Made by a program: the position numbers and the translations under genes. The notes below the pieces were generated by a model. That model searched no databases, was not told the origin of the DNA, and saw nothing but the letters and a program-made list of their open reading frames with translations. A stretch of DNA of 64,000 bases from Marsupella aquatica (taxonomy: Eukaryota; Plantae; Marchantiophyta), in assembly GCA_973895155.1 (NCBI GenBank), contig OZ316893.1, positions 18,073,836-18,137,835 of the forward strand, in the 5' to 3' direction. The stretch's first letter is position 1. Every line of letters begins with the position of its first letter. Positions 1 to 64,000 of this stretch are shown piece after piece.

Positions 1-2
1 TT

Positions 3-1817
3 ATGAGCAAAAACCGCTCGCTCCTCAGCATTAAGTCCTTGTGGGAACACCCCATGAAGTAACATCCGCACAATCTCAAAATACCGGGATGATTCCCCTT
101 CAATATGCCAAAGATGCTCATCCGGAAACTCATCAGACAGGCTCTGTTGATTCTCCAAACCTTGTAATCTTGACAAGAAATCAGCGTTCTCATGGTGCTT
201 GCCGGGTCGGACATGCACCTCATAATCAAATTCTTGAAGCAGGAGTACCCACCTGGCTACCCTTCTTGACAGGTCCACTTGATTAACCAGGTATTTCAAA
301 GAGTGATGGTCCGTGTGAAAGATAATCTGATATCCAAGAAGATAATGACAAAATTTCTTGCAGGCAAAAACAATGGCTAAGGCCTCCCTTTCGGTAACTG
401 TATAATTTTTCTCAGCAGCACTCATCTGCCTACTGGCATAATAAATGGGATGGTCCCGATTGTCATCATCCTTTTGACTCAAATTAGCTCCAATGCAGAA
501 GGCAGAGGAATCAATGAAAACATGAAACTTCCTACTCCAATCTAGTGGTGAGAGAATGGGCGCAGTCACAAGGCAATCTTTAAGTGTTTGAAAAGCTTGT
601 TGTCTTTCTTCATTCCAAACATAGGGTTCATCCTGTTTCAGCAGTTTGGTCAAAGGCAAAGCAACATCGGCATGTTTGTAAATGAATCGACGATAATACC
701 CAACATGCCCCAAGAAAGCACGAAGTTGCTTTAAATCTGCAGGGGGTTGAAGTTCCACAATCACCCGAACCTTCTCCTTATCTACCTCAATTCCACGTTG
801 GGAAATGACATGCCCAAGTAGGATACCCTCCTTCATACCAATAAAGCACTTCTCTGGATGTAAACACAACTGAGCCTCTCTACACTTCTGAAAAGTCTTC
901 TCTAGGTGCATCAAATGGTCAGCGGCTGATCCAAACACGCAAAAATCATCGATAAAAATCTCCATGAAATGCCTCAAATACTCCTGAAAAATGATCATCA
1001 TAATCCTTTGGAAAGTTCCGGGTGCATTACATAGGCCAAACGACATCATAGTGAATGCATAAGTGCCCCAATCAGTGGTGAAGGTAGTTTTTTCACGATC
1101 CTCTTTACGAATAGAAACCTGATTATAACCGGAGTAGCCATCCAGAAAACTATATAATTCATGCAATGCAACAAGATCGAGCACTAGATCAATGAAAGGT
1201 AAGGGATAGTGGTCCTTCTTGGTGGCTGCATTTAGTTTCTGAAAGTCCTGACAAACTCTGATTTTAGTCTTCCCATCAGGTCCTGCCTTCTTAGGAACGA
1301 TCACAATTGGTGAAACCCACTCGCTGCTCAGTACTGGATAGATGAACCCAGCAGTTGTCAACTTGTCTAATTCCTCCTTGACAAGTACAGAATACTTTGG
1401 GTTCAAGCGATATTGCCTTTGCCTGACGGGTACTGCCCCTTCCATCAAATCAATCCGATGTTCGCCCAAATGGGGGTGAATGCCCTTCAGATTCGAGTGG
1501 CTCCAGGCAAATACATCCTTATACTGAGTCAATAAGTTCACATACAATTCCCTTAACTCCCCCTGGATATGCTTACCTATGTTGAGAAATTTGCCGGGTT
1601 CAATCTCGATCTGCTGACATGCTTTGGGGTCTACTATACCATCAGTTAGATTGGATGGTGTAAGCTCTAATTTACCTAAATCAGACTCTGTTTCATCCTG
1701 GATATCTGGGGGCTGCCCTCCTACAATGGGTGTTGGTTGGACTGGCTCCTTCGAGCTCCTCTCGTCAACCAAAGGCACTCCTTGTAGGATGGACGGCTTC
1801 ATCCCCCGACTTAATTG
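3..1817 (-). CDS. pol: Pol of element A: reverse transcriptase + RNase H, open to the window edge (partial)
   Basis: Manual translation: YKDVFAWSH, SEWVSPIVIVPKK, CQDFQKLNAATKKDHYPLP, LDGYSGYNQ, FIDD, DSSAFCIGAILSQ; closely similar to the RT/RH of element C. Absent from the ORF track, consistent with no stop before position 1. Confidence 0.92.
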
Positions 1818-1820
1818 TCA
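1708..1820 (-). promoter_or_regulatory. Candidate stop-codon readthrough cassette (UGA-CAA-UUA plus extended 3' stem-loop)
   Basis: TGA 1820-1818 followed by CAATTA; 1807-1782 (GGGGGATG..GTCCATCCTACAA) is largely complementary to 1726-1708 (TTGTAGGAGGGCAGCCCCC). Confidence 0.6.
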
Positions 1821-3227
1821 AGAGGTAGCTACTGGTTTAATTTCCGTTTCTTTCTTGGTATCGGACAAATAAACCTCCAGGTAGCGTACCTCTTCCAATT
1901 CAAACTCCAGTGGCTCTAAAATCAAGTGAGAGTCAGAAAAGTCTGATGTATAACCGTCATCAGTCTGAGTCTCACCCTTATGCATGTCTGAAGCCCAGCT
2001 CACCACCACTTTGGGCTTACCAAATGACATCTCTTGATTCCTCCAGTTCACCTGCACCTGGGCTTTATACAACCACGGCCGCCCTAACAAAACTGGGAAG
2101 CTTGAAGGTACCTCCGGACTTATTATCACATATTCCAAAGTAAATGAAACACCAACAATCAGGGTATCAACCTTACTTAACTTTCCCACTGGAACAACTC
2201 GAGATTGGTCCGCCATGCGTAGGATCTTTGGTGTCGGTTCAAACTCAGTAAACCCAAGATTGAATGCGGTTTGCTCAGTCATGAGGTTGACGCTGGACCC
2301 ACCATCCACTGGTACTTTCCTCACCACACATCCTTGAATCTGCACATCAAGTTCTGGTGGTCCCTTATTCTCCCATTCCAAACGTAATACATCCACCTCT
2401 GGCAACTTCCGCCGCCTTCTCTTCCCTGCCAACAACCCTCTCAATTGTCTCCTATACACCGGGTTGTCTTGCAGTAATTCGCCAATGGTAATCTGAGCTG
2501 GATGATTTCTCACATCCTCCACAATATCATACCCCTGTGGTTTAGAAACAGGTTGATCAGCCTCCTTCTCAACGGGCTTTTGTACAGAGTTTGGTTTATG
2601 AGTCTTGACTAATTCTTCCAAGTGGGCTTTTACTTCAGCTGAAATATCTGGTATAAAATATTTGGAATCATAGCAGTCATAGGCTGGATCCTGATCCTTG
2701 GGAAGGCCCTCATCAAAAGGGATTCTTTCTTTTGACTTAACTCCTTTCCTGATTCTCCTTTCCTCTAACTTTCTCTCCTCCTTCCGCTTGGATCGAGTGG
2801 TGGCATATATGTTGGTCAGAACTTTGTCACGGTCCTGAACTCTGGCATTTGGCATGCCTACCACTCCTGGTTTCACCAAATGATTCACCAAAACATCAGG
2901 TACAACTCCCGCAAGTGGTTGACTGTAAATTGAGTCATCCCTCAGCTCCACCTTATACACAGGATCTGTATGTTGGACCATTCCACAATGCTCTGTTTCT
3001 TCTGAATACACCATCCGCACTTTAGCTTCTGGTCTAATCACATCCTTCACAGGCTCTTGCGCAAAACGCACCATCATCTTCGGCTTTGGAGGGCTAGGAC
3101 ATTCAATCGGTAAGTGACCTTCCTTCCCACAATTCCCACAGACAGGTGTATACCCCTCCTCTCTCTTGGGGTATGGACATTGCGGTGAATAATGATTTGG
3201 TTGGCCACAATTCCAACAGGAACCCTT
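1818..3227 (-). CDS. Gag C-terminus (two CCHC zinc knuckles) + aspartic protease of element A
   Basis: In frame after the TAG: CWNCGQPNHYSPQC and CGNCGKEGHLPIEC; protease motifs VDGGSSVNLM and LLGRPWL. Confidence 0.9.
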   Translation of the reverse strand, partial: KGSCWNCGQPNHYSPQCPYPKREEGYTPVCGNCGKEGHLPIECPSPPKPKMMVRFAQEPVKDVIRPEAKVRMVYSEETEHCGMVQHTDPVYKVELRDDSIYSQPLAGVVPDVLVNHLVKPGVVGMPNARVQDRDKVLTNIYATTRSKRKEERKLEERRIRKGVKSKERIPFDEGLPKDQDPAYDCYDSKYFIPDISAEVKAHLEELVKTHKPNSVQKPVEKEADQPVSKPQGYDIVEDVRNHPAQITIGELLQDNPVYRRQLRGLLAGKRRRRKLPEVDVLRLEWENKGPPELDVQIQGCVVRKVPVDGGSSVNLMTEQTAFNLGFTEFEPTPKILRMADQSRVVPVGKLSKVDTLIVGVSFTLEYVIISPEVPSSFPVLLGRPWLYKAQVQVNWRNQEMSFGKPKVVVSWASDMHKGETQTDDGYTSDFSDSHLILEPLEFELEEVRYLEVYLSDTKKETEIKPVATS

Positions 3228-4337
3228 CTATCGTGGAGCTCCTCTAGGGGGATAGCCTCCCGGGGGTCCAATAGGTGGCCTTGGTACGGGTCTACTAAAG
3301 GCAGGTTTTGGTGGTGCCCAAGTAGTCATAGGTGCAGGGGCAGGTGGGAAATACTGACTTCCTGATGCAGCCTGTATTGCATAAGTAGGCTCATACTCAT
3401 ACTCTTCTACCTCCTCTTGTCCTTCCAAATAATTTACTGGCATCCGCCACGTTGGACATTCATGGGGGTAGTGGCCTTGTTGGTTGCACCGAGTACACCA
3501 GACATTCATCCTCAGAGGGGGTGGTAATCGCCGTACAGGTTTAACTCCAGCAATGTTAACATTTAATTTAGTCAACTGCCCAGTGATCTCTTCCATCATA
3601 CGATCCATTTTCTTCTGGTTGGGGTTCTTAGGTGTTACCTTAGGCAGTGCCTTCTTCTTCCTCGAGGTAGTCTTCTCATAATCTGAACTTGTACTCGAGC
3701 TCTCGCTAGTACTCGAATCCGTGCTCTCTTCCTCTTCACTCGTGGTGGTATCAGTATCATCCTCCTCGGAATCAGATTTAGACTTAGACTTTTTCTTTCT
3801 TTTCTTTTTATCTTTCTTTAAATCTTTCTTTACACGCTTCTTTTCTGAAATTTCTGAATCCACATACTTCTGGGCTGCTTCCTGAACTTCCTCCAAAGTA
3901 GTACCACCTTCACGCCTGACATACCGAGCAATTCGTGATGGCAATCCATTGATAAACCAGTCCTTCACAGTAGACTTAGATGTGGCTGGGTTATACTGGT
4001 CCACCAAATCCAACAATTTATCCGCATATTTCCTCACAGACCCATGCTTCTTCATGTGTAAATGAGAGATCCGAGCAAAAGCTCGAGCGGCAGACCCCTC
4101 CTCTTTGTACTTTGCCAAAAAGGCAGCCTTCAACTTTCCCCAATCATGTTTATCTGGAAAGCGATCATACCACTTTTGAGCTCTCTTCTTCATCAGTCCG
4201 CCGAATAAATTGGCCTTTTCCGCATCTTGACTCTGTCCATTTGAAGTTGCGGCAGCTTCAAATTCCTTCAAATAGACTTCTGCATCCTCTTTAGATGATC
4301 CAAAGAATCTATCATATCTCACATTGTTTCGAGCCAT
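3228..4337 (-). CDS. gag: Gag of element A (capsid-like region, Lys/Ser-rich linker, CCHC knuckle), ending at a probably premature TAG
   Basis: ATG at 4337 (MARNNVRYDRFFG); AQKWYD, WGKLKAAFLAKY, WFINGLP and CTRCNQQGHYPHEC motifs; the frame continues after the stop. Confidence 0.88.
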   Translation of the reverse strand: MARNNVRYDRFFGSSKEDAEVYLKEFEAAATSNGQSQDAEKANLFGGLMKKRAQKWYDRFPDKHDWGKLKAAFLAKYKEEGSAARAFARISHLHMKKHGSVRKYADKLLDLVDQYNPATSKSTVKDWFINGLPSRIARYVRREGGTTLEEVQEAAQKYVDSEISEKKRVKKDLKKDKKKRKKKSKSKSDSEEDDTDTTTSEEEESTDSSTSESSSTSSDYEKTTSRKKKALPKVTPKNPNQKKMDRMMEEITGQLTKLNVNIAGVKPVRRLPPPLRMNVWCTRCNQQGHYPHECPTWRMPVNYLEGQEEVEEYEYEPTYAIQAASGSQYFPPAPAPMTTWAPPKPAFSRPVPRPPIGPPGGYPPRGAPR

Positions 4338-4401
4338 TATAGTAGCACTAAAATTAGAAGTTGGTAAGGCTGATTGAGTGGCAAAATATCGGCCACCCAA
4401 A

Positions 4402-5711
4402 GGCAAAATATCGGCCACCCAGGTCATCCAAGTGGAGAACTATCGGCCCAGGAAGTGGGCATCCTTCTTCGTCAAGAAGTTCCATGAGGAGATGGAGCGG
4501 AGAAGAAAGACTTTGTACCTTGGCGGAAAGGCATACTTTGCTAGCCACATCAAAATCATCATCGAGTGGTACGCTTGTCTCGACCGCCGCAGCCTCCCGC
4601 GTATCAACAAGCCCAAACTGACCCCGTCAAAATGGGTGTTCCCAGCCCAGGTGAGGCAAACGTAGCCCAAGGCCCAAAGTCTGGTAGCTGCAAGCCCTGC
4701 TTCCCCGGCCCCGCAACCCGCCGCTGCCGTCCCGCCAAGCATACCCATAGACGTTATCACGACCTTAGACGCGATCAATCAGGACAATGCAATCAAAGTC
4801 GGGCCGGATGAAGCCATACCCGAAACAGATGCCACGGTAGTCGAGGAGATTCCGCCACCCCTCGCGGTTGTGCAGGAGAACCGCCCACCTCCAGTGGAAC
4901 CAGCCCCTTCAACCAACTTACCTCAAGGGCTGGATGTGTACACTCTACACCCGCACGGGTTGGAGTCTACCCATGCCCGAATCCAGATGGACACAGTCTA
5001 GACCATCCGGAACTCTTTGCGCCGGGCACATTTCTGAACGGGTTGTTGGGAGATTTCTCTCAACAGATCTCTCGGGACATCGGGGAATACATGGCCCGGA
5101 GGGTGGCCTACTTCTTCAACCAGGAGTTGGTTGCGGTTGTAAGGGCAGGACATGCGCAGGCAGAGATAGCGCAGAGAATAGAGCGATACCGGGTTGAGTC
5201 TGCCTACCTGAAGGACGAAGTGGCAACCTTGGAGGTTGAACTCCAGCAACTGCGGCCTCAGGTAACGGCCACAGAGGACCAGGTTGCCGAGGCTAGGGCC
5301 CGAGCAACTTTAGCAGAACAGGCCGGGCTCGGAAAGGACGTTGAGATTGCACGGCTCCGGACCAAGATTGACGGTTTGAAGGGACAAGCCATCAATTGGC
5401 AAAAGGATCTGGAGGAAGCTGACTCTAGGTCTCAGCGGGACATAGCCAAGATTGACACCCTGAAGACAGAGGTGGTGCGGCTTCAAGGAGAAGCCACAAA
5501 ACAGGCCTAGTTGGTGGATAAGCTTACGAGCGACACCCAGCAACTGGAGGAGGCATGCCAAGAGGCCGCGAAAGAGGCGGACGCAACAAAGCGGGAGAAC
5601 AAATCTCTGCTGGACCAGGTCCAGCTACTCAAGCAGGACGCCGACAGACCCAGAAGGCAGCGGGATAGCCGCTCCCACTCAGGTGGCTCTGGCAAGCGTG
5701 CCAGGCATTAG
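4402..5711 (+). pseudogene. C-terminal part of the family-B LTR protein (end of PMD-like domain, Pro/Ala-rich linker, coiled coil)
   Basis: GKISATQVIQVENYRPRKWASFFVKKFHEEMERRRK matches ORF 43638-45227; 5043-5711 matches 40059-40679; interrupted by stops. Confidence 0.82.
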
Positions 5712-6580
5712 CGGTGGAGTAGGATTAAAATAGAGTTAGGAATAGCTAAACCAGGCTATAGGGACAAGCACCTGACCTAGTTAAAGCAGCACTGCCATGC
5801 TGTCCAGCCTATGTAGATTATGATCTTCTAATAAGACAAGCCATTTTCCGGCCTGACAGCCAGTTTTGAGCACAAGACCACTCCGGTCCTTGGCTCTTAG
5901 TATTTATTACACCCCTCGGTAGAAGGCAGGGGGGTTTTTTAGTCTCAGTGTTGGACATCCGCGGTATGTGCGGGGAGTCCCGACCTCTGGGAGTGAAAGA
6001 GTACCAAGGGGAGGGCGTAGGACTAAGCTCGCTGGGCGAGTGCGGAGCCGAGCTCTGTTCTAGTGTACACCCTCGGCCTTGGACCTGTTCATTCAAGAGC
6101 TTTCGGGTCAACTAAGTGTACGCATATGTCTCCTATGTAGTAAAATCCTTTCCCATTATTTCCTTCGTGTAAATCGAGATTGTATGCTTGTGCATATGTA
6201 TATGTGTGAATCTCGTGTATAGGTGTCAACGCTTGGCCAAATGCACTACCCAAGTTGTGCATGGGGTGCAGCTTGCGGGTAAGTGGTTGCGAGCCCGGGT
6301 TGAGTACCCGTATCATCAAATTCGAATCGAAGGCGGACAACACGAAGGCTTAGAAGCCCGTAAGCCAGGGTCGATCCTGCTATCGACTGAGGTACGTTCC
6401 GGCGGCGGAACACAAACCATACCTAGGAGGTGTCCATATATGACAATAGACGCACTTAGCGCTAGTTTACGTGAGTTAGGTGCATTCCGTGCCTCCCTCC
6501 CTGCCCAAACCCTCATTTTGGTGAAGGATGTGCATGTCTAAGCCGAAGCCCGGGTTAAGGCCTAGGCTGACGACGTGACA
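4402..6580 (+). mobile_element. 5'-truncated copy of the family-B protein-coding LTR
   Basis: Ends in GGCTGACGACGTGACA, the reverse complement of the 39169 terminus; colinear with the reverse complement of 39169-40807 and 43394-43960. Confidence 0.9.
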
Positions 6581-7089
6581 CACCCGGTTGCAAACATTTC
6601 TCTTTTGCCGACATAGGTGCAGAGAAATCAATCAAACCTTGTTTTATAGGACCTGGTGTCTGTAATTACTTATTTGGCTGTTTTCATGAGTTGAGACCAA
6701 TAATGCATGATACTAAGCATGCCTCGTGGTAGAATGAGGGAATGACTCAGGCCATACCAAGCATCAGTCATTTTATAGTGTGCAGCTTAGACGGTGGTGC
6801 GGGTTGCTATAATTCTGCTGAGTAACGCTTGAATATGCTATGGTAGGGCTTCATCCATTTCTTTATGCCATGTGCTGGGTTGTCTGAGAAGTGAAGTCCA
6901 TTCAGTTTTGATTGACTCTTGCAAGAGCCTTGACTCATGGAGTGGATTGGAATTGAAGATGGGTTGGGCTTTTTGAAGCTAGCTTGGTCTGTTGGTCAAT
7001 TCATGAATTGAGTGGATCACCCTTGGGAACTAATGCTGCCGTGTATACCAAACTTTGGCAACTTAGTAAAATGTAAAAATCATGGTAGG

Positions 7090-7235
7090 CCAACAATTCC
7101 CCACTTTCAATCTAGAAAATCTTTCAGTAATCTGTGAAAATGCTTGCCCAACAATTGCCCACCTTCATTCTAGAAAATCTTTCAGTAATCTGTGAAAATG
7201 CTACTCCAACAATTGCCCACCTTCAATTCAGAGAT
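7090..7235. repeat. ~58-bp tandem repeat, about 2.5 copies
   Basis: ccaacaatt(c/g)cccac(t/c)ttca..ctagaaaatctttcagtaatctgtgaaaatgct starts at about 7090, 7148 and 7206. Confidence 0.85.
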
Positions 7236-9813
7236 ATGACAAGGTGATACATGTGCCTATATGCTTCACTTGGAGGCTTATGCATGAGAAATTGCACATT
7301 GGATGGCTGGTGTTTTCACGTTTACTTTATGAAGAGATCCGATGTAGTTAGAATTGGATAAAGCGCCAAAAATGTACTAGTGATTTGTATCAGTGTAACA
7401 ACAAGCATTGGAATTTTTTAGGGAAGATTGAGGCTTGGTCTAAAGCCAAGGTGATTGGGAAGTCATCAACTATGTTCAACAACAACATACAAAGAGGAAG
7501 CCAAGGAGAGTTATGGAACTTGACTACCCTACCACTTTGCTTTGGCGTTGCTGACTCCAACGCCAAGCTTTTGTATGGTCCAGGCCTCCGGAACAACCAT
7601 CTGGTGGGGACTAGGTACAAGGATACTTGTGGGCAATGAAGAGTTGCACTAGCAAAGGCAAGCCACTGAGCTGGTGGAGTACACGAAGGACTTAGACTGA
7701 TATTGGGAACTGGTTGGGTCATGGGAAGGGCGGAGATCAGGTTGGGCCGCCTGGACCCCCAGATAGACTTTGATTTATGAGGGCCTATTAAGTGAGATCT
7801 CCTTTTGGGCCCAAGGCCAGAGCAGTTTGCTTCATGCGCAACAAACGCTTGGCGCATAAGATATGGCTTGGCTTGGTACATTCGGGATCCCTGTCTGATG
7901 ATGAGTTTTGAGGGCTATGGCATGGCCTGGCCATGAGCATTGCATTGGACCATTCACAACGGGATAAGGCACTTCACCTACGGACGTCTAATTAGGAAAT
8001 TATGGGCATAGCCAGTTAGTGGCGATCGGGTTGGAGTCCAAGTTTAGGGCTAAATATAGGAAAACAAAGTTGGTTTGGGGCTGTCAGGTCTCTAGAAGCA
8101 TATATGAGGGGAGTGATGTCTCCTTGGGGGCAAGGGCAAGCCCAAGTTGTGAAGTGCAATGGTTGGACTACTAAGAGGAAATGCCAAACAAAAACGACGA
8201 TAACTTCTCAACAAGAAGTCCGTTGGAGGAATTCTTGGATGTTTTGGAAAGCTCTCAAGGAGGAAATGATCCTTTTGAGCTCAACTAGGTATGGGGGTGC
8301 CTATGGTCCTCATGGTTTATGAGGGCTATCTTGCTCTTTTGCCAAATCCTGTAGAAACAACAGCCAAACCGCGTTCTATTTCTCACGGGAGCTTGCATTG
8401 GGGAGGCAATGCAGAGTAGGTATGGGTGTTGAGTTCCAAATGCATTTTCCCCCTAGACTCTCAGTTGATTTGGAGCCATGGAGGTGGTTTCTAGAGTCCC
8501 AACGTTTGGGACAAGCTGCCTTGGAATTTATTTTTATTAATTTTTTGTTTGTTTAAGCCGCAAAAACCCCGCAATAGGGGGGAACTCACAATGCCAAACC
8601 ACAAAGGAACCACAACATGTAGGCAGTCCACCACCCTAGCCAATCCCAAGACCAACCAGAATCAAAAAGGCCTACAACCTATAACATCCCCACTAGACAA
8701 TCCCCCCAAAACCCGCCACATGGGGGGAAGGCCTAGCCTATCTAAGCCCAAGTCTAATGAAAGCATTATCTAATAGTACCATCCCATGTCCAGCCAATCT
8801 TGGCGCCAAGCATAAAGCATGTACCTGAGCCCATAGTAACAATCAACAAGGGGTTTGGCCCGGCCAAAGCAACCCCTCAGCCCCCCGAACCTCAAAAGAT
8901 ATCAGCCCAATACAATACGCCCGTTGCTGCTCCTTAGCCAGCATCTTCTTTCTATCTCCACCTCTTCCTTGACCCTTAATAACCAAGAGTGCTTCTGCCC
9001 AGGTGTGGGAAGTGGAGGCAAACCCCTTGTAGGTGATCAGCAGCTTCCAAAAGCATCATCCTAACATCAAAGCATTGTCGACCATCCACCTTGAACATCT
9101 GTTCATTTCTCCCAAGCCATAGCATCCATAAAACCTGATACAACACAAAAATCCGCATAGTCTGCTAGTGTACCCAACCCATTGAAATTGTCAGCCTCTC
9201 TAGCATCCCTGTCCAGGAACAAAAAGAGCACCCCCAAAATAGGTGCAACACAAAGACCAGCACGCACTAGCATGCGCACATTGTACAAACAAGTGGAGGA
9301 TACTCTCCATCTCTTTTGGACAAAGCGAGCACAGCCTTCACACGCTCCAATGGTGAGGCTACTGGATCTGGTGAATAATCCTCCTATTTGCCGCAGAAAT
9401 GTCTTAGCACAAGTAGATAAATCTGAGCACCACAAGTCACGTCGTCGTTGACACCAATCTAGTTCGGTCATGTGGCTGTTCAAATTCCAATTTCATCTTG
9501 TGAAATCCAAACCCTTGGGTCTTAGTAGTTGGTATACATGGTGATTAGGGATTTTAGACCCTTTGATCGGGTGTCCTAGTCCCCCCATCACCAGCAGCAA
9601 GCACCCAATACCAACATCCTTATACAGTCGTTGCCCGTCATGATTCTTTGTATAAGCATCTGGCTTCAAGCTCAATGCACTTGCTCAAATCCATGCAACA
9701 TGCTCCATTGCAGGTGTCAACCTCAGTCCCAACAGTCTGATACCACTCTAATCCCTAGTCTTTCGCAATCTCTATTGTGAGTGCAACTTCTGTATGAGAC
9801 CAAGTGTGGGATC

Positions 9814-10252
9814 TGTTGGGTATTTACTCTTACGTCTAGGTTAGGTATGACGTGGTTGGTACAACAACATGGGTTGGTACAACTACATGGTTAGGTACAA
9901 CTACGTGATTAGGTACAACTATGTGGTTACGTACAACTATGTGATTAGGTACAACTACGTGATTAGGTACAACTATGTGGTAAGGTACAACTAAGTTGCA
10001 CACTATATCATAAGAGGCATGTGTGCTTGGAGAGGTAGAACCAAGGCTCATTGTTATGGAGCCACTTGAGAGATAGGGAGAGCTTACACTGTGGAGACTC
10101 GATATAGCCGACGGGCTTAGAGTTCAGTAAAGCTCTCTTGTGTGTTCCCGTGGACGTAGCCTCAAGGAGGTGAACCACGTATCTCTTGTGTCGACTATTG
10201 TGCGTTGGATGGTTCATGGGCTTGCCGTTGCAATCATCGTCTATGCTCAACA
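9814..10252 (+). mobile_element. Solo LTR, 439 bp, Ty1/Copia-like
   Basis: TGTTG...CAACA termini; 5-bp TSD GGATC (9809-9813 and 10253-10257); CCCGTGGACGTAG..GGTGAACCACGTA motif typical of plant Copia LTRs. Confidence 0.88.
9853..9993. repeat. 18-bp minisatellite, about 8 copies, inside the solo LTR
   Basis: Unit ttaggtacaacta(c/t)gtg(a/g); it explains the NHVVVP repeat of ORF 9836-10051. Confidence 0.92.
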
Positions 10253-10540
10253 GGATCCCTATGAACATCAAATTGTGTCCTGGACTCTCTATCTGCCAGG
10301 AAATGTAGTAGCACCCAGAACAAAGCGTTTGGGCCAAACTTTGGGACAAGCTAGATATTTGGGCCATGGACATGTCTTGGAGGTAGGGCAATCAGCCATT
10401 GATAGGTAGAAAGTGGGGGAGCTTGGGTGACACCCAATAGAGAGGTTTATCTGGATGAATAGTGGTTGTCAGCCTTGGCTTCAGCTATGGCAAGGCCATA
10501 CGGGTCCGGGAGGTTCAGTCCGCTGACCTACTTACTAACA

Positions 10541-10600
10541 TTTTTTTATTTACATTTTTTTTAAAGAGAAACCTGTGAAACCCCACATAAAGGGAAGAGT
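10541..10600 (-). mobile_element. Very short L1 3'-end stub with poly(A)
   Basis: T-run 10541-10562 next to the CCC..GTGGGGTTTCACAGG motif shared with the other L1 3' ends. Confidence 0.5.
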
Positions 10601-12408
10601 CAGCCACAATAGTCGAGCCCAAGACCTATCAGTCTCTACTCAAGTGAGCTATTGTGCGCTTCCTTAAAGGTGTCACAGAGGACTGTTAGTTAAATATAGC
10701 TCCACTTTGTGTGTAATTTCAGTGTAGGAAGTCTTTAGGCCTTAGTCAAATTTGATAGAAGATTGAGTGAGAAGTTAATAGTGATAGATTTAAGGTAGAG
10801 TAACAATTGCCCTTTGGTGACATTTTAATCAAATCTTTGTAGATCATGAAAAATTATGAATTTTTTGGGAATAGATAAATTTTAGAATAAGAAATCTACT
10901 CTAAAAATTTCAGACAAAACGAACATGTAATTCAAAAGTTAGGGTCAATCTTATCTCATGTGTTAACACTTTGCCTCTTTGACACTTAGACTAGTTTTTT
11001 GTTTTTCTTTGCGATTTATACTATATTGGCATCTTCCAGTATTTAATCAGTAGACTTAGATTAGTCCAAAAAGTCTGACAAGTTGCTAGAATAGAGATTA
11101 TATGTAGCAGAAGAAGCTGGAAAACTTTCAGCACTTTTGGAGTTAAGGTTACTTAGGGAGTTAAAAAATTGCCAAAGCTAGGAGTTTAGTCAAAACCGTG
11201 TCTACAATGGGGGTAATCAAATATAAACGGAAACTAGATGACCGAGGTATTCTAAAATTGGCCAGTAAGCAGGTCAAGCAGGGTACTCTAAAATCAACTA
11301 GGGTACTCTAATGTGGACAAGGGTAATCATATACACAAGCACCAATCCGCTATGCCCTATACAGACCTAGTCCTATACAATTCTATAGCGGAATTTAGTC
11401 GGAAAATGGCACTTAGGGTAAACTAGAATTGCCCAAGGTATTCTATTATGTTGGATACTCTAACAACATCGAGGGTATTCAAAAAGAAGGAAAGAAGAGG
11501 CAGACAGATGATAATCAAAGGAGTAAAGAAAATATAAAGAATTATTTTGTCGGTGACCAGCCTGATTGAGGCATGGAATGAGGTAGGAATAAAGACTCAA
11601 CCCACCATTGATTGGTGAGATATGGTGGTTGGGAAATTCACTGATTGCAAAGAGCATGGTTGAAGAGCCAGGTCAAATTGAAGGTGACAATGTCAACATC
11701 ACAAGTTGTCGAAGTGAAAATTGCAGAAAACTCGTAATAGGAAAACTCAGCAAAACCAAACAAATTCTAGCACCACATTTGTTCAACCAAACTGACTGAT
11801 ATTTTATGTGGAGATGGAAGGGAAGTAGACACACCTTTTGGTAAAGTATGAGAACCAACCAAAGTCTGGTTGGTGAGAGAAAAATCAGACAATACGATGG
11901 GTATGAAGTTGTCTATCTTTTGTTGCAAATCTGATTCCACACAATCAAGCACACGAATATTGTCGCAATCAATTGATTGGTGGAAAGATGGTGGTTGAAT
12001 AGTTGTGATTGTGAAACACATGATGTAGAAAGTAGTAGAATGGAAGGGCATATCAAAGTGGAGTTAGGAATTCAAGTCGCAAGTCGCTAAAACTAAAAAT
12101 CCCAAAATGATGAATTAGAGAAAATTAACGATGATAGATATTTTTAGTGCCACATTTTTGGTAGCACTAGGCGCTGCTGAAATCATGTGAATTACCTTGG
12201 CCTATATGTGTTCATTTTGACACAATAAATATCCCTGACACCCGCACTTACCGGGGCAAAAAGGACAAACTCTACATTTATGATTTCAATGGACACAATT
12301 CTATGTCGTATTCAAACGACTTTTATAACGGTCAGTCGTCTTCACGCATTAGTATAAGCATTCCATTTGGGAGGAATTCGCTTTGTTGATTCCTTCATTT
12401 TCTCCACA

Positions 12409-13062
12409 ATGTCTTGCTCAATTGTAATTACACGTGCTTGTACTGGAGACGTCGTCAAGATCCCCGTGCAAGTTTTTGATGCTTACAAGCAAGTTATTGA
12501 AACCTACCTTTGCAGGAGATTTGATTTGAGGATGAATGATATTGAGTCCATTGTTCCGCAGGAATCGACTAGTGGAGAACTTCAACGGGCTGCGGCATTC
12601 GATGTAGATGAGGGAGTACGCTTTTGGCATATGAATGTCAGGCTTAGTTACACGCTTAATGTCAGACGTGTCGCTCCGGAACCAGCAATTGGGAACATTC
12701 CTGTTGTTCTTGTTGACATATCTGACAGTGAAGATGGTGATGTTGCACCCACTCCTCCATCGTAGTACAAAGTTCCGGTTCCCGCTTTTGTTAAGGATGA
12801 GCCGGTGGCTACCTCCGGAGTTGGTCATAAAGTCTACCGGAGGAGTGCAATGGACGCCTTACTCAAGGCCACGGGACATAGTGAACTGTCAAGATTTATC
12901 TCAGCAGGGGACTTCCAGCATGAGCAAGTTCCTTGTTTGCCAGACAAGTACCACGGAAATGTTGTATTTGAACTGCCTCCCATTGAGGGAACGCTCTCCA
13001 AGGGATCTAGACTTTGTGACATGGACCGTGCCAAAGATTGTTACATTTTGTCCCACAACTGA
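12409..13062 (+). pseudogene. Unknown-function ORF, probably transposon-associated, with an internal stop; apparently truncated by the LINE
   Basis: ORFs 12367-12765 and 12805-13062 share one frame separated by a single TAG; VPCLPDKYHGNVVFELPP segment; coding character ends near 13060. Confidence 0.5.
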
Positions 13063-13964
13063 TGAAGTGGGGCTGAGAGAACTGGGAGAACTGACAGAGC
13101 TGTGAGAACTAGGGTTTGGGGTTTTTGGTGTTCCGGAGGGTGAGGCGTTCGATCTTTGTGTATTGTGTTATGTTTGTGATGATTATCGTGATAATGGCAA
13201 GGATTACTTCGGATTAAGACGACTTTGAATGGATTTGACCATCAGGATGATGATCCACGGACAAGCTATCTAAACTTTGCTTACTCTGACGCACGACGGA
13301 AGCTGACGCTGTAGATTCAAGCTTTTTCCCAAGGATTCTAACATCTGAATGACGGGAATGCATCTGGGAGCAGACAAGAAGTCCGACCGTGCTCGTGCTG
13401 TGGGCTGTTTCTCTGGGTAGGGTGAAATTGCGTCACAGTTGGAAGGAGCCGCGGGGCTAATCTCTCTGGCCTTTATGCTGAAAGCGCTTTCAACTTTACT
13501 GGCGTTCAAACAACGTTACGACATCTTTGATTGGGTAGTGCGGACACTGCCACTGGTGTACTGCATTGCATGCGATCACTAGTACTGGTTTATGTTGCAT
13601 ATTCCCTGAGGCGCTGCTCTTGCGGCTTCTCACTTTCTGCCTCCAATTCCTGGGGTGACTCTACCATCCCTACGGCTCACTCGGTGATTCTTGCAAAATT
13701 GGCTTGCTGGTGACTCCCTAGACCTCCTTTGGGGATCTCGGTGCTGGTCTCGTGCTGGTGGACATTCTCCTTTCTGGTGACCAGGATTCCAGGTGAGATA
13801 CTGTCCACATCCTGCGGTATTAATTTAGGTCTCCCTTTCACAAAGTTCATGCATTGGTGACTGGGAATCGCCTGCTTCGTCTTTGAGGTGCGTGCTCACT
13901 GTATCCCAGGTGCTGGACTGGTGCCCCCTGCCATTTACCTTTCTTCGATTTTGTCTCGATCAAC

Positions 13965-15917
13965 TTGATATCTATGTCGATATATCGGAGGAACACTTCG
14001 GGACACGGAGGACGCGGGGCTCTCATGGCGGGACCTGCCTTTCTACGCGACGGGGCTGCACAGAGGGATGCGGCACGGAGGGATGTGGAAGGAGGTGCTG
14101 GCCATTGGCATCATGTGGATACTGGTGGCCCTCGTGAGCGCGAGTTTTTTGCTCCTAGCAGGGGTGGTTATGTCAGCAATTTTTCGGGACAGGATGCCCG
14201 ATCCGATTTGATAAGAAACCAATGTCCACTTGATAGGGAGGCAATCACTGCTCTTCCCTCTGATCAACCATTGCAGAGTTGGTTCGGTTTGAAACCTTCT
14301 GGTGATAATGTTGATGGATTCGGAAGATGGGAAGCTCATCGTGCCCTTGACACTATTTCTATGGATGTTTTGGAAGGCCGTGAGCAGCCCTCCTACAGTG
14401 AAACCTTTCAAGATGACATTGGTGAACGATCTGGTAGGGAAGACATGAATGTGGACGGAGTGTCTGAGCAGGATCGCAGTGATCGCAGCCATTTTCACTC
14501 AGCTGGTCCTCCAACTTTGGGTGCAACGGGAGAGGGCGTGCAATCCTCAGTTGAGGCAAGGGCGGAGGAAGCTGAGGCTTGCATTCCACTTTTAAGAAGG
14601 ATCTCAGATCTCACAATACAAAATTGGCCCTCCCAGCTTCACACTACAATTACTTGGTCCCTTGAAGAGGCGGCTGAGACTGTTCGGGGGCTATTCAACT
14701 GCTCAATGATGTGTTATTTCACTGATCGTGCACCTATGCTTCCGACGTTTAAATTCTGGGTGGAGAAGACTTTTGTTAACGAAAGGAAGTGGCCAGTAAC
14801 ACAAGTGAAATTCGTGGGGAAGAGCTTCTACATGGTGGCCTTCAAAAATCCTGAGCACCGGGACCTGGCTTTGGCAGAGGCACCCTGGTTTCTGGAACGG
14901 AAGTATGTTTTTACCTTCCCCTGGGACCCGTCCTTTGATATCATGAATGAGTCCTACACTCTCTTACCTGTTTGGATTGAAATCCCTTTTCGCGCACTGC
15001 TATTGGAACCCTGTCGTCGGAAGCTGGCTGCTTCTCTGGGAGATATTTTGCATTATATTCAGGGCGATGATTTAAGCTCCTACCCCCATGATCGTGTTTG
15101 TATACTCTCGGACACTCAGCGGGAGGTCCCGCGCAGTGTTGAAGTCCAAATTCAGGCTGATCTCTCCATCTGGCAACCAGTCATTTTCAAAAATATACCC
15201 TTCCACTGTTTTATCTGTAATCGCAAAGGCCACTTGGCCAGGGATTGTCGATCACACGAGGAGCAGGCACAGGAGGCCCCCCTGGCCGCTCCTCCTCTTA
15301 ATACTGATCAGGGTGAGGTTATCCCTGTGGAAATTGTTACTGCTGTTGACATACCTGCCCCTCTTGAGTCTGAAACCATGGCGGCTCCTTCTCCTCTCGA
15401 GGGCATCCTCGGAACTACGACTACTGCTGAGCATGATCCTGGAGGGAGCTCTTTATTTGGCATTGCACCGGTGCTGGCTATTGATTCCTGGCCAGTTGTG
15501 ATTGCATCGGCGGTGGATGAATCTGCTGAATTGGGTCCCCAAAACCCTCTGGTTAACTCTGTTTCTATGGAGAACGAGGTTCCTAGGATTTTTCAAGATC
15601 TACAGGCTATGAATGACGAGCCTAAGCTTCTGTTGGCAGCACCTGAGATTACTTTGATGCCGTCTAGGGAACTTGAACCCCCTTTGGCACCTTTGCCTGC
15701 CGAAGGAACTCAACTGGTTGCTATTGGGGAGGGATCTGAGGAAATGGTGGACGACCCCTCTAGCTCTGAAATACCTTATGATATGGAGCTATCCGAATAT
15801 GAGGGATTTATATCCCGCTCTGCTCAAAAGAAACACCGAGCTCGTAAACTGGCACGCAGATCCCCACCTGAAGAGAAAAGGAAGGATAAAGGCAAAAAGA
15901 AAGCCAAGAATCAATGA
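13965..15917 (+). CDS. L1 ORF1 protein (DUF4283-like region + CCHC zinc knuckle)
   Basis: ALAEAPWFL..FPWDPSF..LPVWIEIP and CFICNRKGHLARDC are typical of plant L1 ORF1; start codon uncertain. Confidence 0.88.
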   Translation: MISMSIYRRNTSGHGGRGALMAGPAFLRDGAAQRDAARRDVEGGAGHWHHVDTGGPREREFFAPSRGGYVSNFSGQDARSDLIRNQCPLDREAITALPSDQPLQSWFGLKPSGDNVDGFGRWEAHRALDTISMDVLEGREQPSYSETFQDDIGERSGREDMNVDGVSEQDRSDRSHFHSAGPPTLGATGEGVQSSVEARAEEAEACIPLLRRISDLTIQNWPSQLHTTITWSLEEAAETVRGLFNCSMMCYFTDRAPMLPTFKFWVEKTFVNERKWPVTQVKFVGKSFYMVAFKNPEHRDLALAEAPWFLERKYVFTFPWDPSFDIMNESYTLLPVWIEIPFRALLLEPCRRKLAASLGDILHYIQGDDLSSYPHDRVCILSDTQREVPRSVEVQIQADLSIWQPVIFKNIPFHCFICNRKGHLARDCRSHEEQAQEAPLAAPPLNTDQGEVIPVEIVTAVDIPAPLESETMAAPSPLEGILGTTTTAEHDPGGSSLFGIAPVLAIDSWPVVIASAVDESAELGPQNPLVNSVSMENEVPRIFQDLQAMNDEPKLLLAAPEITLMPSRELEPPLAPLPAEGTQLVAIGEGSEEMVDDPSSSEIPYDMELSEYEGFISRSAQKKHRARKLARRSPPEEKRKDKGKKKAKNQ

Positions 15918-16207
15918 TCCTTACTTTTCTCCCCTGATTCTACTGTGCAGGATGCTGAGGGCTGGGTGACTCCAGGACGGAAGCTAACTCGGGAGCAAAA
16001 TCGCTCCAGCGCTGCGCTCTCTGTCCCTGTGGTGGAGGTGCAGCCTATTGCTAAACGGGATCCCCCGCCTATCCTTACGGGTGGTGCGGTGGGGGTGGTT
16101 GGTGGGAATGCTGCCCCCTCTGACCTGCTGAATATTGAGGCGTAATTTTGTCTATTTGTTGCTTCTCCTGAAGCTGCTTTGCTGGCCCCCTGGAGAAGTG
16201 GAGTGAT

Positions 16208-19200
16208 ATGACACTCCTCAATTTTGCATCGTGGAATGTCTGCGGCTTATGTAATCCGGATAGAAAGCATGTGGTGTTGAAATGGGCTTCTTCAATCCGA
16301 CCTCCGCTCGACGCCCTGGCTTTGCAGGAAGTAAAGGCTGATGAATTTCGATTGGATAATGCATTGAAGACCATCCTACCCGATTATCAGCATTTTTACT
16401 CGGCCCCCGTTGACGGCAGGGGAGGCACAGCTATTTTACTGCACCCATCACTTAAGGTATTGTCATCAGGTACGCTGGACCTAGGCAGAGCGGTTTGGGC
16501 CCAGCTAGAACACGCCGAGGGAACCTTTGGGCTGATCAGTGTGTACGCGCCCAACTCTCCAGGAGAACGAGCAATTCTCTGGAATGATTTGAAAAACGAA
16601 TTACCTCAGGGTCGATGGGTGTTCACTGGAGATTTTAACATGACTGAGCTCCGATGTGATTCCACTGGCTTGACCCCGTTGATCCGCGGGAGGGAATTGG
16701 AATTCTGGAGGTTTCTAAAGGTTCGACTTGACCTGCAAGACGCACTCTCTATTCTTGGTCAGGTATCGGGATCCAGGTTTACCTGGCGCCGGATTCGTAA
16801 CGGCGTGTTGACTCAATCCCGCCTTGATAGGTTCTATTTCAGTGAGAAAGGCCAGTGGACGGAGGAACTGGTGGAACTCAAACATGATGGCACATCGGCA
16901 CTATCGGACCATGACCCTGTGCTGATCTCTTTCCGCATTGCCCCCTTGCTCACGTTTGCTTCTGATCAACGATGCACTTCTTACTTCAAAGCTAACCCTG
17001 CTGTGGTGAGGAACTCTACAAACTTGGGACTTCTGGAGGCTGCCTGGATTGGAGATGCCGCTCCCCTTGCTGAACCTCATCTGCGCTTTTCTTTGGCATA
17101 TCAGCGTCTCCGCCAATGCTACATGACGCTACAATCTTCACCACTGCCCAAGGCTGCAGAGGCTGCACTACTGCGTGACAAACTTTGACTTCTAAAGGTA
17201 ACCATTATGGAGGACTACTCCACTGACAGTATCACAAAGTTTATGGATACTGAAGATAATGTACGTTCAATGGAACTTGAAGATGCTCACCACTGTCGCC
17301 GGCTATCTAGGATTAAATGGTTGGGCCAAGGCGACGAACCCTCTAAGTTCTATTTCTCCACTATTAAGGCCAAACGGCTTAGAGAAAAGATGGAATATCT
17401 TGTGGTTGATGATGGCACGGAATTAAGGGAGGAGCGACTCATTGTTGGAGAGGTACAATGTTTTTGTGCGGAGCTGTACTCACCGCCATTACTGGAAGGA
17501 GAAGAATTGAGGAAGCGGAGAACAACACGCAGGACTCTGAGTAGGAACGCACATTTTGCCCCTACTGCGGCTGAGGTTAGAATGCTTGAAGAGCTGCCTT
17601 CTATACGTGAATTGCACGACACTTTGTTACTTCTTCCCAGTGACAAAGCTCCTGGTATTGATGGCATGACTGCGGAGACCTTCAGGGCTTGCTGGGAATT
17701 CATGAAGACTGACTTTCATGACATGATCTGTGATTTCTGGAGGACAGGACATCTAGCTTTCAACATCAAAGATGGGGTTATTCGTTTTATTCCTAAGAAA
17801 ACTGATAAGCGAAGACTGGGGGACTGGAGAGCATTAACCATGTTAACTATTGTGTACAAGCTCTTGGCTAAGCTGCTAGCCCTTTGTCTAAAAATGTTAC
17901 TACCTAAGCTGATCTGTCCACAACAGACAGGCTTTATCCCTGGGCGGCACATTCTGGAAAATATCTCTCTCACCTGGCTGGTTAAAGACTGGATTAACTT
18001 CACTAGGACCCCGGCTCTTTTCTTGAAACTGGATTTTGAGAAGGCCTTTGACAGAGTGGATCACTCTTACATATGGGAAACTATGAACCTGTTAGGCCTC
18101 GGCTCACATTTTATTTTTCTAGTAAAGTCTCTGATCAGCAATGCCTGCTCTAAGGCTCTCGGCAATGGCATCTGGACTGAGGATGTGAAGATGTCCAGGG
18201 GTGTGAGACAAGGCTGCCCTCTCTCACCTCTTCTCTTTGTCATATCTACACAGCCCTTGATGGATTTTCTTACAGCGGAGATTAATGCTGGTAGATTACA
18301 GGGTTTGCAGATCTCCAGTTCTCTACACATATGTTTTAGACTTTTTGCGGATGACTTAGGGTTGTTCATCCCGGCCTCAGCAGCCGCTTTGAGCAAGCCA
18401 GGAGTGCTCTCACTTGCTACGAAGATGCCACAGGTGCTAAATTGAACTTAAACAAGTCAGTTGTTATTCCCCTTGCTGTGGAGGTGATCCCGAGCTGGCT
18501 TCTAGCTACTGGATGTCTGATTAGTGAAAGAGGAGTGGTACAGAAATATTTGGGTGCTCCCTTTGGCTTGGATCTTACTGAAGCACAGTTGCATGACTTT
18601 TGCCTTGACCGGATTGGAGCCAGACTCTCATCTTGGTGTACCCATTTTCTATCTTTCACTGAAAGGGTGCTGTTGATCAAACATGTTTTACTTGCCATTC
18701 CTGTATATCACATGATGTTTCTGCGATCCTTTGCTTCTCTGGCAAAGAAGCTGATTGCACTCAGTAGTGTTTTTCTTTGGGGGATTAACAAACAGGGGGG
18801 GAAGCGAATTCCACTGGTGGCCTGGGCGAAGCTGGCACGACCTAAGGTGGATGGTGGCCTGGGATTGAAGGACTTTCGTAGTCATTCTGATGCTCTACTA
18901 AGTAAATGGTTTACTGGGGCGCTTGATAGACCGGAATCAGAATGGGCCAGGATGTATGCGGAGAATCTAAAGCTAACTAAGTGGCGCAACTATAAGACGG
19001 TATGCAGGAACAACTACTCGATGAAGGATAAGGTCCTGCTCAGTACTCCTCGCTCATTTGGGAAGCTCTGTTATACTGGCCAGCTTTGGTGTGCTTGGAC
19101 CTTGATTCGGGAGAACCTGGTCCTTTGTCTTGGCACTGCGGCCATCCCCGGACACTGGGGGATTGAAGATGTTTTGCGCTGTCTATTGGATTTTTACACT

Positions 19201-20130
19201 CTCCCTGAGGCCAACATTTTGGGTGTAGTTAAGATCTGTGGAAGGCTGGGTGTCAGGAAAGTCAACAATTTGTGGTTTGCTCTGAATAATCAATGGATGG
19301 ATATGAATGAGAAGATGCTCAGACTGAGGGGTCTACCGGAAGACGATAGGAGATTTTGTCTATCCTTTATTGCCACTCTTCACAGATCTATCTGCAGAGA
19401 AACAACTGGGGACTCAGGAGCAAGACTATGGAGATGGATCGATAAGGACAGTGTGCCCCTGACTAAATTTGGGCTTCCCAATCTCAGGGTGTTTGAGTTG
19501 CTAAGACCCAAGGGATCTGATTTCTGCAGGCTTAACAGGATCTGGAATGTGAACTTGCTTGAGATTGAATGGTGTAAGGTCTGGCAGGTTATATGGACTG
19601 CAGATCTATCCACTCGTGCCCGAACCTTCTTATGGCGCATCCTTGCCCAGGGTTTATTTTCTGGCTCCAAAGCTCTGAGGATTGGGAAGTCTGATGGGGT
19701 ATGTACACTCTGCTCCGGTGTGGTGGAGACTATCCCGCACATTTTCTTTGACTGCCGCCATGCAGGGGCTTGCTGGCTGGTAATGCAGGGCTGGCTGAAT
19801 GGGAGATTATTTAACCGGGCCCTTGGGTTGGTGCATCTCCTGTTGTCGATGCAGGGGAAGACCCCTCTGCATACGTTACAGGTTTTCTTGATGTACCAAA
19901 CTTTGTGGTCCCTGTGGCTTGCCAGGAATGGCCAGACGTTTGATCGGACCAGACACCGCGTTTTTGATCAGATTAATATCTGCACGGAGACTATTGATCA
20001 CCTGTTGGCTGTGGCTGCTTCATCTTGCTCTGGCCGTAAGATTGGGCGGCTTTCCCAGGCTAGGACTATGGTGGAGGCAGAGCAACGTAGGCTACTTAGG
20101 GGTAGGGTACAGAAACTAACATCCCAATGA
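16208..20130 (+). pseudogene. L1 ORF2 (APE endonuclease, RT, zf-RVT) with one in-frame stop (17186-17188) and one frameshift (~18390-18440)
   Basis: SWNVCGL, LQEVK, VYAPN, GDFN, SRLDRFY, SDHDP; KAPGIDG, KLDFEKAFDRV, GVRQGCPLSPLLF, LFADD, YLG; CTLC..ETIPHIFFDC. Confidence 0.95.
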
Positions 20131-20833
20131 CCAGTGAATCTGACAGGATCATGACGGTGAATGATCTTCACCTAATGTAGGGACCCATTTAGATACTTTG
20201 ATGCTCTGTTGTTCATATGATGATTTAATCATATGCTGATTTGGCTGAACACTGTAGCATGGAGTATTAAGATTATTGCTTAGCTCCTGAATTGGCTCGG
20301 GATTGGTCTTGTGGTGTTGTTCCCCTCTAGTATGCAAGGTGCATCTGTTGTTGTCCTTTTTGGCCTTGTGGCCCTTTTGCCTTGGGCCTGCTGGTTCCCT
20401 CATCCGTGGGGTTCACGCGGAATAAAGATGAAATTAAAACAAAAAACAAAAAAAAACAAAAAAAAACGATGATAGATATTTTCAGTGCCACATTTGCTTC
20501 ACCAAATTGGCTGATTGTTTTTGTGGAGTTAGAAGGGAAGTAGACGCACCTTTTGGGAAAGTATGAGCACCAACCAAGGTCTGGTTGGTGAGAGAGAATT
20601 TGAACGGTGGAGGTAGGTCTGCAACTTCTAATTTTTCTTCGCGAATTTGATTCTATGATTTGAAGCACGTGGACTAAAGTTGAATGGAAATAGGAGATTG
20701 ATTATGAGCTAGTAAGAGAGAAGAATACTCAACCCATAGTGAGAATTTGATTGGAGTGGCTGAAAATATTTAAGTGTTAGGAGATAGATGCCTTGTTGCT
20801 TAGTGGAAACTCTACTTTTTCCGTCAAGGCCCA

Positions 20834-22006
20834 TTGATAGGCCAGATTCAGAGTGCCTTTGAAAAGATTCGTCGTGAGAAGAAAGTCCACACGAAGCTGG
20901 AGTACTGGAGCTACTACCGTGATCAATTGCCCAAGGAGGAGGGAGATTTTCTCATTGGAGCCCGAGACTCAATCATCTTTGGGGGAATTTGTTGTGAAGA
21001 GGAACCAGACTGGTCCCAAATTTTCTTTGATGACTTTTATGCGTTCTGGAACTACAGTAAGAAGTGGGACAAAGACTTCACAGTCTTGCCTTTGAAGGCC
21101 CCTACTGGGAACAACAAAGACCAATCAAAGGGGAAAGAGAAGCTCGATGAATCCATTGTTGATGTCAAAGTTTTGGAGAAGATGGCCCCATCTTATGAGA
21201 TGGTCGGTCGGCGTGGTGGCTTTGTAAATCCGAGAGCAAAGCCTTTGCGAATGACAAAGCGTCTTGTGGATTATTTCTCGTGCCCAGGTCATACAATGTT
21301 GGATTTCTTCTCTGGAGGACAGACATTGAAAGCTTGTGTCATTCTTGGTCGGGATTGTTTTGTGTATTCGGACACAGCTCAAGAGATGGAATTCACAGAA
21401 GCCTTTGCTCAGCTCCTTCATGACAACAAGCAGGTTTTATATGTGCCACCCAAGGAGCCGTTACCATCTGAGGAAATTACTGTCGGTCCCCTCGTTGTAA
21501 TAGAAGAGGCGGCCTTAGACATAGCTCCGGTGGAAGCCAGTGTTTATGAGGAAGTATTTGCGGAGAATTTAGAGCATCGCAAAATGGAGGGCCCAAAAGT
21601 CACAAGCTACATGGAAGAGGAGGGTGAAATACTGCCTGAATTTGGAAATGATGCTCGAGATGATCTCGACGTTCCAGGTGTTCCTTCATCGGGTGACCTT
21701 GGGGATGCACAACGTGAACAACAGTCTTCAACCTTGGATGTTGGCTGGGAATCCACCTTGCAGGATGCAATTAGCCAACCAATTCCAAGCCCTCCTCAAC
21801 TGGATGAGATTTTCTCTACTAAGAAAGCTAGTGGCTGCCATACTCCCCCTCAGGACAAGGCAGGTGCATCGTCCTCTCCCTTGGACCAAATGTTTTGCGC
21901 TTTAGAGAATAAGCTTGTTTTCACAGATTCTTCTACTGGAAGCCCCGTAATTCTTCCTTTTGTTAGGAAACCGGGGACTGAAATTGGTAGAACTGGTTAC
22001 AAATAA
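20834..22006 (+). pseudogene. ORF containing the C-terminal (SAM-binding) half of an N4C/N6A DNA-methyltransferase-like domain
   Basis: VNPRAKPLRMTKRLVDYFSCPGHTMLDFFSGGQTLKACVILGR parallels the beta-class pattern HPTQKP..L..RLI...S.PG..VLDPF.GSGTT..A...LGR; no (S/D)PPY motif present; degenerate coding sequence continues to about 22412. Confidence 0.62.
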
Positions 22007-22487
22007 CTCAAAGCAAGTGCTACTCATTATGTTTGGACTGATGGACCGTCAAAAGGTCAACAAGTCAGTATAGAGCAGTCTGAGAAGATTATTCGATCTA
22101 GAAAGTATAGGAAGGATAAGTTCAAATTAGTGCCAGTTTGGTCTGAGCCAGCTCTTGTTGAGACCCTTCCCGGAGGGATAAATTTGGACATCCAAAACCA
22201 ACTAGGAGATAACCTTCTAGATGAATTTGGGTCTTTCAGCACGTGAGGTTGAAACCCAAGTTAGTTTGAACAGTCCTGAAATTCAGCCGTCTAAATTATT
22301 ATGTCTACCTTCACAGAAATAGGTGGGCCCTTACCAGTTGTGGAGTGCGTCGACAATAATCTCCAAAGATGTCCTGAGATTTCTTCAACTACTGACCTTC
22401 AAGCAACAATAGGTATGACGTTGACTGTTGTTCATTCACTTGTGATGCTCGAGATCGTCTCAAGCATTCCTTTGTTTTATCTCTCAC

Positions 22488-25400
22488 TGTGGTGCGTCCC
22501 ATGGCTCCCCAAACCCAAGAAACCTCCCCGCACAAGCCGATTCCCGCAGGTTTCGTGCTTGGTCAAGGCCGTTTCCGCGGCTTAGCGGCATGGGATGCTG
22601 CTAACCTCCTTTCTACTACTACTATTAACATTTTACACACATATACTGGACAGATCCTTCATCGGGTCATGAGATACGCAGTCGGCCTAATCTAGGCCTT
22701 CAGCCGCTAAGACCTCTCTCAGCTCGACACATCCAACTCTCACTCCCTTGCTTACTTCCCTTCTACTTGTTGATGTGGGCACTCTTCACACAAGTTAATG
22801 CGACACACAAATAGCAAAATGACTCATTCTGACTGAGTTATACCATGCACTTGCAATACAAACAGTACATCTCATACACAAGCTCTGCGAACTAAGCCGT
22901 GAGGCCAACTCTATTCAGTTCTTAGGTATGAGGAAACATGAATATACACAAGGGTCACTATATAACTAACCGAGAGCTTCTCTTACTACTTGATCCCAGC
23001 CCTGCTGGTGCAACTAAAAACTTGCTAAAGAAGAGGCCCTGAACTCCCCGCAGCCCAGGTACTTATCCTGGTTGTGGATCTGCCTGATTCCTTGCAGCGT
23101 AAGCCTAATCTACCTACTGTAATCTACCTAACTGTAATCTACCTATGTACAGCGAGGCAGGAGCACAAGTGTCGTCCTCACCCGTGGATCCGAAATCCCA
23201 CTAATCTAAGTGTCAGGGCCGTCTCCTGGTCCTGATCCTAAGTCTAAACTTGGAGATCAGCGCCCGCCCTGCCCACTCACGCCTCCTACCTCCATGTCCG
23301 CCCTCCCTAACAGGGACGGCGCCCTTACACCGTCACGACACCGGTGGCTGGTCCTCAATGGACGCCCCCAACGCTTCCTTCGCAGCCACTGCCGTTGGTC
23401 CGTCCTCTGACAGATTACCTGCCCCTGATCGAGTCAACTCTTCATCGGCCTGACTGGGTCCACCCTCGGCTTCGGCCTCAGCATCGGTCACGGCCTCTGA
23501 TACGGCTACGGCCTCCCCGGCATGTTCTAGTGGAGGATCCGGTACCTCGGCAGCATTACTGGTTCTCCCAGCCTCGGCCTTGCCATCTCCACTTCCTAGG
23601 ACTGGTGGATCCACCGCTGTGCCAATGCCGGAGGTTGGTGCCGGGTTTATCTTCTCGGTCACAATAGCTTGAGAAGCCGTATAACTCCCAGACCTAGAAG
23701 GTTTCCGCTTCTTCTTCTTCCCTATTTCGACAGCCGGTTCCTTCCCCTTGCCACTTACCTTCGGCACCGGGGTGAGTGTTTCGGCTTGTCCTTCGGCCAA
23801 TACTACCCCTGGTAACTGGGTTCCCCCAATTGGAGTTGGACCTGATGAAGCCAAGCATTTAAATACTACGGCTTGTGTCTTCAGCCGCTCCGTTTGGTTG
23901 TCGGCCCGCCGTTATAGGTTCTCCATCTTCCTCGTGATTTCCTCCAACTCCTCCTGGGTCTCGTCCAGGTCCTTGCGCGCCTCCTCCAGCTCCTTATTGG
24001 CTTCCTCCAATTCTTTCTTTAAGGTAGCCATCTCCTCCTGGGTTGCTCTTAGCTCCTTGTCGAGCTCTGCTACGACCATAGACTCCATCTTATTCATCTT
24101 GGCATAAGTCTGGTCGAGCTGGTCGTCCTTTTCACGCAGGTCGGCCTTGAAGCTGGCCGTTAGGGACGCAAGCTCTTGCTGCAGCGCAATAATCCCTTGA
24201 TAGGATTTCCCTAACTCTGCTTCCTTCTGCTCAAGGGCTCCGCGGATATCTTCGAGCTCTCCTTTCAACGCCCTCTCCCTTCTCTGGTTCTCCGCCATGG
24301 CCCGATTGTTGGTTGCTAAGTGGGCCTCCTCTGCATCCCTTAGCTCCAGCTTCCATTTCTCTCTTTCCTTGACTGCGCCGGCCAACTCTCCTTGGGTCCG
24401 AGTCAGTTTATCTTTGATAATCTGATTGTCAGACTGAGCGATATCCAACTGCCCCTGCATGATGTTTAGCTCATGCCGCTTAATCCGCAGCTCATCTTGG
24501 GCTTTCTTGGCTACCTGCAGGACTTCCGCCTCGGCTTCCTTCTCCCTAAGCCGCCGGATGACCTCGTCCTTCTTGCTTCTCTCCAAAGCCACCGCTTCTT
24601 CTAATCGGTGCTTTTCCAACATCTCCCTTTGGAAAAAGGGTCCCTGCTCCAACTCCTCCCCAAAGATGCTGAGCGCCAGGTCCCCACACATCTCCCCGTA
24701 CTCCATGGCTCTATCCTTAGCATAGGTGGAGTAACTAGAAGTCATCGGCATCAACCACCGCGGCCTCTGCTCCCAAGTCGCCTTGCGGATTTCTTCTATG
24801 GTGGCAAGAGGGTTGCTTCTTTTTTCGGCAAGCCGCCTGATGTCCTCCGGCCAATCTCCTCCTAGTAAATCTTTCTCCCTAGCCAGGGCTGCTTTCTCTT
24901 CCTCCCTAAGTCGCTCCTGAAATTCTTGTGCCGTTTGCTTTATGCCGTCAAAGCTCGGGGGAGCAACCTCTGGTGGGGGAGACTCGGGGCTACTCTGATG
25001 GGTGGGGTCCCCTCGAACTACTCTTGGAAGCGTGGGGATAAATCGGCCACAGGTCCTTACTCCTGGAACATGATGATCCGACCCATAGTCGGAGTTATCA
25101 TTGCTGTAGTCCTCCACCGCCTCCTCCACTACTTGGACTCCCGGCTTCTCCCTTTGTTCCCCTGGTCCTGTCGTGCAAACTGCCTTACCGATCACGAGCT
25201 CTGGTTCCTCTGGTTTCCAAGCTGTCGTCTCCCTCTGCTCTCCGTGGGAAGGAGCCTTAGGCTGCTCTGCCTCTGATTCAGGGCTTGAGGCTCCCACGTA
25301 CATTTGTACTCCCGGCTTGTGTTCCGGCCTCCCTCTCTCCTTGGCTCCGGTAAAGGGGTTTTTCCTCCTGAGTCGGCTTAGGCCGGCCTCTGGGGCAGTG

Positions 25401-27141
25401 TCCTGTACCGGTGCCATTGCCGTTGCTGGTGCCGTTCTCTCCTTCTCCAGCATTTTCAGCAGATTCTGCATGCCTGATTGCTGCATCGGCAAGTCTTCTT
25501 TCCTTGGCCAAAACACCTGCTCGATCATCGGATTGTCGGGCTGGTTGGGCTTCTCTGGTGCCGCCCCCTGCTCCGGAACCTCCTCCGGTGCCCTTGCCAA
25601 TAGGGGAAGTACTGGGGCAAAGATTTGACTTTTGGCATACCGGCACAACAGCGGCATGTGATAGCCAAGTCGGGACACGCTTCCCACGCCGATCACCTGC
25701 TGTTCCTCCTTCAAGATCTTCTTCAGTTGGTTGAGGAGGTACCCGTTGTAATCCCGGCTTGGGTCTGGCCTTTCTGCCAGGTAGACCTGAGCCTTGCCGA
25801 TCTCTGCCCTCGGCAAGTTACAATGCATGGTCACCCGCAAGAAATCGATCATCTCTCCGATGTGTGGGTTGGTGCAGGTGTCCGGAAGAAGCCATTCTTC
25901 GTTGATGGTCCTAGGAACGACCGGAACTCCTTGTCAGGTAAGGTCTTCCTGGTATCAACCTTGGTCTTATTACCCATCGGCAAGCCAAACACCTCGGCAA
26001 TCACTCGGGGAGTGAGATAGAAATCCTTCCCATACACCCTCGTGGAATTGGTCTCGGGTTTCCATGATCCCACAAATTCTAATAAGTCTGAGTCTGACAC
26101 CTCCGGCTTCAGCCATGGTAATCTTACGAAAGTCTCCAAGCCGGATCCGGCCATGAAGCCCTGGTACTTCTTGGTCTGCATGGATGTAAAACATGCATCC
26201 TCCTCCCATGCAAAGTGTAATTGCACTTCCTCTGGTAGGGTCGCCGCCCAGCCTTTCTAGGTGTCATCGTTTGTTGGAATGGCATTGATGGGATTGAACT
26301 CTTCCTCTTCGGCTTCTCCCTGCCTCCTGCTCTGCTGGCTTCCTTGGTGCCGCCGACCTTGTTCTTTTTGCCGGGGTGGCCTCTTCGTTGTTGTTTCCTT
26401 TCCTCTTCATCTCGGCTGCCGTGGATGTTTCTCCTAGCAAGGTTGCCTTCGTCCACCCCTCCGTGTTACCCTTCAACTCCTAGTGTAGGTCGTTGCAGCG
26501 ATTGATGGCTTCCCGGATGCCGACGATTCTGTTTTCGCAAAACAGAAGGTCGTCGAGCTGATTGGCAGTAGGAGTCCACAAGAACTTGGCCTTGATAAGT
26601 TCTCCTCCTAAGAAAGCCGTCTTCTGCAGTTCCCAGAGCCGAGCAAGCTCCTGCGTTCTCGAGTTGCTCTCTTCGATTCTTCGTCCTCGTAAGTCCTGAC
26701 GTACTCACCTGCCCGTTCGAATAGGCATCCCCAAAAATGTGTCGCTTGATTGACATTGCTCATACCCTCCTTGAGTCGATCATTGGTATCTGTTCCCACC
26801 CCGAGTGCTTGCCTAAGCAGCTGACAGTATTTGGCCTCCCGTAGTCGTCTGCCCAGTTCGTTCTTGCAAATGAGCCACTATTCCTCGCGAGCGGTCCTTA
26901 CCCCTCTCCTCCTCTAGTCTTCCCTCCCGTTGGTCACCCCTAGCCACCGACGCTTAGCGCGCCCTAACCCTAATCGTGTTCTCTCCCCCGGCGTCCTTAC
27001 TTCCGGCCTCGGCCCGGGTTCCATAGTCACCCTTAATTGTTTATATTTTCCTTTATTTTTGTTCCTAAACTATGGTGTTTCCAGGGTACACTCCTGCTTT
27101 ACCATGTAAACCGGGCTAGTGATTCCTGGCTAGGCATCACA
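22488..27141 (-). mobile_element. Solo LTR of family C (4654 bp) inserted in a probable intron
   Basis: Colinear with 52122-56796; TG..CA termini; TSD CTCAC (22483-22487) / CCCAC (27142-27146); flanks read GTATG (22413) ... CTAAC ... TTGCAG (27176). Confidence 0.93.
23333..26763 (-). pseudogene. Family-C LTR protein (PMD-like + coiled coil), disrupted copy
   Basis: ORF pieces 26608-26799, 26264-26476, 25849-26226, 23912-25852 and 23333-23854 align end to end with 53034-56720. Confidence 0.88.
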
Positions 27142-27176
27142 CCCACAATTCTAACATTGGTGTTCCTTCTTTGCAG

Positions 27177-28234
27177 GACCCTTGCCTCCACTTCACGTCC
27201 GATCAGACGGAAGCTATTGATTCTTGACCTCAACAAAATGTGTTGGGATTTTGTCAAAACGCCAAGTTTCGGACCGCACCGTAGTGCAACAAGTGTGCAA
27301 GGGTGTCCACTGGGGGAGACGTGGAGGGTTTAACTTTATGTATGTTGAGCGACCCCATCTTCACGAGTTCTTAATCGCAGCTTTTTCGTTATTTGATGTT
27401 GCCATTTGGACTTGTGCAAGGAAACCCAGGACGGATGAAATGATTCATTTGATCTTCAGTCAAGAAGAGCGAGAGAAATTCAAGTTTATTCTCACACAAG
27501 AAGATACATTTGATACTGGAATCCAGAGGCTTGACATTACCGATGGGAAGGCAAATATTCATTTGAAGGATTTGAGGGTGGTTTGGAAACGTTATGGTGG
27601 ATTATACGACGAAACTAATACACTCCTTCTTGATGACACTCCAATGAAGGCATTTGCAAATCCAGAGAATTGTGGGTTGTTTCCTTCCTCATTTTTGCAT
27701 CACTCCACGGATGATACATTCTTTCCAGAAATACTATGGCCTATGCTCAGGAAATTGTATCATGCCTTCAATCTTCAGCACTACCTGTTTATCAATCATC
27801 CAAAGTGGTCTATGATAAATGTTTTAGCGGACAGAGATCAATAGGCTGTCATTTATGCGTTGTTGACGGAGCGGTGGGGTAGTATGGTATGGGTTCATTC
27901 GGTTATCCATATAGTCTTGGATGTCACAACGGACAAAATTCCTTGGGATGTCAAGAATGAAGTGCAACAATTACCACCAATGGAGGAATTGACGGAGGAG
28001 GCGATCAACAACCTTGCAAAGATGTTAATTGGATGTCAGTACACAAGACCCTACAAAGACAATCATCGGGGATTTGTTTCGGAAGTCTTGAGGTGTAGGG
28101 ACCTCACCACAAAGTTCTGGAATAGGAAGCATCTCAATTTCTGCAATCACGATATGAAATATGACCCGTCAGGGTCTAGATTTACTTGCTCAAATGAATT
28201 CTGCGGGGTGGAGGAGCATGAGATTTGGGTCTAG
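27177..28234 (+). pseudogene. FCP1/NIF-type HAD phosphatase-like domain with a Cys/His-containing tail, disrupted
   Basis: RKLLILDLN, then after a frameshift ERPHLHEFL, FDVAIWT, KDLRVVW, NTLLLDDTPMKAFANPEN; ORFs 27224-27844 and 27860-28234 share a frame across one TAG. Confidence 0.8.
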
Positions 28235-28573
28235 ATTATCTTGACCCTACACTGAACAGTTACAATGTGAGTTGTAGATATACATATTCTTACTCAAAAA
28301 AAAGTGAAGCTATGCGTACTATCCATTTGAGTCTAGATGTTGTTGATCCTCTTTTACTTGTAGATATGTTCTCAGAAAAAGGTTATTTGGGTCTCGACCC
28401 TATACAAAGGGAATAGCTAGAGATATAGATTCAACAACGGGTCAAAATTATGTGGACCCTACATTTGGGTCGAGATAATCTCGACATAGATTTTTACATA
28501 GTAATTGATATACATTCAACAACCGGTCAAAACCATCTAGAGCCTGCATTGGGGTAGATGTGGTCTCGACCCT
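28227..28573. repeat. Cluster of degenerate ~21-bp palindromes (GGGTC..GACCC)
   Basis: gggtctagattatcttgaccc 28227-28247, gggtctcgaccc 28389-28400, gggtcaaaattatgtggaccc 28439-28459, gggtcgagataatctcgac 28467-28485. Confidence 0.7.
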
Positions 28574-28930
28574 GTAAAAATAGGTTTTTTACTTTTATAA
28601 TACATCACCGGTTTACCTTTCGTGTTTGTGTAACTTGGTTATCACAGGTCATTTGAATTTATTATATTGTCTTATTCTATTTTTTCATTGTTTATATTGT
28701 ATATAATAAGAACACTTTATTGTCTTTTAATTAATAAGTATTAATAATTGATAACTGAATTATTTAATTAATAATTTGGGCATTAGAATTGTAATTTTAG
28801 ACCTCAAAAAGTGTATATTTGGCCACTAAAATATATGCTTTTGGGGAACAAGTTATAGAACTTTTGGGGGTAAAATAAGAAATTTGAAGGTCAACTTCTG
28901 GACTAGAGAAATTCCAGTTTTAATGAATAG

Positions 28931-29518
28931 GGTGATTCATTCTCTGGCAAGTGTGCCTCTATCATCAAGGACTGGGAACCTATCACTCTTGGCTTGCCTT
29001 ATTTTACAGATTTTGATGAGGAGATTGTGGTTTGGGGTAGACGTTGGATTGTGAAAACTTCCACACTTGGAGAGAGACATGGATATGGAGTATTTGCTTG
29101 TGAGGATATCATCATGGATGAGGAGGGTGGGTCAAGTGTTCATGGTAGAGAGGGTCCTACTTTGTTCCCACACAGTGGACCCATCTACAAGAGAAGACAT
29201 TGGAACATGATCCTTACACAACATCCTGAGTGGAAAACATATGCTCTAGAGATGGATACTTTTGATGGTAGCACTAGAAGGTATAGTGAGCAGCGGGTGA
29301 TAGATGGTGATCCCATACGTAGTGGGAATATTGCTGGTTTCATAAATAGTACTGTGGGGACTCGGCCCAAGCGTAGGGCCAATTGTGAGTGGGTTTTTAC
29401 TGATGGTCCAATGCCGGCACCATATGGCACGACATATCATAAGGACCATTGCTTAGTTCTTGCTACTAGGACCATTAGAGCAGGAGATGAGTTATTCACA
29501 CACTATGAGTGGCATTAG
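28931..29518 (+). CDS. SET-domain protein (probable terminal exon)
   Basis: GYGVFACEDI, GNIAGFINS, NC and VLATRTIRAGDELFTHY are SET signature motifs; the frame is open from an AG at 28929-28930. Confidence 0.85.
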   Translation, partial: GDSFSGKCASIIKDWEPITLGLPYFTDFDEEIVVWGRRWIVKTSTLGERHGYGVFACEDIIMDEEGGSSVHGREGPTLFPHSGPIYKRRHWNMILTQHPEWKTYALEMDTFDGSTRRYSEQRVIDGDPIRSGNIAGFINSTVGTRPKRRANCEWVFTDGPMPAPYGTTYHKDHCLVLATRTIRAGDELFTHYEWH

Positions 29519-29734
29519 GAAATCATGTCCTTTATCCTCTTGCACCTGTTTTGGACTTCCCATTTACTATTATATATATATGGCCTTTGGGCTCATTTTG
29601 GAGTAATAAGGTTTTAGCCCATGCATTTACTTTAATTCTTAATGTCTTGAATGAATGGTGTTAAGTCTATTTTAATTTGTTGTACTTGGTCAAATATACA
29701 TGAAGAGGTTTTTTGGTTGTAATGTGCATAGAAT

Positions 29735-32700
29735 GTGCAACCATCTCAACAAATGTTACCACGAAGGTTGAGAGCAACATATTGGGAGATGGGTATGCCA
29801 GAAGAGGGAGAACCATCAGATGAGGAAGCCGCACCTCGTACTGATGACCAGGTCATGCATGATCAAGATAGAGCCATGGATGACTTCATGGTTGATTGGT
29901 TTGGTGCCAATGTTGAGGATGATGTGCCTCACATTGGTCATGAGGCTGGCCCTTCAAACAACCCACGGCCACAACATACTCCAGAGGGACAACAACAATG
30001 GAAAGAGGCAGAGGAACATGCTCGAACACCTATTTTTGAGGGTGCTCGGTTGAGCCATCTTTCTGCCATATTGGGGCTCTTGAACATTCAAGCCAAACAC
30101 AAGGCAAGCAATTCTATGTTATCAAACATATTTGAATATTGTCATGACTTGATGTTACCCTCGGAGAATGTGTTGCCAGGGACTTGGAAGGATGCAAAGA
30201 AGGTTCTCTCATCCATTGGCATGGATTACCATATTATTCATGCCTGTGTGAATGATTGCATGTTATTTCATGGGGATACAGCCCATATCACAAAATGCAC
30301 AGTGTGTCATGAGCCACGGTATGAGCCAAACATGCTAACCCAAAAGGTACCAAGGAAAGCAGTTCGTTGGTTCCCCATAATTCCTCGCTTGTTGCACATG
30401 TATAGATGTTCTAACTTGGCCGAGTTGATGGTATGGCACAAGAAACATCGTTCGGAGCCTGGTGTCATGCGATTAAAAGTTGACTCTCCTACTCATAAAC
30501 ATGTGGAATCAACATGGCCAGATTTTGAGCGTGACCCTTGGCATGTGCGACTGGGGTTGGCATCAGATGGAGTTAGCCCTCATTCACTTGGAGGGAAGGG
30601 GAGACCTACATCGGTCTGGCCTGTGGTTCTCATGAATTACAACCTTCCACCATGGTTGTCCATGAAAAAGGGTTTTTTGTTGCTATCTTTGATTATCCCA
30701 GGGCCAAAGAAGGTGAAGAACATGGACACCTATTTGACATTACTGGTGTAAGTAGTGGGTAATTCCAAAAGCATGAAGAAACTGAAAATTTTTAAATTTT
30801 TTACGGTGTTTAGACTGCAATTATTGCTAACTGTAACTAAAACAGCATTCAAAGTTACTAAGTTCCTAAGTTACGAGTAAACTCAGTTTACGAGTTTACT
30901 AGTTCACTTCTTTACGAGTTACACCTTAAGATTTGGCGACTCTGTGATCGTGACATCTTACAACTAGTTCAACGGGACTCCACAACGGATGAAGAGCTCA
31001 CCTTGAAAGGGAAGGAATGCAAGACATAGGCGCTCATTACTGACTTCTCTTCCACCTTACCTCTCAAACTCTGCCCAGCTTCAACCGGTATTTCAGAGAT
31101 GTCAAATGGAGACTTCGACCCTTCTATTCCAGGATGATGAATAGTGATGAGTTTCTGCATCACTATCCCCAAGTATATGCTGCCACCTGCAACAACTATG
31201 ATGTACTAGGGATATACAGAGAAGCTCTTCGTATAGATTCCTGTTATTTGATGAAGCGAATGCCTTTGATGTATCCTGAGAGACAACTAAGGTGCCTACC
31301 CTACTCTAGAGGATCCCCACGCCAAGCTAAGCTGATAGAGGTTACCCAGAACCGAATTGTTACCCTTGTGGAGTTACTAGAACCAGAGGACATCCGACAG
31401 CAAGCTTGAAGAAGTCTCTAAGTGTTCTTAGTTAGTTTTTAGAGTAGTGCATCTTATCTGATTTTTAGAAATGTGTTCTAGAGCTTTAGAAGCTGTTATA
31501 CTTCTTTAGGCTGTAGTCTGTACCTAGGAAACCCTGCTGGAAAAATTTCAGAGTTTTCCGAACCAGGAGTAGAAAGTTAAAAATAGTTGAATCTACTCAA
31601 TTTTTAGTATACTGAAATTAAGAGTTTAAGAGTTTAAGTTTTTACGTTTTTAAGAGTTTAAGTTTTTAAGAGTTTAAGAGTTCATACTTAGCCATTTTTT
31701 CCGGCTTTCCACTTATTGAATCGTCGTTTTGACTTTTTGAGGGTTATGAAGAGGCATGTCTCTTCGACCCTGTGACCTCTTATTCTGTAGTTCATCACTA
31801 TTTATACCTCTTCCCCTAGTGTAGAGAGATGGTTAAGTTCTGCATTTTTGCCTCCCTTTTGTTAAGTCTATTGATTCTGAACCTACGAGTTCTAAATCAG
31901 ACTTAATATTTGGAGAGACTTACCTCCTTCTTGTATTTTGGAACCCAAATACTTGAAGTAAAACCTCAGTTATGAATCTCGTGAATTATAATGTCAGATT
32001 CCGCTTTGGTGACACATTGTAATCTCACAAGTTCTTAGAGTTAACTCATTGAGTTTAAGTTGCATTGGAAATGATGTTTTCACCTTCATGTTGCTTAGTA
32101 CCATCTAAATGCTGAAGTATTTATCCTTTTAGATCTTGACTAAGTATCACTTAGGAAGAAAGGTCAAGACATGTTGCCGGCATTTTAAAAGGATACTCTA
32201 GTATGCAGTTTAGATCTGAAAAGCCGTGTGGATTTGGATTCCCTTTAAAGTCATTCCATTATTACTTATGTCTAAGGAGTAACCTTGGTCTATTCCAGAC
32301 TCCCTTAAGCATACTCTGAGAGATTTTTCCTTGTGTTTTGTTAATTGCAATCTTTTGCTTAATTGAAGGTTATCTGATGTTGAGTTATCATCAAAAACTA
32401 CTCACCGCTGTGGAGCGATCTTCAAAGTACCTGATTAAAGTAATCAAGATTGATTACTATGTGTGACACAAGAGCTTAAAGCTTTGTTTTTAGTTTATTA
32501 CATCAAACCAACCCCATCTTGTTCTTAAAGGGAACGAATACCGAGTTTGGAGACTTTAAAATGTGATTTTTGGTTCTCTATGGCAAACTACAACTGGTTC
32601 AGGAACTCCAGAAATTATGGGAAGGAGTATGGGCATATGATGGTCAAAAGACTACAGGGGGTACCCCACGGGTTTTCAAACTGAAAGGGGTTTGTATGTG

Positions 32701-34720
32701 GACCATGCATGACTACCCAGGTAAGAACTTTGTTGGTTAAATGCATCATATTCTAATGCATGGTATCCCCTCATTTCCATGTGCTAATCCTAACATAATG
32801 TGTGTTTATATGACCAGGATTTGGCTTTGTGAGTGGGTTGCAAACCCAAGGCTACAAGGCTTGCTCCACTTGTGGCCCAAGCCTTGGTGATGTAGCCAAG
32901 TATTCATCACATCTTCGCAAGATTATTTATCTTGGGCATACAAAGTTTCTTCCAATGGGACATCAGATGAGGCGTGACCCACTACTATTTTCCTCTATTG
33001 ATATGCCCTTTGGTGACGAGCGTGATGTACCTGAGCCAACAACTTTTACACACTGGAAAGACATGGCTGCAAGAGTGGCAAACCCAAAGGATCCCATGCA
33101 ATTTGATGGTAGTGGCTTGACAAGGTGGAGTATATTAACCACTTTGCCCTATTGGGGTGAGTTGAAGATCTGCCATCTATTAGACCCCATGCACATTGAG
33201 GGAAATGTGGGAAAGACTTTGATAAAGGCTTTCTATGGAGAGAAAGACACTAACTTCAGGGAGGCTTATGAGGATCTTGAGATGCATCCAGATGTGTGGG
33301 TCATAAGTGATCCTATCATAGGGATCGAGCATCAACCTTCAGCTCCATGGGTGCTTCCTGTTGGCCAGACAAGGGAGTTTCAGAATCGCATAGGAGACAT
33401 GCGGTTTCCTATTGGTTATGGTGCCAATCTCCGAAAGACCTTTGGGATGGAGGACAATCATAAGTGGCCAAGGTATCTCAAGACACATGACTACCATAGG
33501 TTATTGCAGCACATATTGTCTGTGGCCATAATAGGTTTGGCAAGTGAAGAAGTGCAAGATGCCCTTTTGTCATTGGGAAAACTATTGAGATGGGTATGCT
33601 CTAAGGAGATATATACTGACGAGATCCCTGGGATGGAGGTTTTGGCAGCAGAGGTGGTATGCAAGTTGGAGAAGGCCCTTCCTCATTCCTTTTTTGACTG
33701 TCAAGTGCATTTACTTGTTCATCTTGTTCATGAGGTGGCCATTGCAGGTCCTGTGCATTGTCGGTGGATGTATTGGCTAGAACGATATATGGCAGTGTTA
33801 AAAGGTTATGTACGTAACCATGCAGGGGTTGAGGGAAGCATGGCTACAGGATACTTAGCAGCTGAAAGTATGTTCTATTGTAGTAACATATTGGCCACAA
33901 TTGATTGTACCTCTCCCCGTACTTGGGTAGAGGAGAGGGAAGATGAAGAGGATCGTTTAACAGGTGCTAGGAAAACCCGCATGTTGACACCAGTGGAGGT
34001 GAAACAACTGACCACATTCATGTTGAGTAATAGCACTATCATGGAAGAATGGAGGGATTTCTATGAGGATGCCAAAAGTAACAGCACAAGACCAAGGATT
34101 TTTCCAAAGTACCTTGACTATATGAAGGAGAAGTTAGTTGAGGTGGATGACATGGTGGTCAGGGGAGAGAGTGTATTATATTTTCTGGCTATCACAGATG
34201 ATGTTCGTACCATTGTTCATGGTCCCTTGAGAGTGGTTACAACAAGGACAGCAATGTGGACACAAGGAAGACATTTTAGGTGATCTCCATCTACCTTAGT
34301 AACCTTTGATTTGAATCACTTGGTTTAATTTAATTCATTTGTAATTCAAGCACGTATATTGAAGAGGCAGATTCTTGGTGTGTTTCATTAATTGGAATAT
34401 GTTTGTGTCTATTTTTGTGTAAAATGTCCTTATGGTTTGATGGATTTTAGGATTTCTTCCCTTGATGAGAAGAGGGGTCGTACCTTTGATTGTGGAGTTC
34501 AAGGACAATTCTCTCAAGATTCCCGTAGCAGTCGCCATGACACAAATATTATTCAAGATGTTGTGCCATATCATGGAAAGGTAGAAGAGATTCTAGTGAT
34601 ATCTTATGATGCACAATCAAAGTTTGAAGAGTATGTCTTCAAGTGCAAGTGGTTCAAAGTGAACCTTGTAGGTAACAATCCTACTGTGGTACAAGATGAG
34701 TGTGGATTTACACGACTGAA
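29735..34720 (+). pseudogene. CACTA/En-Spm transposase (Tnp2/TnpD-like), split by a solo LTR and two introns, 3'-truncated
   Basis: IHACVNDCMLF, WFPIIPRL, VRLGLASDG, WPVVLMNYNLPPW, IPGPK, HDYPG, LDPMHIEGNV, KTHDYH, GPVHCRWMYWLERYM, FKCKWF. Exons 29735-30746+32598-32720, 32818-34279, 34451-~34720; GT-AG introns 32721-32817 and 34280-34450 keep the frame. Confidence 0.93.
30747..32592. mobile_element. Solo LTR (1846 bp) inside the CACTA transposase
   Basis: TGTA...TACA termini; TSD ACTGG (30742-30746 and 32593-32597); removing it restores LTLLVQELQKLWEGVWAYD. Confidence 0.92.
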
Positions 34721-35636
34721 CAGACGACCTCAACAGGCGACCAGAGGCCCAGAGAGCCCCTTTAGTGTCCAATCAAATACTTTGGTCACTCATGACCAAG
34801 TGCCAACAAACAAAGTTGGCCAACAGTCAAAGTCTATTGCCAAAATGAATCCACCCATCCCGCCTGCCCAACCAAACAGTGCAGGAAAATTTTGGATTTT
34901 TTGTGTCACTGTCGCATTTAGCTCTACCTAAGACAACCCCCAAGGACAGTCTACATGAATTGTGGGAGTAAATGTTATTTTGATGTTTCACTCCAAAAAC
35001 AAGCGTGCACAAAGGCCCAAACACACAAACTTATGATGAGTGAAGATCGGAAAAAAAGCAAATATGCCTAAAAGCCAACACAAAAAATTTATGTTTTGCT
35101 CACTTCAAGTGCGTGTAGTCATTCGGCGTTATTACAAGGAAATGGTTGGGAAAGGAACACCCTCTATATAGGAGGGAAGGTGTTCCTTGGTAGTCACATC
35201 AAGATCTTCCTTTGAGTGTTATGATAGTGGTGGCCCAACCTGCCACATCCAGGATAGTTGAGCTTGTAGTGGTACCTGGGGGTACAGACATTCAAGCTCA
35301 TCACCACCTTGGGAGGCACAAATCCTAGTAGTGGCCAAACCCTACCCAAGCCGGAAGCGGTGATCAGCCCAGCATCCCGCCCAGCATCTTTGCTTTCTTC
35401 CCTGACCCCATGTGGAATGGCAAAAAGAAGCATTGGAGTGGAAATGGCAGATTTTCAAACATTTTAACCTTACTTGAAGCTTCTTTTGGTCTATCCGTCA
35501 CCCTTTAACCCATTTTAAGCCTCAAAGGAACGTTATGGAAGAAAGTTAAGAAGTTTGAGTTTGGAAGGAAGAATCGCTTCGGACAAACAATCGCTTGAAC
35601 ATTGCAAAATCCGTTTAGACTTTCGGCAACAACTTT

Positions 35637-36221
35637 CCTTGGAATTGATTTTTTATAAAAAGTTTTAGCCCGCAAAAAACCCCACATGCAGGGCAAACAA
35701 GCCACACGGCAAAACAAGACAACCCCCTCCCACCCCTTGGGGGGGGGGAATACAAGGGGTACAAAAGAAGCCGTCACCAGATAACCCAAAACCAGCAAGT
35801 CAAGAGAGAATAGCAGTAGCAAATGAGAAGAGGGGGTCCCATGACAGGACCACAGCTAAGACCTAATCCCGCATTCTAATCCCATTGTGGGCACAGGGTC
35901 ATCCACCAGTGGAAATACAGCCCCTGCCATCACTAAGCCAGAGCCTACGCAAACTGTCAATCCTATCTTTAGCCCGGCACAACCGGGTGTTCTTTCTACC
36001 AGGGGGTGAGCATCTGCTCACAGCATTCAAGCACTCAGCAGCTTCAGAAAGCACTAGGCCCATATCAAATGTACGTCTACCACCTGCATTGAACATATGG
36101 GAGTTCCTGCCTAGCCACAACCTCCATAAAATCTGTTGCAAGACAAATAGTTTGACAATCTGCTCAGGGTCCCTCCCGTAAGCAGAGTCCAACAAAGCCA
36201 GCAGCCCCTGGACGATTGGTA
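35637..36221 (-). mobile_element. 5'-truncated L1 fragment flanked by a 20-bp direct repeat (probable TSD)
   Basis: LQQILWRLWLGRNSHMF..LSEAAECL resembles the L1 ORF2 end; AGACTTT(C/A)GGCAACAACTTT at 35617-35636 and 36222-36241. Confidence 0.78.
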
Positions 36222-37249
36222 AGACTTTAGGCAACAACTTTGACGGAATAAAGACTACATAGTTTTGGCCCTTGACTCATAAATCGTTTTACCTCTTACT
36301 TGAGCTTTATTTTAGTTAATTAGGATCAGATTTAGAATGACATCACTTGTCACTTATGGAGTCTCAGATTTAGATTTGTAAGGGTCTTACCTTTACCTTG
36401 TCTCTTAGAGTCTAGAATTCCTTTTAGATAGGAATAGATTTCTCAACTTAGGAGAAAACCCTTTGGTTTCTCCCATGTTATGAGGGAGCCTCCTACATTT
36501 GGACTCCCAAGCAAATGCTTATGTCTTTTCTTCAACATTGATTTTTGACCAAGTATGGGTCTTTTTCTCGTGCCAAATTGGGCTTAGGAGAAAGAATCTA
36601 ATGGAGAAGACTTGTACCACTCACATCAATTGAATTTCAAACATTTCATGGATCAAACCTAAGTATTCAAGTTTTGATGTTTGAATTAGTTGTAGGAAAT
36701 AGAATTGAATTGATAACTAAGGTGTGCCTTTGAAATCTAGTTGAAATGGGAATTGTACCAACCTTCATGACGTAAAACCGATCACTACTAAGTGTATAAG
36801 GAAGTTACAGAGAAGAGAAAACCTTTCAGTCTATCGAGAAGAAGCCGAACCTAAGGAAGTTCATTTCAGCATTTGTGACATAATAATCATTTCAGGATTA
36901 TATAAGGAGAAACAACAAGGAAATTACTTGAAGATTTCAAACACCACAAAACCTTAGTAAATTGCTTTGTTTATTCTTTACGGGACCGAATCCTGATTGT
37001 TTTGAGCAAGATCTTAGACATTTGGTGTTGTTCTACTTACCACACCCCAAATCACATGTACCCCATCCCCCTCCTTGGGGCCCACCATCACCTGGGGCCA
37101 CATTGGCCAAGCCCCTCACCTTTGATTCAACCTGGCTGCCAAGGCTGCATTTCCCGGCCTGCCAACAAACTTTTGGGAGAACTTCCTCCCTCCCTCTTAT
37201 CTGAATCATCAGGTGTCTCTCAGCTTTGGGCACAACTTGGCAAAGATTT

Positions 37250-38250
37250 GTCATAACTGCAGCAGTACGGGCTAACTAAGATAGCCACAAATAACAACCT
37301 TGTGGCCGAGCACAAGTTCAAATTTGTACTAGCCTTGCAGACGGCAATTGGCAAGGATGTAGAGATAAACTGGCATGGGCCCAAGTAGAGTTATTCAGAT
37401 TGCAGGCCTAAACTTTGCAAAGCTATGTCAAGAAGGCCAACTAGAGGGCCAAGGAAGACTTCGCCAAGATCAGGGCCGCCCACCCGGCCGCCCAAGCCAA
37501 GATTGAGCGATTGAAGCAAGCCCGCACTTGGAAACCAGGTCACAAAATTGACAAGTGTGATGGAGCAAATGGAAGGTCTACCAGGATGCAAATGAGGAGA
37601 TAGGTGTGGCTACTCAGGATTTTGCATCTATATGGGAACACATCAAGTGGCTTAAAGTGCAAAGGGATGGACAGCCCAATCCCAAGCCCTGGGAAGCATG
37701 CCAAGCACAGTTGGCGCTGTCACATCAGTGGTGGTAGTTAGGTCAATAGTGTCCGGTTTGCGTTAGCTGACTGGCACTTAGCAATGTTATTGCGCCAGAC
37801 TGGTGCCATTTTTAGGAGTTAGCTAGGAATCTTAGAATAGGACAAGCCATTTAGGGCTCTGACACTTAGGTTAGTAATAGTAGAAGTCACTTAGCTTAGG
37901 TAGCAGTTTGGCTGCTGCTCTGGCCTTGAGCCCTTACTGCTAGCTTAGTACTTAGTGCACCCCTCAATACCTCACTCGATGCAAGGAGGGAGACTTTAGT
38001 TTCAGGTGTGGGGAGCTAGGCACATGATGTATTGGGAGTCCCGGCCTTATTGAGTATAGAGTACCAACGAGGGGATAAGCAACTAAGCTTGCAAGGCAAG
38101 TGCGCGGTTGGGCCTTGTTGTAGTGTGGAGCCCCTTGTAGTTTTTGTTGATTCACAGTGAAGTTGAGTCAGTCATGCATATGCATACTTATGTAATCTAT
38201 CATTGCAAAGTCTCTTCCTCACCTTGTTGTTGTGTAAATTGTGTAATGCA
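37250..38250 (+). mobile_element. Older, diverged relative of the family-B LTR 3' region; boundaries approximate
   Basis: Colinear blocks shared with 5820-6140 (aata(g/a)gacaagccattt, cttagta..cacccctc, gggagtccc, agagtaccaa, actaagct, tagtgt). Confidence 0.55.
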
Positions 38251-40058
38251 GATTAGTTAGGAATGATGGAAATTTTATAAATTTTGAACTTTTTCTAACT
38301 CAATGGTGCAGTATAGTTACCTTTTGTAGCAATTTAGATAAACTAAACACGTTACCTAGTTAGCAAATTAGTATAGAAGAATAGATATAGAATAAAGGAA
38401 TCCCTGCCAATTTTCCCAATGCTCATAGTTAAGTGGGCAAACACAAATACCAGTCAATCATTTCCCGAAAGAAAAGAACATGCAACATCTTGAACTATCA
38501 AGCTCCAGTTCTTCCATGTTTGGCAAAAACTACACCAAAATATAACAAATAGTCACAATCCTAGAAATGTAATAACTCTAGCTCACGTCACTAGGCTTGA
38601 GATTGACGCCTTCAAAGACAACTAAGACAAGAGCAATGGCCAGTGCTGACACATGAAGGGCCGGGGACACTTCAAAGAGGAGACCCTGTAGTAGCGGACA
38701 AGAAGATGCTTCAAGCACACAAACCAACAGTGAAAGACTCCATGGCCCAAATAAATATATGTTGCTGCACCTTGAAGACTGAAATAGTATGTCAAGCAAA
38801 AAGATAGAGTCGATCTCATTTGCAACAACAGTAGCAGCAAAAGTATGTATGCATTTCCAGTGTCTAGACTTTCATGCCTTTGAAACTTTGCTTGCCCAAT
38901 GATGCACAAGGTGAAACACAATTAGATGCACTAAATGACACTGGGGTCAAATTCCCATATTTACCTTGAAAGTCGCAGGTTGAAAACAAGTAAAATGCCA
39001 GTCCAAGTTCAGATCAATTTCCTGACAGACATCAATTGCTAATGCTTCAATCATGATTTCCATTTAGTTATACCAGGCCATTCATGACAGATCAAAACAC
39101 TGATTGCAGATAACTGTGCTCACAAAACTTGTTGGCCATGCTCAAGCCCTTCTCCTGGCTGGTACGACTGTCACGTCGTCAGCCTTGGCCTTACTCGGGC
39201 TTCGGCTTAAATAGGCACATCCTTTGTCAAAATGAGGGTTCGGGCAGGGAGGCACGGAATGCACCCAACTTACATAAAATAGCGCTAAGTGCGCCTATCG
39301 TCATATACGGACACCTCCTAGGTATGATTTGTGTTCCGCCATTGGAACGTACCTCAATCGATAGTAGGATCGACCCTGGCTTAAGGGCTTCTAAGCCTTT
39401 GTATTGTCCGTCTTCGATCCGGATTTTGGTGGTATGGGTGCTCAACCCGAGCTCGGAACCACGTACACGCAAGCTGCACCCCATACACTACTTGGGTAGT
39501 GCGTTCGGCCAAGCGTTGGCACCTATACACGAGATTCACACACATACATACGCACAAGCATAAAATCTCGATTTATATGAAGGAAATAACGGGAAGGGAT
39601 TTTACTCCATAAGAGACATATGCGTACACTTAGTTGACCCAAATGCTTTGGAGTGACCAGGTCCGAGGCCGAGGGTGTACACTACAACGGAGCCCGGCTC
39701 CGCACTCGCCCAGCGAGCTTAGTCTTACACCCTCCCCTTGGTACTCTTCCACTCCCAGAGGTCGGGACTCCCCACACATACCGTGGATGTCCAATACTGA
39801 GACTAAAAAACCCCCTGCCTCTACCGAGGGGTGCACTAAATACTAAGGGCTGAGGAACGGAGTGTCCTCCCGCCCAAAGATTCATTGACTTAGGTCCTAA
39901 CTAATCTGACTGTCAGGCCAAAAAATGGCTGTGTCTTATTAGAAGATCCTAACCTACGCAGGCTGGACAACATGGCCGTGCTGTTTTAACTAGGGCAGGT
40001 TCTTGTCCCCATAGCCTGATTTAGCTATTCCTAACCCTATTCTATTCCTACTCCGCCG

Positions 40059-43000
40059 CTAATGTCTGGCACGCTTGCCAGAGCCGCCCGAGTGGGAGCG
40101 GCCATCCCGCTGCTTACGCAGTCTGTCATTGTCCGCCTTGAGGAGCTGGACCTGGTCCAGCAGAGATTTGTTCTCTCGCTTTGCCGCATCCGTCTCCTCC
40201 GCTGCCTCTTGGCATGCCTCCTCCAGTTGCTGGGCGTCGCTCGTCAGCTTGCCCGCCAGCTAGTCCTGCTTCTCGGCTTCGGTTTGGAGCCGCACCACTT
40301 CGGCCTGTAGCGTGGCTATCTCCGCAGTGTCCCATTGGGCCCGTTCTTCGGCCTCCTCCAGGTCTTTCTGCCAGATGACAATTTGATTCTTCAAACTGTC
40401 AATCTGGTTCCGGAGTCGTGCAATCTCGGCCTTGTTCCCAGCTTTGGCCTGTTCGGCTAGAGCGGTAAGGGCATGCGCCTTTGCTAACAACTCATCGGCG
40501 GCTGCAACCTTGGGTCGTAGTTGCAGAAGCTCAGCCTCTTGAGCTGCAACTTTATTCTTTAAGTATACGGACTCCACCCGGTACCGCTCTATCCTCTGAA
40601 GGACCTCTGACTGGGCCCGACCTGCCTTTACTGCGGCAACCAACTCCTGATTGAAGAAACAGGCTACCTTCCGGCCCATGAACTCCCCGGTATCCTGGGC
40701 AATTTGATGAGAGAAATCTCCCAGAAGCCCGTTCAGAAATGTACCCGGTACGAAGAGTTCCGGGTGGTCCAGGTTGTGCCTGTCCGGAGTTGGGCACGGG
40801 CAGACGTTGTCCGGGGACCAGTTTAAAGCGGTATAAAAGTAGACCTTTTAATATTTTTAGGGACTTGGATTTATCATAATATTTTCTTAAGTTAGTTTAA
40901 TCTTTCTTAATTCTAATCAGTTTCCATTTTTAATATGAAATTACACTAAGCTATTTTAACTTAAGACACTAAGTTTCTACTTTCATCTAAATTCCATGCA
41001 TCACTCACATTTCCATAACAATTAAACATTTTTACCACAAGAGCATTTCATCATTTCGATCACATAAAATAATTCAAACTCAACTTTTTATTTCAATCGT
41101 TTTCAAAAATATGAAGTTTGGTTCGGGTTTACAAAGTGTTTTTCGGTGGCTCATCTCCTAACTCAGGTCTCTCCACTAAACTTAGCTCAATCATCAGGTC
41201 AGGTCTCGGCCTCAAGCTCATCGATGATTTCCCCCAAACATGTTGGACACAATTTTAGTCTCCGCCGAGCTTCCTTAGAGCTTTCGTTCCTTTGTTTTCG
41301 ATCCTTTAGCCTTTGAACCATAGCCTTATTCGGTCCTCTTATCCACGTGCAATTTCATGTCCACTCATTTCCTTTGTTTCTTTCGGAAGCTTTCAGGTAA
41401 ATTCAGGGACCCTCTTAACACCATTGTTCTTCATTCTTTGCAGCAACGAATGAACTCTTTTCTTAGTCCCAAGTTCTTCAACTTATTTCCTCCTTCCGCT
41501 CTATTGCTCACAGAGTTTGGCAGTCAATTCTTTCCTTACTTATTTTTACGTCTAATAATGCCATCGCCTCTTTTCCTCAGCACCCAAAATTTCAATTCTT
41601 GTTCTTCTCCATGAGCTCCGATTGCTTGTCCTCCACCCTGAATTCAGCCTCCACTACCTCCTGTTTTGTCCAAGAATCCTCTCTTCAACGCCGCCCTTCG
41701 CTTATCTGAACACAGTCGAGTTAAGAATGACCTCGATCACCCTTTTACCATTTCAGCTGTAAGTTTTTATCTTCTCTCGCCCTTCGAACGCTACTGACAA
41801 TTTCATTCCTTGGAAGCTCCTCGTTCAGTGTTGTTCATTCTCACTCAGAAGGCTTTAATTGCCTCCGTTCAGAATCAGTCTCAAGCACTTCCTATATAGT
41901 TCAATCTCTTGTAATCAAATCTATCTCATCTTTAAACGTTTTCTTCTACTCAAGATTGAATTGTTTTGCTCTCTAGATTCCACGGCTGATCTCATCAACG
42001 ATGCTCAATCCAAGTCCATTCTACCGTCGCGCACTTTATCTGCCTTTTCTCATAGTCTGTACTTTGATCTTTATGAGCTTATATGCTCCTATCACCAACG
42101 CCCGATCCCAGCCTCTAAGACCTTTCTCATTGTAGCGAAGCTTACTCCTTCAACGTTCGGCAACACTTCCTTCTCATTTGCTCACAAAAATCCTTCAATA
42201 ATCACCACAACACTCTGCCAACGTTCCGCTGTTTCACTCTCAACTCACCCAAAAAAACTATCGTGCCCCTCAGCCTTCACCCGAAGATCCAAAATCTCAA
42301 CACACCACACCCCCCCTCAGCCGATCCCTCTCTTTCCATCTATTAGCGCCCAGCCTGTTTCATTGACCTCCCTGAAGTCCTCTCTAACCTCCGTGCCTTG
42401 CTCCGCTATCTCTCTACTTATAATTCTGATTCTCCAAGTCGCTTTCCCCTTTCCGTGCTCCTCCGACTGGTCTGCACTGCACTTCAATTCACTCTAATCG
42501 AATGTCCTCTTGCCCGCCATCTTCGCTTCTTCTTCCCACTCTACTGATTCTCCCAAACTCAGCCTCTACTCAACTCTCCATCGGATCCTTTCAGTCTTCT
42601 ATTTCTTACAATTTTTGCTCCCTGAACTCAGCTTTAAAGATGTCGTATCCGGAATTCTCTTTCAATCTTTTAGCTTTTCCCTCCTTCACTCAAAAAAATT
42701 CTTCACATCGACAATGATCTCCCTGTTATCCTTTTCTCGGACCTCAGCATCACTTCTCCCTCACCTCAATTTTCCGAAAAGTCCTTATCCCACAGCAATC
42801 ACCATCCGCAGCTTCACTCTCTTCACTCTAATTTCAATCGCTCGCCTCAGCCTTCACATGAAAATCCAAAAAAAAAACTCTACACACAACATTCCCTAAT
42901 CGGCTGAATCTCATCCGCCTCGAAATCCCTGCTCACCTTCACCCTTCTTTCTTCCACTCCAACCATACACGATGCCTCTCCAGATTTTCTTCCCCAATCT

Positions 43001-45227
43001 CAAATCCTGCCTGCTTTGCTACACTCGCTCGACAGACCAACTCTTTCATCAATAACCAACCTACACCCCGCAGACACTTGGCCATTTTCCTTTTCCTCCC
43101 CTGAACCTTCATCGCGCGCGTCACCGTTTCATCCTCATGACCCTTATGAATTCGAATCCTCCCAGGCCGCCACATGTCACTTCCACAATAAAAGTCTCAA
43201 TTTTCTTTAACCTAAGCTCCAACTTTCACCCTTTTATTCCTCTTTTGTCTCACTAACCTTCATCTCAAGTTCAGTTAACTCTTTGTTTCTTTCTTTCACA
43301 AACAGAGAACTATAACATTCTGAGTCGGACAAAAGCAAGTCGACTAGATCCAGCACACTCCACTTCAATTGTCAAACATTTTTCCCGATGACAACGTCAA
43401 CATGCGCGGGGGCCGGGGCAGTTACATCCAGCCCTGGGGACGTAGTGTTGGAAGGGGTTGGAGTGTCCTCCTACAGCAATGTCCGGTTCTCCGGAATAGC
43501 CACCGGTGGGTCTTTGGGAGACCCGGGCTCGAGTAAGGCCTCCGCTGTACCGACTTCTGTACTTGGCCCGGCCTGTTGGATCACATCTACGGTTGCGATA
43601 ACCGACCCATCCGGTACCTCCTCGGTTACAACTACAGCTACTTGTGGAGGTGGGGTGGGTGAAGCCTGCGTGTCCGCTGGACTTCGGGCCTCGGGTTGGG
43701 GCCGTCTCTCCAAGGCCGAGAAAACCACCTAGCTGGGACCAGCTTTGTAACGTTGACACGGGGAAGGGTTCGTCGATCAAACCGAGCGTACCACTCGAGA
43801 ATGATCTCGATGTGGCTAGTGAAATACGCCTTCCCGCCAATGTATAGCGTCTTCCTTTGCCGCTCCATCTCTTCATGGAATTTCTTAGCGAAGTACGACG
43901 CCCACTTCCTAGGTCGATAGTTCTCGACTTGGATAACCTGGGCAGCGGAGATCTCCCCCCGGGGTTCCATCATGTGGAGGGCGTACCTTTGGAACTCCAG
44001 TCGCTCAGCTATCTCGGGGATGAGGCAGGTCCTCATCACGAACCCGTTGTCCACTGCTCCCTCTGAGGGAAAACTCAAGGATTGGTACTTGGCTCCCTTG
44101 CCCCCGGGAGCCCGTGATTTGACTCGATGGTCACCTTCGGGTAATCCGAAGATCATCTTGAGCCGTTCTTCCGTGAGGGACATATTCCTTCCCTGCAACC
44201 GAGTATGTTGACGTGCGTCATCATAATTCTTGATGAATTCCGTCATGTCCTCCCCGTAGTACCTGCAAGTGTTCCAGGGGAGAGAGGCGAGGTGCTCGAA
44301 TCCCTGAGTCTTCAGGTACACCGCATGCTTGGGATGGAGGATGTTTTTATGCACGTTTTCCCCCATGCGGTGCATTGTCACCTTGGCCACGGCTACCGTG
44401 GCCAATGGTAACCCGGATGCAGCGGCGGGTTCCTTCCTCTTCTTCCCCCGTGACTGGCTCGGGGAGGGTGACACCTCCCCATCCTCTCGATCGGGCATAG
44501 GTAGTGCTACCGCCGTTAGTATTGGGCCCGGGGCGGCCACGGTCACCATGTTGTCTGCTGGAGCCACTCCTTGGGTCCGAGCATGGGGAGGGGATGATGT
44601 AGTGTCGGCCCCCTGAGTGTTTGCTCCTCTGGGCCGCCTGAGCAAGGGTGGGGTAGCCTTGTCGTCGTTGCTAAGGTCCACAGCGTTGATGACGGAGCGT
44701 ACTTGTACTGGCAGGGCGATCGGCGGTGGGGGTTGGCTAGGCTGAGGCTGAGACTGAGACTGAAGCTGAGCCTGAGCCTGAGTCTGCGTTGGTGCGGGTA
44801 CAAGTATGGGGTCGACTGGGCCGGCGCCGGCGGTTGAGGGTCTAGTTCCCATGAAGCTCTGCAGGTGCTGGTAGAAGTTCTCCGAAGCAAGTGCAGACGG
44901 CCTTGTCGAACGGGTAGTGCTGGACTCGCTGTTGATGATAGCCCGAACCTGAGTAGGGATGTGGTCGAAGTGATGTCGTTGCAAGTCGATCGTACCCGGG
45001 ATATTGAAGACCTCGTCCGGAAGCCGAAGCAATGCTTCCCAAAAACCGATATATTTGTCTCCGTTGAAGAAGTACCCAGATACCTCTGCTGGTCGGTAAA
45101 GCTCGCTCTGAGACGGGTAGTCAAAGTTAAGGATATAGTGGTGTCGTCCGGCTAGGCGGATGGCTCTCTCGTACTTGCGTTCAATTTTGTATCGGTGCGG
45201 GTTGGCGTGTTTCAATGAGTCGGCCAA
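40059..45227 (-). pseudogene. Family-B LTR protein (PMD-like + linker + coiled coil), split by the insertion at 40808-43393
   Basis: ORF 43638-45227, frameshift into 43471-43728, resumption near 40800, TAG at 40260-40262 and in-frame extension to 40059; aligns with the family-C LTR protein. Confidence 0.82.
40808..43393. mobile_element. Nested 2586-bp insertion with TGTC..GACA ends and a 4-bp TSD; type unresolved
   Basis: ACGT at 40804-40807 and 43394-43397; removal restores colinearity with about 4920-5020; interior strongly pyrimidine-rich on the plus strand. Confidence 0.75.
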
Positions 45228-48016
45228 GTGTCTTCCGGTAGAGAGGAACTACGTCCAGAATTGAATGGCCAAACAAGAGAGGATCGTGTGTGACATTCAG
45301 AGGAGATAGCAGTGGCGACTAAGAGCGAACGAGAGAGCTGGGGTCGAAGTTGGCGCGTGGACTGATGGACTGGTGCACTACAAAGGGTCGGCTCCCTTTT
45401 TATACCTTGAGGGCTTGTCGATCCCTCGACATCTCCTCGTTGCCTATAGGCTGAACCGTTCACGCTTGTAGTGTACCGGCCACTCCGCCGGTCTAAGTCA
45501 GCATGTGTTAGTGGCCGCTTCCCTAAGTTCGTTATACGGACCCGAGGGAGGGGCCCCTCCACGCTCGCAACCCGGGCGTGCGAATGATGACACACCGCCA
45601 GTCCGAACATGAATTCCCCTTATTGACTAATGATTTCCTACTCATAATGGTTACCTAAATACTGTCGTTATGCTAATAATAGCGGCCTAAGATACCCCTA
45701 ACACTCTTGCTAAGCGCGGTCCAGACTGAATTACTCATTACTCGCTGTACCGGCGGCGTCACAACGACAATCACCATCATTGCAAAGGCAAGGGAGAAGG
45801 TAAGAAGAAGAAATTAAATTGCAAGTGAAATTCATCAATGTCTTAAGAAGAACGAATTGGCCCACAATTGAAGCATACAACTAGTAAGCAGCAGATAGGA
45901 AGAGACTTACCAAGAGAAGAGAATGTGCGACATGCCAAGTGCATATGGGCCAGGATTACGTCATCACAAAGTTTTGCTAGAGTTGCTTTCTCCAATTTCT
46001 TCTGGCAAAGAACTTAAGATAGATGAAGCAAATCATCTCATCAAGTCATACTGTCACTGTAGTTCAGCTTGCCAAATCTTGCAACTCCGGTATGCATCAC
46101 CCTTGCCATGGTGTAAGACTCTTGAGGGTACTTGCAAGACGGAGACCATCTTCAGAACCTGAGAGATCATGTAAAGGAAATTAGACATAGTAACCTTAAA
46201 GACAGGAACTCAAAATGAAGCATCCTCTTATAACTCAACCACTACACAATACTAGAAACAAGTTGGCTACTTAGAAAGAGACCGTGAAAACATTTTATTG
46301 ACAACTTCAGCTCCATGGCAGTGTTTATCTGCCTCAATTCCTTCCCAGCCCCAGCTAGGAACACATCAATAGACAAGAGACTTTGCTGCAATGGATGGGA
46401 GTAACAGACGGGGAGAACAAGACACCATTGCTAATCAAGCGAATGTAATAATCATAGGCTATGATTTTAAGGCATCCTTCACAATCAAGGAATGGACAAC
46501 AAAGGTAGGCTCAACATACAACATACTAATGCTTCCAATCTTATCTCAGAGAAAGTATGGCATTGAGCATAGCCCTAGTTCATTTGTGTAGGTATCCAAT
46601 CCTGGATGCCAGTAGCAGAGCGTCAACCTCACAGATAAAAATTCATATTGAATTACTAGCCTTCTGCATTTACATTTGCAAGCATTTTAATTGGGAGGGA
46701 CATTGTCACAACAATCCTTATCCGTGAGTGTTCTCAGAGAAAGCCTTGTGTAAAACAAGAGAAAACTTTCACCACTTTCAAGTTGAAATGAATTAAAATG
46801 TCCAAAAGACGATGTGCCAGGGTATGATTAGTCCATGTAAGTGTAGCTTACTTTGAGAGTGTACGTAGCGGCTCTAAATGTGTCCTGCCCTACCTTTCCC
46901 GGTGCCTCAATTCCTCTCTTGACATAGCTCAACGTCCTACAAGCTCTTGATCTGTACATTGTTCTTCACCCTTGACCAGCACATTCAAGTCTTGCCATTG
47001 ATTCTTCACTTTTATGCCTGAATTCCTCTCTTTGTCCTGGTCATCCCCCCACCAATACATTTTTGTTTTGCCATCGGCAACTCACTTGCAGCATTGAATG
47101 AGCACAATATTGAATCATCTCGATCCAATCTCTCAAGATCCTTCTCGACTGAATCTGGATTGATTGACTACTTTTGAAACCTGATAATGGTGGTAGAGGA
47201 AACCACAAAGCGTGAATCTGGATTGACTCCCTTTGAAACCTGCTAATGTTGGCAGAGCATATCACACAAAGCGAGAAGCACCAGCCCCGCTGTGCCAAAA
47301 GATGTGGAAAGTAGAGTACCTTTTGTCAATAAACCTTGTATCCACACCGTCCACATTATCCAAAATTTAGAATGAACGGATCAGATCTTTCGATAGTCCT
47401 GACCTTTAAAATGATAAAAGGAATAGGAAGGACTTTTAGGAAGAATTCCCGACTCCTTTCCATTTGCAATTTCTGATTACCAAAAAATTCAAAAAGTTCA
47501 TATGGAGCTACCAGGTTCTTCATCATGTTACTAGGTATTTGGAGATGCAAAGAAATCTTAAAATTACTTTTTTGAAGATGTCCTGGTATGAATGGCCCTT
47601 ATTGAGCCCTAAATTCTTGTTCTTTTCTTTCCTGCTCTTTCAAATTAATGACTTTTTATGCTCCACTTTCACATGACATCAAGTGCTATCTTTATGTGCA
47701 TGCCCTCAAAAATTCACTGGGAAAACATTAAGGGTTGGAGTCCTTTCTGGACATATGGTATTGTGACTTTTTGTGTGACAAGTCCTGAAATATATCCTTG
47801 CAAGGAGATACAGGAAACCTTAGAGCTTTCAAACATCATATGGCTTACTTAAGATTATAAGGCTATGATATGGTTTCTATGTCCAACACATCAAACAAAA
47901 AAATCACCAATCCAATCCTTCAAAATGTTTCCTTGAAAACATTCATATTACAACAATTTTGGGTGTGACACTCCCTTTCAGTCCTCCGATTGTGAATGAG
48001 GCCTCAGAGATTCCGA

Positions 48017-48165
48017 CAATTCTTGGAGAGGTTCTCCAAGATTCCAACCTAGTGTCAAACCAATCTTGGAGAGGCTCTCCAAGATTCCAACCCAGTGTTG
48101 ATCCCATCTCGGCTAGGCTCTCCGAGATTTTGACCCAATCTTGGAGAGACTCTCAAAGGTTAAAA
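48017..48165. repeat. Tandem ~44-bp units built on a 25-bp palindrome
   Basis: AATCTTGGAGAG-G-CTCTCCAAGATT at 48062-48086 is perfect; degenerate copies start near 48017, 48105 and 48137. Confidence 0.8.
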
Positions 48166-49296
48166 CTAAATGTCGAAGAGGCCTCCAAGATTGACTTTAA
48201 AGAAAAAGGGTCATTCTCAAAGAGATCCTAAAATATGTTGGTGATTGATATCAGTCATAGATAACTGATGAAATTGCTCCTCGCCTACCAATGGCTATTG
48301 GCCTGCTAGTAGTCGCATCTATCTGCTGTTGACATAACAATGTGCTAAGTCTCTTTAGCCACACTTGCTGGAACAATTTTTTCATTGGGTTGGGAGCCTA
48401 TGGTGATCCAATTTGTAAATCCTCTTTGGCTCAATCAGGTATATTTGTATTGATTCCTCTCCCAGATTGTACCCATTAGCTTAATCCCTTATGCCTATTG
48501 AGGATCTTTATCAGACTACGTACGCACCCCACACTTCATTGACGAACACTCTCAATGCCTCACTTTTCTCCTCGATTTTGGAATGACTAGCCCTAATTAC
48601 CATATAAAGGACGCCCCATCAGCCTCACACAACACTTGTGCTCTTGCGCCTTGTTGTACATATATAGGCAATTATGGAAAGATTCGTTCACTTGTAGGTG
48701 TTGTCACACCATTCTAGGTAGTGTTAGAGTGTATCGTACTATCTAGATCCGTATGTTTGGTATGTGTGCTATATGAGCCAATAAGGTTCCATCAGGTTTG
48801 TGTGAGAGGGTACTTCTCACTTGTGAGGCATTGAAAGGTCATCTTTCAATGTTGAGCCTTGGAGAGAGAGGAGCTTGAGTGTGGCTATGGTGGCTGTGAG
48901 CTCTGCTTGTGTAACGTGGATTCCTTGAGTAGTGCAAGGTGCGTTGGCTTGACATACATGTGTGATCGGATCGGTGCGGGATTGATGGGGTATTGTGGAC
49001 CGGGATTGTTGTGCCAATTTTATTCAGATTACATTGAAAGATCAGGAGCTTCAAACTCTGTTGTGCGGACAGAAGCTCAGTCTGAGTTTGTCGTTGACAA
49101 TTTGCGGTAGATTGAATCAATTGGAGCTATGGAGCTGTTGTTTTGATCCGCGGTACCTCAGATCGTGGAGTGGATCGTCGGTAATTTGATTCGCTATAGT
49201 CGGTGTTGAGAAGTTTGTGTCTGATCTATGCTGCCATCTGACAGACCGTATGCTACTGTTCGCGTTTTTGTGAAGTAGATCGGGCCTGTTGAGGTG

Positions 49297-49475
49297 CGGG
49301 TGTTGGTAGATCGAGCCTGCATTGTTGTCGTATGCAAATCTGTTGGGCCGATCTACTATTTTTGCAAGGGAATCAGCCGCGGATGTTGGTAGATTGGACC
49401 TGCATCGTTGTCGTATGCAGATCTGTTGGGCCGATCTATTGTTTTCACAAGGGAAACAGCCGCGGATGTTGTTGG
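49297..49475. repeat. ~83-bp tandem duplication
   Basis: cgg(g/a)tgttggtagat..cctgcat..ttgtcgtatgca.atctgttgggccgatcta..caaggga..cagccg occurs twice. Confidence 0.85.
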
Positions 49476-50463
49476 ATCGTGCAACGATATCGCCTGTGTA
49501 GCAATTTGCAGAACTTGCATGTCGACCTCTGCGTTTTGTTGAAGGAATAGAACTTTGAATGTTGCTGTTTTGGTAGCGGATGCGGGCTGCTGCTGATTAG
49601 AGCGCGGAGGCACTATCGCCTGCGTGTTTGCGAAGGGGAACGACTCGGGATTGTTGCCCATTTTTCGAGGGTTGGATCGCGGATTTGCTATGACAGGGCA
49701 GTGCACACTGTCTGTTGCATTTCTGTGAAGGAAACTCGAGGCCAAAGTGTGGATGTTGCCAAATCTGGAAGTTGGGTCCGGCGTAGCAGTTTAGGGTTTA
49801 GGGTTACTCGGGACAAGGGGCGGAGCAGGAGCGAGCGGGCTGATTTTGGAGCGGCCAATTTGGTGCATAACTACAAGTGAGAAGTCACCCATCCCAAAGC
49901 TATTCCTTCCCCATGCGCTTAACTATGTGGTTCTTAAGTGCTCTTGTGTACACACACTCCTTTCCACTGTGATGTTAATGGAATGAGCACTTAGGCATTT
50001 TATACACATTCTAGTTTGTTTAGGTTGCCATTTTGGGCCAAATCATAAGCTCCCTTAAGGTTTTTGATGCTTTTGAATCCATCTAGATGCATGGATTGAA
50101 CCAATTGTGCATGGATCCTTAGCTACGACATTGAACATTGAGAGACCTATTATGAAGGCCCCACATTGAACATTATAAACATTGTTTGATTGATGTATGA
50201 TCACTATTGATGTGGAGAGTTATTGTGGATCTCTTCTTGTTGATTGGATCCTCTCCACATATGCTTCCTATTTATGCGCCATGTTAGTTTGGCGTGGGCA
50301 CTTGATTCTATAGGAGTGATCCGGGTTTGCAACCGGACATTCTAGTTGTGCTACGTATTTCTCTCCTGGTGATGTTGGAGTGATGCCCAACACACCATGG
50401 TGAGTGCTTGTGTTGTTGATAGGGACAGATTGCCCTTAGGGTTAGCATATAGATTAGGTTAGG

Positions 50464-52121
50464 TTGGTCACCACGGATTCTTCTGGTGCTGCTAGGTTAC
50501 CCAATGGACGACGGACCGGTTTCACTCGGAGTGGGGCGCAATTTCGGCCAGCAGCATTGGTAGCAGTCAACAGTGCAGCTTCAGACAGTGATTTCGACGA
50601 GGACTCAGTGACCAGTTCTCCTCGTCATCAGGTGGTTGCACCTTTGTTGTGGGATATGGACGAGATATACGGGGCTACAAAAGGTCCACGACGATACTCT
50701 GGTGCAGTTGGCACGATTGATCTAGATGACTTCATCCAAGAGTTTGATACGTGGTGCGATATGCAGACATTGCGTAATGCCACATTGTTTACCCCTTTCA
50801 TGGCATGGAAGGGATTATTTCAGCATTTGGAGGGGCCACCCATGGATGACTACCATGAGTTTTGGAAGGCTCATTTGGTTGAGATTGAGGCATGGAGGTA
50901 GCATTGGTTGCCTAATTACGTGTCCATCACTTATGGCACTAGTGCGGCTACCCAACCCATTGCCACAACTGTTGCTTCTTCTAGCAACACTAGCCAGAGT
51001 GGCACACCATCCACCAGTAGCACTCTAGTAGCATCCACTGCTACTCCTGCCGGTGTGATTGTGATAGGGACTGGAGTTGCGCCAACATTTAATCCTGTGG
51101 TGGAATTCTTTGAGGTACTGAAGCAGAACTATCAGGGTGTAAGAACTGATAAGTTGAAGGGTCTCCAGGAGTTTCAGCGCAAGACTAGAGAGAGTCTGCG
51201 TGAGGCATACACTCGTATGCGCAGATTGATCACTGTCACCAAGGGAGTGATAGAGGCTTAGCCAGTCCAGTTTTGGTATGCAATTCTGGACAGAGAATTG
51301 CAACACAGGGTGAGAGATGTCACTCTGCTTAGGGATGCAGATCCCACATTAGTAGTTGTTTTTACATTTTTTGAGCGCATTGAGCTCAATATGGTGAATG
51401 AGAAGGTGGTGACTTCCGGATTTTCCAAGGAAGCACCAAAGGCTGCATCTACATCCACACCACAGCCTATTGCACGGAAGAGCCAGAGAGAGAAGCCTAT
51501 TGCATGAGAGTCTACCAGCCAAAGACCTGTGCCCTCTTGGACAGTAGTCAGGATGTTGGACCTGTGGTGGGGATCATGGACAGAGATATTGCCCTGATCA
51601 TAGAGGATCAGGTGGAGCATCAGTGTGATCACTGTGGAGCTCCTGGACACACCAAGGATAGGTGTTTCTCACTCCATCCTGAGTTACGGAGAGGAGGATC
51701 CCATACACATGATCAGGGAAGAGGAGGAGGAGGTAGAGGTGGTGGACGTGGTCGTGGCATGCCACATGCAGGGAGACAGGGAGGTGACGCTACCTTTGCT
51801 GTAACCACAGATCCAAAGGATGCTAAGATTGCTCAATTGGAACAACAACTAGCTACCATGGCTAGTTCCCAGGTGAGACCTACTTCTAGTGATGGGGCAT
51901 CTACATCCTATGGACCTTCCACATCCCATGGTCCTTCCACATCTTATGGAGCTGATGGAGACCTTGCCACCATGGGATTCATGTGTGGCACTGCACATAG
52001 TGATGCATCAGCAGCTTTGACACGTGGGGCAGCCAAAGCTCTTGAGCCTTGAGGAGCAGTAGTGGAGCTAGATCCACAAAGGGGGGATGCACGTCGGCAG
52101 ACAAAGCTTTCTCAGTCTTTT
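50464..52121 (+). pseudogene. gag: Gag-like gene of a third retroelement, interrupted by element C
   Basis: RYSGAVGTIDLDDFIQEFDTWC, FQRKTRESLREAYTRM, CDHCGAPGHTKDRC knuckle and RGG tract; in-frame stops and a frameshift near 51500. Confidence 0.72.
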
Positions 52122-55100
52122 TGTGGTGCGTCCCATGGCTCCCTAAACCCAAGAAACCCCCCAGCTCAAGCCGATTCCCGCAGGTTTCGTGCTTGGCGAG
52201 GCCGTTTCCGTGGCTTAGCGACATGGGACGCTGCTAACCTTCTACTACTACTATTAACATTTTACACACATATACTGGACAGATCCTTCATCGGGTCATG
52301 AGATACGTAGCCGGCCTAATATAGGCCTTCCCCTGTCTTCCCCTGTCTTCCTGTTAGGTATGTTTGGATTCCGCCGCCGGAATGATCCCCAATAGGCTTG
52401 GTTAAGCCGCTAAGACCTCTCTCAGCTCGACACATCCAACTCTCACTCCCCTGCTTACTTTCCTTCCTTCTGTTGATGTGGGCACTCTTCACACAAGTTA
52501 ATGCGACACACAAATAGCAAAATGACTCATTCTGACTGAGTCATACCATGCACTTGCCATACAAACAGTACATCTCATACACAAGTTCTGCGAACTAAGC
52601 CGTGAGGCCAACTCTATTCAGCTCTTAGGCATGAGGAAACATGAATATACACAAGGGTCACTGTATGACTAACCGAGAGCTTCTCGTACTACTTGATCCC
52701 AGCCCGGCTGGTGCAAACTAAAAACTTGCTAAAGAAGAGGCCCTGAGCTCCCCGCTGCCCAGGTACTTATCCTGGTAGTGGATCCGCCATTCTTTGCATC
52801 GTAAGCCTAATCTACCTGACAGTAATCTACTTGCCCGAATCTACCTATGTACAGCAAGGCAGGAGCACAAGTGTTGCTCCTACCAGTGGGACCGCAATCC
52901 CACTAAGCTAAGTGTCAGGGCCGCTCCTGGTTCTGATCCTAATCCTAAACGTGGAGACCCGCGCCCGCCCTGCCCACTCACGCCTCCTCCCTCCACGTCC
53001 GCCCTCCCTAAAAGGAACGGCGCCCTTGCACCGTCACGACACCGGTGGTGGATCCTCAATGGACGCCCCCAACACTTCCTCCTCAGCCACTGCCGTTGGC
53101 CCGCCTACTGACAGATTACCTGCCCTTGACCGAGTCAACTCTCCATCGGCCTGACTGGGTCCACCTTCGGCTTCAGCCTCGACACCGGCCTCGGCAATAC
53201 CCACGGCTTCGGCCTCAGCCACTCCCACGGCTTCGGCTTCAGCCACTCCCTCGGCTTCGGCCTCAGCCACCCCCACGGCTTCGGCCTCCCCTTCCCCTAG
53301 GGTAGTTGGATCCTTAGCCGTGACCCTGTCTGGGGTCGGTGCTGGGTCTACCTCCTTGATCACCACGGCCTGTGAAGTCGTATTACTCCTTGACCCTGGA
53401 GGTTTCCGCTTCTTCTTCGTTGGTGGCTCGGCAGCTGGTCCCTTCCCCTTCCCACTTACTTCCGGCACTGGTGCAGTTGACGCGGCTTGTCCTTCGGCAA
53501 TTACCACCCCTGGTAACTGGTTTGTCCCAACGGGAGATGGACCTGCTGCAGCTAAGCATTTAAATACTGCGGTTTGTTTCTTCAGCCGCTCAGTTTGGTT
53601 GTCGGCCCGCCGCTGTAGGTTCTCCATCTTCCTCGTGATTTCCTCCAACTCCTCTTGGGTTTCATCCAGGTCCTTACGTGCCCCCTCCAGCTCGTTTTTG
53701 GCCTCCTCCTGCTCCCTGTGGGCTTCCTCCAATTCCTTCTTCAAGGTAGCCCTCTCCTCCTGGGTTGCTCTTAGCTCCTTGTCGAGCTCTGCAATGATGA
53801 CAGACTCCATCTGGTTCATCTTGGCGTAAGTCTGTTCGAGCATCTCGTCCTTCTCCCTTAGGTCGGCCTTGAAGCTGGCCGTCAGGGACGCAAGCTCCTG
53901 CTACAGCGCCATAATCCCTTGATAGGATTTCCCTAACTCGACCTCCTTCTGCTCAAGGGCTCCGCGGATTTTCTCGAGCTCCCCTTTCAACGCCCATTCC
54001 TTTCTTTGGGTCTCCGCCATGGCCCGGCTGTTGGCTGTTATGTGGGCCTCCTCTGTATTCTTCAGCTCTTGCTTCCACTTTTCCCTCTCTTTGATCGTGT
54101 CGGCCAACTCTTCCTGCGTCTGAGTCAGTTTATCCTTGATATTCTGATTATCAGCCTGCGCCGCGTCCAACTGCCCCTGCATGATGTTCAGTTCATGTCG
54201 TTTAATCCGCAGTTCATCTTGGGCTTTCTTGGCCGCCCTTAGATCTTCAATCTCGGCTCCCATCCTCCTAAGCCGCCGAATGACCTCGTCCTTCTTGCTT
54301 CTCTCTAAAGCCACCGCTTCTTCTAATTGGTGCTTCTCCAACTGCTCCCTATGGAAAAAGGGTCCTACCTCCAACTCCTCTCCAAAGATGCCGAGCGCAA
54401 GTTCCCCACACATCTCACCATACTCCATGGCTCTATTCTTAGCGTAGGTGGAGTAAGTAGAAGTGATCGGCATCGCCCATCGTGGCCTCTGCTCCCAAGC
54501 CGTCCTGCGGATCTCTTCAATCGTGGCTAGAGGTTTGCTTCCTTTTTCGGCTAGCCGCCTGATGTCCTCCGGCCAATCTCCTCCTGGTAAATCCTTTTCC
54601 TTAGCCAGGGCGGCCTCTTCCTCCTGCTTGATTCGCTCCTGAAATTCCTGCACCGTCTGTTTTATGCCGTCGAAGCTCGGGGGAGCAACATCTGGTGGGG
54701 GAGACTCAGGGCTACTCTGCTGGTTGGGGTCCCCTCGCACTACCCTTGGAAGTGTGGGGACAAACCGGCCACAGGTCCTTACTCCTGGAACGTGATGGTC
54801 CGACCCATAGCCGGAATTATCATGGCTACAGTCCTCCACTGCCTCCTCTACCTCTTGGACGTCCGGCTTCTCCCTCTCCTCTTCGTCGGTAGGAGCTTCA
54901 GGCAATTCTGCCTCAGATTCGGAGCTTGAGGTTCCCACGTACATTCGAACACCTGGCTTGGATTCCGGCCTGATTCTCTCCTTGTCTCCAGCAAAGGGGT
55001 TTTCTCTTGTGAGCCGGTGTAGGCCTACCTCTGTAGTAGTGTCCTGCATTGTTGCCGTTGCCGTTGTTGTTGCCGATGCCGATTTCTTTTCTTTCTCCAG

Positions 55101-56796
55101 TAGTTTCAGTAGACTCTGCATGCCTGGTTGCTGCATCGGCAAGTCTTCCTTCCTGGGCCTAAACACCTGCTCGATCGTAGGACTAACAGGTGGTTGAGGC
55201 TTCTCAGCCAACGGCCTCGGCGTTGGAGCTTCCTCGGGTGCCCTTACTTGCAGGGGAAGTACCGGGGCAAAAGTCTGACTTCTGGCATACTGGCACAACA
55301 GCGGCATGTGATAGCCAAGCCGCGACACGCTCCCCATGCCGATTACCTGCTGCTCCTCCTTTAAGATCTTCTTCAATTGGTTGAGGAGGTACCCGTTGTA
55401 GTCCCGGCTTGGGTCTGGCCTTTCTGCCAGATAGACCTGTGCCTTGCCGATCTCTGCCCTCGGTAAGTTACAATGCATGGTCACCCGCAAGAAGTCGATC
55501 ATCTCTCCTATGTGCGGGTTGGTGCAGGTGTTCCGGAAGAAGCCATTCTTTGTTGATGGCCCGGGGAACGACCGGAACTCCTTGTCAGGCAAGGTCTTCC
55601 TGGTATCAACTTTGGTCTTATTGCCTATCGGCAGGCCAAACACTTCGGCAATTACCTTGGGAGTAAGATAGAAATCCTTCCCATATATCCTCGTGCAATT
55701 GGTCTCGGGTTCCCATGACCCCACGAATTCTAATAGGTCTGACTCCGGTACCTCCGGCTTCAGCCATGGTAATCTTACAAAGGCCTCCAAGCCGGATCCG
55801 GCCATGAAGCCTTGGTACTTCTTGGTCTGCATGGCCGTAAAGCATGCATCCTCCTCCTGTGCAAAATGTAGTTGCACCTCCACCGGTAGGGTTGCCGCCC
55901 AGCCCTTCCAGGTGTCATCCCTGGTTGGAATGGCCTTGATGGGATCGACCTCCTCCTCTTCGGCTTCTCCCTGCCTCCTGCTCTGCTGCTCGGCTGGCTT
56001 CTTTGGTGCCGCCGACCTCGTTCTTTTTGCCGGGGTGGCTTCATCGTTGATGGCTCCCTTCCTCTTCATCTCTGCTGCCGTGGAGGTTTCTCCTAGCACC
56101 GTTGCCTGGGTCCACCTTTCCGTGCTACCCTTTAATTCCCAGTGTATGTCGTTGCAGTTCTTGATGGCCTCTCGGATGCCGACGACGCTGTCTTTGCAAA
56201 ACAGAAGATCGTCGAGTTGATTGGAAGTAGGCGTCCACAGGAACTCGTCCTTGATGAGTTCGCCTCCTAAGAAAGCCGTCTTCTGCAGCTCCCACAATCG
56301 AGCGAGCTCCTGCCGTTCTCGAGCTGCCCTTTCTGACTCCTCGTCCTCGTAAGTCTTGATGTACTCAGTTGCCCGTTCGAACAGGCATCCCCAGAAATGT
56401 GCCGCTTGATTGACGTTGCTCATACCCTCCTTAGGTTGATCGTCGGTATCTACTCTCTCCCCGAGTGCTTGCCTAAGCAGCTGACAGTAGTTGGCCTCCC
56501 GTAGTCGTCTGCCTAGTTCGTGCTCGCAAATGAGCCACCATCTCCTGCAAGCGCTCCTTACCCCTCTCCTCTGCCGGTCCTTCTTCCCGTTGATCCTTCC
56601 TAGCCGCCGACGCTTAACGCGCCCTAACCCTAATCGGGTTTTCACCCTTAGCCTTACCTCCGGCCTCTGCCCGGGTTCCATGGTTGCCCCTAATTGTTTA
56701 TATTTTCCTTGTTTTGTCACTATACTAAGGTGTTCCTAGGGTGCCTTCCTGCTTTACCCACTTAACCGGCCGAGTGATTCCTGTCTAGGCATCACA
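52122..56796 (-). repeat. 3' LTR of element C (4675 bp)
   Basis: TGTGATGCC...GCACCACA on the minus strand; both ends coincide with the solo LTR 22488-27141; repeated from 63020. Confidence 0.94.
53034..56720 (-). CDS. LTR-encoded protein of family C (frame of about 1,200 codons; PMD-like domain + long coiled coil) with one internal TAG at 53901-53903
   Basis: ORFs 53901-56720 and 53034-53843 share a frame; the solo copy has CAG at the interrupted codon; start uncertain (ATG 56681 or 56423). Confidence 0.85.
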
Positions 56797-58584
56797 TAGC
56801 TCCCCACTTAATTGTGAAGCGTCCTCGCGAACAACTTCATCTTCGTCCATATAGTATTTCTTGAGGCGGTCATAATGGATGCGAACTGGATATACCTCTC
56901 CCGTAATGTTGGCCAATTGTACGGAGCCATTGGGGAACATCATGGTTACTCTAAAGGGTCCTAACCAGCGAGTGTAAAGCTTTCCTGGAAACCTACTATA
57001 CCTACTGTCATAAAGTAGCACAAGATCACCGGTATGAATACTAACTACTTTTAACCTTTTATCATACTGCTGCTTCATGATATTCTGTCTATATTCTACT
57101 CTCTCGGCTGAAATCATTCTCGCTTCCTCTAAAGCTTCTAACCTATATTCTCGCTCCTTTAGGCTCTCCTCCGCTGAGGCTCTTTCCTCAATTGTAACTT
57201 GAAATGTCGGTATCTCAAGTTGCATGGGTACCAGGGCTTCTTGTCCAAAGGTTAAGAAGAAGGGTGTATGACCGGTAGTGGATTTATAGGCAAGATTGTA
57301 AGCAAAAACAGCAGCAAACAATTTATCATCCCAATCGAGTTTGTTCTGAGCTACTGTCTTGTTCAATATCTTTCCTATGATCCCGTTTGCTCGTTCTGTC
57401 AACCCGTTTGCCTTTGGATGGTAGGGAGTAGTAGTCCTATGTTTAACTAAATACTGCTCAATTAAACGACTAATTATATCATTCAAAAAATGGGTTCCTC
57501 TATCACTAACTAATTCTAGGGGTGCTCCATACCTGGTGAAGATCTGCTCATACATGAATCTAGCCGTAGTAATTGCATCATCCTTCGTTGTTGGTCTGGC
57601 CTCTACCCATTTAGTTGCATAATCCGTAGCCAAGATTATGTACTTGTTCCGTCGAGGGTGGGTCAGTGGTTTCAGAGGTCCAATGTAATCAATACCCCAC
57701 TTCTCGAATGGTGCCAGAGGTAGAATAGGGTGCAGTGGATGCCTGGTGGACGCCCTTGGTCCTCCCGCTTGTTGACAAGGATCGCATTGTTTGATAAACT
57801 GATAGACATCTTTGTGCAAGGTGGGCCACCAGTAACCGGCATTTAATATCTTCTTAGACGTGGTTACTGGGGCAAAATGTCCTCCGGCCTCCTCTCCATG
57901 CATGGCCCGTAGGACTCGTTTTACCTCTCTCTTTTCCAAACACCTTTGAATCGTGCCGTTGATTCCATGCTTGTGCAGTATGCCTTTAATGCACTGATAC
58001 TGTCTGACCTTCCGCACAAAGACTGCGGCTTGCTCTCGGCTTAATCCTGGCTGTAATCTGGAAGTGCTGAGAAATTGTAAAATCTCAGGGTACCATGTAC
58101 CAGCTATTTCCACAATGAATAGCTCCTCGTCGGGGAATCGATCATCGATGCAATCCATGGCAGGTTTACCTGTGATCCTTGAAAAGAAGTCGGCATTGGC
58201 ATGTAACTTTCCCGGCTTGATCCTCAGCTCATAGTCAAACTCCTGTAATAGCAAAATCCATCTTGCTACTCTGCCTGTAAGGTCCGGCTTATTGACTAGG
58301 TACTTCAAACTTTCATGATCAGTATGAAAGATTACCTTGTACCCTAGTAAATAATGCCTAAACTTTTTACAAGAATAAATGACTCCTAATGCTTCTCTTT
58401 CCGTGGTAGAGTAGTTCCGTTCGGCATCGGCAAGCTGACGGCTTGCGAAGTATATGGGATGGTCCCTTCCTTTCTCATCCAACTGACTTAGTACTGAGCC
58501 AATACAGAAGCCCGAGACATCTACAAAAACATGAAAATCTTTGTTCCAGTCCGGTGCTATCATGACTGGGGCCTCTACTAACAT
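56785..58584 (-). CDS. pol: Pol of element C: RNase H + integrase
   Basis: DVSGFCIGSVLSQ, ERNYSTTEREAL, TDH; HHCC (MHGEEAGGHF..CDPCQ), WGIDYIGP, SDRGTHF, YHPKANGLTER, WLGPF; the stop lies inside the 3' LTR. Confidence 0.95.
   Translation of the reverse strand: MLVEAPVMIAPDWNKDFHVFVDVSGFCIGSVLSQLDEKGRDHPIYFASRQLADAERNYSTTEREALGVIYSCKKFRHYLLGYKVIFHTDHESLKYLVNKPDLTGRVARWILLLQEFDYELRIKPGKLHANADFFSRITGKPAMDCIDDRFPDEELFIVEIAGTWYPEILQFLSTSRLQPGLSREQAAVFVRKVRQYQCIKGILHKHGINGTIQRCLEKREVKRVLRAMHGEEAGGHFAPVTTSKKILNAGYWWPTLHKDVYQFIKQCDPCQQAGGPRASTRHPLHPILPLAPFEKWGIDYIGPLKPLTHPRRNKYIILATDYATKWVEARPTTKDDAITTARFMYEQIFTRYGAPLELVSDRGTHFLNDIISRLIEQYLVKHRTTTPYHPKANGLTERANGIIGKILNKTVAQNKLDWDDKLFAAVFAYNLAYKSTTGHTPFFLTFGQEALVPMQLEIPTFQVTIEERASAEESLKEREYRLEALEEARMISAERVEYRQNIMKQQYDKRLKVVSIHTGDLVLLYDSRYSRFPGKLYTRWLGPFRVTMMFPNGSVQLANITGEVYPVRIHYDRLKKYYMDEDEVVREDASQLSGELCDA
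56799..56810 (-). promoter_or_regulatory. 3' polypurine tract
   Basis: TAAGTGGGGAGC lies 2 nt upstream of the 3' LTR start (56796). Confidence 0.75.
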
Positions 58585-60051
58585 CTACTTCAATTCTACC
58601 ACCGCTGTGACTCGTTCGGGTGTGGGTTCGAAGTCTGCTCCTGCCTTGAGCATATTGGTTAATGGTAAAGCTAGCTTGGCAAAATCCTTGATGAACCGGC
58701 GATAGTAACCAATGCATCCCAAGAAGGATCTTACATCCTTTATGTTCTTAGGTTGCATGATATCTAGCCATACTGCTAGCTTACCTTTGTCAATCTCAAT
58801 GCCCTTCCTTGATACTTTGTGACCTAGTAGCACCCCCTCGGTTATTGCAAAAAAACATTTATCTGGGTGTAACTTGAGACCCACCTCTCTACATCTCATG
58901 AAGGTTTTCCTGAGGTATTTAGCATGTTTCGATGCCTTCCCGAATACTGCAAAGTCATCAATGAAGATTTCCATGAACTTTCTCAAGTAATCATGAAAAA
59001 TGTTCACCATTAATCGTTGGAACATAGCTGGTGCGTTGCAGAGTCCAAACGGCATACGATTGAAGACATAGATCCCCCATTCCGTGATGAAGGCCGTCTT
59101 GATTTGGTCTTCCTGCCGAATCCTGATTTGGTTATAACCAGAGTATCCATCCATGAATGAATATAGTTCATGACTGGCTACCATGTCTAGTACCATATCA
59201 GTAAATGGTAAAGGAAAATGGTCTTTTAATGTTGCTTCATTCAGCTTCCTGTAATCCTGACAAACCCGGATCTTGGGTTTACCATCGGGTCCAGCTTTCT
59301 TGGGAACTATCACAATTGGAGACACCCAGTCTGAATGCAAGACTGGAGTGATGAATCCAGCTTCCACTAGTTTGTCGATTTCTGTTTTGACCAGCAGGGA
59401 ATACTTCGGGTTCATCCTTCGAATTGGTTGTCGAAATGATTTGGCTCCTAACATGAGATCAATTCGATGTTCCCCTAGTGTTGGATCTACTCCCTTTAGA
59501 TCTTGGTGACTCCATGCAAACACATCCTGAAATTCAATCAATAAGTCACTGATCTCTTTCTCGAGCTCAGGTGCTAGGTTTCTCCCTAAGTTCAGTTCTC
59601 TTCCCTCTCCTAAGTCGAGCTTCCGATATTGCCGTGCTTGGATCATATTAATCTGCTTCTTCAAATTCGGGTCCAGTTCGGCTTCCAGTCTCTCTAATCT
59701 CATACCTCCATAAACTGGGATCTCGGCTGGACTAGCCGAGTCGGTCCCTTCCTTGGTGTCCATAGATTGTCCCCTTACCGGTCTATTCGGTTTTGAATTA
59801 GTGGTCGGCTCCCCTTCCTGCCTTGGCTCTAGATCGTGTCTGTCCATCTCATCCACCTCTTGCTCCTGAGAGTTAGGCCGCTGTGCTCTCTCGGCTTCTA
59901 ATAGGGCCTCAATTTGTTCTGCCCTCGTAATCGGCTTGTATGCCGATCCCTTGGTATTTAATTCCTTGCCGATGATCGATGGCGTTGTGGACCCCGTCGG
60001 CTCTGCCACAACGCCTGCAGAAAATCCACTGTCCCTGCTACTGCTCCCCAC
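58585..60051 (-). CDS. pol: Pol of element C: reverse transcriptase, in frame with RH-IN across a TAG at 58585-58587
   Basis: DVFAWSH, WVSPIVIVPKK, DYRKLN, DGYSGYNQI, MPFGLCNAP, FIDD, FLGCIGYYRRFI. Confidence 0.95.
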   Translation of the reverse strand: MGSSSRDSGFSAGVVAEPTGSTTPSIIGKELNTKGSAYKPITRAEQIEALLEAERAQRPNSQEQEVDEMDRHDLEPRQEGEPTTNSKPNRPVRGQSMDTKEGTDSASPAEIPVYGGMRLERLEAELDPNLKKQINMIQARQYRKLDLGEGRELNLGRNLAPELEKEISDLLIEFQDVFAWSHQDLKGVDPTLGEHRIDLMLGAKSFRQPIRRMNPKYSLLVKTEIDKLVEAGFITPVLHSDWVSPIVIVPKKAGPDGKPKIRVCQDYRKLNEATLKDHFPLPFTDMVLDMVASHELYSFMDGYSGYNQIRIRQEDQIKTAFITEWGIYVFNRMPFGLCNAPAMFQRLMVNIFHDYLRKFMEIFIDDFAVFGKASKHAKYLRKTFMRCREVGLKLHPDKCFFAITEGVLLGHKVSRKGIEIDKGKLAVWLDIMQPKNIKDVRSFLGCIGYYRRFIKDFAKLALPLTNMLKAGADFEPTPERVTAVVELK

Positions 60052-60870
60052 TTAGCCGTTTCATCCAATTGGTCTACATCCTTTACTTCCTCCGGAATTG
60101 CAGCTAAAAAGGTGGATTCTATTGTAAAGCAGTCCTCGACCTCTTCGTCTTCTTCTTCCAAGTCACCTTCCATTGGTTCTTGCCATAATCCGCTGGGGGG
60201 TACCTCTGGTCCAAAGACACCTTCTTCGGTTAGGTTAGTGAGGCATTCTAACCAACGTACTTCATCGGCTGACTCCAGTCCACTATCGTACCCATCTACT
60301 TCCCTTATGCTTTTCCTACGGTCATCCTTAGTGTCCCAGGATACCGTGATAGAGGGGGTCACGAAAGTGAACTGCTTTTTACCCCAATCTTCTATTACCT
60401 CGGCTAGGTACAGCCATGGCCTACCAATCAATAGCCGGAATGACGTAGGATTTACCGGCTTCATTACTACATAGTTAATGCTAAAGAAGATACCTCCTAT
60501 CTCTGTCTTGATGCCGGTTAACACTCCCGTCGGAATGACCTGATATCCATTGGCCATGTTCAACACTCTTCCAGTCATCTCCGGTGTTAGACCCCACCCT
60601 TTTGCTGTTGAATCAATCATAATACATACCCCTGATCCTCCATCGATGGGTACCCGTAGTAATAATTCTCCTTGAATCATTAATGGTAATGCTGGGGCTC
60701 CTTGATCTTCTTCTATCATTAGTACGTCGGATCTGGTTGCTACCTTGGGTAATCTCGGCTTGCCGAGAATAGCCTTCCTTAATTGCTTCCGGAAGTACGG
60801 ACTATTTTTCAATAGTTGACCTACTGTTGCCGAGACTCTAGATTCTAGTACATCTTTAGCCAGGTCATAG
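59958..60870 (-). CDS. Aspartic protease region of element C
   Basis: IDGGSGVCIM and LLIGRPWL; the frame extends upstream as YDLAKDVLESRVSATVGQLL, homologous to YDIVEDVRNHPAQITIGELL in element A. Confidence 0.9.
59968..60027 (-). promoter_or_regulatory. Candidate programmed -1 ribosomal frameshift signal (slippery heptamer + H-type pseudoknot)
   Basis: G_GAT_TTT (60027-60021) in protease-frame phase, 5-nt spacer, 10-bp perfect stem (60015-60006 / 59990-59981), loop GCCGA complementary to TCGGC (59972-59968); the RT frame is -1. Confidence 0.72.
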
Positions 60871-62950
60871 GAACAATTGGCTTCTCTTCTGGTGGTGTTT
60901 CCGTCTTGGATTCGGCCAGTTTTGCCACGCTAGTCTCCACAGCTGTTGGGTCTTCCGAAGCAAACAATGCTTTTGCTCGTTTTACATCCTTGGCAATGGC
61001 TTCGGTATTCTCCAGGGTTTCTAATTCTCTTAGTTGTTCCTTAACACTAGCCGTAACAGAGGGGTAGAACAACTTAGGATGATCTCGATTGAAGTCGCTA
61101 TCTTGTGAAGGATTGGTTTCACTGGTGGGCTCATGGCTTACCTGTATTGCCGGAGCCCTCCCTTCTCCTTCTGTTGATGTTGACGAAGAGTCGATCCTTT
61201 CCTCCGTAACCTTCCCTTTATTTTTGGCCAGCCCATCCCACCTTTCCTTCCTTCTGGTAGATCGAGTAGAGACCCGGTAGCAATCATGATCTAAATCCTC
61301 CTCTGAGAAGGTTGATAGGGCTTCGGCCTCATCATCAGATGGTACGAACTCTGCCTCGGCATCCTCTTGCCATCCTAGTTCGATGTGGTTGATTTGAACT
61401 CCTCCGGGGGTAGTACCTGGCGGTAAGATCTTGATCGGCAAAAGCTTATGATTTGCGGCCAGGCCTGCCAACCAAGTAGGACATTGCCCTAGCATATGAC
61501 CTTCCTGTCGGCATCCCATACATAGCTGAGCTGGTTGTCCATCACCCTGTTTGCGTGCATTCGGGCATTCTCTAGCAAAATGGCCAGGTTGACCACAATT
61601 ATAGCACGCCGCAAATCTTTGCACATTCGGCCTAGGAGGTACTGACGGGTTCTGAATAATCCGAGGATACATCTCTCCTGGATTGTTCCTTAATCCTGAC
61701 CACAGAGATGCAGGTCTGTTGGATAGGTCTCGTGCTCCAGTCTCACTGATGCCGAAAACACTATCAGCGGCATCTCCCAAAAAGTACTCTACTTCTCCCT
61801 GACATGGTCTGATCTCGGCCACATGCCGAACATGATTAGTATTAAACTTAGGACACGCATCTTTATGGTGTCCGGTTTTATAACATAAGGCACACCATAC
61901 AGAGCTATCCTCCTGTACTACCTTCTTCTTTGGTTTTACCTCTGCAATGATAGCCTTAAGTTGCTCGGTAAGGGCTACGATGTTATCTGGTGGCTTAGCC
62001 TCCATCTTGACTTTCGTCTTCCCTCTCCTTCTGCCCTTCCTTTTCCTAGTTTTTTCTTCTTCAGAACTAGAAGATGACTCACTCTTGCTACTCCCACTAT
62101 CCGAGCTTGACTTATCACTTCTAGACTTCTTGGAATGTTTCTTCTTCTTATCTTTTTTCTTATGGGGTGATCCCTCCTCTGATGAGGAACTCTCAGACTT
62201 AAGCTGTTTCTTCCGGCTTGTGATATCTGCATTAATGTATAATTGAATATCCTTAATTGCTTCGGCTAAAGTCTCCGGGTTCTCCTTCCTAATTGCAAAA
62301 CTCATCTTCTGTGGCAAAGCATTCACCAACCATTGAAGTTGCATACCTTCAGATGCATTGGTCTTTGTACGTCTTACCAGTTTCTGAAAGCGTTGCAAGA
62401 ACTTCCTGAAGGATTTGTTCTCCTTGAACCGAAGTTGTCCCAACTTCAGCACTGCTAGTTCTGAAGTTCCAATGGGTCGAAACTCCTTAACAAAGAGTGT
62501 TTTGAAGATATCCCAGATGGCTTGATCTTCCACATCTAATGCTCTGTACCAAGGCCTAGCCTCACCCTTGAACAGGCCGGGAAGAATCTGCATCTTGATG
62601 GCCGATTCTCCATTTGCTGCAGCGGTTCCCTCGAAATCATCCAACCATTTGTCCGGATCCTCATCTCCTCTCCCATGAAATGCCTTGTAATGTATGCGCG
62701 ACCGCTGGCTCAATCTGGTCCCTGGCCTCTCGTCTGGCCGTGCCTCTGGTTCCCCCATGTCGGTTGGAGACTCACTTCTCCTTACCGACTCTTCTTCTGG
62801 TATGTCTTCTTCGATGCCACTTCCAGTTTCGGAGCTACCAGCTCTTTCTGCCCCTCTCAGTCGCTGTGTATCATGCCACCCGGCGAGCTGCTGCAGTCGA
62901 GCTCTCTCCCGTTGAATCACTCTTTCTTCCCTCGGCGTAAGGTCAGTCAT
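60845..62950 (-). CDS. gag: Gag of element C
   Basis: FHGRGDEDPDKWL, EARPWY, WLVNALP and three CCHC knuckles (CALCYKTGHHKDAC, CYNCGQPGHFAREC, CMGCRQEGHMLGQC). Confidence 0.93.
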   Translation of the reverse strand: MTDLTPREERVIQRERARLQQLAGWHDTQRLRGAERAGSSETGSGIEEDIPEEESVRRSESPTDMGEPEARPDERPGTRLSQRSRIHYKAFHGRGDEDPDKWLDDFEGTAAANGESAIKMQILPGLFKGEARPWYRALDVEDQAIWDIFKTLFVKEFRPIGTSELAVLKLGQLRFKENKSFRKFLQRFQKLVRRTKTNASEGMQLQWLVNALPQKMSFAIRKENPETLAEAIKDIQLYINADITSRKKQLKSESSSSEEGSPHKKKDKKKKHSKKSRSDKSSSDSGSSKSESSSSSEEEKTRKRKGRRRGKTKVKMEAKPPDNIVALTEQLKAIIAEVKPKKKVVQEDSSVWCALCYKTGHHKDACPKFNTNHVRHVAEIRPCQGEVEYFLGDAADSVFGISETGARDLSNRPASLWSGLRNNPGEMYPRIIQNPSVPPRPNVQRFAACYNCGQPGHFARECPNARKQGDGQPAQLCMGCRQEGHMLGQCPTWLAGLAANHKLLPIKILPPGTTPGGVQINHIELGWQEDAEAEFVPSDDEAEALSTFSEEDLDHDCYRVSTRSTRRKERWDGLAKNKGKVTEERIDSSSTSTEGEGRAPAIQVSHEPTSETNPSQDSDFNRDHPKLFYPSVTASVKEQLRELETLENTEAIAKDVKRAKALFASEDPTAVETSVAKLAESKTETPPEEKPIVPMTWLKMY

Positions 62951-62996
62951 TACCTACGCTTCCGTTCTAACTTCATATCTCACGGCTTAAGAAATG

Positions 62997-63015
62997 CCCC
63001 CTCCATCTAGCGCCA
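62997..63015 (-). promoter_or_regulatory. Primer binding site of element C (tRNA not identified)
   Basis: TGGCGCTAGATGGAGGGGG follows the LTR end ..CCACA after a TTTT spacer. Confidence 0.8.
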
Positions 63016-63019
63016 AAAA

Positions 63020-64000
63020 TGTGGTGCGTCCCATGGCTCCCTAAACCCAAGAAACCCCCTAGCTCAAGCCGATTCCCGCAGGTTTCGTGCTTGGCGAGGC
63101 CGTTTCCGCGGCTTAGCGGCATGGGACGCTGCTAACCTTCTACTACTACTATTAACATTTTACACACATATACTGGACAGATCCTTCATCGGGTCATGAG
63201 ATACGTAGCCGGCCTAATATAGGCCTTCCCCTGTCTTCCCTTGTCTTCCTGTTAGGTATGTTTGGATTCCGCCGCCGGAATGATCCCCAATAGGCTTGGT
63301 TAAGCCGCTAAGACCTCTCTCAGCTCGACACATCCAACTCTCACTCCCCTGCTTACTTTCCTTCCTTCTGTTGATGTGGGCACTCTTCACACAAGTTAAT
63401 GCGACACACAAATAGCAAAATGACTCATTCTGACTGAGTCATACCATGCACTTGCCATACAAACAGTACATCTCATACACAAGTTCTGCGAACTAAGCCG
63501 TGAGGCCAACTCTATTCAGCTCTTAGGCATGAGGAAACATGAATATACACAAGGGTCACTGTATGACTAACCGAGAGCTTCTCGTACTACTTGATCCCAG
63601 CCCGGCTGGTGCAAACTAAAAACTTGCTAAAGAAGAGGCCCTGAGCTCCCCGCTGCCCAGGTACTTATCCTGGTAGTGGATCCGCCATTCTTTGCATCGT
63701 AAGCCTAATCTACCTGACAGTAATCTACTTGCCCGAATCTACCTATGTACAGCAAGGCAGGAGCACAAGTGTTGCTCCTACCAGTGGGACCGCAATCCCA
63801 CTAAGCTAAGTGTCAGGGCCGCTCCTGGTTCTGATCCTAATCCTAAACGTGGAGATCCGCGCCCGCCCTGCCCACTCACGCCTCCTCCCTCCACGTCCGC
63901 CCTCCCTAAAAGGAACGGCGCCCTTGCACCGTCACGACACCGGTGGTGGATCCTCAATGGACGCCCCCAACACTTCCTCCTCAGCCACTGCCGTTGGCCC
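63020..64000 (-). repeat. 5' LTR of element C (partial)
   Basis: Matches 52122-53102 with only about five substitutions visible by eye, all transitions. Confidence 0.95.

Follow-up and report, generated by a model that had tools for sequence, protein, structure and literature searches.

Two abutting decayed mobile elements, one of them a CACTA transposon with a SET exon, probably account for an apparent four-enzyme transposon in the liverwort Marsupella aquatica

Does a single large transposon in Marsupella aquatica carry its own set of DNA- and chromatin-modifying enzymes, or do the enzymes belong to separate mobile elements that have come to lie side by side? The question is raised by the window, the whole stretch of 64,000 nucleotides analysed here, a CpG-depleted nest of repeats of ~46% GC with Ty3 elements, an L1 and solo LTRs. 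A preliminary description of this DNA had recognised four plus-strand coding blocks in a row, about 7.5 kb long once two solo LTRs are taken out, and had proposed one CACTA transposon with DNA-, histone- and possibly Pol II CTD-modifying cargo. Pfam searches bear out the row itself, as PF01555 (methyltransferase, MTase), PF03031 (NIF), PF00856 (SET) and PF02992 (Tnp2 transposase) were all matched on the plus strand, in that order, and the span minus both LTRs is ~7.4 kb. For the block as a whole we aligned contigs from four runs (X1, X2, X3 and X5), and gene order was also checked in metagenome loci.

Both solo LTRs are real. Solo LTR 1 (22488–27141, minus strand, 4,654 bp) has TG..CA ends, the flanks CTCAC/CCCAC and a long minus-strand ORF within, is ~84% like the LTR at 52122–56796 of a Ty3 element, and sits in a predicted intron 5′ of the NIF exon; its empty site is present as a contig joint from 22482 to 27142 in three of the four runs and from 22483 to 27145 in the fourth. 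Solo LTR 2 (30747–32592, 1,846 bp, no strand assigned), with TG..CA ends and the TSD ACTGG, interrupts a transposase exon, and its empty site is seen in all four runs as a joint from 30741 to 32593.

The SET copy in the window lacks ~75 N-terminal codons and the Zn-motif exon upstream, and X5 depths are 48–71 over the MTase and NIF bins vs 14,800–74,500 over the SET/Tnp2 bins; we therefore examined the junction between the two halves (28680–29130), which we call element A (left) and element B (right). In runs X1, X2 and X3, contigs of the left side stop matching at 28936 and then run on into unlike flanks. Among the contigs listed, loose ends past 28936 are found in at least three contigs of X1 (plus at least one past 28940), at least four of X2 (plus at least two past 28937) and at least five of X3, and agreement with their pooled-row consensus beyond 28936 is low (0.53–0.70); in X5 a contig terminates at 28936. 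SET-side contigs (X2 record 14, depth 630.8, and X5 record 26) begin at this same position with ordinary SET 5′ sequence ahead of it, the loose letters extending the SET frame (GRWG..). No bridge across 28936 was found among the contigs listed for this region in the four runs, which, as contigs lose rare variants, excludes only a common A–B junction. Such a picture is what a transposon end with numerous insertion sites, abutting a second family, would give. Furthermore, neither MTase nor NIF lies upstream of SET in any of the seven related loci having at least 2.5 kb of upstream sequence. The four domains thus do not travel together, and the single four-cargo transposon gives way to two separate elements: the four-enzyme super-element is an artefact of nesting. 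The block very probably consists of two decayed mobile elements abutting at 28935/28936, with A likely inserted in the SET exon of B. As the left arm of element B is absent throughout the window, insertion of A is what we infer, and a deletion could instead have joined the two.

Could A have entered B first, and the resulting composite CACTA subfamily (MTase-NIF-SET-Tnp2) then have spread whole? All four blocks do lie on one strand and in order, depth is raised over ~20.7 to 35.1 kb relative to the flanks in X1–X3 (both halves alike in X3), although read depth is a rough guide and not a copy number, and red-algal Plavaka elements hold PF01555 and SET jointly (bioRxiv 10.1101/2025.02.11.637652). 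Yet besides position 28936, unbridged among the contigs listed in the four runs, the X2 depth right of the junction (28952–28983) is fully accounted for by record 14 alone, which does not bridge, the start of SET is lost at the junction together with the Zn exon that the transposase likely requires, and to the left of the MTase there is no CACTA terminus, so that we hold such a composite to be very improbable. The preliminary description had itself reported no terminal inverted repeats, and indeed no CACTA terminus adjoins the block; it was also right that the copy is decayed, both CACTA arms being gone, an LTR lying inside the transposase and the MTase lacking its catalytic half. The locus in the window is dead.

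Returning to the reading as two elements, element B (28936–34716) is a CACTA transposon cut at both ends. Its SET exon (28936–29518, plus strand), defined by Pfam (28931–29515, E = 1.8e-6), fold model and alignment, is followed by the first transposase core exon (29732–30746, plus strand), which starts at a conserved phase-0 AG and matches Tnp2 (29732–30748, E = 5.2e-25). The remainder of the transposase (32593–34716, plus strand) holds a second Tnp2 match (32814–34280), DUF4218 (E = 2.9e-32) and a weak DUF4216 match (E = 0.049), within which the element breaks off near 34714–34716, its right arm and terminus being absent. The DDE and C(2)C / H motifs of the Tnp2/TnpD transposases of CACTA/EnSpm elements are present in the translations (ASDG, HDYPG, CSTC, DPMH and ERY), with C-x2-C, DPMH and ERY in the remainder, where introns are predicted at 32721–32817 and 34280–34450. 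Contig joints from 32722 to 32811 and from 34281 to 34444 look intron-like; we do not count them as evidence of splicing.

The wider family is represented by 16 related loci from a metagenome scan (SET identity 65–79%, DNA identity with the window ~78–80%); most belong to a single family from another host, and they are hence not independent of each other. Tnp2 comes after SET in 12 of them; in the other four, two loci stop within 120 bases, a third has no match in its 231 bases, and the SET of the fourth is broken. Two relatives (L016 and L007) share the left end CACTACAACAACAGGGGGC (CACTAC) between different flanks, and L016 has, ~9.9 kb off, an imperfect right end, ACA on both sides (a candidate 3-bp TSD, seen at this locus only) and palindromic repeats near its ends and inside. 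CACTA termini and subterminal repeats are found in these relatives, both arms being missing in the window copy. A CACTA at 28824 was also considered as a terminus and rejected: it does not resemble the end of the family, and contigs pass straight through it. Members of the family are built, in order, of a left end, a minus-strand ORF (which matched no known family), a C-x-C-x2-C..H (Zn) exon, the SET exon and the transposase exons. Named relatives of the window SET protein are gene models of the liverworts Riccia sorocarpa and Calypogeia fissa; among 30 of 88 matches are at least 11 scattered Riccia models of the SET family, with SET plus Tnp2 in R1sor_002856 and SET plus the start of Tnp2 in R1sor_004838. 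In searches that need shared exact words, Tnp2 gave one match (Coffea) among longer proteins, and SET gave none in viral contigs. The SET exon is thus cargo inside a CACTA element, and the proposal of a CACTA transposon with cargo holds for SET, from the relatives and the Riccia gene models, and is not supported for MTase and NIF, which are on a separate element.

The SET exon lies between the Zn-motif exon and the transposase exons, which makes alternative splicing likely. The donor of the Zn exon is in phase 0 in six of the seven loci that hold this exon, and the SET acceptor is in phase 0 in four of those six (all those where the pattern matched). The transposase acceptor (atag/AAT) is likewise in phase 0, both in the window and, where one would expect it to lie, in 11 of the 12 loci. 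Since one Zn donor fits both acceptors, two products are predicted, and we consider it likely that element B is one transcription unit giving a Zn-motif-transposase and a Zn-motif-SET protein. The Zn exon itself is placed where CACTA transposases have Transpos_assoc, although its match to PF13963 is weak (E = 0.031, in one protein), and a Zn-motif profile aligned to the Transpos_assoc cysteines of Coffea scored no better than shuffles. In maize En/Spm, TnpA and TnpD are made by alternative splicing. Element B is like En/Spm in Tnp2, in the CACTA ends and subterminal repeats seen in its relatives and in alternative products (predicted for B), but differs in that its second predicted product is a SET protein.

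What might this SET protein do? Its structure model (pLDDT 89.5) matches Set1, SET7/9 and SET8 about equally (Z 12.2–12.7), and as no SET subfamily stands out by fold, the substrate cannot be read from it. Besides the fold, the GxG and ELxxxY motifs of SET domains are present; in place of NHS the window copy has INS, in keeping with the NS[ST] found across the family. The window copy also has a His where the other 32 of the 33 aligned proteins have Tyr/Phe. As judged by dN/dS (0.21–0.29 for the window vs 11 of the 16 loci, in comparisons that share branches), the SET exon is conserved under purifying selection; loci L012–L016, partial or frameshifted, were left out. The corresponding values for Tnp2 are 0.14–0.17 (four comparisons, also sharing branches). 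That this protein methylates lysines, is recruited to the chromatin of the element itself and would counter silencing there is a serious candidate reading, if one that we stop just short of calling probable.

Element A, spanning about 20804–28935, is multi-copy. In X2 the contig 21858–22351 has a depth of 376.7 and the joint across LTR 1 one of 325.6, and the contigs and joint along the element, up to 28924, range over 320–453 vs ~21 for locus-specific contigs. Judged by these X2 contigs and joint, together with the single ORF, element A behaves as one repeated unit, and the depth ratio suggests roughly 15–20 close copies. The MTase and NIF unit is present in runs of three coded organisms. Going leftward, depth drops in X1 from 9,565 at 20906 to 226 at 20599, and an L1 on the left terminates at 20467. 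A ~320 bp unit occurs twice, at 11752–12069 and 20463–20782, the second of which, given the low depth at 20599, is not common to most copies of A.

The MTase ORF (20804–22003, plus strand, 400 codons) matches PF01555 just below the cut-off (E = 1e-5, 26 bits vs 26.7) and only over profile positions 110–207 of 221. Its first ~190 amino acids correspond to the C-terminal half of a beta-class N6/N4 DNA amino-methyltransferase, in the permuted order of that class with a C-terminal AdoMet motif I; HP-x-KP is present and motif I is atypical (LDFFSGG). The AG at 20802–20803 may be the splice acceptor of this exon, and the acidic, low-complexity tail continues in frame past a TAA to 22243. Matches were found to M.RsrI in the PDB (E = 0.0023), to the PHROG DNA methyltransferase (8e-7) and to Atlas PF01555 clusters (0.93), and a single-sequence structure model reached a pLDDT of 34. 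Searches needing shared exact words found no MTase homologues among proteins of 420–2000 or 131–419 amino acids, in viral contigs or in prokaryote genomes. The catalytic motif IV ([DNSH]PP[YFW]) is absent; it would lie upstream, in the 5′ part that this copy lacks, so that 4mC, 6mA and inactivity are indistinguishable here. Self-methylation by intact copies of A, at N4-C or N6-A, is a conceivable but rather doubtful extension.

The NIF exon (27177–28231, plus strand) matches PF03031 in 27221–27841 (E = 2.4e-14), with motif I as ILDLNK, then one frameshift, a DD motif that is kept (LLLDDTP), and a C-terminal extension past a stop (27845–28231). The preliminary suggestion of Pol II CTD modification is not supported: the DxDx(T/V) motif of FCP1/SCP CTD phosphatases is replaced by DLN, FCP1_euk scores 20 bits vs a cut-off of 135, and the best matches, solved and HMM respectively, are UBLCP1 (8e-10) and TIGR02245 (HAD-IIID, 1.3e-14, below cut-off). 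From its motifs, NIF probably does not encode a CTD phosphatase; the exon also differs from the UBLCP1 and HAD-IIID phosphatases in having DLN for DxD and in that no ubiquitin-like domain was seen. A search of viral contigs, requiring shared exact words, gave no NIF homologue.

Several of these features would also be expected if MTase and NIF were passively captured, non-functional fragments of host or giant-virus origin in a non-autonomous element, with SET methylating a non-histone target or being inactive: the MTase lacks motif IV here, has an atypical motif I and found no homologues in the proteins, viral contigs and prokaryote genomes searched, NIF has its DLN, and the His of NHS is missing from all 33 aligned SET proteins. 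This explanation is nonetheless an unlikely one in our estimation, as the MTase ORF is open across 400 codons, the MTase and NIF unit is kept in runs of three coded organisms, and SET is under purifying selection with GxG and the C-terminal Tyr kept (31 of 33).

The class of element A has to be read from its one visible end. The subterminal region (28232–28935, no strand assigned), recognised by contig loose ends and repeats, is AT-rich with short imperfect repeats and has a sharp terminus, ...AATAGGGTGA followed by T. On the minus strand the end reads A/TCACCC; the T at 28936 is common to the flanks listed, so another cut point is possible, and in most of the flanks listed the T is followed by A. 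Under the published rule, Helitron1 (HLE1) elements have a 5′ TC end and an A/T target (PMC11417382), and a 5′ TC after a host A is what we find at this end. The T/T target and short TIRs of Helitron2 (HLE2) were not found, and the window holds no inverted copy of A's end. A strict scan of positions 1–21000 for a 3′ hairpin with CTRR returned none; A's other end seems lost here, and a hairpin near the visible end does not rise above chance (z 0.0 and −1.16). RepHel was absent from 6581–13180, 34700–39200 and, on the minus strand, 20300–22500 and 27140–28941; the copy would be truncated or non-autonomous. Neither a left end, a target site nor a mobilising enzyme of A was seen at this locus, and its end pattern had no match in viral contigs. 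We tentatively assign element A to the Helitron1 type, the visible terminus being its 5′ end (A/TC, AT target), a reading we would not yet back with confidence.

The same letters permit another assignment, to which we give a minor share of belief: a cut-and-paste transposon with CA..TG ends (CMCT or Kyakuja-like), or some other unclassified type, with the ORF at 12417–13060, of Cys/GCM-like appearance, as its possible broken transposase. The ~320 bp unit stands at both 11752–12069 and 20463–20782, RepHel is missing from the intervals scanned, and A's end can also be read as ...GGGTG/AT, such lineages having CA..TG termini (PMC12730594). Against this, the invariant flank letters match an AT target, the window is without an inverted copy of A's end, 20463–20782 is missing from most copies of A by depth, and the ORF at 12417–13060 has no family match. 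A search of viral contigs with the ORF at 12766–13056, needing shared exact words, also gave no match.

How do the two elements compare with known systems? Transposons bearing SET or PF01555 have already been published in red algae and oomycetes, and the SET-CACTA described here is, as far as the cited work extends, a new variant. In red algae, Plavaka elements (EnSpm/CACTA superfamily) have an accessory gene, PAG2, with PF01555 and PF00856 near an EnSpm-type transposase, for which chromatin or DNA modification has been proposed (bioRxiv 10.1101/2025.02.11.637652); in PAG2 the two domains are fused on one element, whereas here they are on two, and element B differs in that its transposase is a Tnp2 as in plants, its relatives carry CACTAC ends and its SET exon lies within the transposase unit. 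SET domains are also described in HarbingerS and Phytophthora MuDR elements, TET/JBP in fungal EnSpm (PMC12730594), and SET in proto-Helentrons (PMC12730594, PMC11417382); all are likewise DNA transposons with a chromatin- or DNA-modifying enzyme, but of other superfamilies or enzymes and in other kingdoms. Helitron1 elements resemble element A in the 5′ TC end after a host A and in their gene cargo, and differ from A as seen here in having a 3′ CTRR with hairpin, no TSD, and RepHel (PMC11417382). In land plants N6A methyltransferases are few, according to PMC4738411. Marchantia MpDN4MT1a/b and bdelloid N4CMT (PF01555) belong to the host, carry an SPPY motif and have demonstrated activity (10.1101/2021.02.12.428880, PMC8885841). 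They are like the MTase of element A in being a bacterial beta-class amino-methyltransferase domain in a eukaryote, and unlike it in that the latter is on a repeated mobile element and lacks its catalytic half here. Among the literature matches listed there was no bryophyte SET-CACTA and no plant element with PF01555 and NIF, and an anti-silencing case is described in the literature for VANC of VANDAL.

The history of the block may then have been as follows. Element A would have landed in B's SET exon, or a deletion would have joined A and B, to be followed by the two solo LTRs, the left-hand L1 and the loss of both outer arms by deletion. In live copies of B, splicing would join the Zn exon with either the transposase or SET, and the resulting SET protein, brought to the element's own chromatin, would methylate lysines and limit silencing; the amino-methyltransferase of element A may be kept for a similar selfish purpose. 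More speculatively still, and we think it doubtful, A could represent a transposon family of land plants not described so far, perhaps of Helitrons, with intact copies that code for an active 4mC/6mA DNA methyltransferase of bacterial type along with a HAD phosphatase and tag themselves against silencing, such elements having perhaps brought MpDN4MT1-like enzymes to bryophytes, while CACTA elements would splice SET onto the Zn module of the transposase for a histone mark of their own.

If SET is indeed spliced to the N-terminal module of the transposase, element B would give a compact example of a chromatin writer supplied by a plant transposon for itself. Element A, of which less is explained, offers the better lead: if its methyltransferase is intact in other copies, it would be a mobile source of 4mC or 6mA in a land plant, which, if true, would bear on the origin of the Marchantia 4mC enzymes.

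One Ty3 element has an LTR of about 4.7 kb (52122-56796), and the visible part of its second LTR (63020-64000) is 99.5% alike to it over the 981 visible bases, with the integrase stop codon falling within the first bases of the LTR. A solo copy of the same LTR lies at 22488-27141. Inside this LTR, and in the same sense, runs a long ORF (944 + 288 codons) whose C-terminus is a coiled-coil, and for which a Pfam search returned no clear family. A coiled-coil ORF is also present in each member of an inverted repeat pair (4965-6580 and 39169-40805; 81% alike), which probably represents the LTRs of another Ty3 family.

The L1 at 13887-20467 is nearly complete, with ORF1, endonuclease, RT, a zf-RVT that carries a frameshift, and a poly-A tail. 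It interrupts a plus-strand ORF remnant (12417-13060) that matched nothing in family searches and contains a VPCLPDKYHGNVVFELPP motif, a typical feature of GCM-like transposon proteins from non-seed plants. Separately, a unit of ~320 bp is found on either side of the L1 region (11752-12069 and 20463-20782), and part of it is repeated in tandem at 12121-12157. At 9841-10014, an 18-bp sequence recurs in tandem about 8 times.

Among the metagenome loci related to the SET exon of the CACTA transposon (element B), L016 apparently holds a full-length SET-CACTA copy (6033-15925 in its own coordinates). Palindromic repeats (TTTGCGA-N11-TCGCAAA) occur at its ends and flank a minus-strand ORF belonging to no known family, and a small insert with inverted repeats lies at 14461-15135. 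This SET family also has distant members in Calypogeia fissa, the proteins P0084/P0113 and P0080/P0129, which have different N-termini and are possibly domesticated copies.

Follow-up and report, generated by a model that had tools for sequence, protein, structure and literature searches.

The 64,000-nucleotide window analysed here, from the liverwort Marsupella aquatica, raises the question of whether the LTR of a plant Ty3/Gypsy retrotransposon can itself carry a protein-coding gene, and of what the protein might do. An earlier, sequence-only reading had proposed such a gene in element B, a minus-strand Ty3/Gypsy LTR retrotransposon with a solo relative in the window:

22488–27141, minus strand: family B solo LTR, its ORF copy decayed (end-to-end alignment, ~85%)
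52122–56796, minus strand: 3′ LTR of element B (TG...CA ends, direct repeat, polypurine tract, primer-binding site, solo copy)
56785–62953, minus strand: gag, protease, RT, RNase H and integrase (ORFs and Pfam scan)
56797–56809, minus strand: polypurine tract (PPT) AAGTGGGGAG (56809–56800) plus CTA, directly before the LTR and overlapping the end of the integrase frame
62999–63015, minus strand: primer-binding site (PBS)-like TGGCGCTAGATGGAGGG, after the 5′ LTR and TTTT (sequence)
63020–64000, minus strand: the part of the 5′ LTR within the window (its 3′ end), matching the 3′ LTR at 976 of 981 bases (99.5%)

The 3′ LTR ran from 56796 to 52122 (4,675 bp), with TGTGATG as its first and CACCACA as its last bases. 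The region between the repeats had the order gag-PR-RT-RH-INT in four overlapping frames with one in-frame stop, and the integrase frame reached its stop codon ~10 nt inside the 3′ LTR. The protease was recognised by its DGGSG motif and its position, as its frame had no Pfam match. The Pfam scan showed one RNase H only, the second (archaeal-type) RNase H being absent, and no chromodomain was found in the element. The PBS at 63015 resembles the 3′ end of plant tRNA-Asn. Five differences separated the visible 5′ LTR from the last 981 bp of the 3′ LTR.

The alignment of the solo copy departed from the element exactly at the LTR TG that follows the PPT, and the solo ended at the CA that precedes the PBS in the element. 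It had been described as TSD-flanked; its boundaries agreed with those of the element, and its flanks (CTCAC and CCCAC) matched at four of five bases, an imperfect TSD. Contigs from public runs ended or joined at 56796 and 52122, and a foreign insertion stopped at 56796. The contig depth of the whole LTR was several-fold higher than that of gag-pol in the two deepest of four runs, whereas a clean depth step at the LTR was absent in runs X3 and X6; summed contig depth was not taken as copy number. No RNA run was among the 14 runs listed, which has no bearing on expression. The TG...CA ends, PPT, PBS and solo copy all agreed on the proposed boundaries, and 52122–56796 is the true LTR of a Ty3/Gypsy element.

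The LTR contained the following parts:

52122–53033, minus strand: 3′ non-coding part with a TGTA cluster (52651–52563), candidate poly(A) region
53034–56423, minus strand: LTR-borne ORF, 1,129 codons from ATG 56423, one in-frame stop at 53903 (dN/dS 0.27–0.40)
53586–54335, minus strand: long coiled coil (~aa 700–950), followed by an NLS-like KKKRK motif and a tail of acidic repeats (heptad windows)
55245–55886, minus strand: conserved core of ~210 aa with a predicted VANC21/DUF1985 (PMD-like) fold (profile, structure prediction)
56079–56423, minus strand: N-terminal domain of ~115 aa, common to family A and other relatives (dN/dS 0.19)
56697–56702, minus strand: TATAAA at 95 nt from the 5′ end of the LTR, candidate ORF promoter

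As had been claimed, the sense frame lay wholly inside the LTR; it was open from 56735 to 53037 apart from the one stop. The ORF was ~100 codons shorter than the ~1,200 codons first assigned to it. Its coding part most likely begins at ATG 56423, because dN/dS was 1.16 in the upstream stretch (56681–56424) and the N-terminal domain of the family begins at that Met. An alternative start at ATG 56681 was ruled out: the stretch behind it was unselected and had two stops in the solo copy, and this ATG lies ~20 nt behind the TATA. The TATAAA was conserved in the solo at 27045. A purine run followed by CGTG was observed at 52994, just past the ORF stop. The 3′ non-coding part differed from the solo by 7%, and the rest of the LTR by 15–17%.

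Every ORF copy within the window was broken, and the two family B copies at different places, as previously noted: the aligned codons of the solo contained five in-frame stops, and its frame also shifted several times, all at positions other than that of the element's stop. The comparison of element and solo gave a dN/dS of 0.27 for the whole ORF (95% bootstrap 0.23–0.34, p < 1e-21) and of 0.40 with a transition weight of 4; the shifted-frame controls gave 1.0 and 1.4. The values were 0.10–0.15 in the core and 0.21 in the coiled-coil region. The LTR ORF thus evolved under purifying selection, as the earlier reading had suspected; the dN/dS near 1 that would have refuted a coding LTR was not seen for the ORF from ATG 56423, and the result was repeated in a second LTR family (A):

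4418–6580, plus strand: truncated second LTR copy of family A (core end, coiled coil, 3′ end), ~81% identical to the solo
39169–45763, minus strand: solo LTR of family A, TG...CA, perfect 5-bp TSD ACGAC, homologous ORF within

The family A solo had a ~2.55-kb insertion near 40830–43380 and TATAAAAG at 45404. Its ORF (~45296 to ~40060) comprised the N-terminal domain, the core (44384–43767) and the coiled coil, and was homologous to that of family B (blastp E 2e-21). Its pN/pS was 0.12–0.37, against 1.0–1.5 in shifted frames, and the family A LTR therefore also carries a homologous gene under selection. Many different flanks were found at 45763, where contigs from other insertions stopped; in two of the three runs listed, most of these flanks were purine-rich on the ORF strand. 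An antisense orientation of the family A ORF was rejected because the purine tract is upstream in the ORF sense.

The gene had been predicted in both LTRs of element B. Within the window, the 5′ LTR shows the last 69 nt of the ORF (22 codons), and the remainder is inferred because the solo copy spans it; the 5′ LTR would thus carry the entire gene. The predicted CTTTT TSD of the element would lie past position 64000. As anatomy, each solo LTR is a cassette of candidate promoter plus gene, as the earlier reading proposed. It is very improbable that the real LTR comprises only the last 1 kb, which would make the ORF one more internal extra ORF of the usual kind and the "solo" a truncated or rearranged element. 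The 981 bp of 5′ LTR visible, the mismatch in the family B TSD and the purine run at 52994 would fit such a layout, but the family B solo starts at the TG after the PPT and ends at the CA before the PBS, in family A the solo LTR, gene included, is bracketed by a perfect TSD, and 56796 and 45763 are points where contigs from other insertions break off.

The protein contained NLS-like motifs and disordered stretches besides its long coiled coil. No transmembrane segment was found (the top 19-residue hydropathy was 0.98 in the B and 1.45 in the A proteins), and an env-like role was rejected for want of a membrane helix. The likeness of the N-terminal domain among relatives scored 14.8 bits, compared with a maximum of 5.0 in 200 shuffles, and an Atlas search with this domain gave no usable match. 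The net charge of the window core was 0, whereas most relatives were basic; conserved basic residues occupied core positions 104, 109, 111, 124, 142, 147, 156 and 192.

The 210-aa core had 69 relatives, and those with names come from a liverwort, in whose genome they are annotated as "unnamed protein products". Some relatives were intact with the same architecture, for example P0191 (906 aa), and a distant sister family was linked to the core by hhalign with a probability of 95.9. PMD (PF10536) had no match at E ≤ 0.1 in the window proteins, none at E ≤ 0.01 among the 69 relatives and none in the 39 members of the sister family. DUF1985 (PF09331) had no Pfam match in the window protein, and the one of the 69 relatives that it matched, a relative that is itself a marginal hit, was below the cut-off (23 vs. 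35 bits). Transposase_32 (PF20167), like PF10536 proposed earlier as a check, matched two of the 69, both under the cut-off. Pfam assigned no family to the 944-aa frame, and the C-terminal part gave weak coiled-coil matches only. A PDB sequence search with a 50-row core profile (E ≤ 10) returned coiled-coil noise without VANC21, a search of the PDB with P0187 gave no matches, and a word search with the ORF core gave none among 563 candidates. The Atlas leads were DUF1985 and PMD clusters, all below 0.9; the PMD lead was 0.86, with PMD in 14% of the cluster. An RT-based locus scan, which took in 6 of the 64 parts of the collection, found 79 loci, only one of them from the close clade. The core profile matched three of these loci weakly (iE 0.004–0.009), including L006 and L009. 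The sister-family profile (iE < 0.05) matched L001 alone and not the window; the candidate PPT of L001 was not a pure purine run of 8, and its LTR boundary is therefore suggestive only.

The core was modelled with a pLDDT of 88 and a pTM of 0.85. Among 48,161 solved chains, the best match to this model was VANC21 (Z 8.4, rmsd 4.3, 211 residues aligned), and the next had a Z of 2.1. VANC21 was again the best match to the sister-family model (Z 6.9, rmsd 3.9, 191 aligned; next 2.6). The identity of both to VANC21 was 8–12% at an rmsd of ~4 Å. Foldseek, which had been proposed as a check, placed the core model on VANC21 with a TM of 0.41, but at an E of 1.9; the other rows shown had a TM of at most 0.19. 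For the sister-family model, VANC21 was not among the Foldseek matches listed. Neither model matched anything in the PDB at E ≤ 0.001 by Foldseek, nor did the viral library at that threshold (best E 0.019, TM 0.32). Since Z scores of 8.4 and 6.9 fall in the middling range for helical folds on the tool's own scale, it is with moderate confidence that the core is predicted to have the fold of the VANC21 DNA-binding domain. The DUF1985 domain of VANC is reported to resemble the PMD of MAIN/MAIL1. The PMD-like label given earlier is thus supported at the level of the predicted fold only, where the likeness runs via VANC21; as a sequence family, PMD was absent from the window protein and its relatives.

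VANC21 (Arabidopsis VANDAL21; PDB 9LNK/9LNJ) belongs to a Mutator-like DNA transposon. Like the LTR protein, it is a transposon-borne accessory protein with a globular domain and a coiled coil, and its coiled coil is reportedly predicted to form oligomers. VANC has been described as dicot-specific and rides on a DNA transposon, whereas the LTR protein rides on a Ty3/Gypsy LTR element of a liverwort; the targets of VANC are tandem motif arrays. The host proteins MAIN, MAIL1 and MAIL2 (PF10536) are connected to the LTR protein in fold via the reported MAIN-VANC similarity. PMD-A of Ogre/Tat elements is, like the LTR ORF, an extra ORF of a non-chromovirus Ty3/Gypsy element, and PMD occurs in 57% of Ogre elements. 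However, PMD-A has been described from angiosperms, and the liverwort protein had no Pfam PMD member among its 69 relatives.

Athila, Retand, Grande, RIRE2 and Retrosat2 share with element B a conserved ORF outside gag-pol, and that of Grande has its own promoter, comparable to the candidate TATA here. Their extra ORFs are found upstream of gag or in the stretch from pol to the 3′ LTR, and the reviews consulted place extra ORFs in the internal region. In contrast, pol of element B runs directly into the LTR, and the ORF is present twice as part of the repeat. The LTR of 4,675 bp is comparable to Ogre-type LTRs, which reach ~5–6.5 kb. Our literature searches turned up no LTR-borne gene in a plant Ty3 element. 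The sag gene of MMTV is described as a complete gene in the LTR (U3) that both LTRs carry. It belongs to an animal retrovirus and encodes an unrelated protein, and the MMTV LTR is far shorter than that of element B.

The RTs nearest to element B came from Calypogeia, Marchantia and Riccia. The RT tree was quick and unrooted, with 61 rows (59 of 120 matches, rank up to 50 or named, plus two window RTs), and as these were database matches without lineage references, the tree does not fix the lineage. The Tat branches without archaeal RNase H ("zero" structure, Z1/Z2) exist in liverworts, and element B likewise had no extra RNase H. The 5-bp TSD, the missing chromodomain and the PBS, which we take to be of Asn type, fit the values given for Athila or TatII. 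In Phygy/Selgy, a polyprotein fills the internal region as in element B, but these elements are described with a 4-bp TSD, a Trp or Ala primer and no extra ORF, whereas families A and B had 5-bp TSDs and an LTR ORF. The layout probably arose when plus-strand priming shifted to a purine tract at the pol end, which pulled a formerly internal ORF between pol and the LTR (the Athila/Tat arrangement) into the repeat.

The reading that we favour, with a probability of about 0.45, is that the LTR protein acts in the nucleus, binds DNA and protects its own family from silencing. The TATA close to the 5′ end of the LTR and the TGTA-rich signals towards its 3′ end would yield an mRNA from any LTR copy, solos included; the long coiled coil would oligomerise the protein, which would attach to short motifs within its element and prevent DNA methylation or Polycomb marking. 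VANC is reported to bind motifs and remove methylation, the PMDs of MAIN/MAIL to occupy DNA motifs and oppose Polycomb, and PRC2 to repress bryophyte TEs. MAIN/MAIL1 were first described as promoting silencing, so that the direction of the effect cannot be read from the fold.

A somewhat less probable alternative keeps the LTR gene and the VANC/PMD fold and gives the protein another nuclear job, as an ordinary regulator (trans-activator or repressor) acting on the LTR promoter, as a restraint on the element in the manner of MAIN, or as an integration tether. Opposite effects have been reported for proteins of this fold, and gene23 of Grande, an extra ORF with its own promoter, encodes a nuclear protein with unknown role. 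VANC-type repeated-motif arrays were also not found in the non-coding LTR stretches of either family, except for TAGATTA (five copies) in the B solo, the one significant result of 18 motif-array tests on six non-coding LTR regions; the relative L001 had repeated motifs before its TATA. On the other hand, the only transposon-borne member with a tested function in the literature consulted is an anti-silencing factor, and the core plus coiled coil mirrors the organisation predicted for VANC. We consider it unlikely that the VANC match is a chance helical likeness and that the product of a real LTR gene acts on RNA or the particle (export, packaging or cell-to-cell movement). The middling Z scores and the lack of a sequence-level link to VANC21 leave room for chance, and a long coiled coil with disordered stretches would suit such a role; yet two independent models picked the same chain out of 48,161 over ~200 residues, each more than 4 Z units ahead of the next match, the Atlas independently listed DUF1985 and PMD clusters, and a protein with no transmembrane segment is not env-like.

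The anti-silencing reading can be extended, tentatively and with less confidence than the reading itself, to bryophyte Ty3/Gypsy LTRs as self-contained anti-silencing cassettes, in which every LTR would express a DNA-binding protein of the VANC/PMD fold and solos would protect the family in trans; these proteins would form an old lineage of the fold that gave rise to angiosperm PMD/MAIN and VANC. A VANC-fold protein on a retrotransposon would bear on the stated question of whether PMD originated in hosts or in Gypsy elements, and on the reported view that VANC derives from a captured MAIN. Sequence-specific anti-silencing in plants is reported as established for DNA transposons (VANC), and a VANC-fold protein on a retrotransposon would make the function of an extra ORF testable with one small, well-predicted domain. 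As plant LTRs are treated as non-coding and surveys assign extra ORFs to the internal part of the element, LTR-borne genes of a whole lineage can be overlooked or annotated as host genes. A gene located in the LTR has two copies per element and is retained when recombination leaves a solo LTR, so that this route of deletion has a different outcome. If the favoured reading is true, each solo LTR would amount to a complete, stand-alone copy of a gene with a likely anti-silencing role, and the formation of solo LTRs, the main route by which the host deletes these elements, would leave protectors of the family behind.

The DNA at 52122-56796 recurred end to end at 22488-27141 at ~85% in the window self-comparison, and its last 981 bp recurred at 63020-64000, where 976 were identical. 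These copies delimited the LTRs of element B, a minus-strand Ty3/Gypsy element:

52122-56796, minus strand: LTR unit, starting with TGTGATG and ending with CACCACA, directly after a purine tract (56809-56800)
63020-64000, minus strand: second LTR copy, with TTTT and then, from 63015, a PBS-like 17-mer after it
between the LTR copies: gag, protease, RT, RNase H and integrase, spread over four frames and interrupted by a single in-frame stop

The integrase frame stopped ~10 nt inside the LTR and had no chromodomain-sized tail. The purine tract before the TG, the PBS-like 17-mer and a solo copy of the same extent bore out the boundaries proposed by the sequence-only reading. The solo (B solo, 22488-27141) parted from element B exactly at the TG and stood as an LTR-length copy, but its proposed TSD was imperfect, with 4/5 flanking bases matching. 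The summed contig depth (region 50500-64000) was several-fold higher on the LTR than on gag-pol in the two deepest of four public sequencing runs (239-705 thousand vs 49-161 thousand in X1); runs X3 and X6 were noisy in this comparison. One X6 contig matched 56527-56796 and then continued into other DNA. Based on the repeats, the PPT and PBS flanks, the solo divergence at the TG and the contigs, the family B LTR is 4,675 bp long; the remainder of the 5' LTR beyond the visible 981 bp would be as deduced from B solo.

The DNA hosting element B (50458-52121, plus strand) was a gag-like, high-copy repeat containing a CCHC motif. Contigs of run X2 joined 56796 to 53360 and 54733 to 52122, fusing LTR ends to the interior of the LTR ORF, which suggests that the element inserted into copies of its own LTR. 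B solo was inserted among DNA-methylase-like (PF01555, E 1e-5, just under the cut-off), NIF phosphatase-like, SET-domain and CACTA-like frames (20804-22006, 27221-27844, 28931-29518 and 29732-34931, all plus strand). The first three were upstream of frames resembling CACTA transposase, as judged by eye, and may be cargo carried by a large DNA transposon. An L1-type LINE (13887-20130, plus strand) comprised an ORF1 with DUF4283/zinc-knuckle and a broken endonuclease-RT ORF2, the latter read by eye.

The LTR-borne gene of family B is real. A single frame ran open between 56735 and 53037, interrupted only by a stop at 53903. From the ATG at 56423, element B and B solo showed dS 0.41 and dN 0.11 over 1,102 aligned codons. 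The dN/dS was 0.27 (bootstrap 0.23-0.34), or 0.40 with a 4-fold transition weight, and 0.10-0.15 in the core, a conserved domain of ~210 aa; shifted-frame controls gave 1.0 and 1.4, in agreement with the protein-level selection suspected earlier. Substitutions at codon positions 1, 2 and 3 numbered 135, 114 and 257. The long sense frame inside the LTR was also upheld, but not its ~1,200 codons: upstream of 56423 the dN/dS was 1.16 and B solo had two stops, so the protein, starting at this ATG, is most likely of 1,129 aa. It would comprise a 115-aa N-terminal domain, a basic linker, the 210-aa core, a proline/acid-rich region, a ~250-aa coiled coil, a KKKRK motif and an acidic tail; no membrane helix was found in it. 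The TATAAA that had been noted near the 5' end of the frame, and as conserved in the solo, lay 95 nt into the LTR in element B and B solo alike. A cluster of TGTA words occupied 52651-52563, and the surrounding 3' LTR part was only 7% diverged. Splice-donor-like GTAAG sites at 56657 and 56561 (minus strand), between the TATA and the ATG, were kept in both B copies and may mark a leader intron or a donor able to splice to gag.

A second LTR family, family A, carried a homologous gene:

39169-45763: family A solo LTR, TG...CA, perfect 5-bp TSD, 2.55-kb insertion
45404: TATAAAAG, inside the family A solo

The cores of the two ORFs were 27% identical (E 2e-21), and their common N-terminal domain scored 14.8 bits vs at most 5.0 in 200 shuffles. 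Between the family A solo and a truncated copy (4418-6580), pN/pS was 0.12-0.17 at the core end and 0.27-0.37 across the coiled coil; shifted frames gave 1.0-1.5. At 45763 the contig depth dropped from tens of thousands to single-copy. In three of the four runs, 6, 12 and 6 contigs extended past this position into mixed flanks (agreement 0.40-0.54), and in two of those three the majority flank was purine-rich on the ORF strand, as expected of a PPT. Because family A had a TSD-flanked unit, a homologous selected ORF and mixed flanks, the gene-in-LTR layout is one that two or more families share. A selected gene lies wholly inside the LTR in both A and B, and it is very improbable that no true coding LTR exists here.

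The family A LTR 5' end TGTGACGCC resembled that of family B, TGTGATGCC, and the remaining DNA was otherwise not alignable. The family A copies, 19% apart, shared the codon position of an in-frame stop (40262-40060, minus strand; 5511-5712, plus strand), followed by 66 further well-conserved codons with a basic motif at the end; shared ancestry, parallel mutation or read-through would each explain this stop. The insertion in the solo (~40830-43380) was AT-richer and without a clear ORF. The gag-pol of another element of the same RT clade (3-4439, minus strand; 65% RT identity) was joined to the truncated LTR via a short duplicated stretch near 4380-4430.

A word search for ORF relatives found 0 of 563 candidates, and a four-row profile search found 69 related proteins among 1.84 billion. 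Five of the 14 looked up belonged to Calypogeia fissa, and some relatives were intact with the same three-part build (P0191, 906 aa; P0198, 787 aa). The best named RT matches were liverworts (Calypogeia 65-74%, Marchantia 52-61%, Riccia 57%), and most angiosperm matches were at 46-48%. In a quick unrooted tree of database hits, the element B RT fell into one group (SH-aLRT 99) with an unnamed RT and a pair from Calypogeia. A liverwort host is probable. Element B is a non-chromovirus with a single RNase H, and in this it appears to resemble the aRH-less Tat branches reported from liverworts (PMC13468544). One of 79 metagenome loci from the RT search (L001) fell in the close clade. Along 2310-4975 it showed the pol stop, a short purine-rich tract followed by TG, a CGGAAC-type motif array, TATA and the sense ORF; its LTR limits are candidates. 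The intact ORF had 606 codons, with the same core fold and coiled coil predicted. Its 59 relatives formed a sister family, whose profile aligned with that of the window's core family at probability 95.9 (E 5.6e-9).

The protein had been labelled PMD-like (plant mobile domain). Pfam PMD matched neither the window protein, nor any of the 69 relatives, nor the 39 sister-family members; Transposase_32 (2/69 relatives) and DUF1985 (1/69) were all below the cut-off. Atlas plant clusters at 0.86-0.89, DUF1985 and PMD among them, were leads only. The core model from a 50-row alignment (pLDDT 88, pTM 0.85) had one clear match among 48,161 solved chains, DNA-bound VANC21, the anti-silencing protein of Arabidopsis VANDAL21 (Z 8.4, rmsd 4.3, 211 residues aligned; next chain Z 2.1). 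An independent sister-family model (pLDDT 88) also matched it (Z 6.9, rmsd 3.9, 191 aligned; next 2.6). Foldseek placed VANC21 fifth for the core model (E 1.9, TM 0.41 vs at most 0.19 in the other rows listed); it was absent among the matches listed for the sister-family model, and the core sequence profile did not reach it. A chance fold match, with the protein having an RNA or particle role, would agree with the middling Z values (8.4 and 6.9), but it is quite unlikely given the gap to the next chain, the coverage and the replication in a second model. The core is thus predicted to have a VANC/PMD-type fold, accompanied by a coiled coil; the PMD label, which had no Pfam match behind it, would hold only at the level of this predicted fold, DUF1985 being reported as PMD-like.

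VANC, a DUF1985 protein, recognises short motifs and strips its own family of methylation (PMC5735166). The domain is reported to be similar to the MAIN/MAIL1 PMD, and oligomerisation through a coiled coil has been predicted for it (bioRxiv 2024.04.02.587720; PMC13547354). MAIN/MAIL proteins occupy DNA motifs and counter Polycomb (bioRxiv 2024.09.27.615353), and bryophyte TEs are repressed by PRC2 (bioRxiv 2022.10.24.513474). Here, an anti-silencing role was proposed for the LTR protein. Three points counted against it: the non-coding LTR parts of A and B held no motif arrays (1/18 tests on six regions significant), unlike L001; the window core had net charge 0, and most relatives were basic; and a silencing-promoting role is likewise reported for MAIN-type proteins (PMC5418596). 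The same fold serving another nuclear role would fit the first and third of these points, and we consider it somewhat unlikely beside the VANC-like anti-silencing role.

Extra ORFs including PMD, and ~5 kb LTRs, are known in plant non-chromoviruses (PMC6317226; PMC6431247). Other reports place extra ORFs in the internal region (PMC7264820; PMC3485330; PMC11728184), whereas the family A/B ORF is inside the LTR, like MMTV sag (PMC12548423). Liverwort lineages are given in PMC12885004, with no gene-in-LTR detail. Full-text searches, which covered few subscription journals and neither Repbase nor REXdb, found no plant Ty3 element whose LTR contains a gene and no VANC-fold protein on a retrotransposon. 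As the simplest origin, a PPT shift to the end of pol would have brought a formerly internal extra ORF within the repeat. With a probability of about 0.45, the protein would be made from any LTR copy and would act in the nucleus, sequence-specifically, against silencing.
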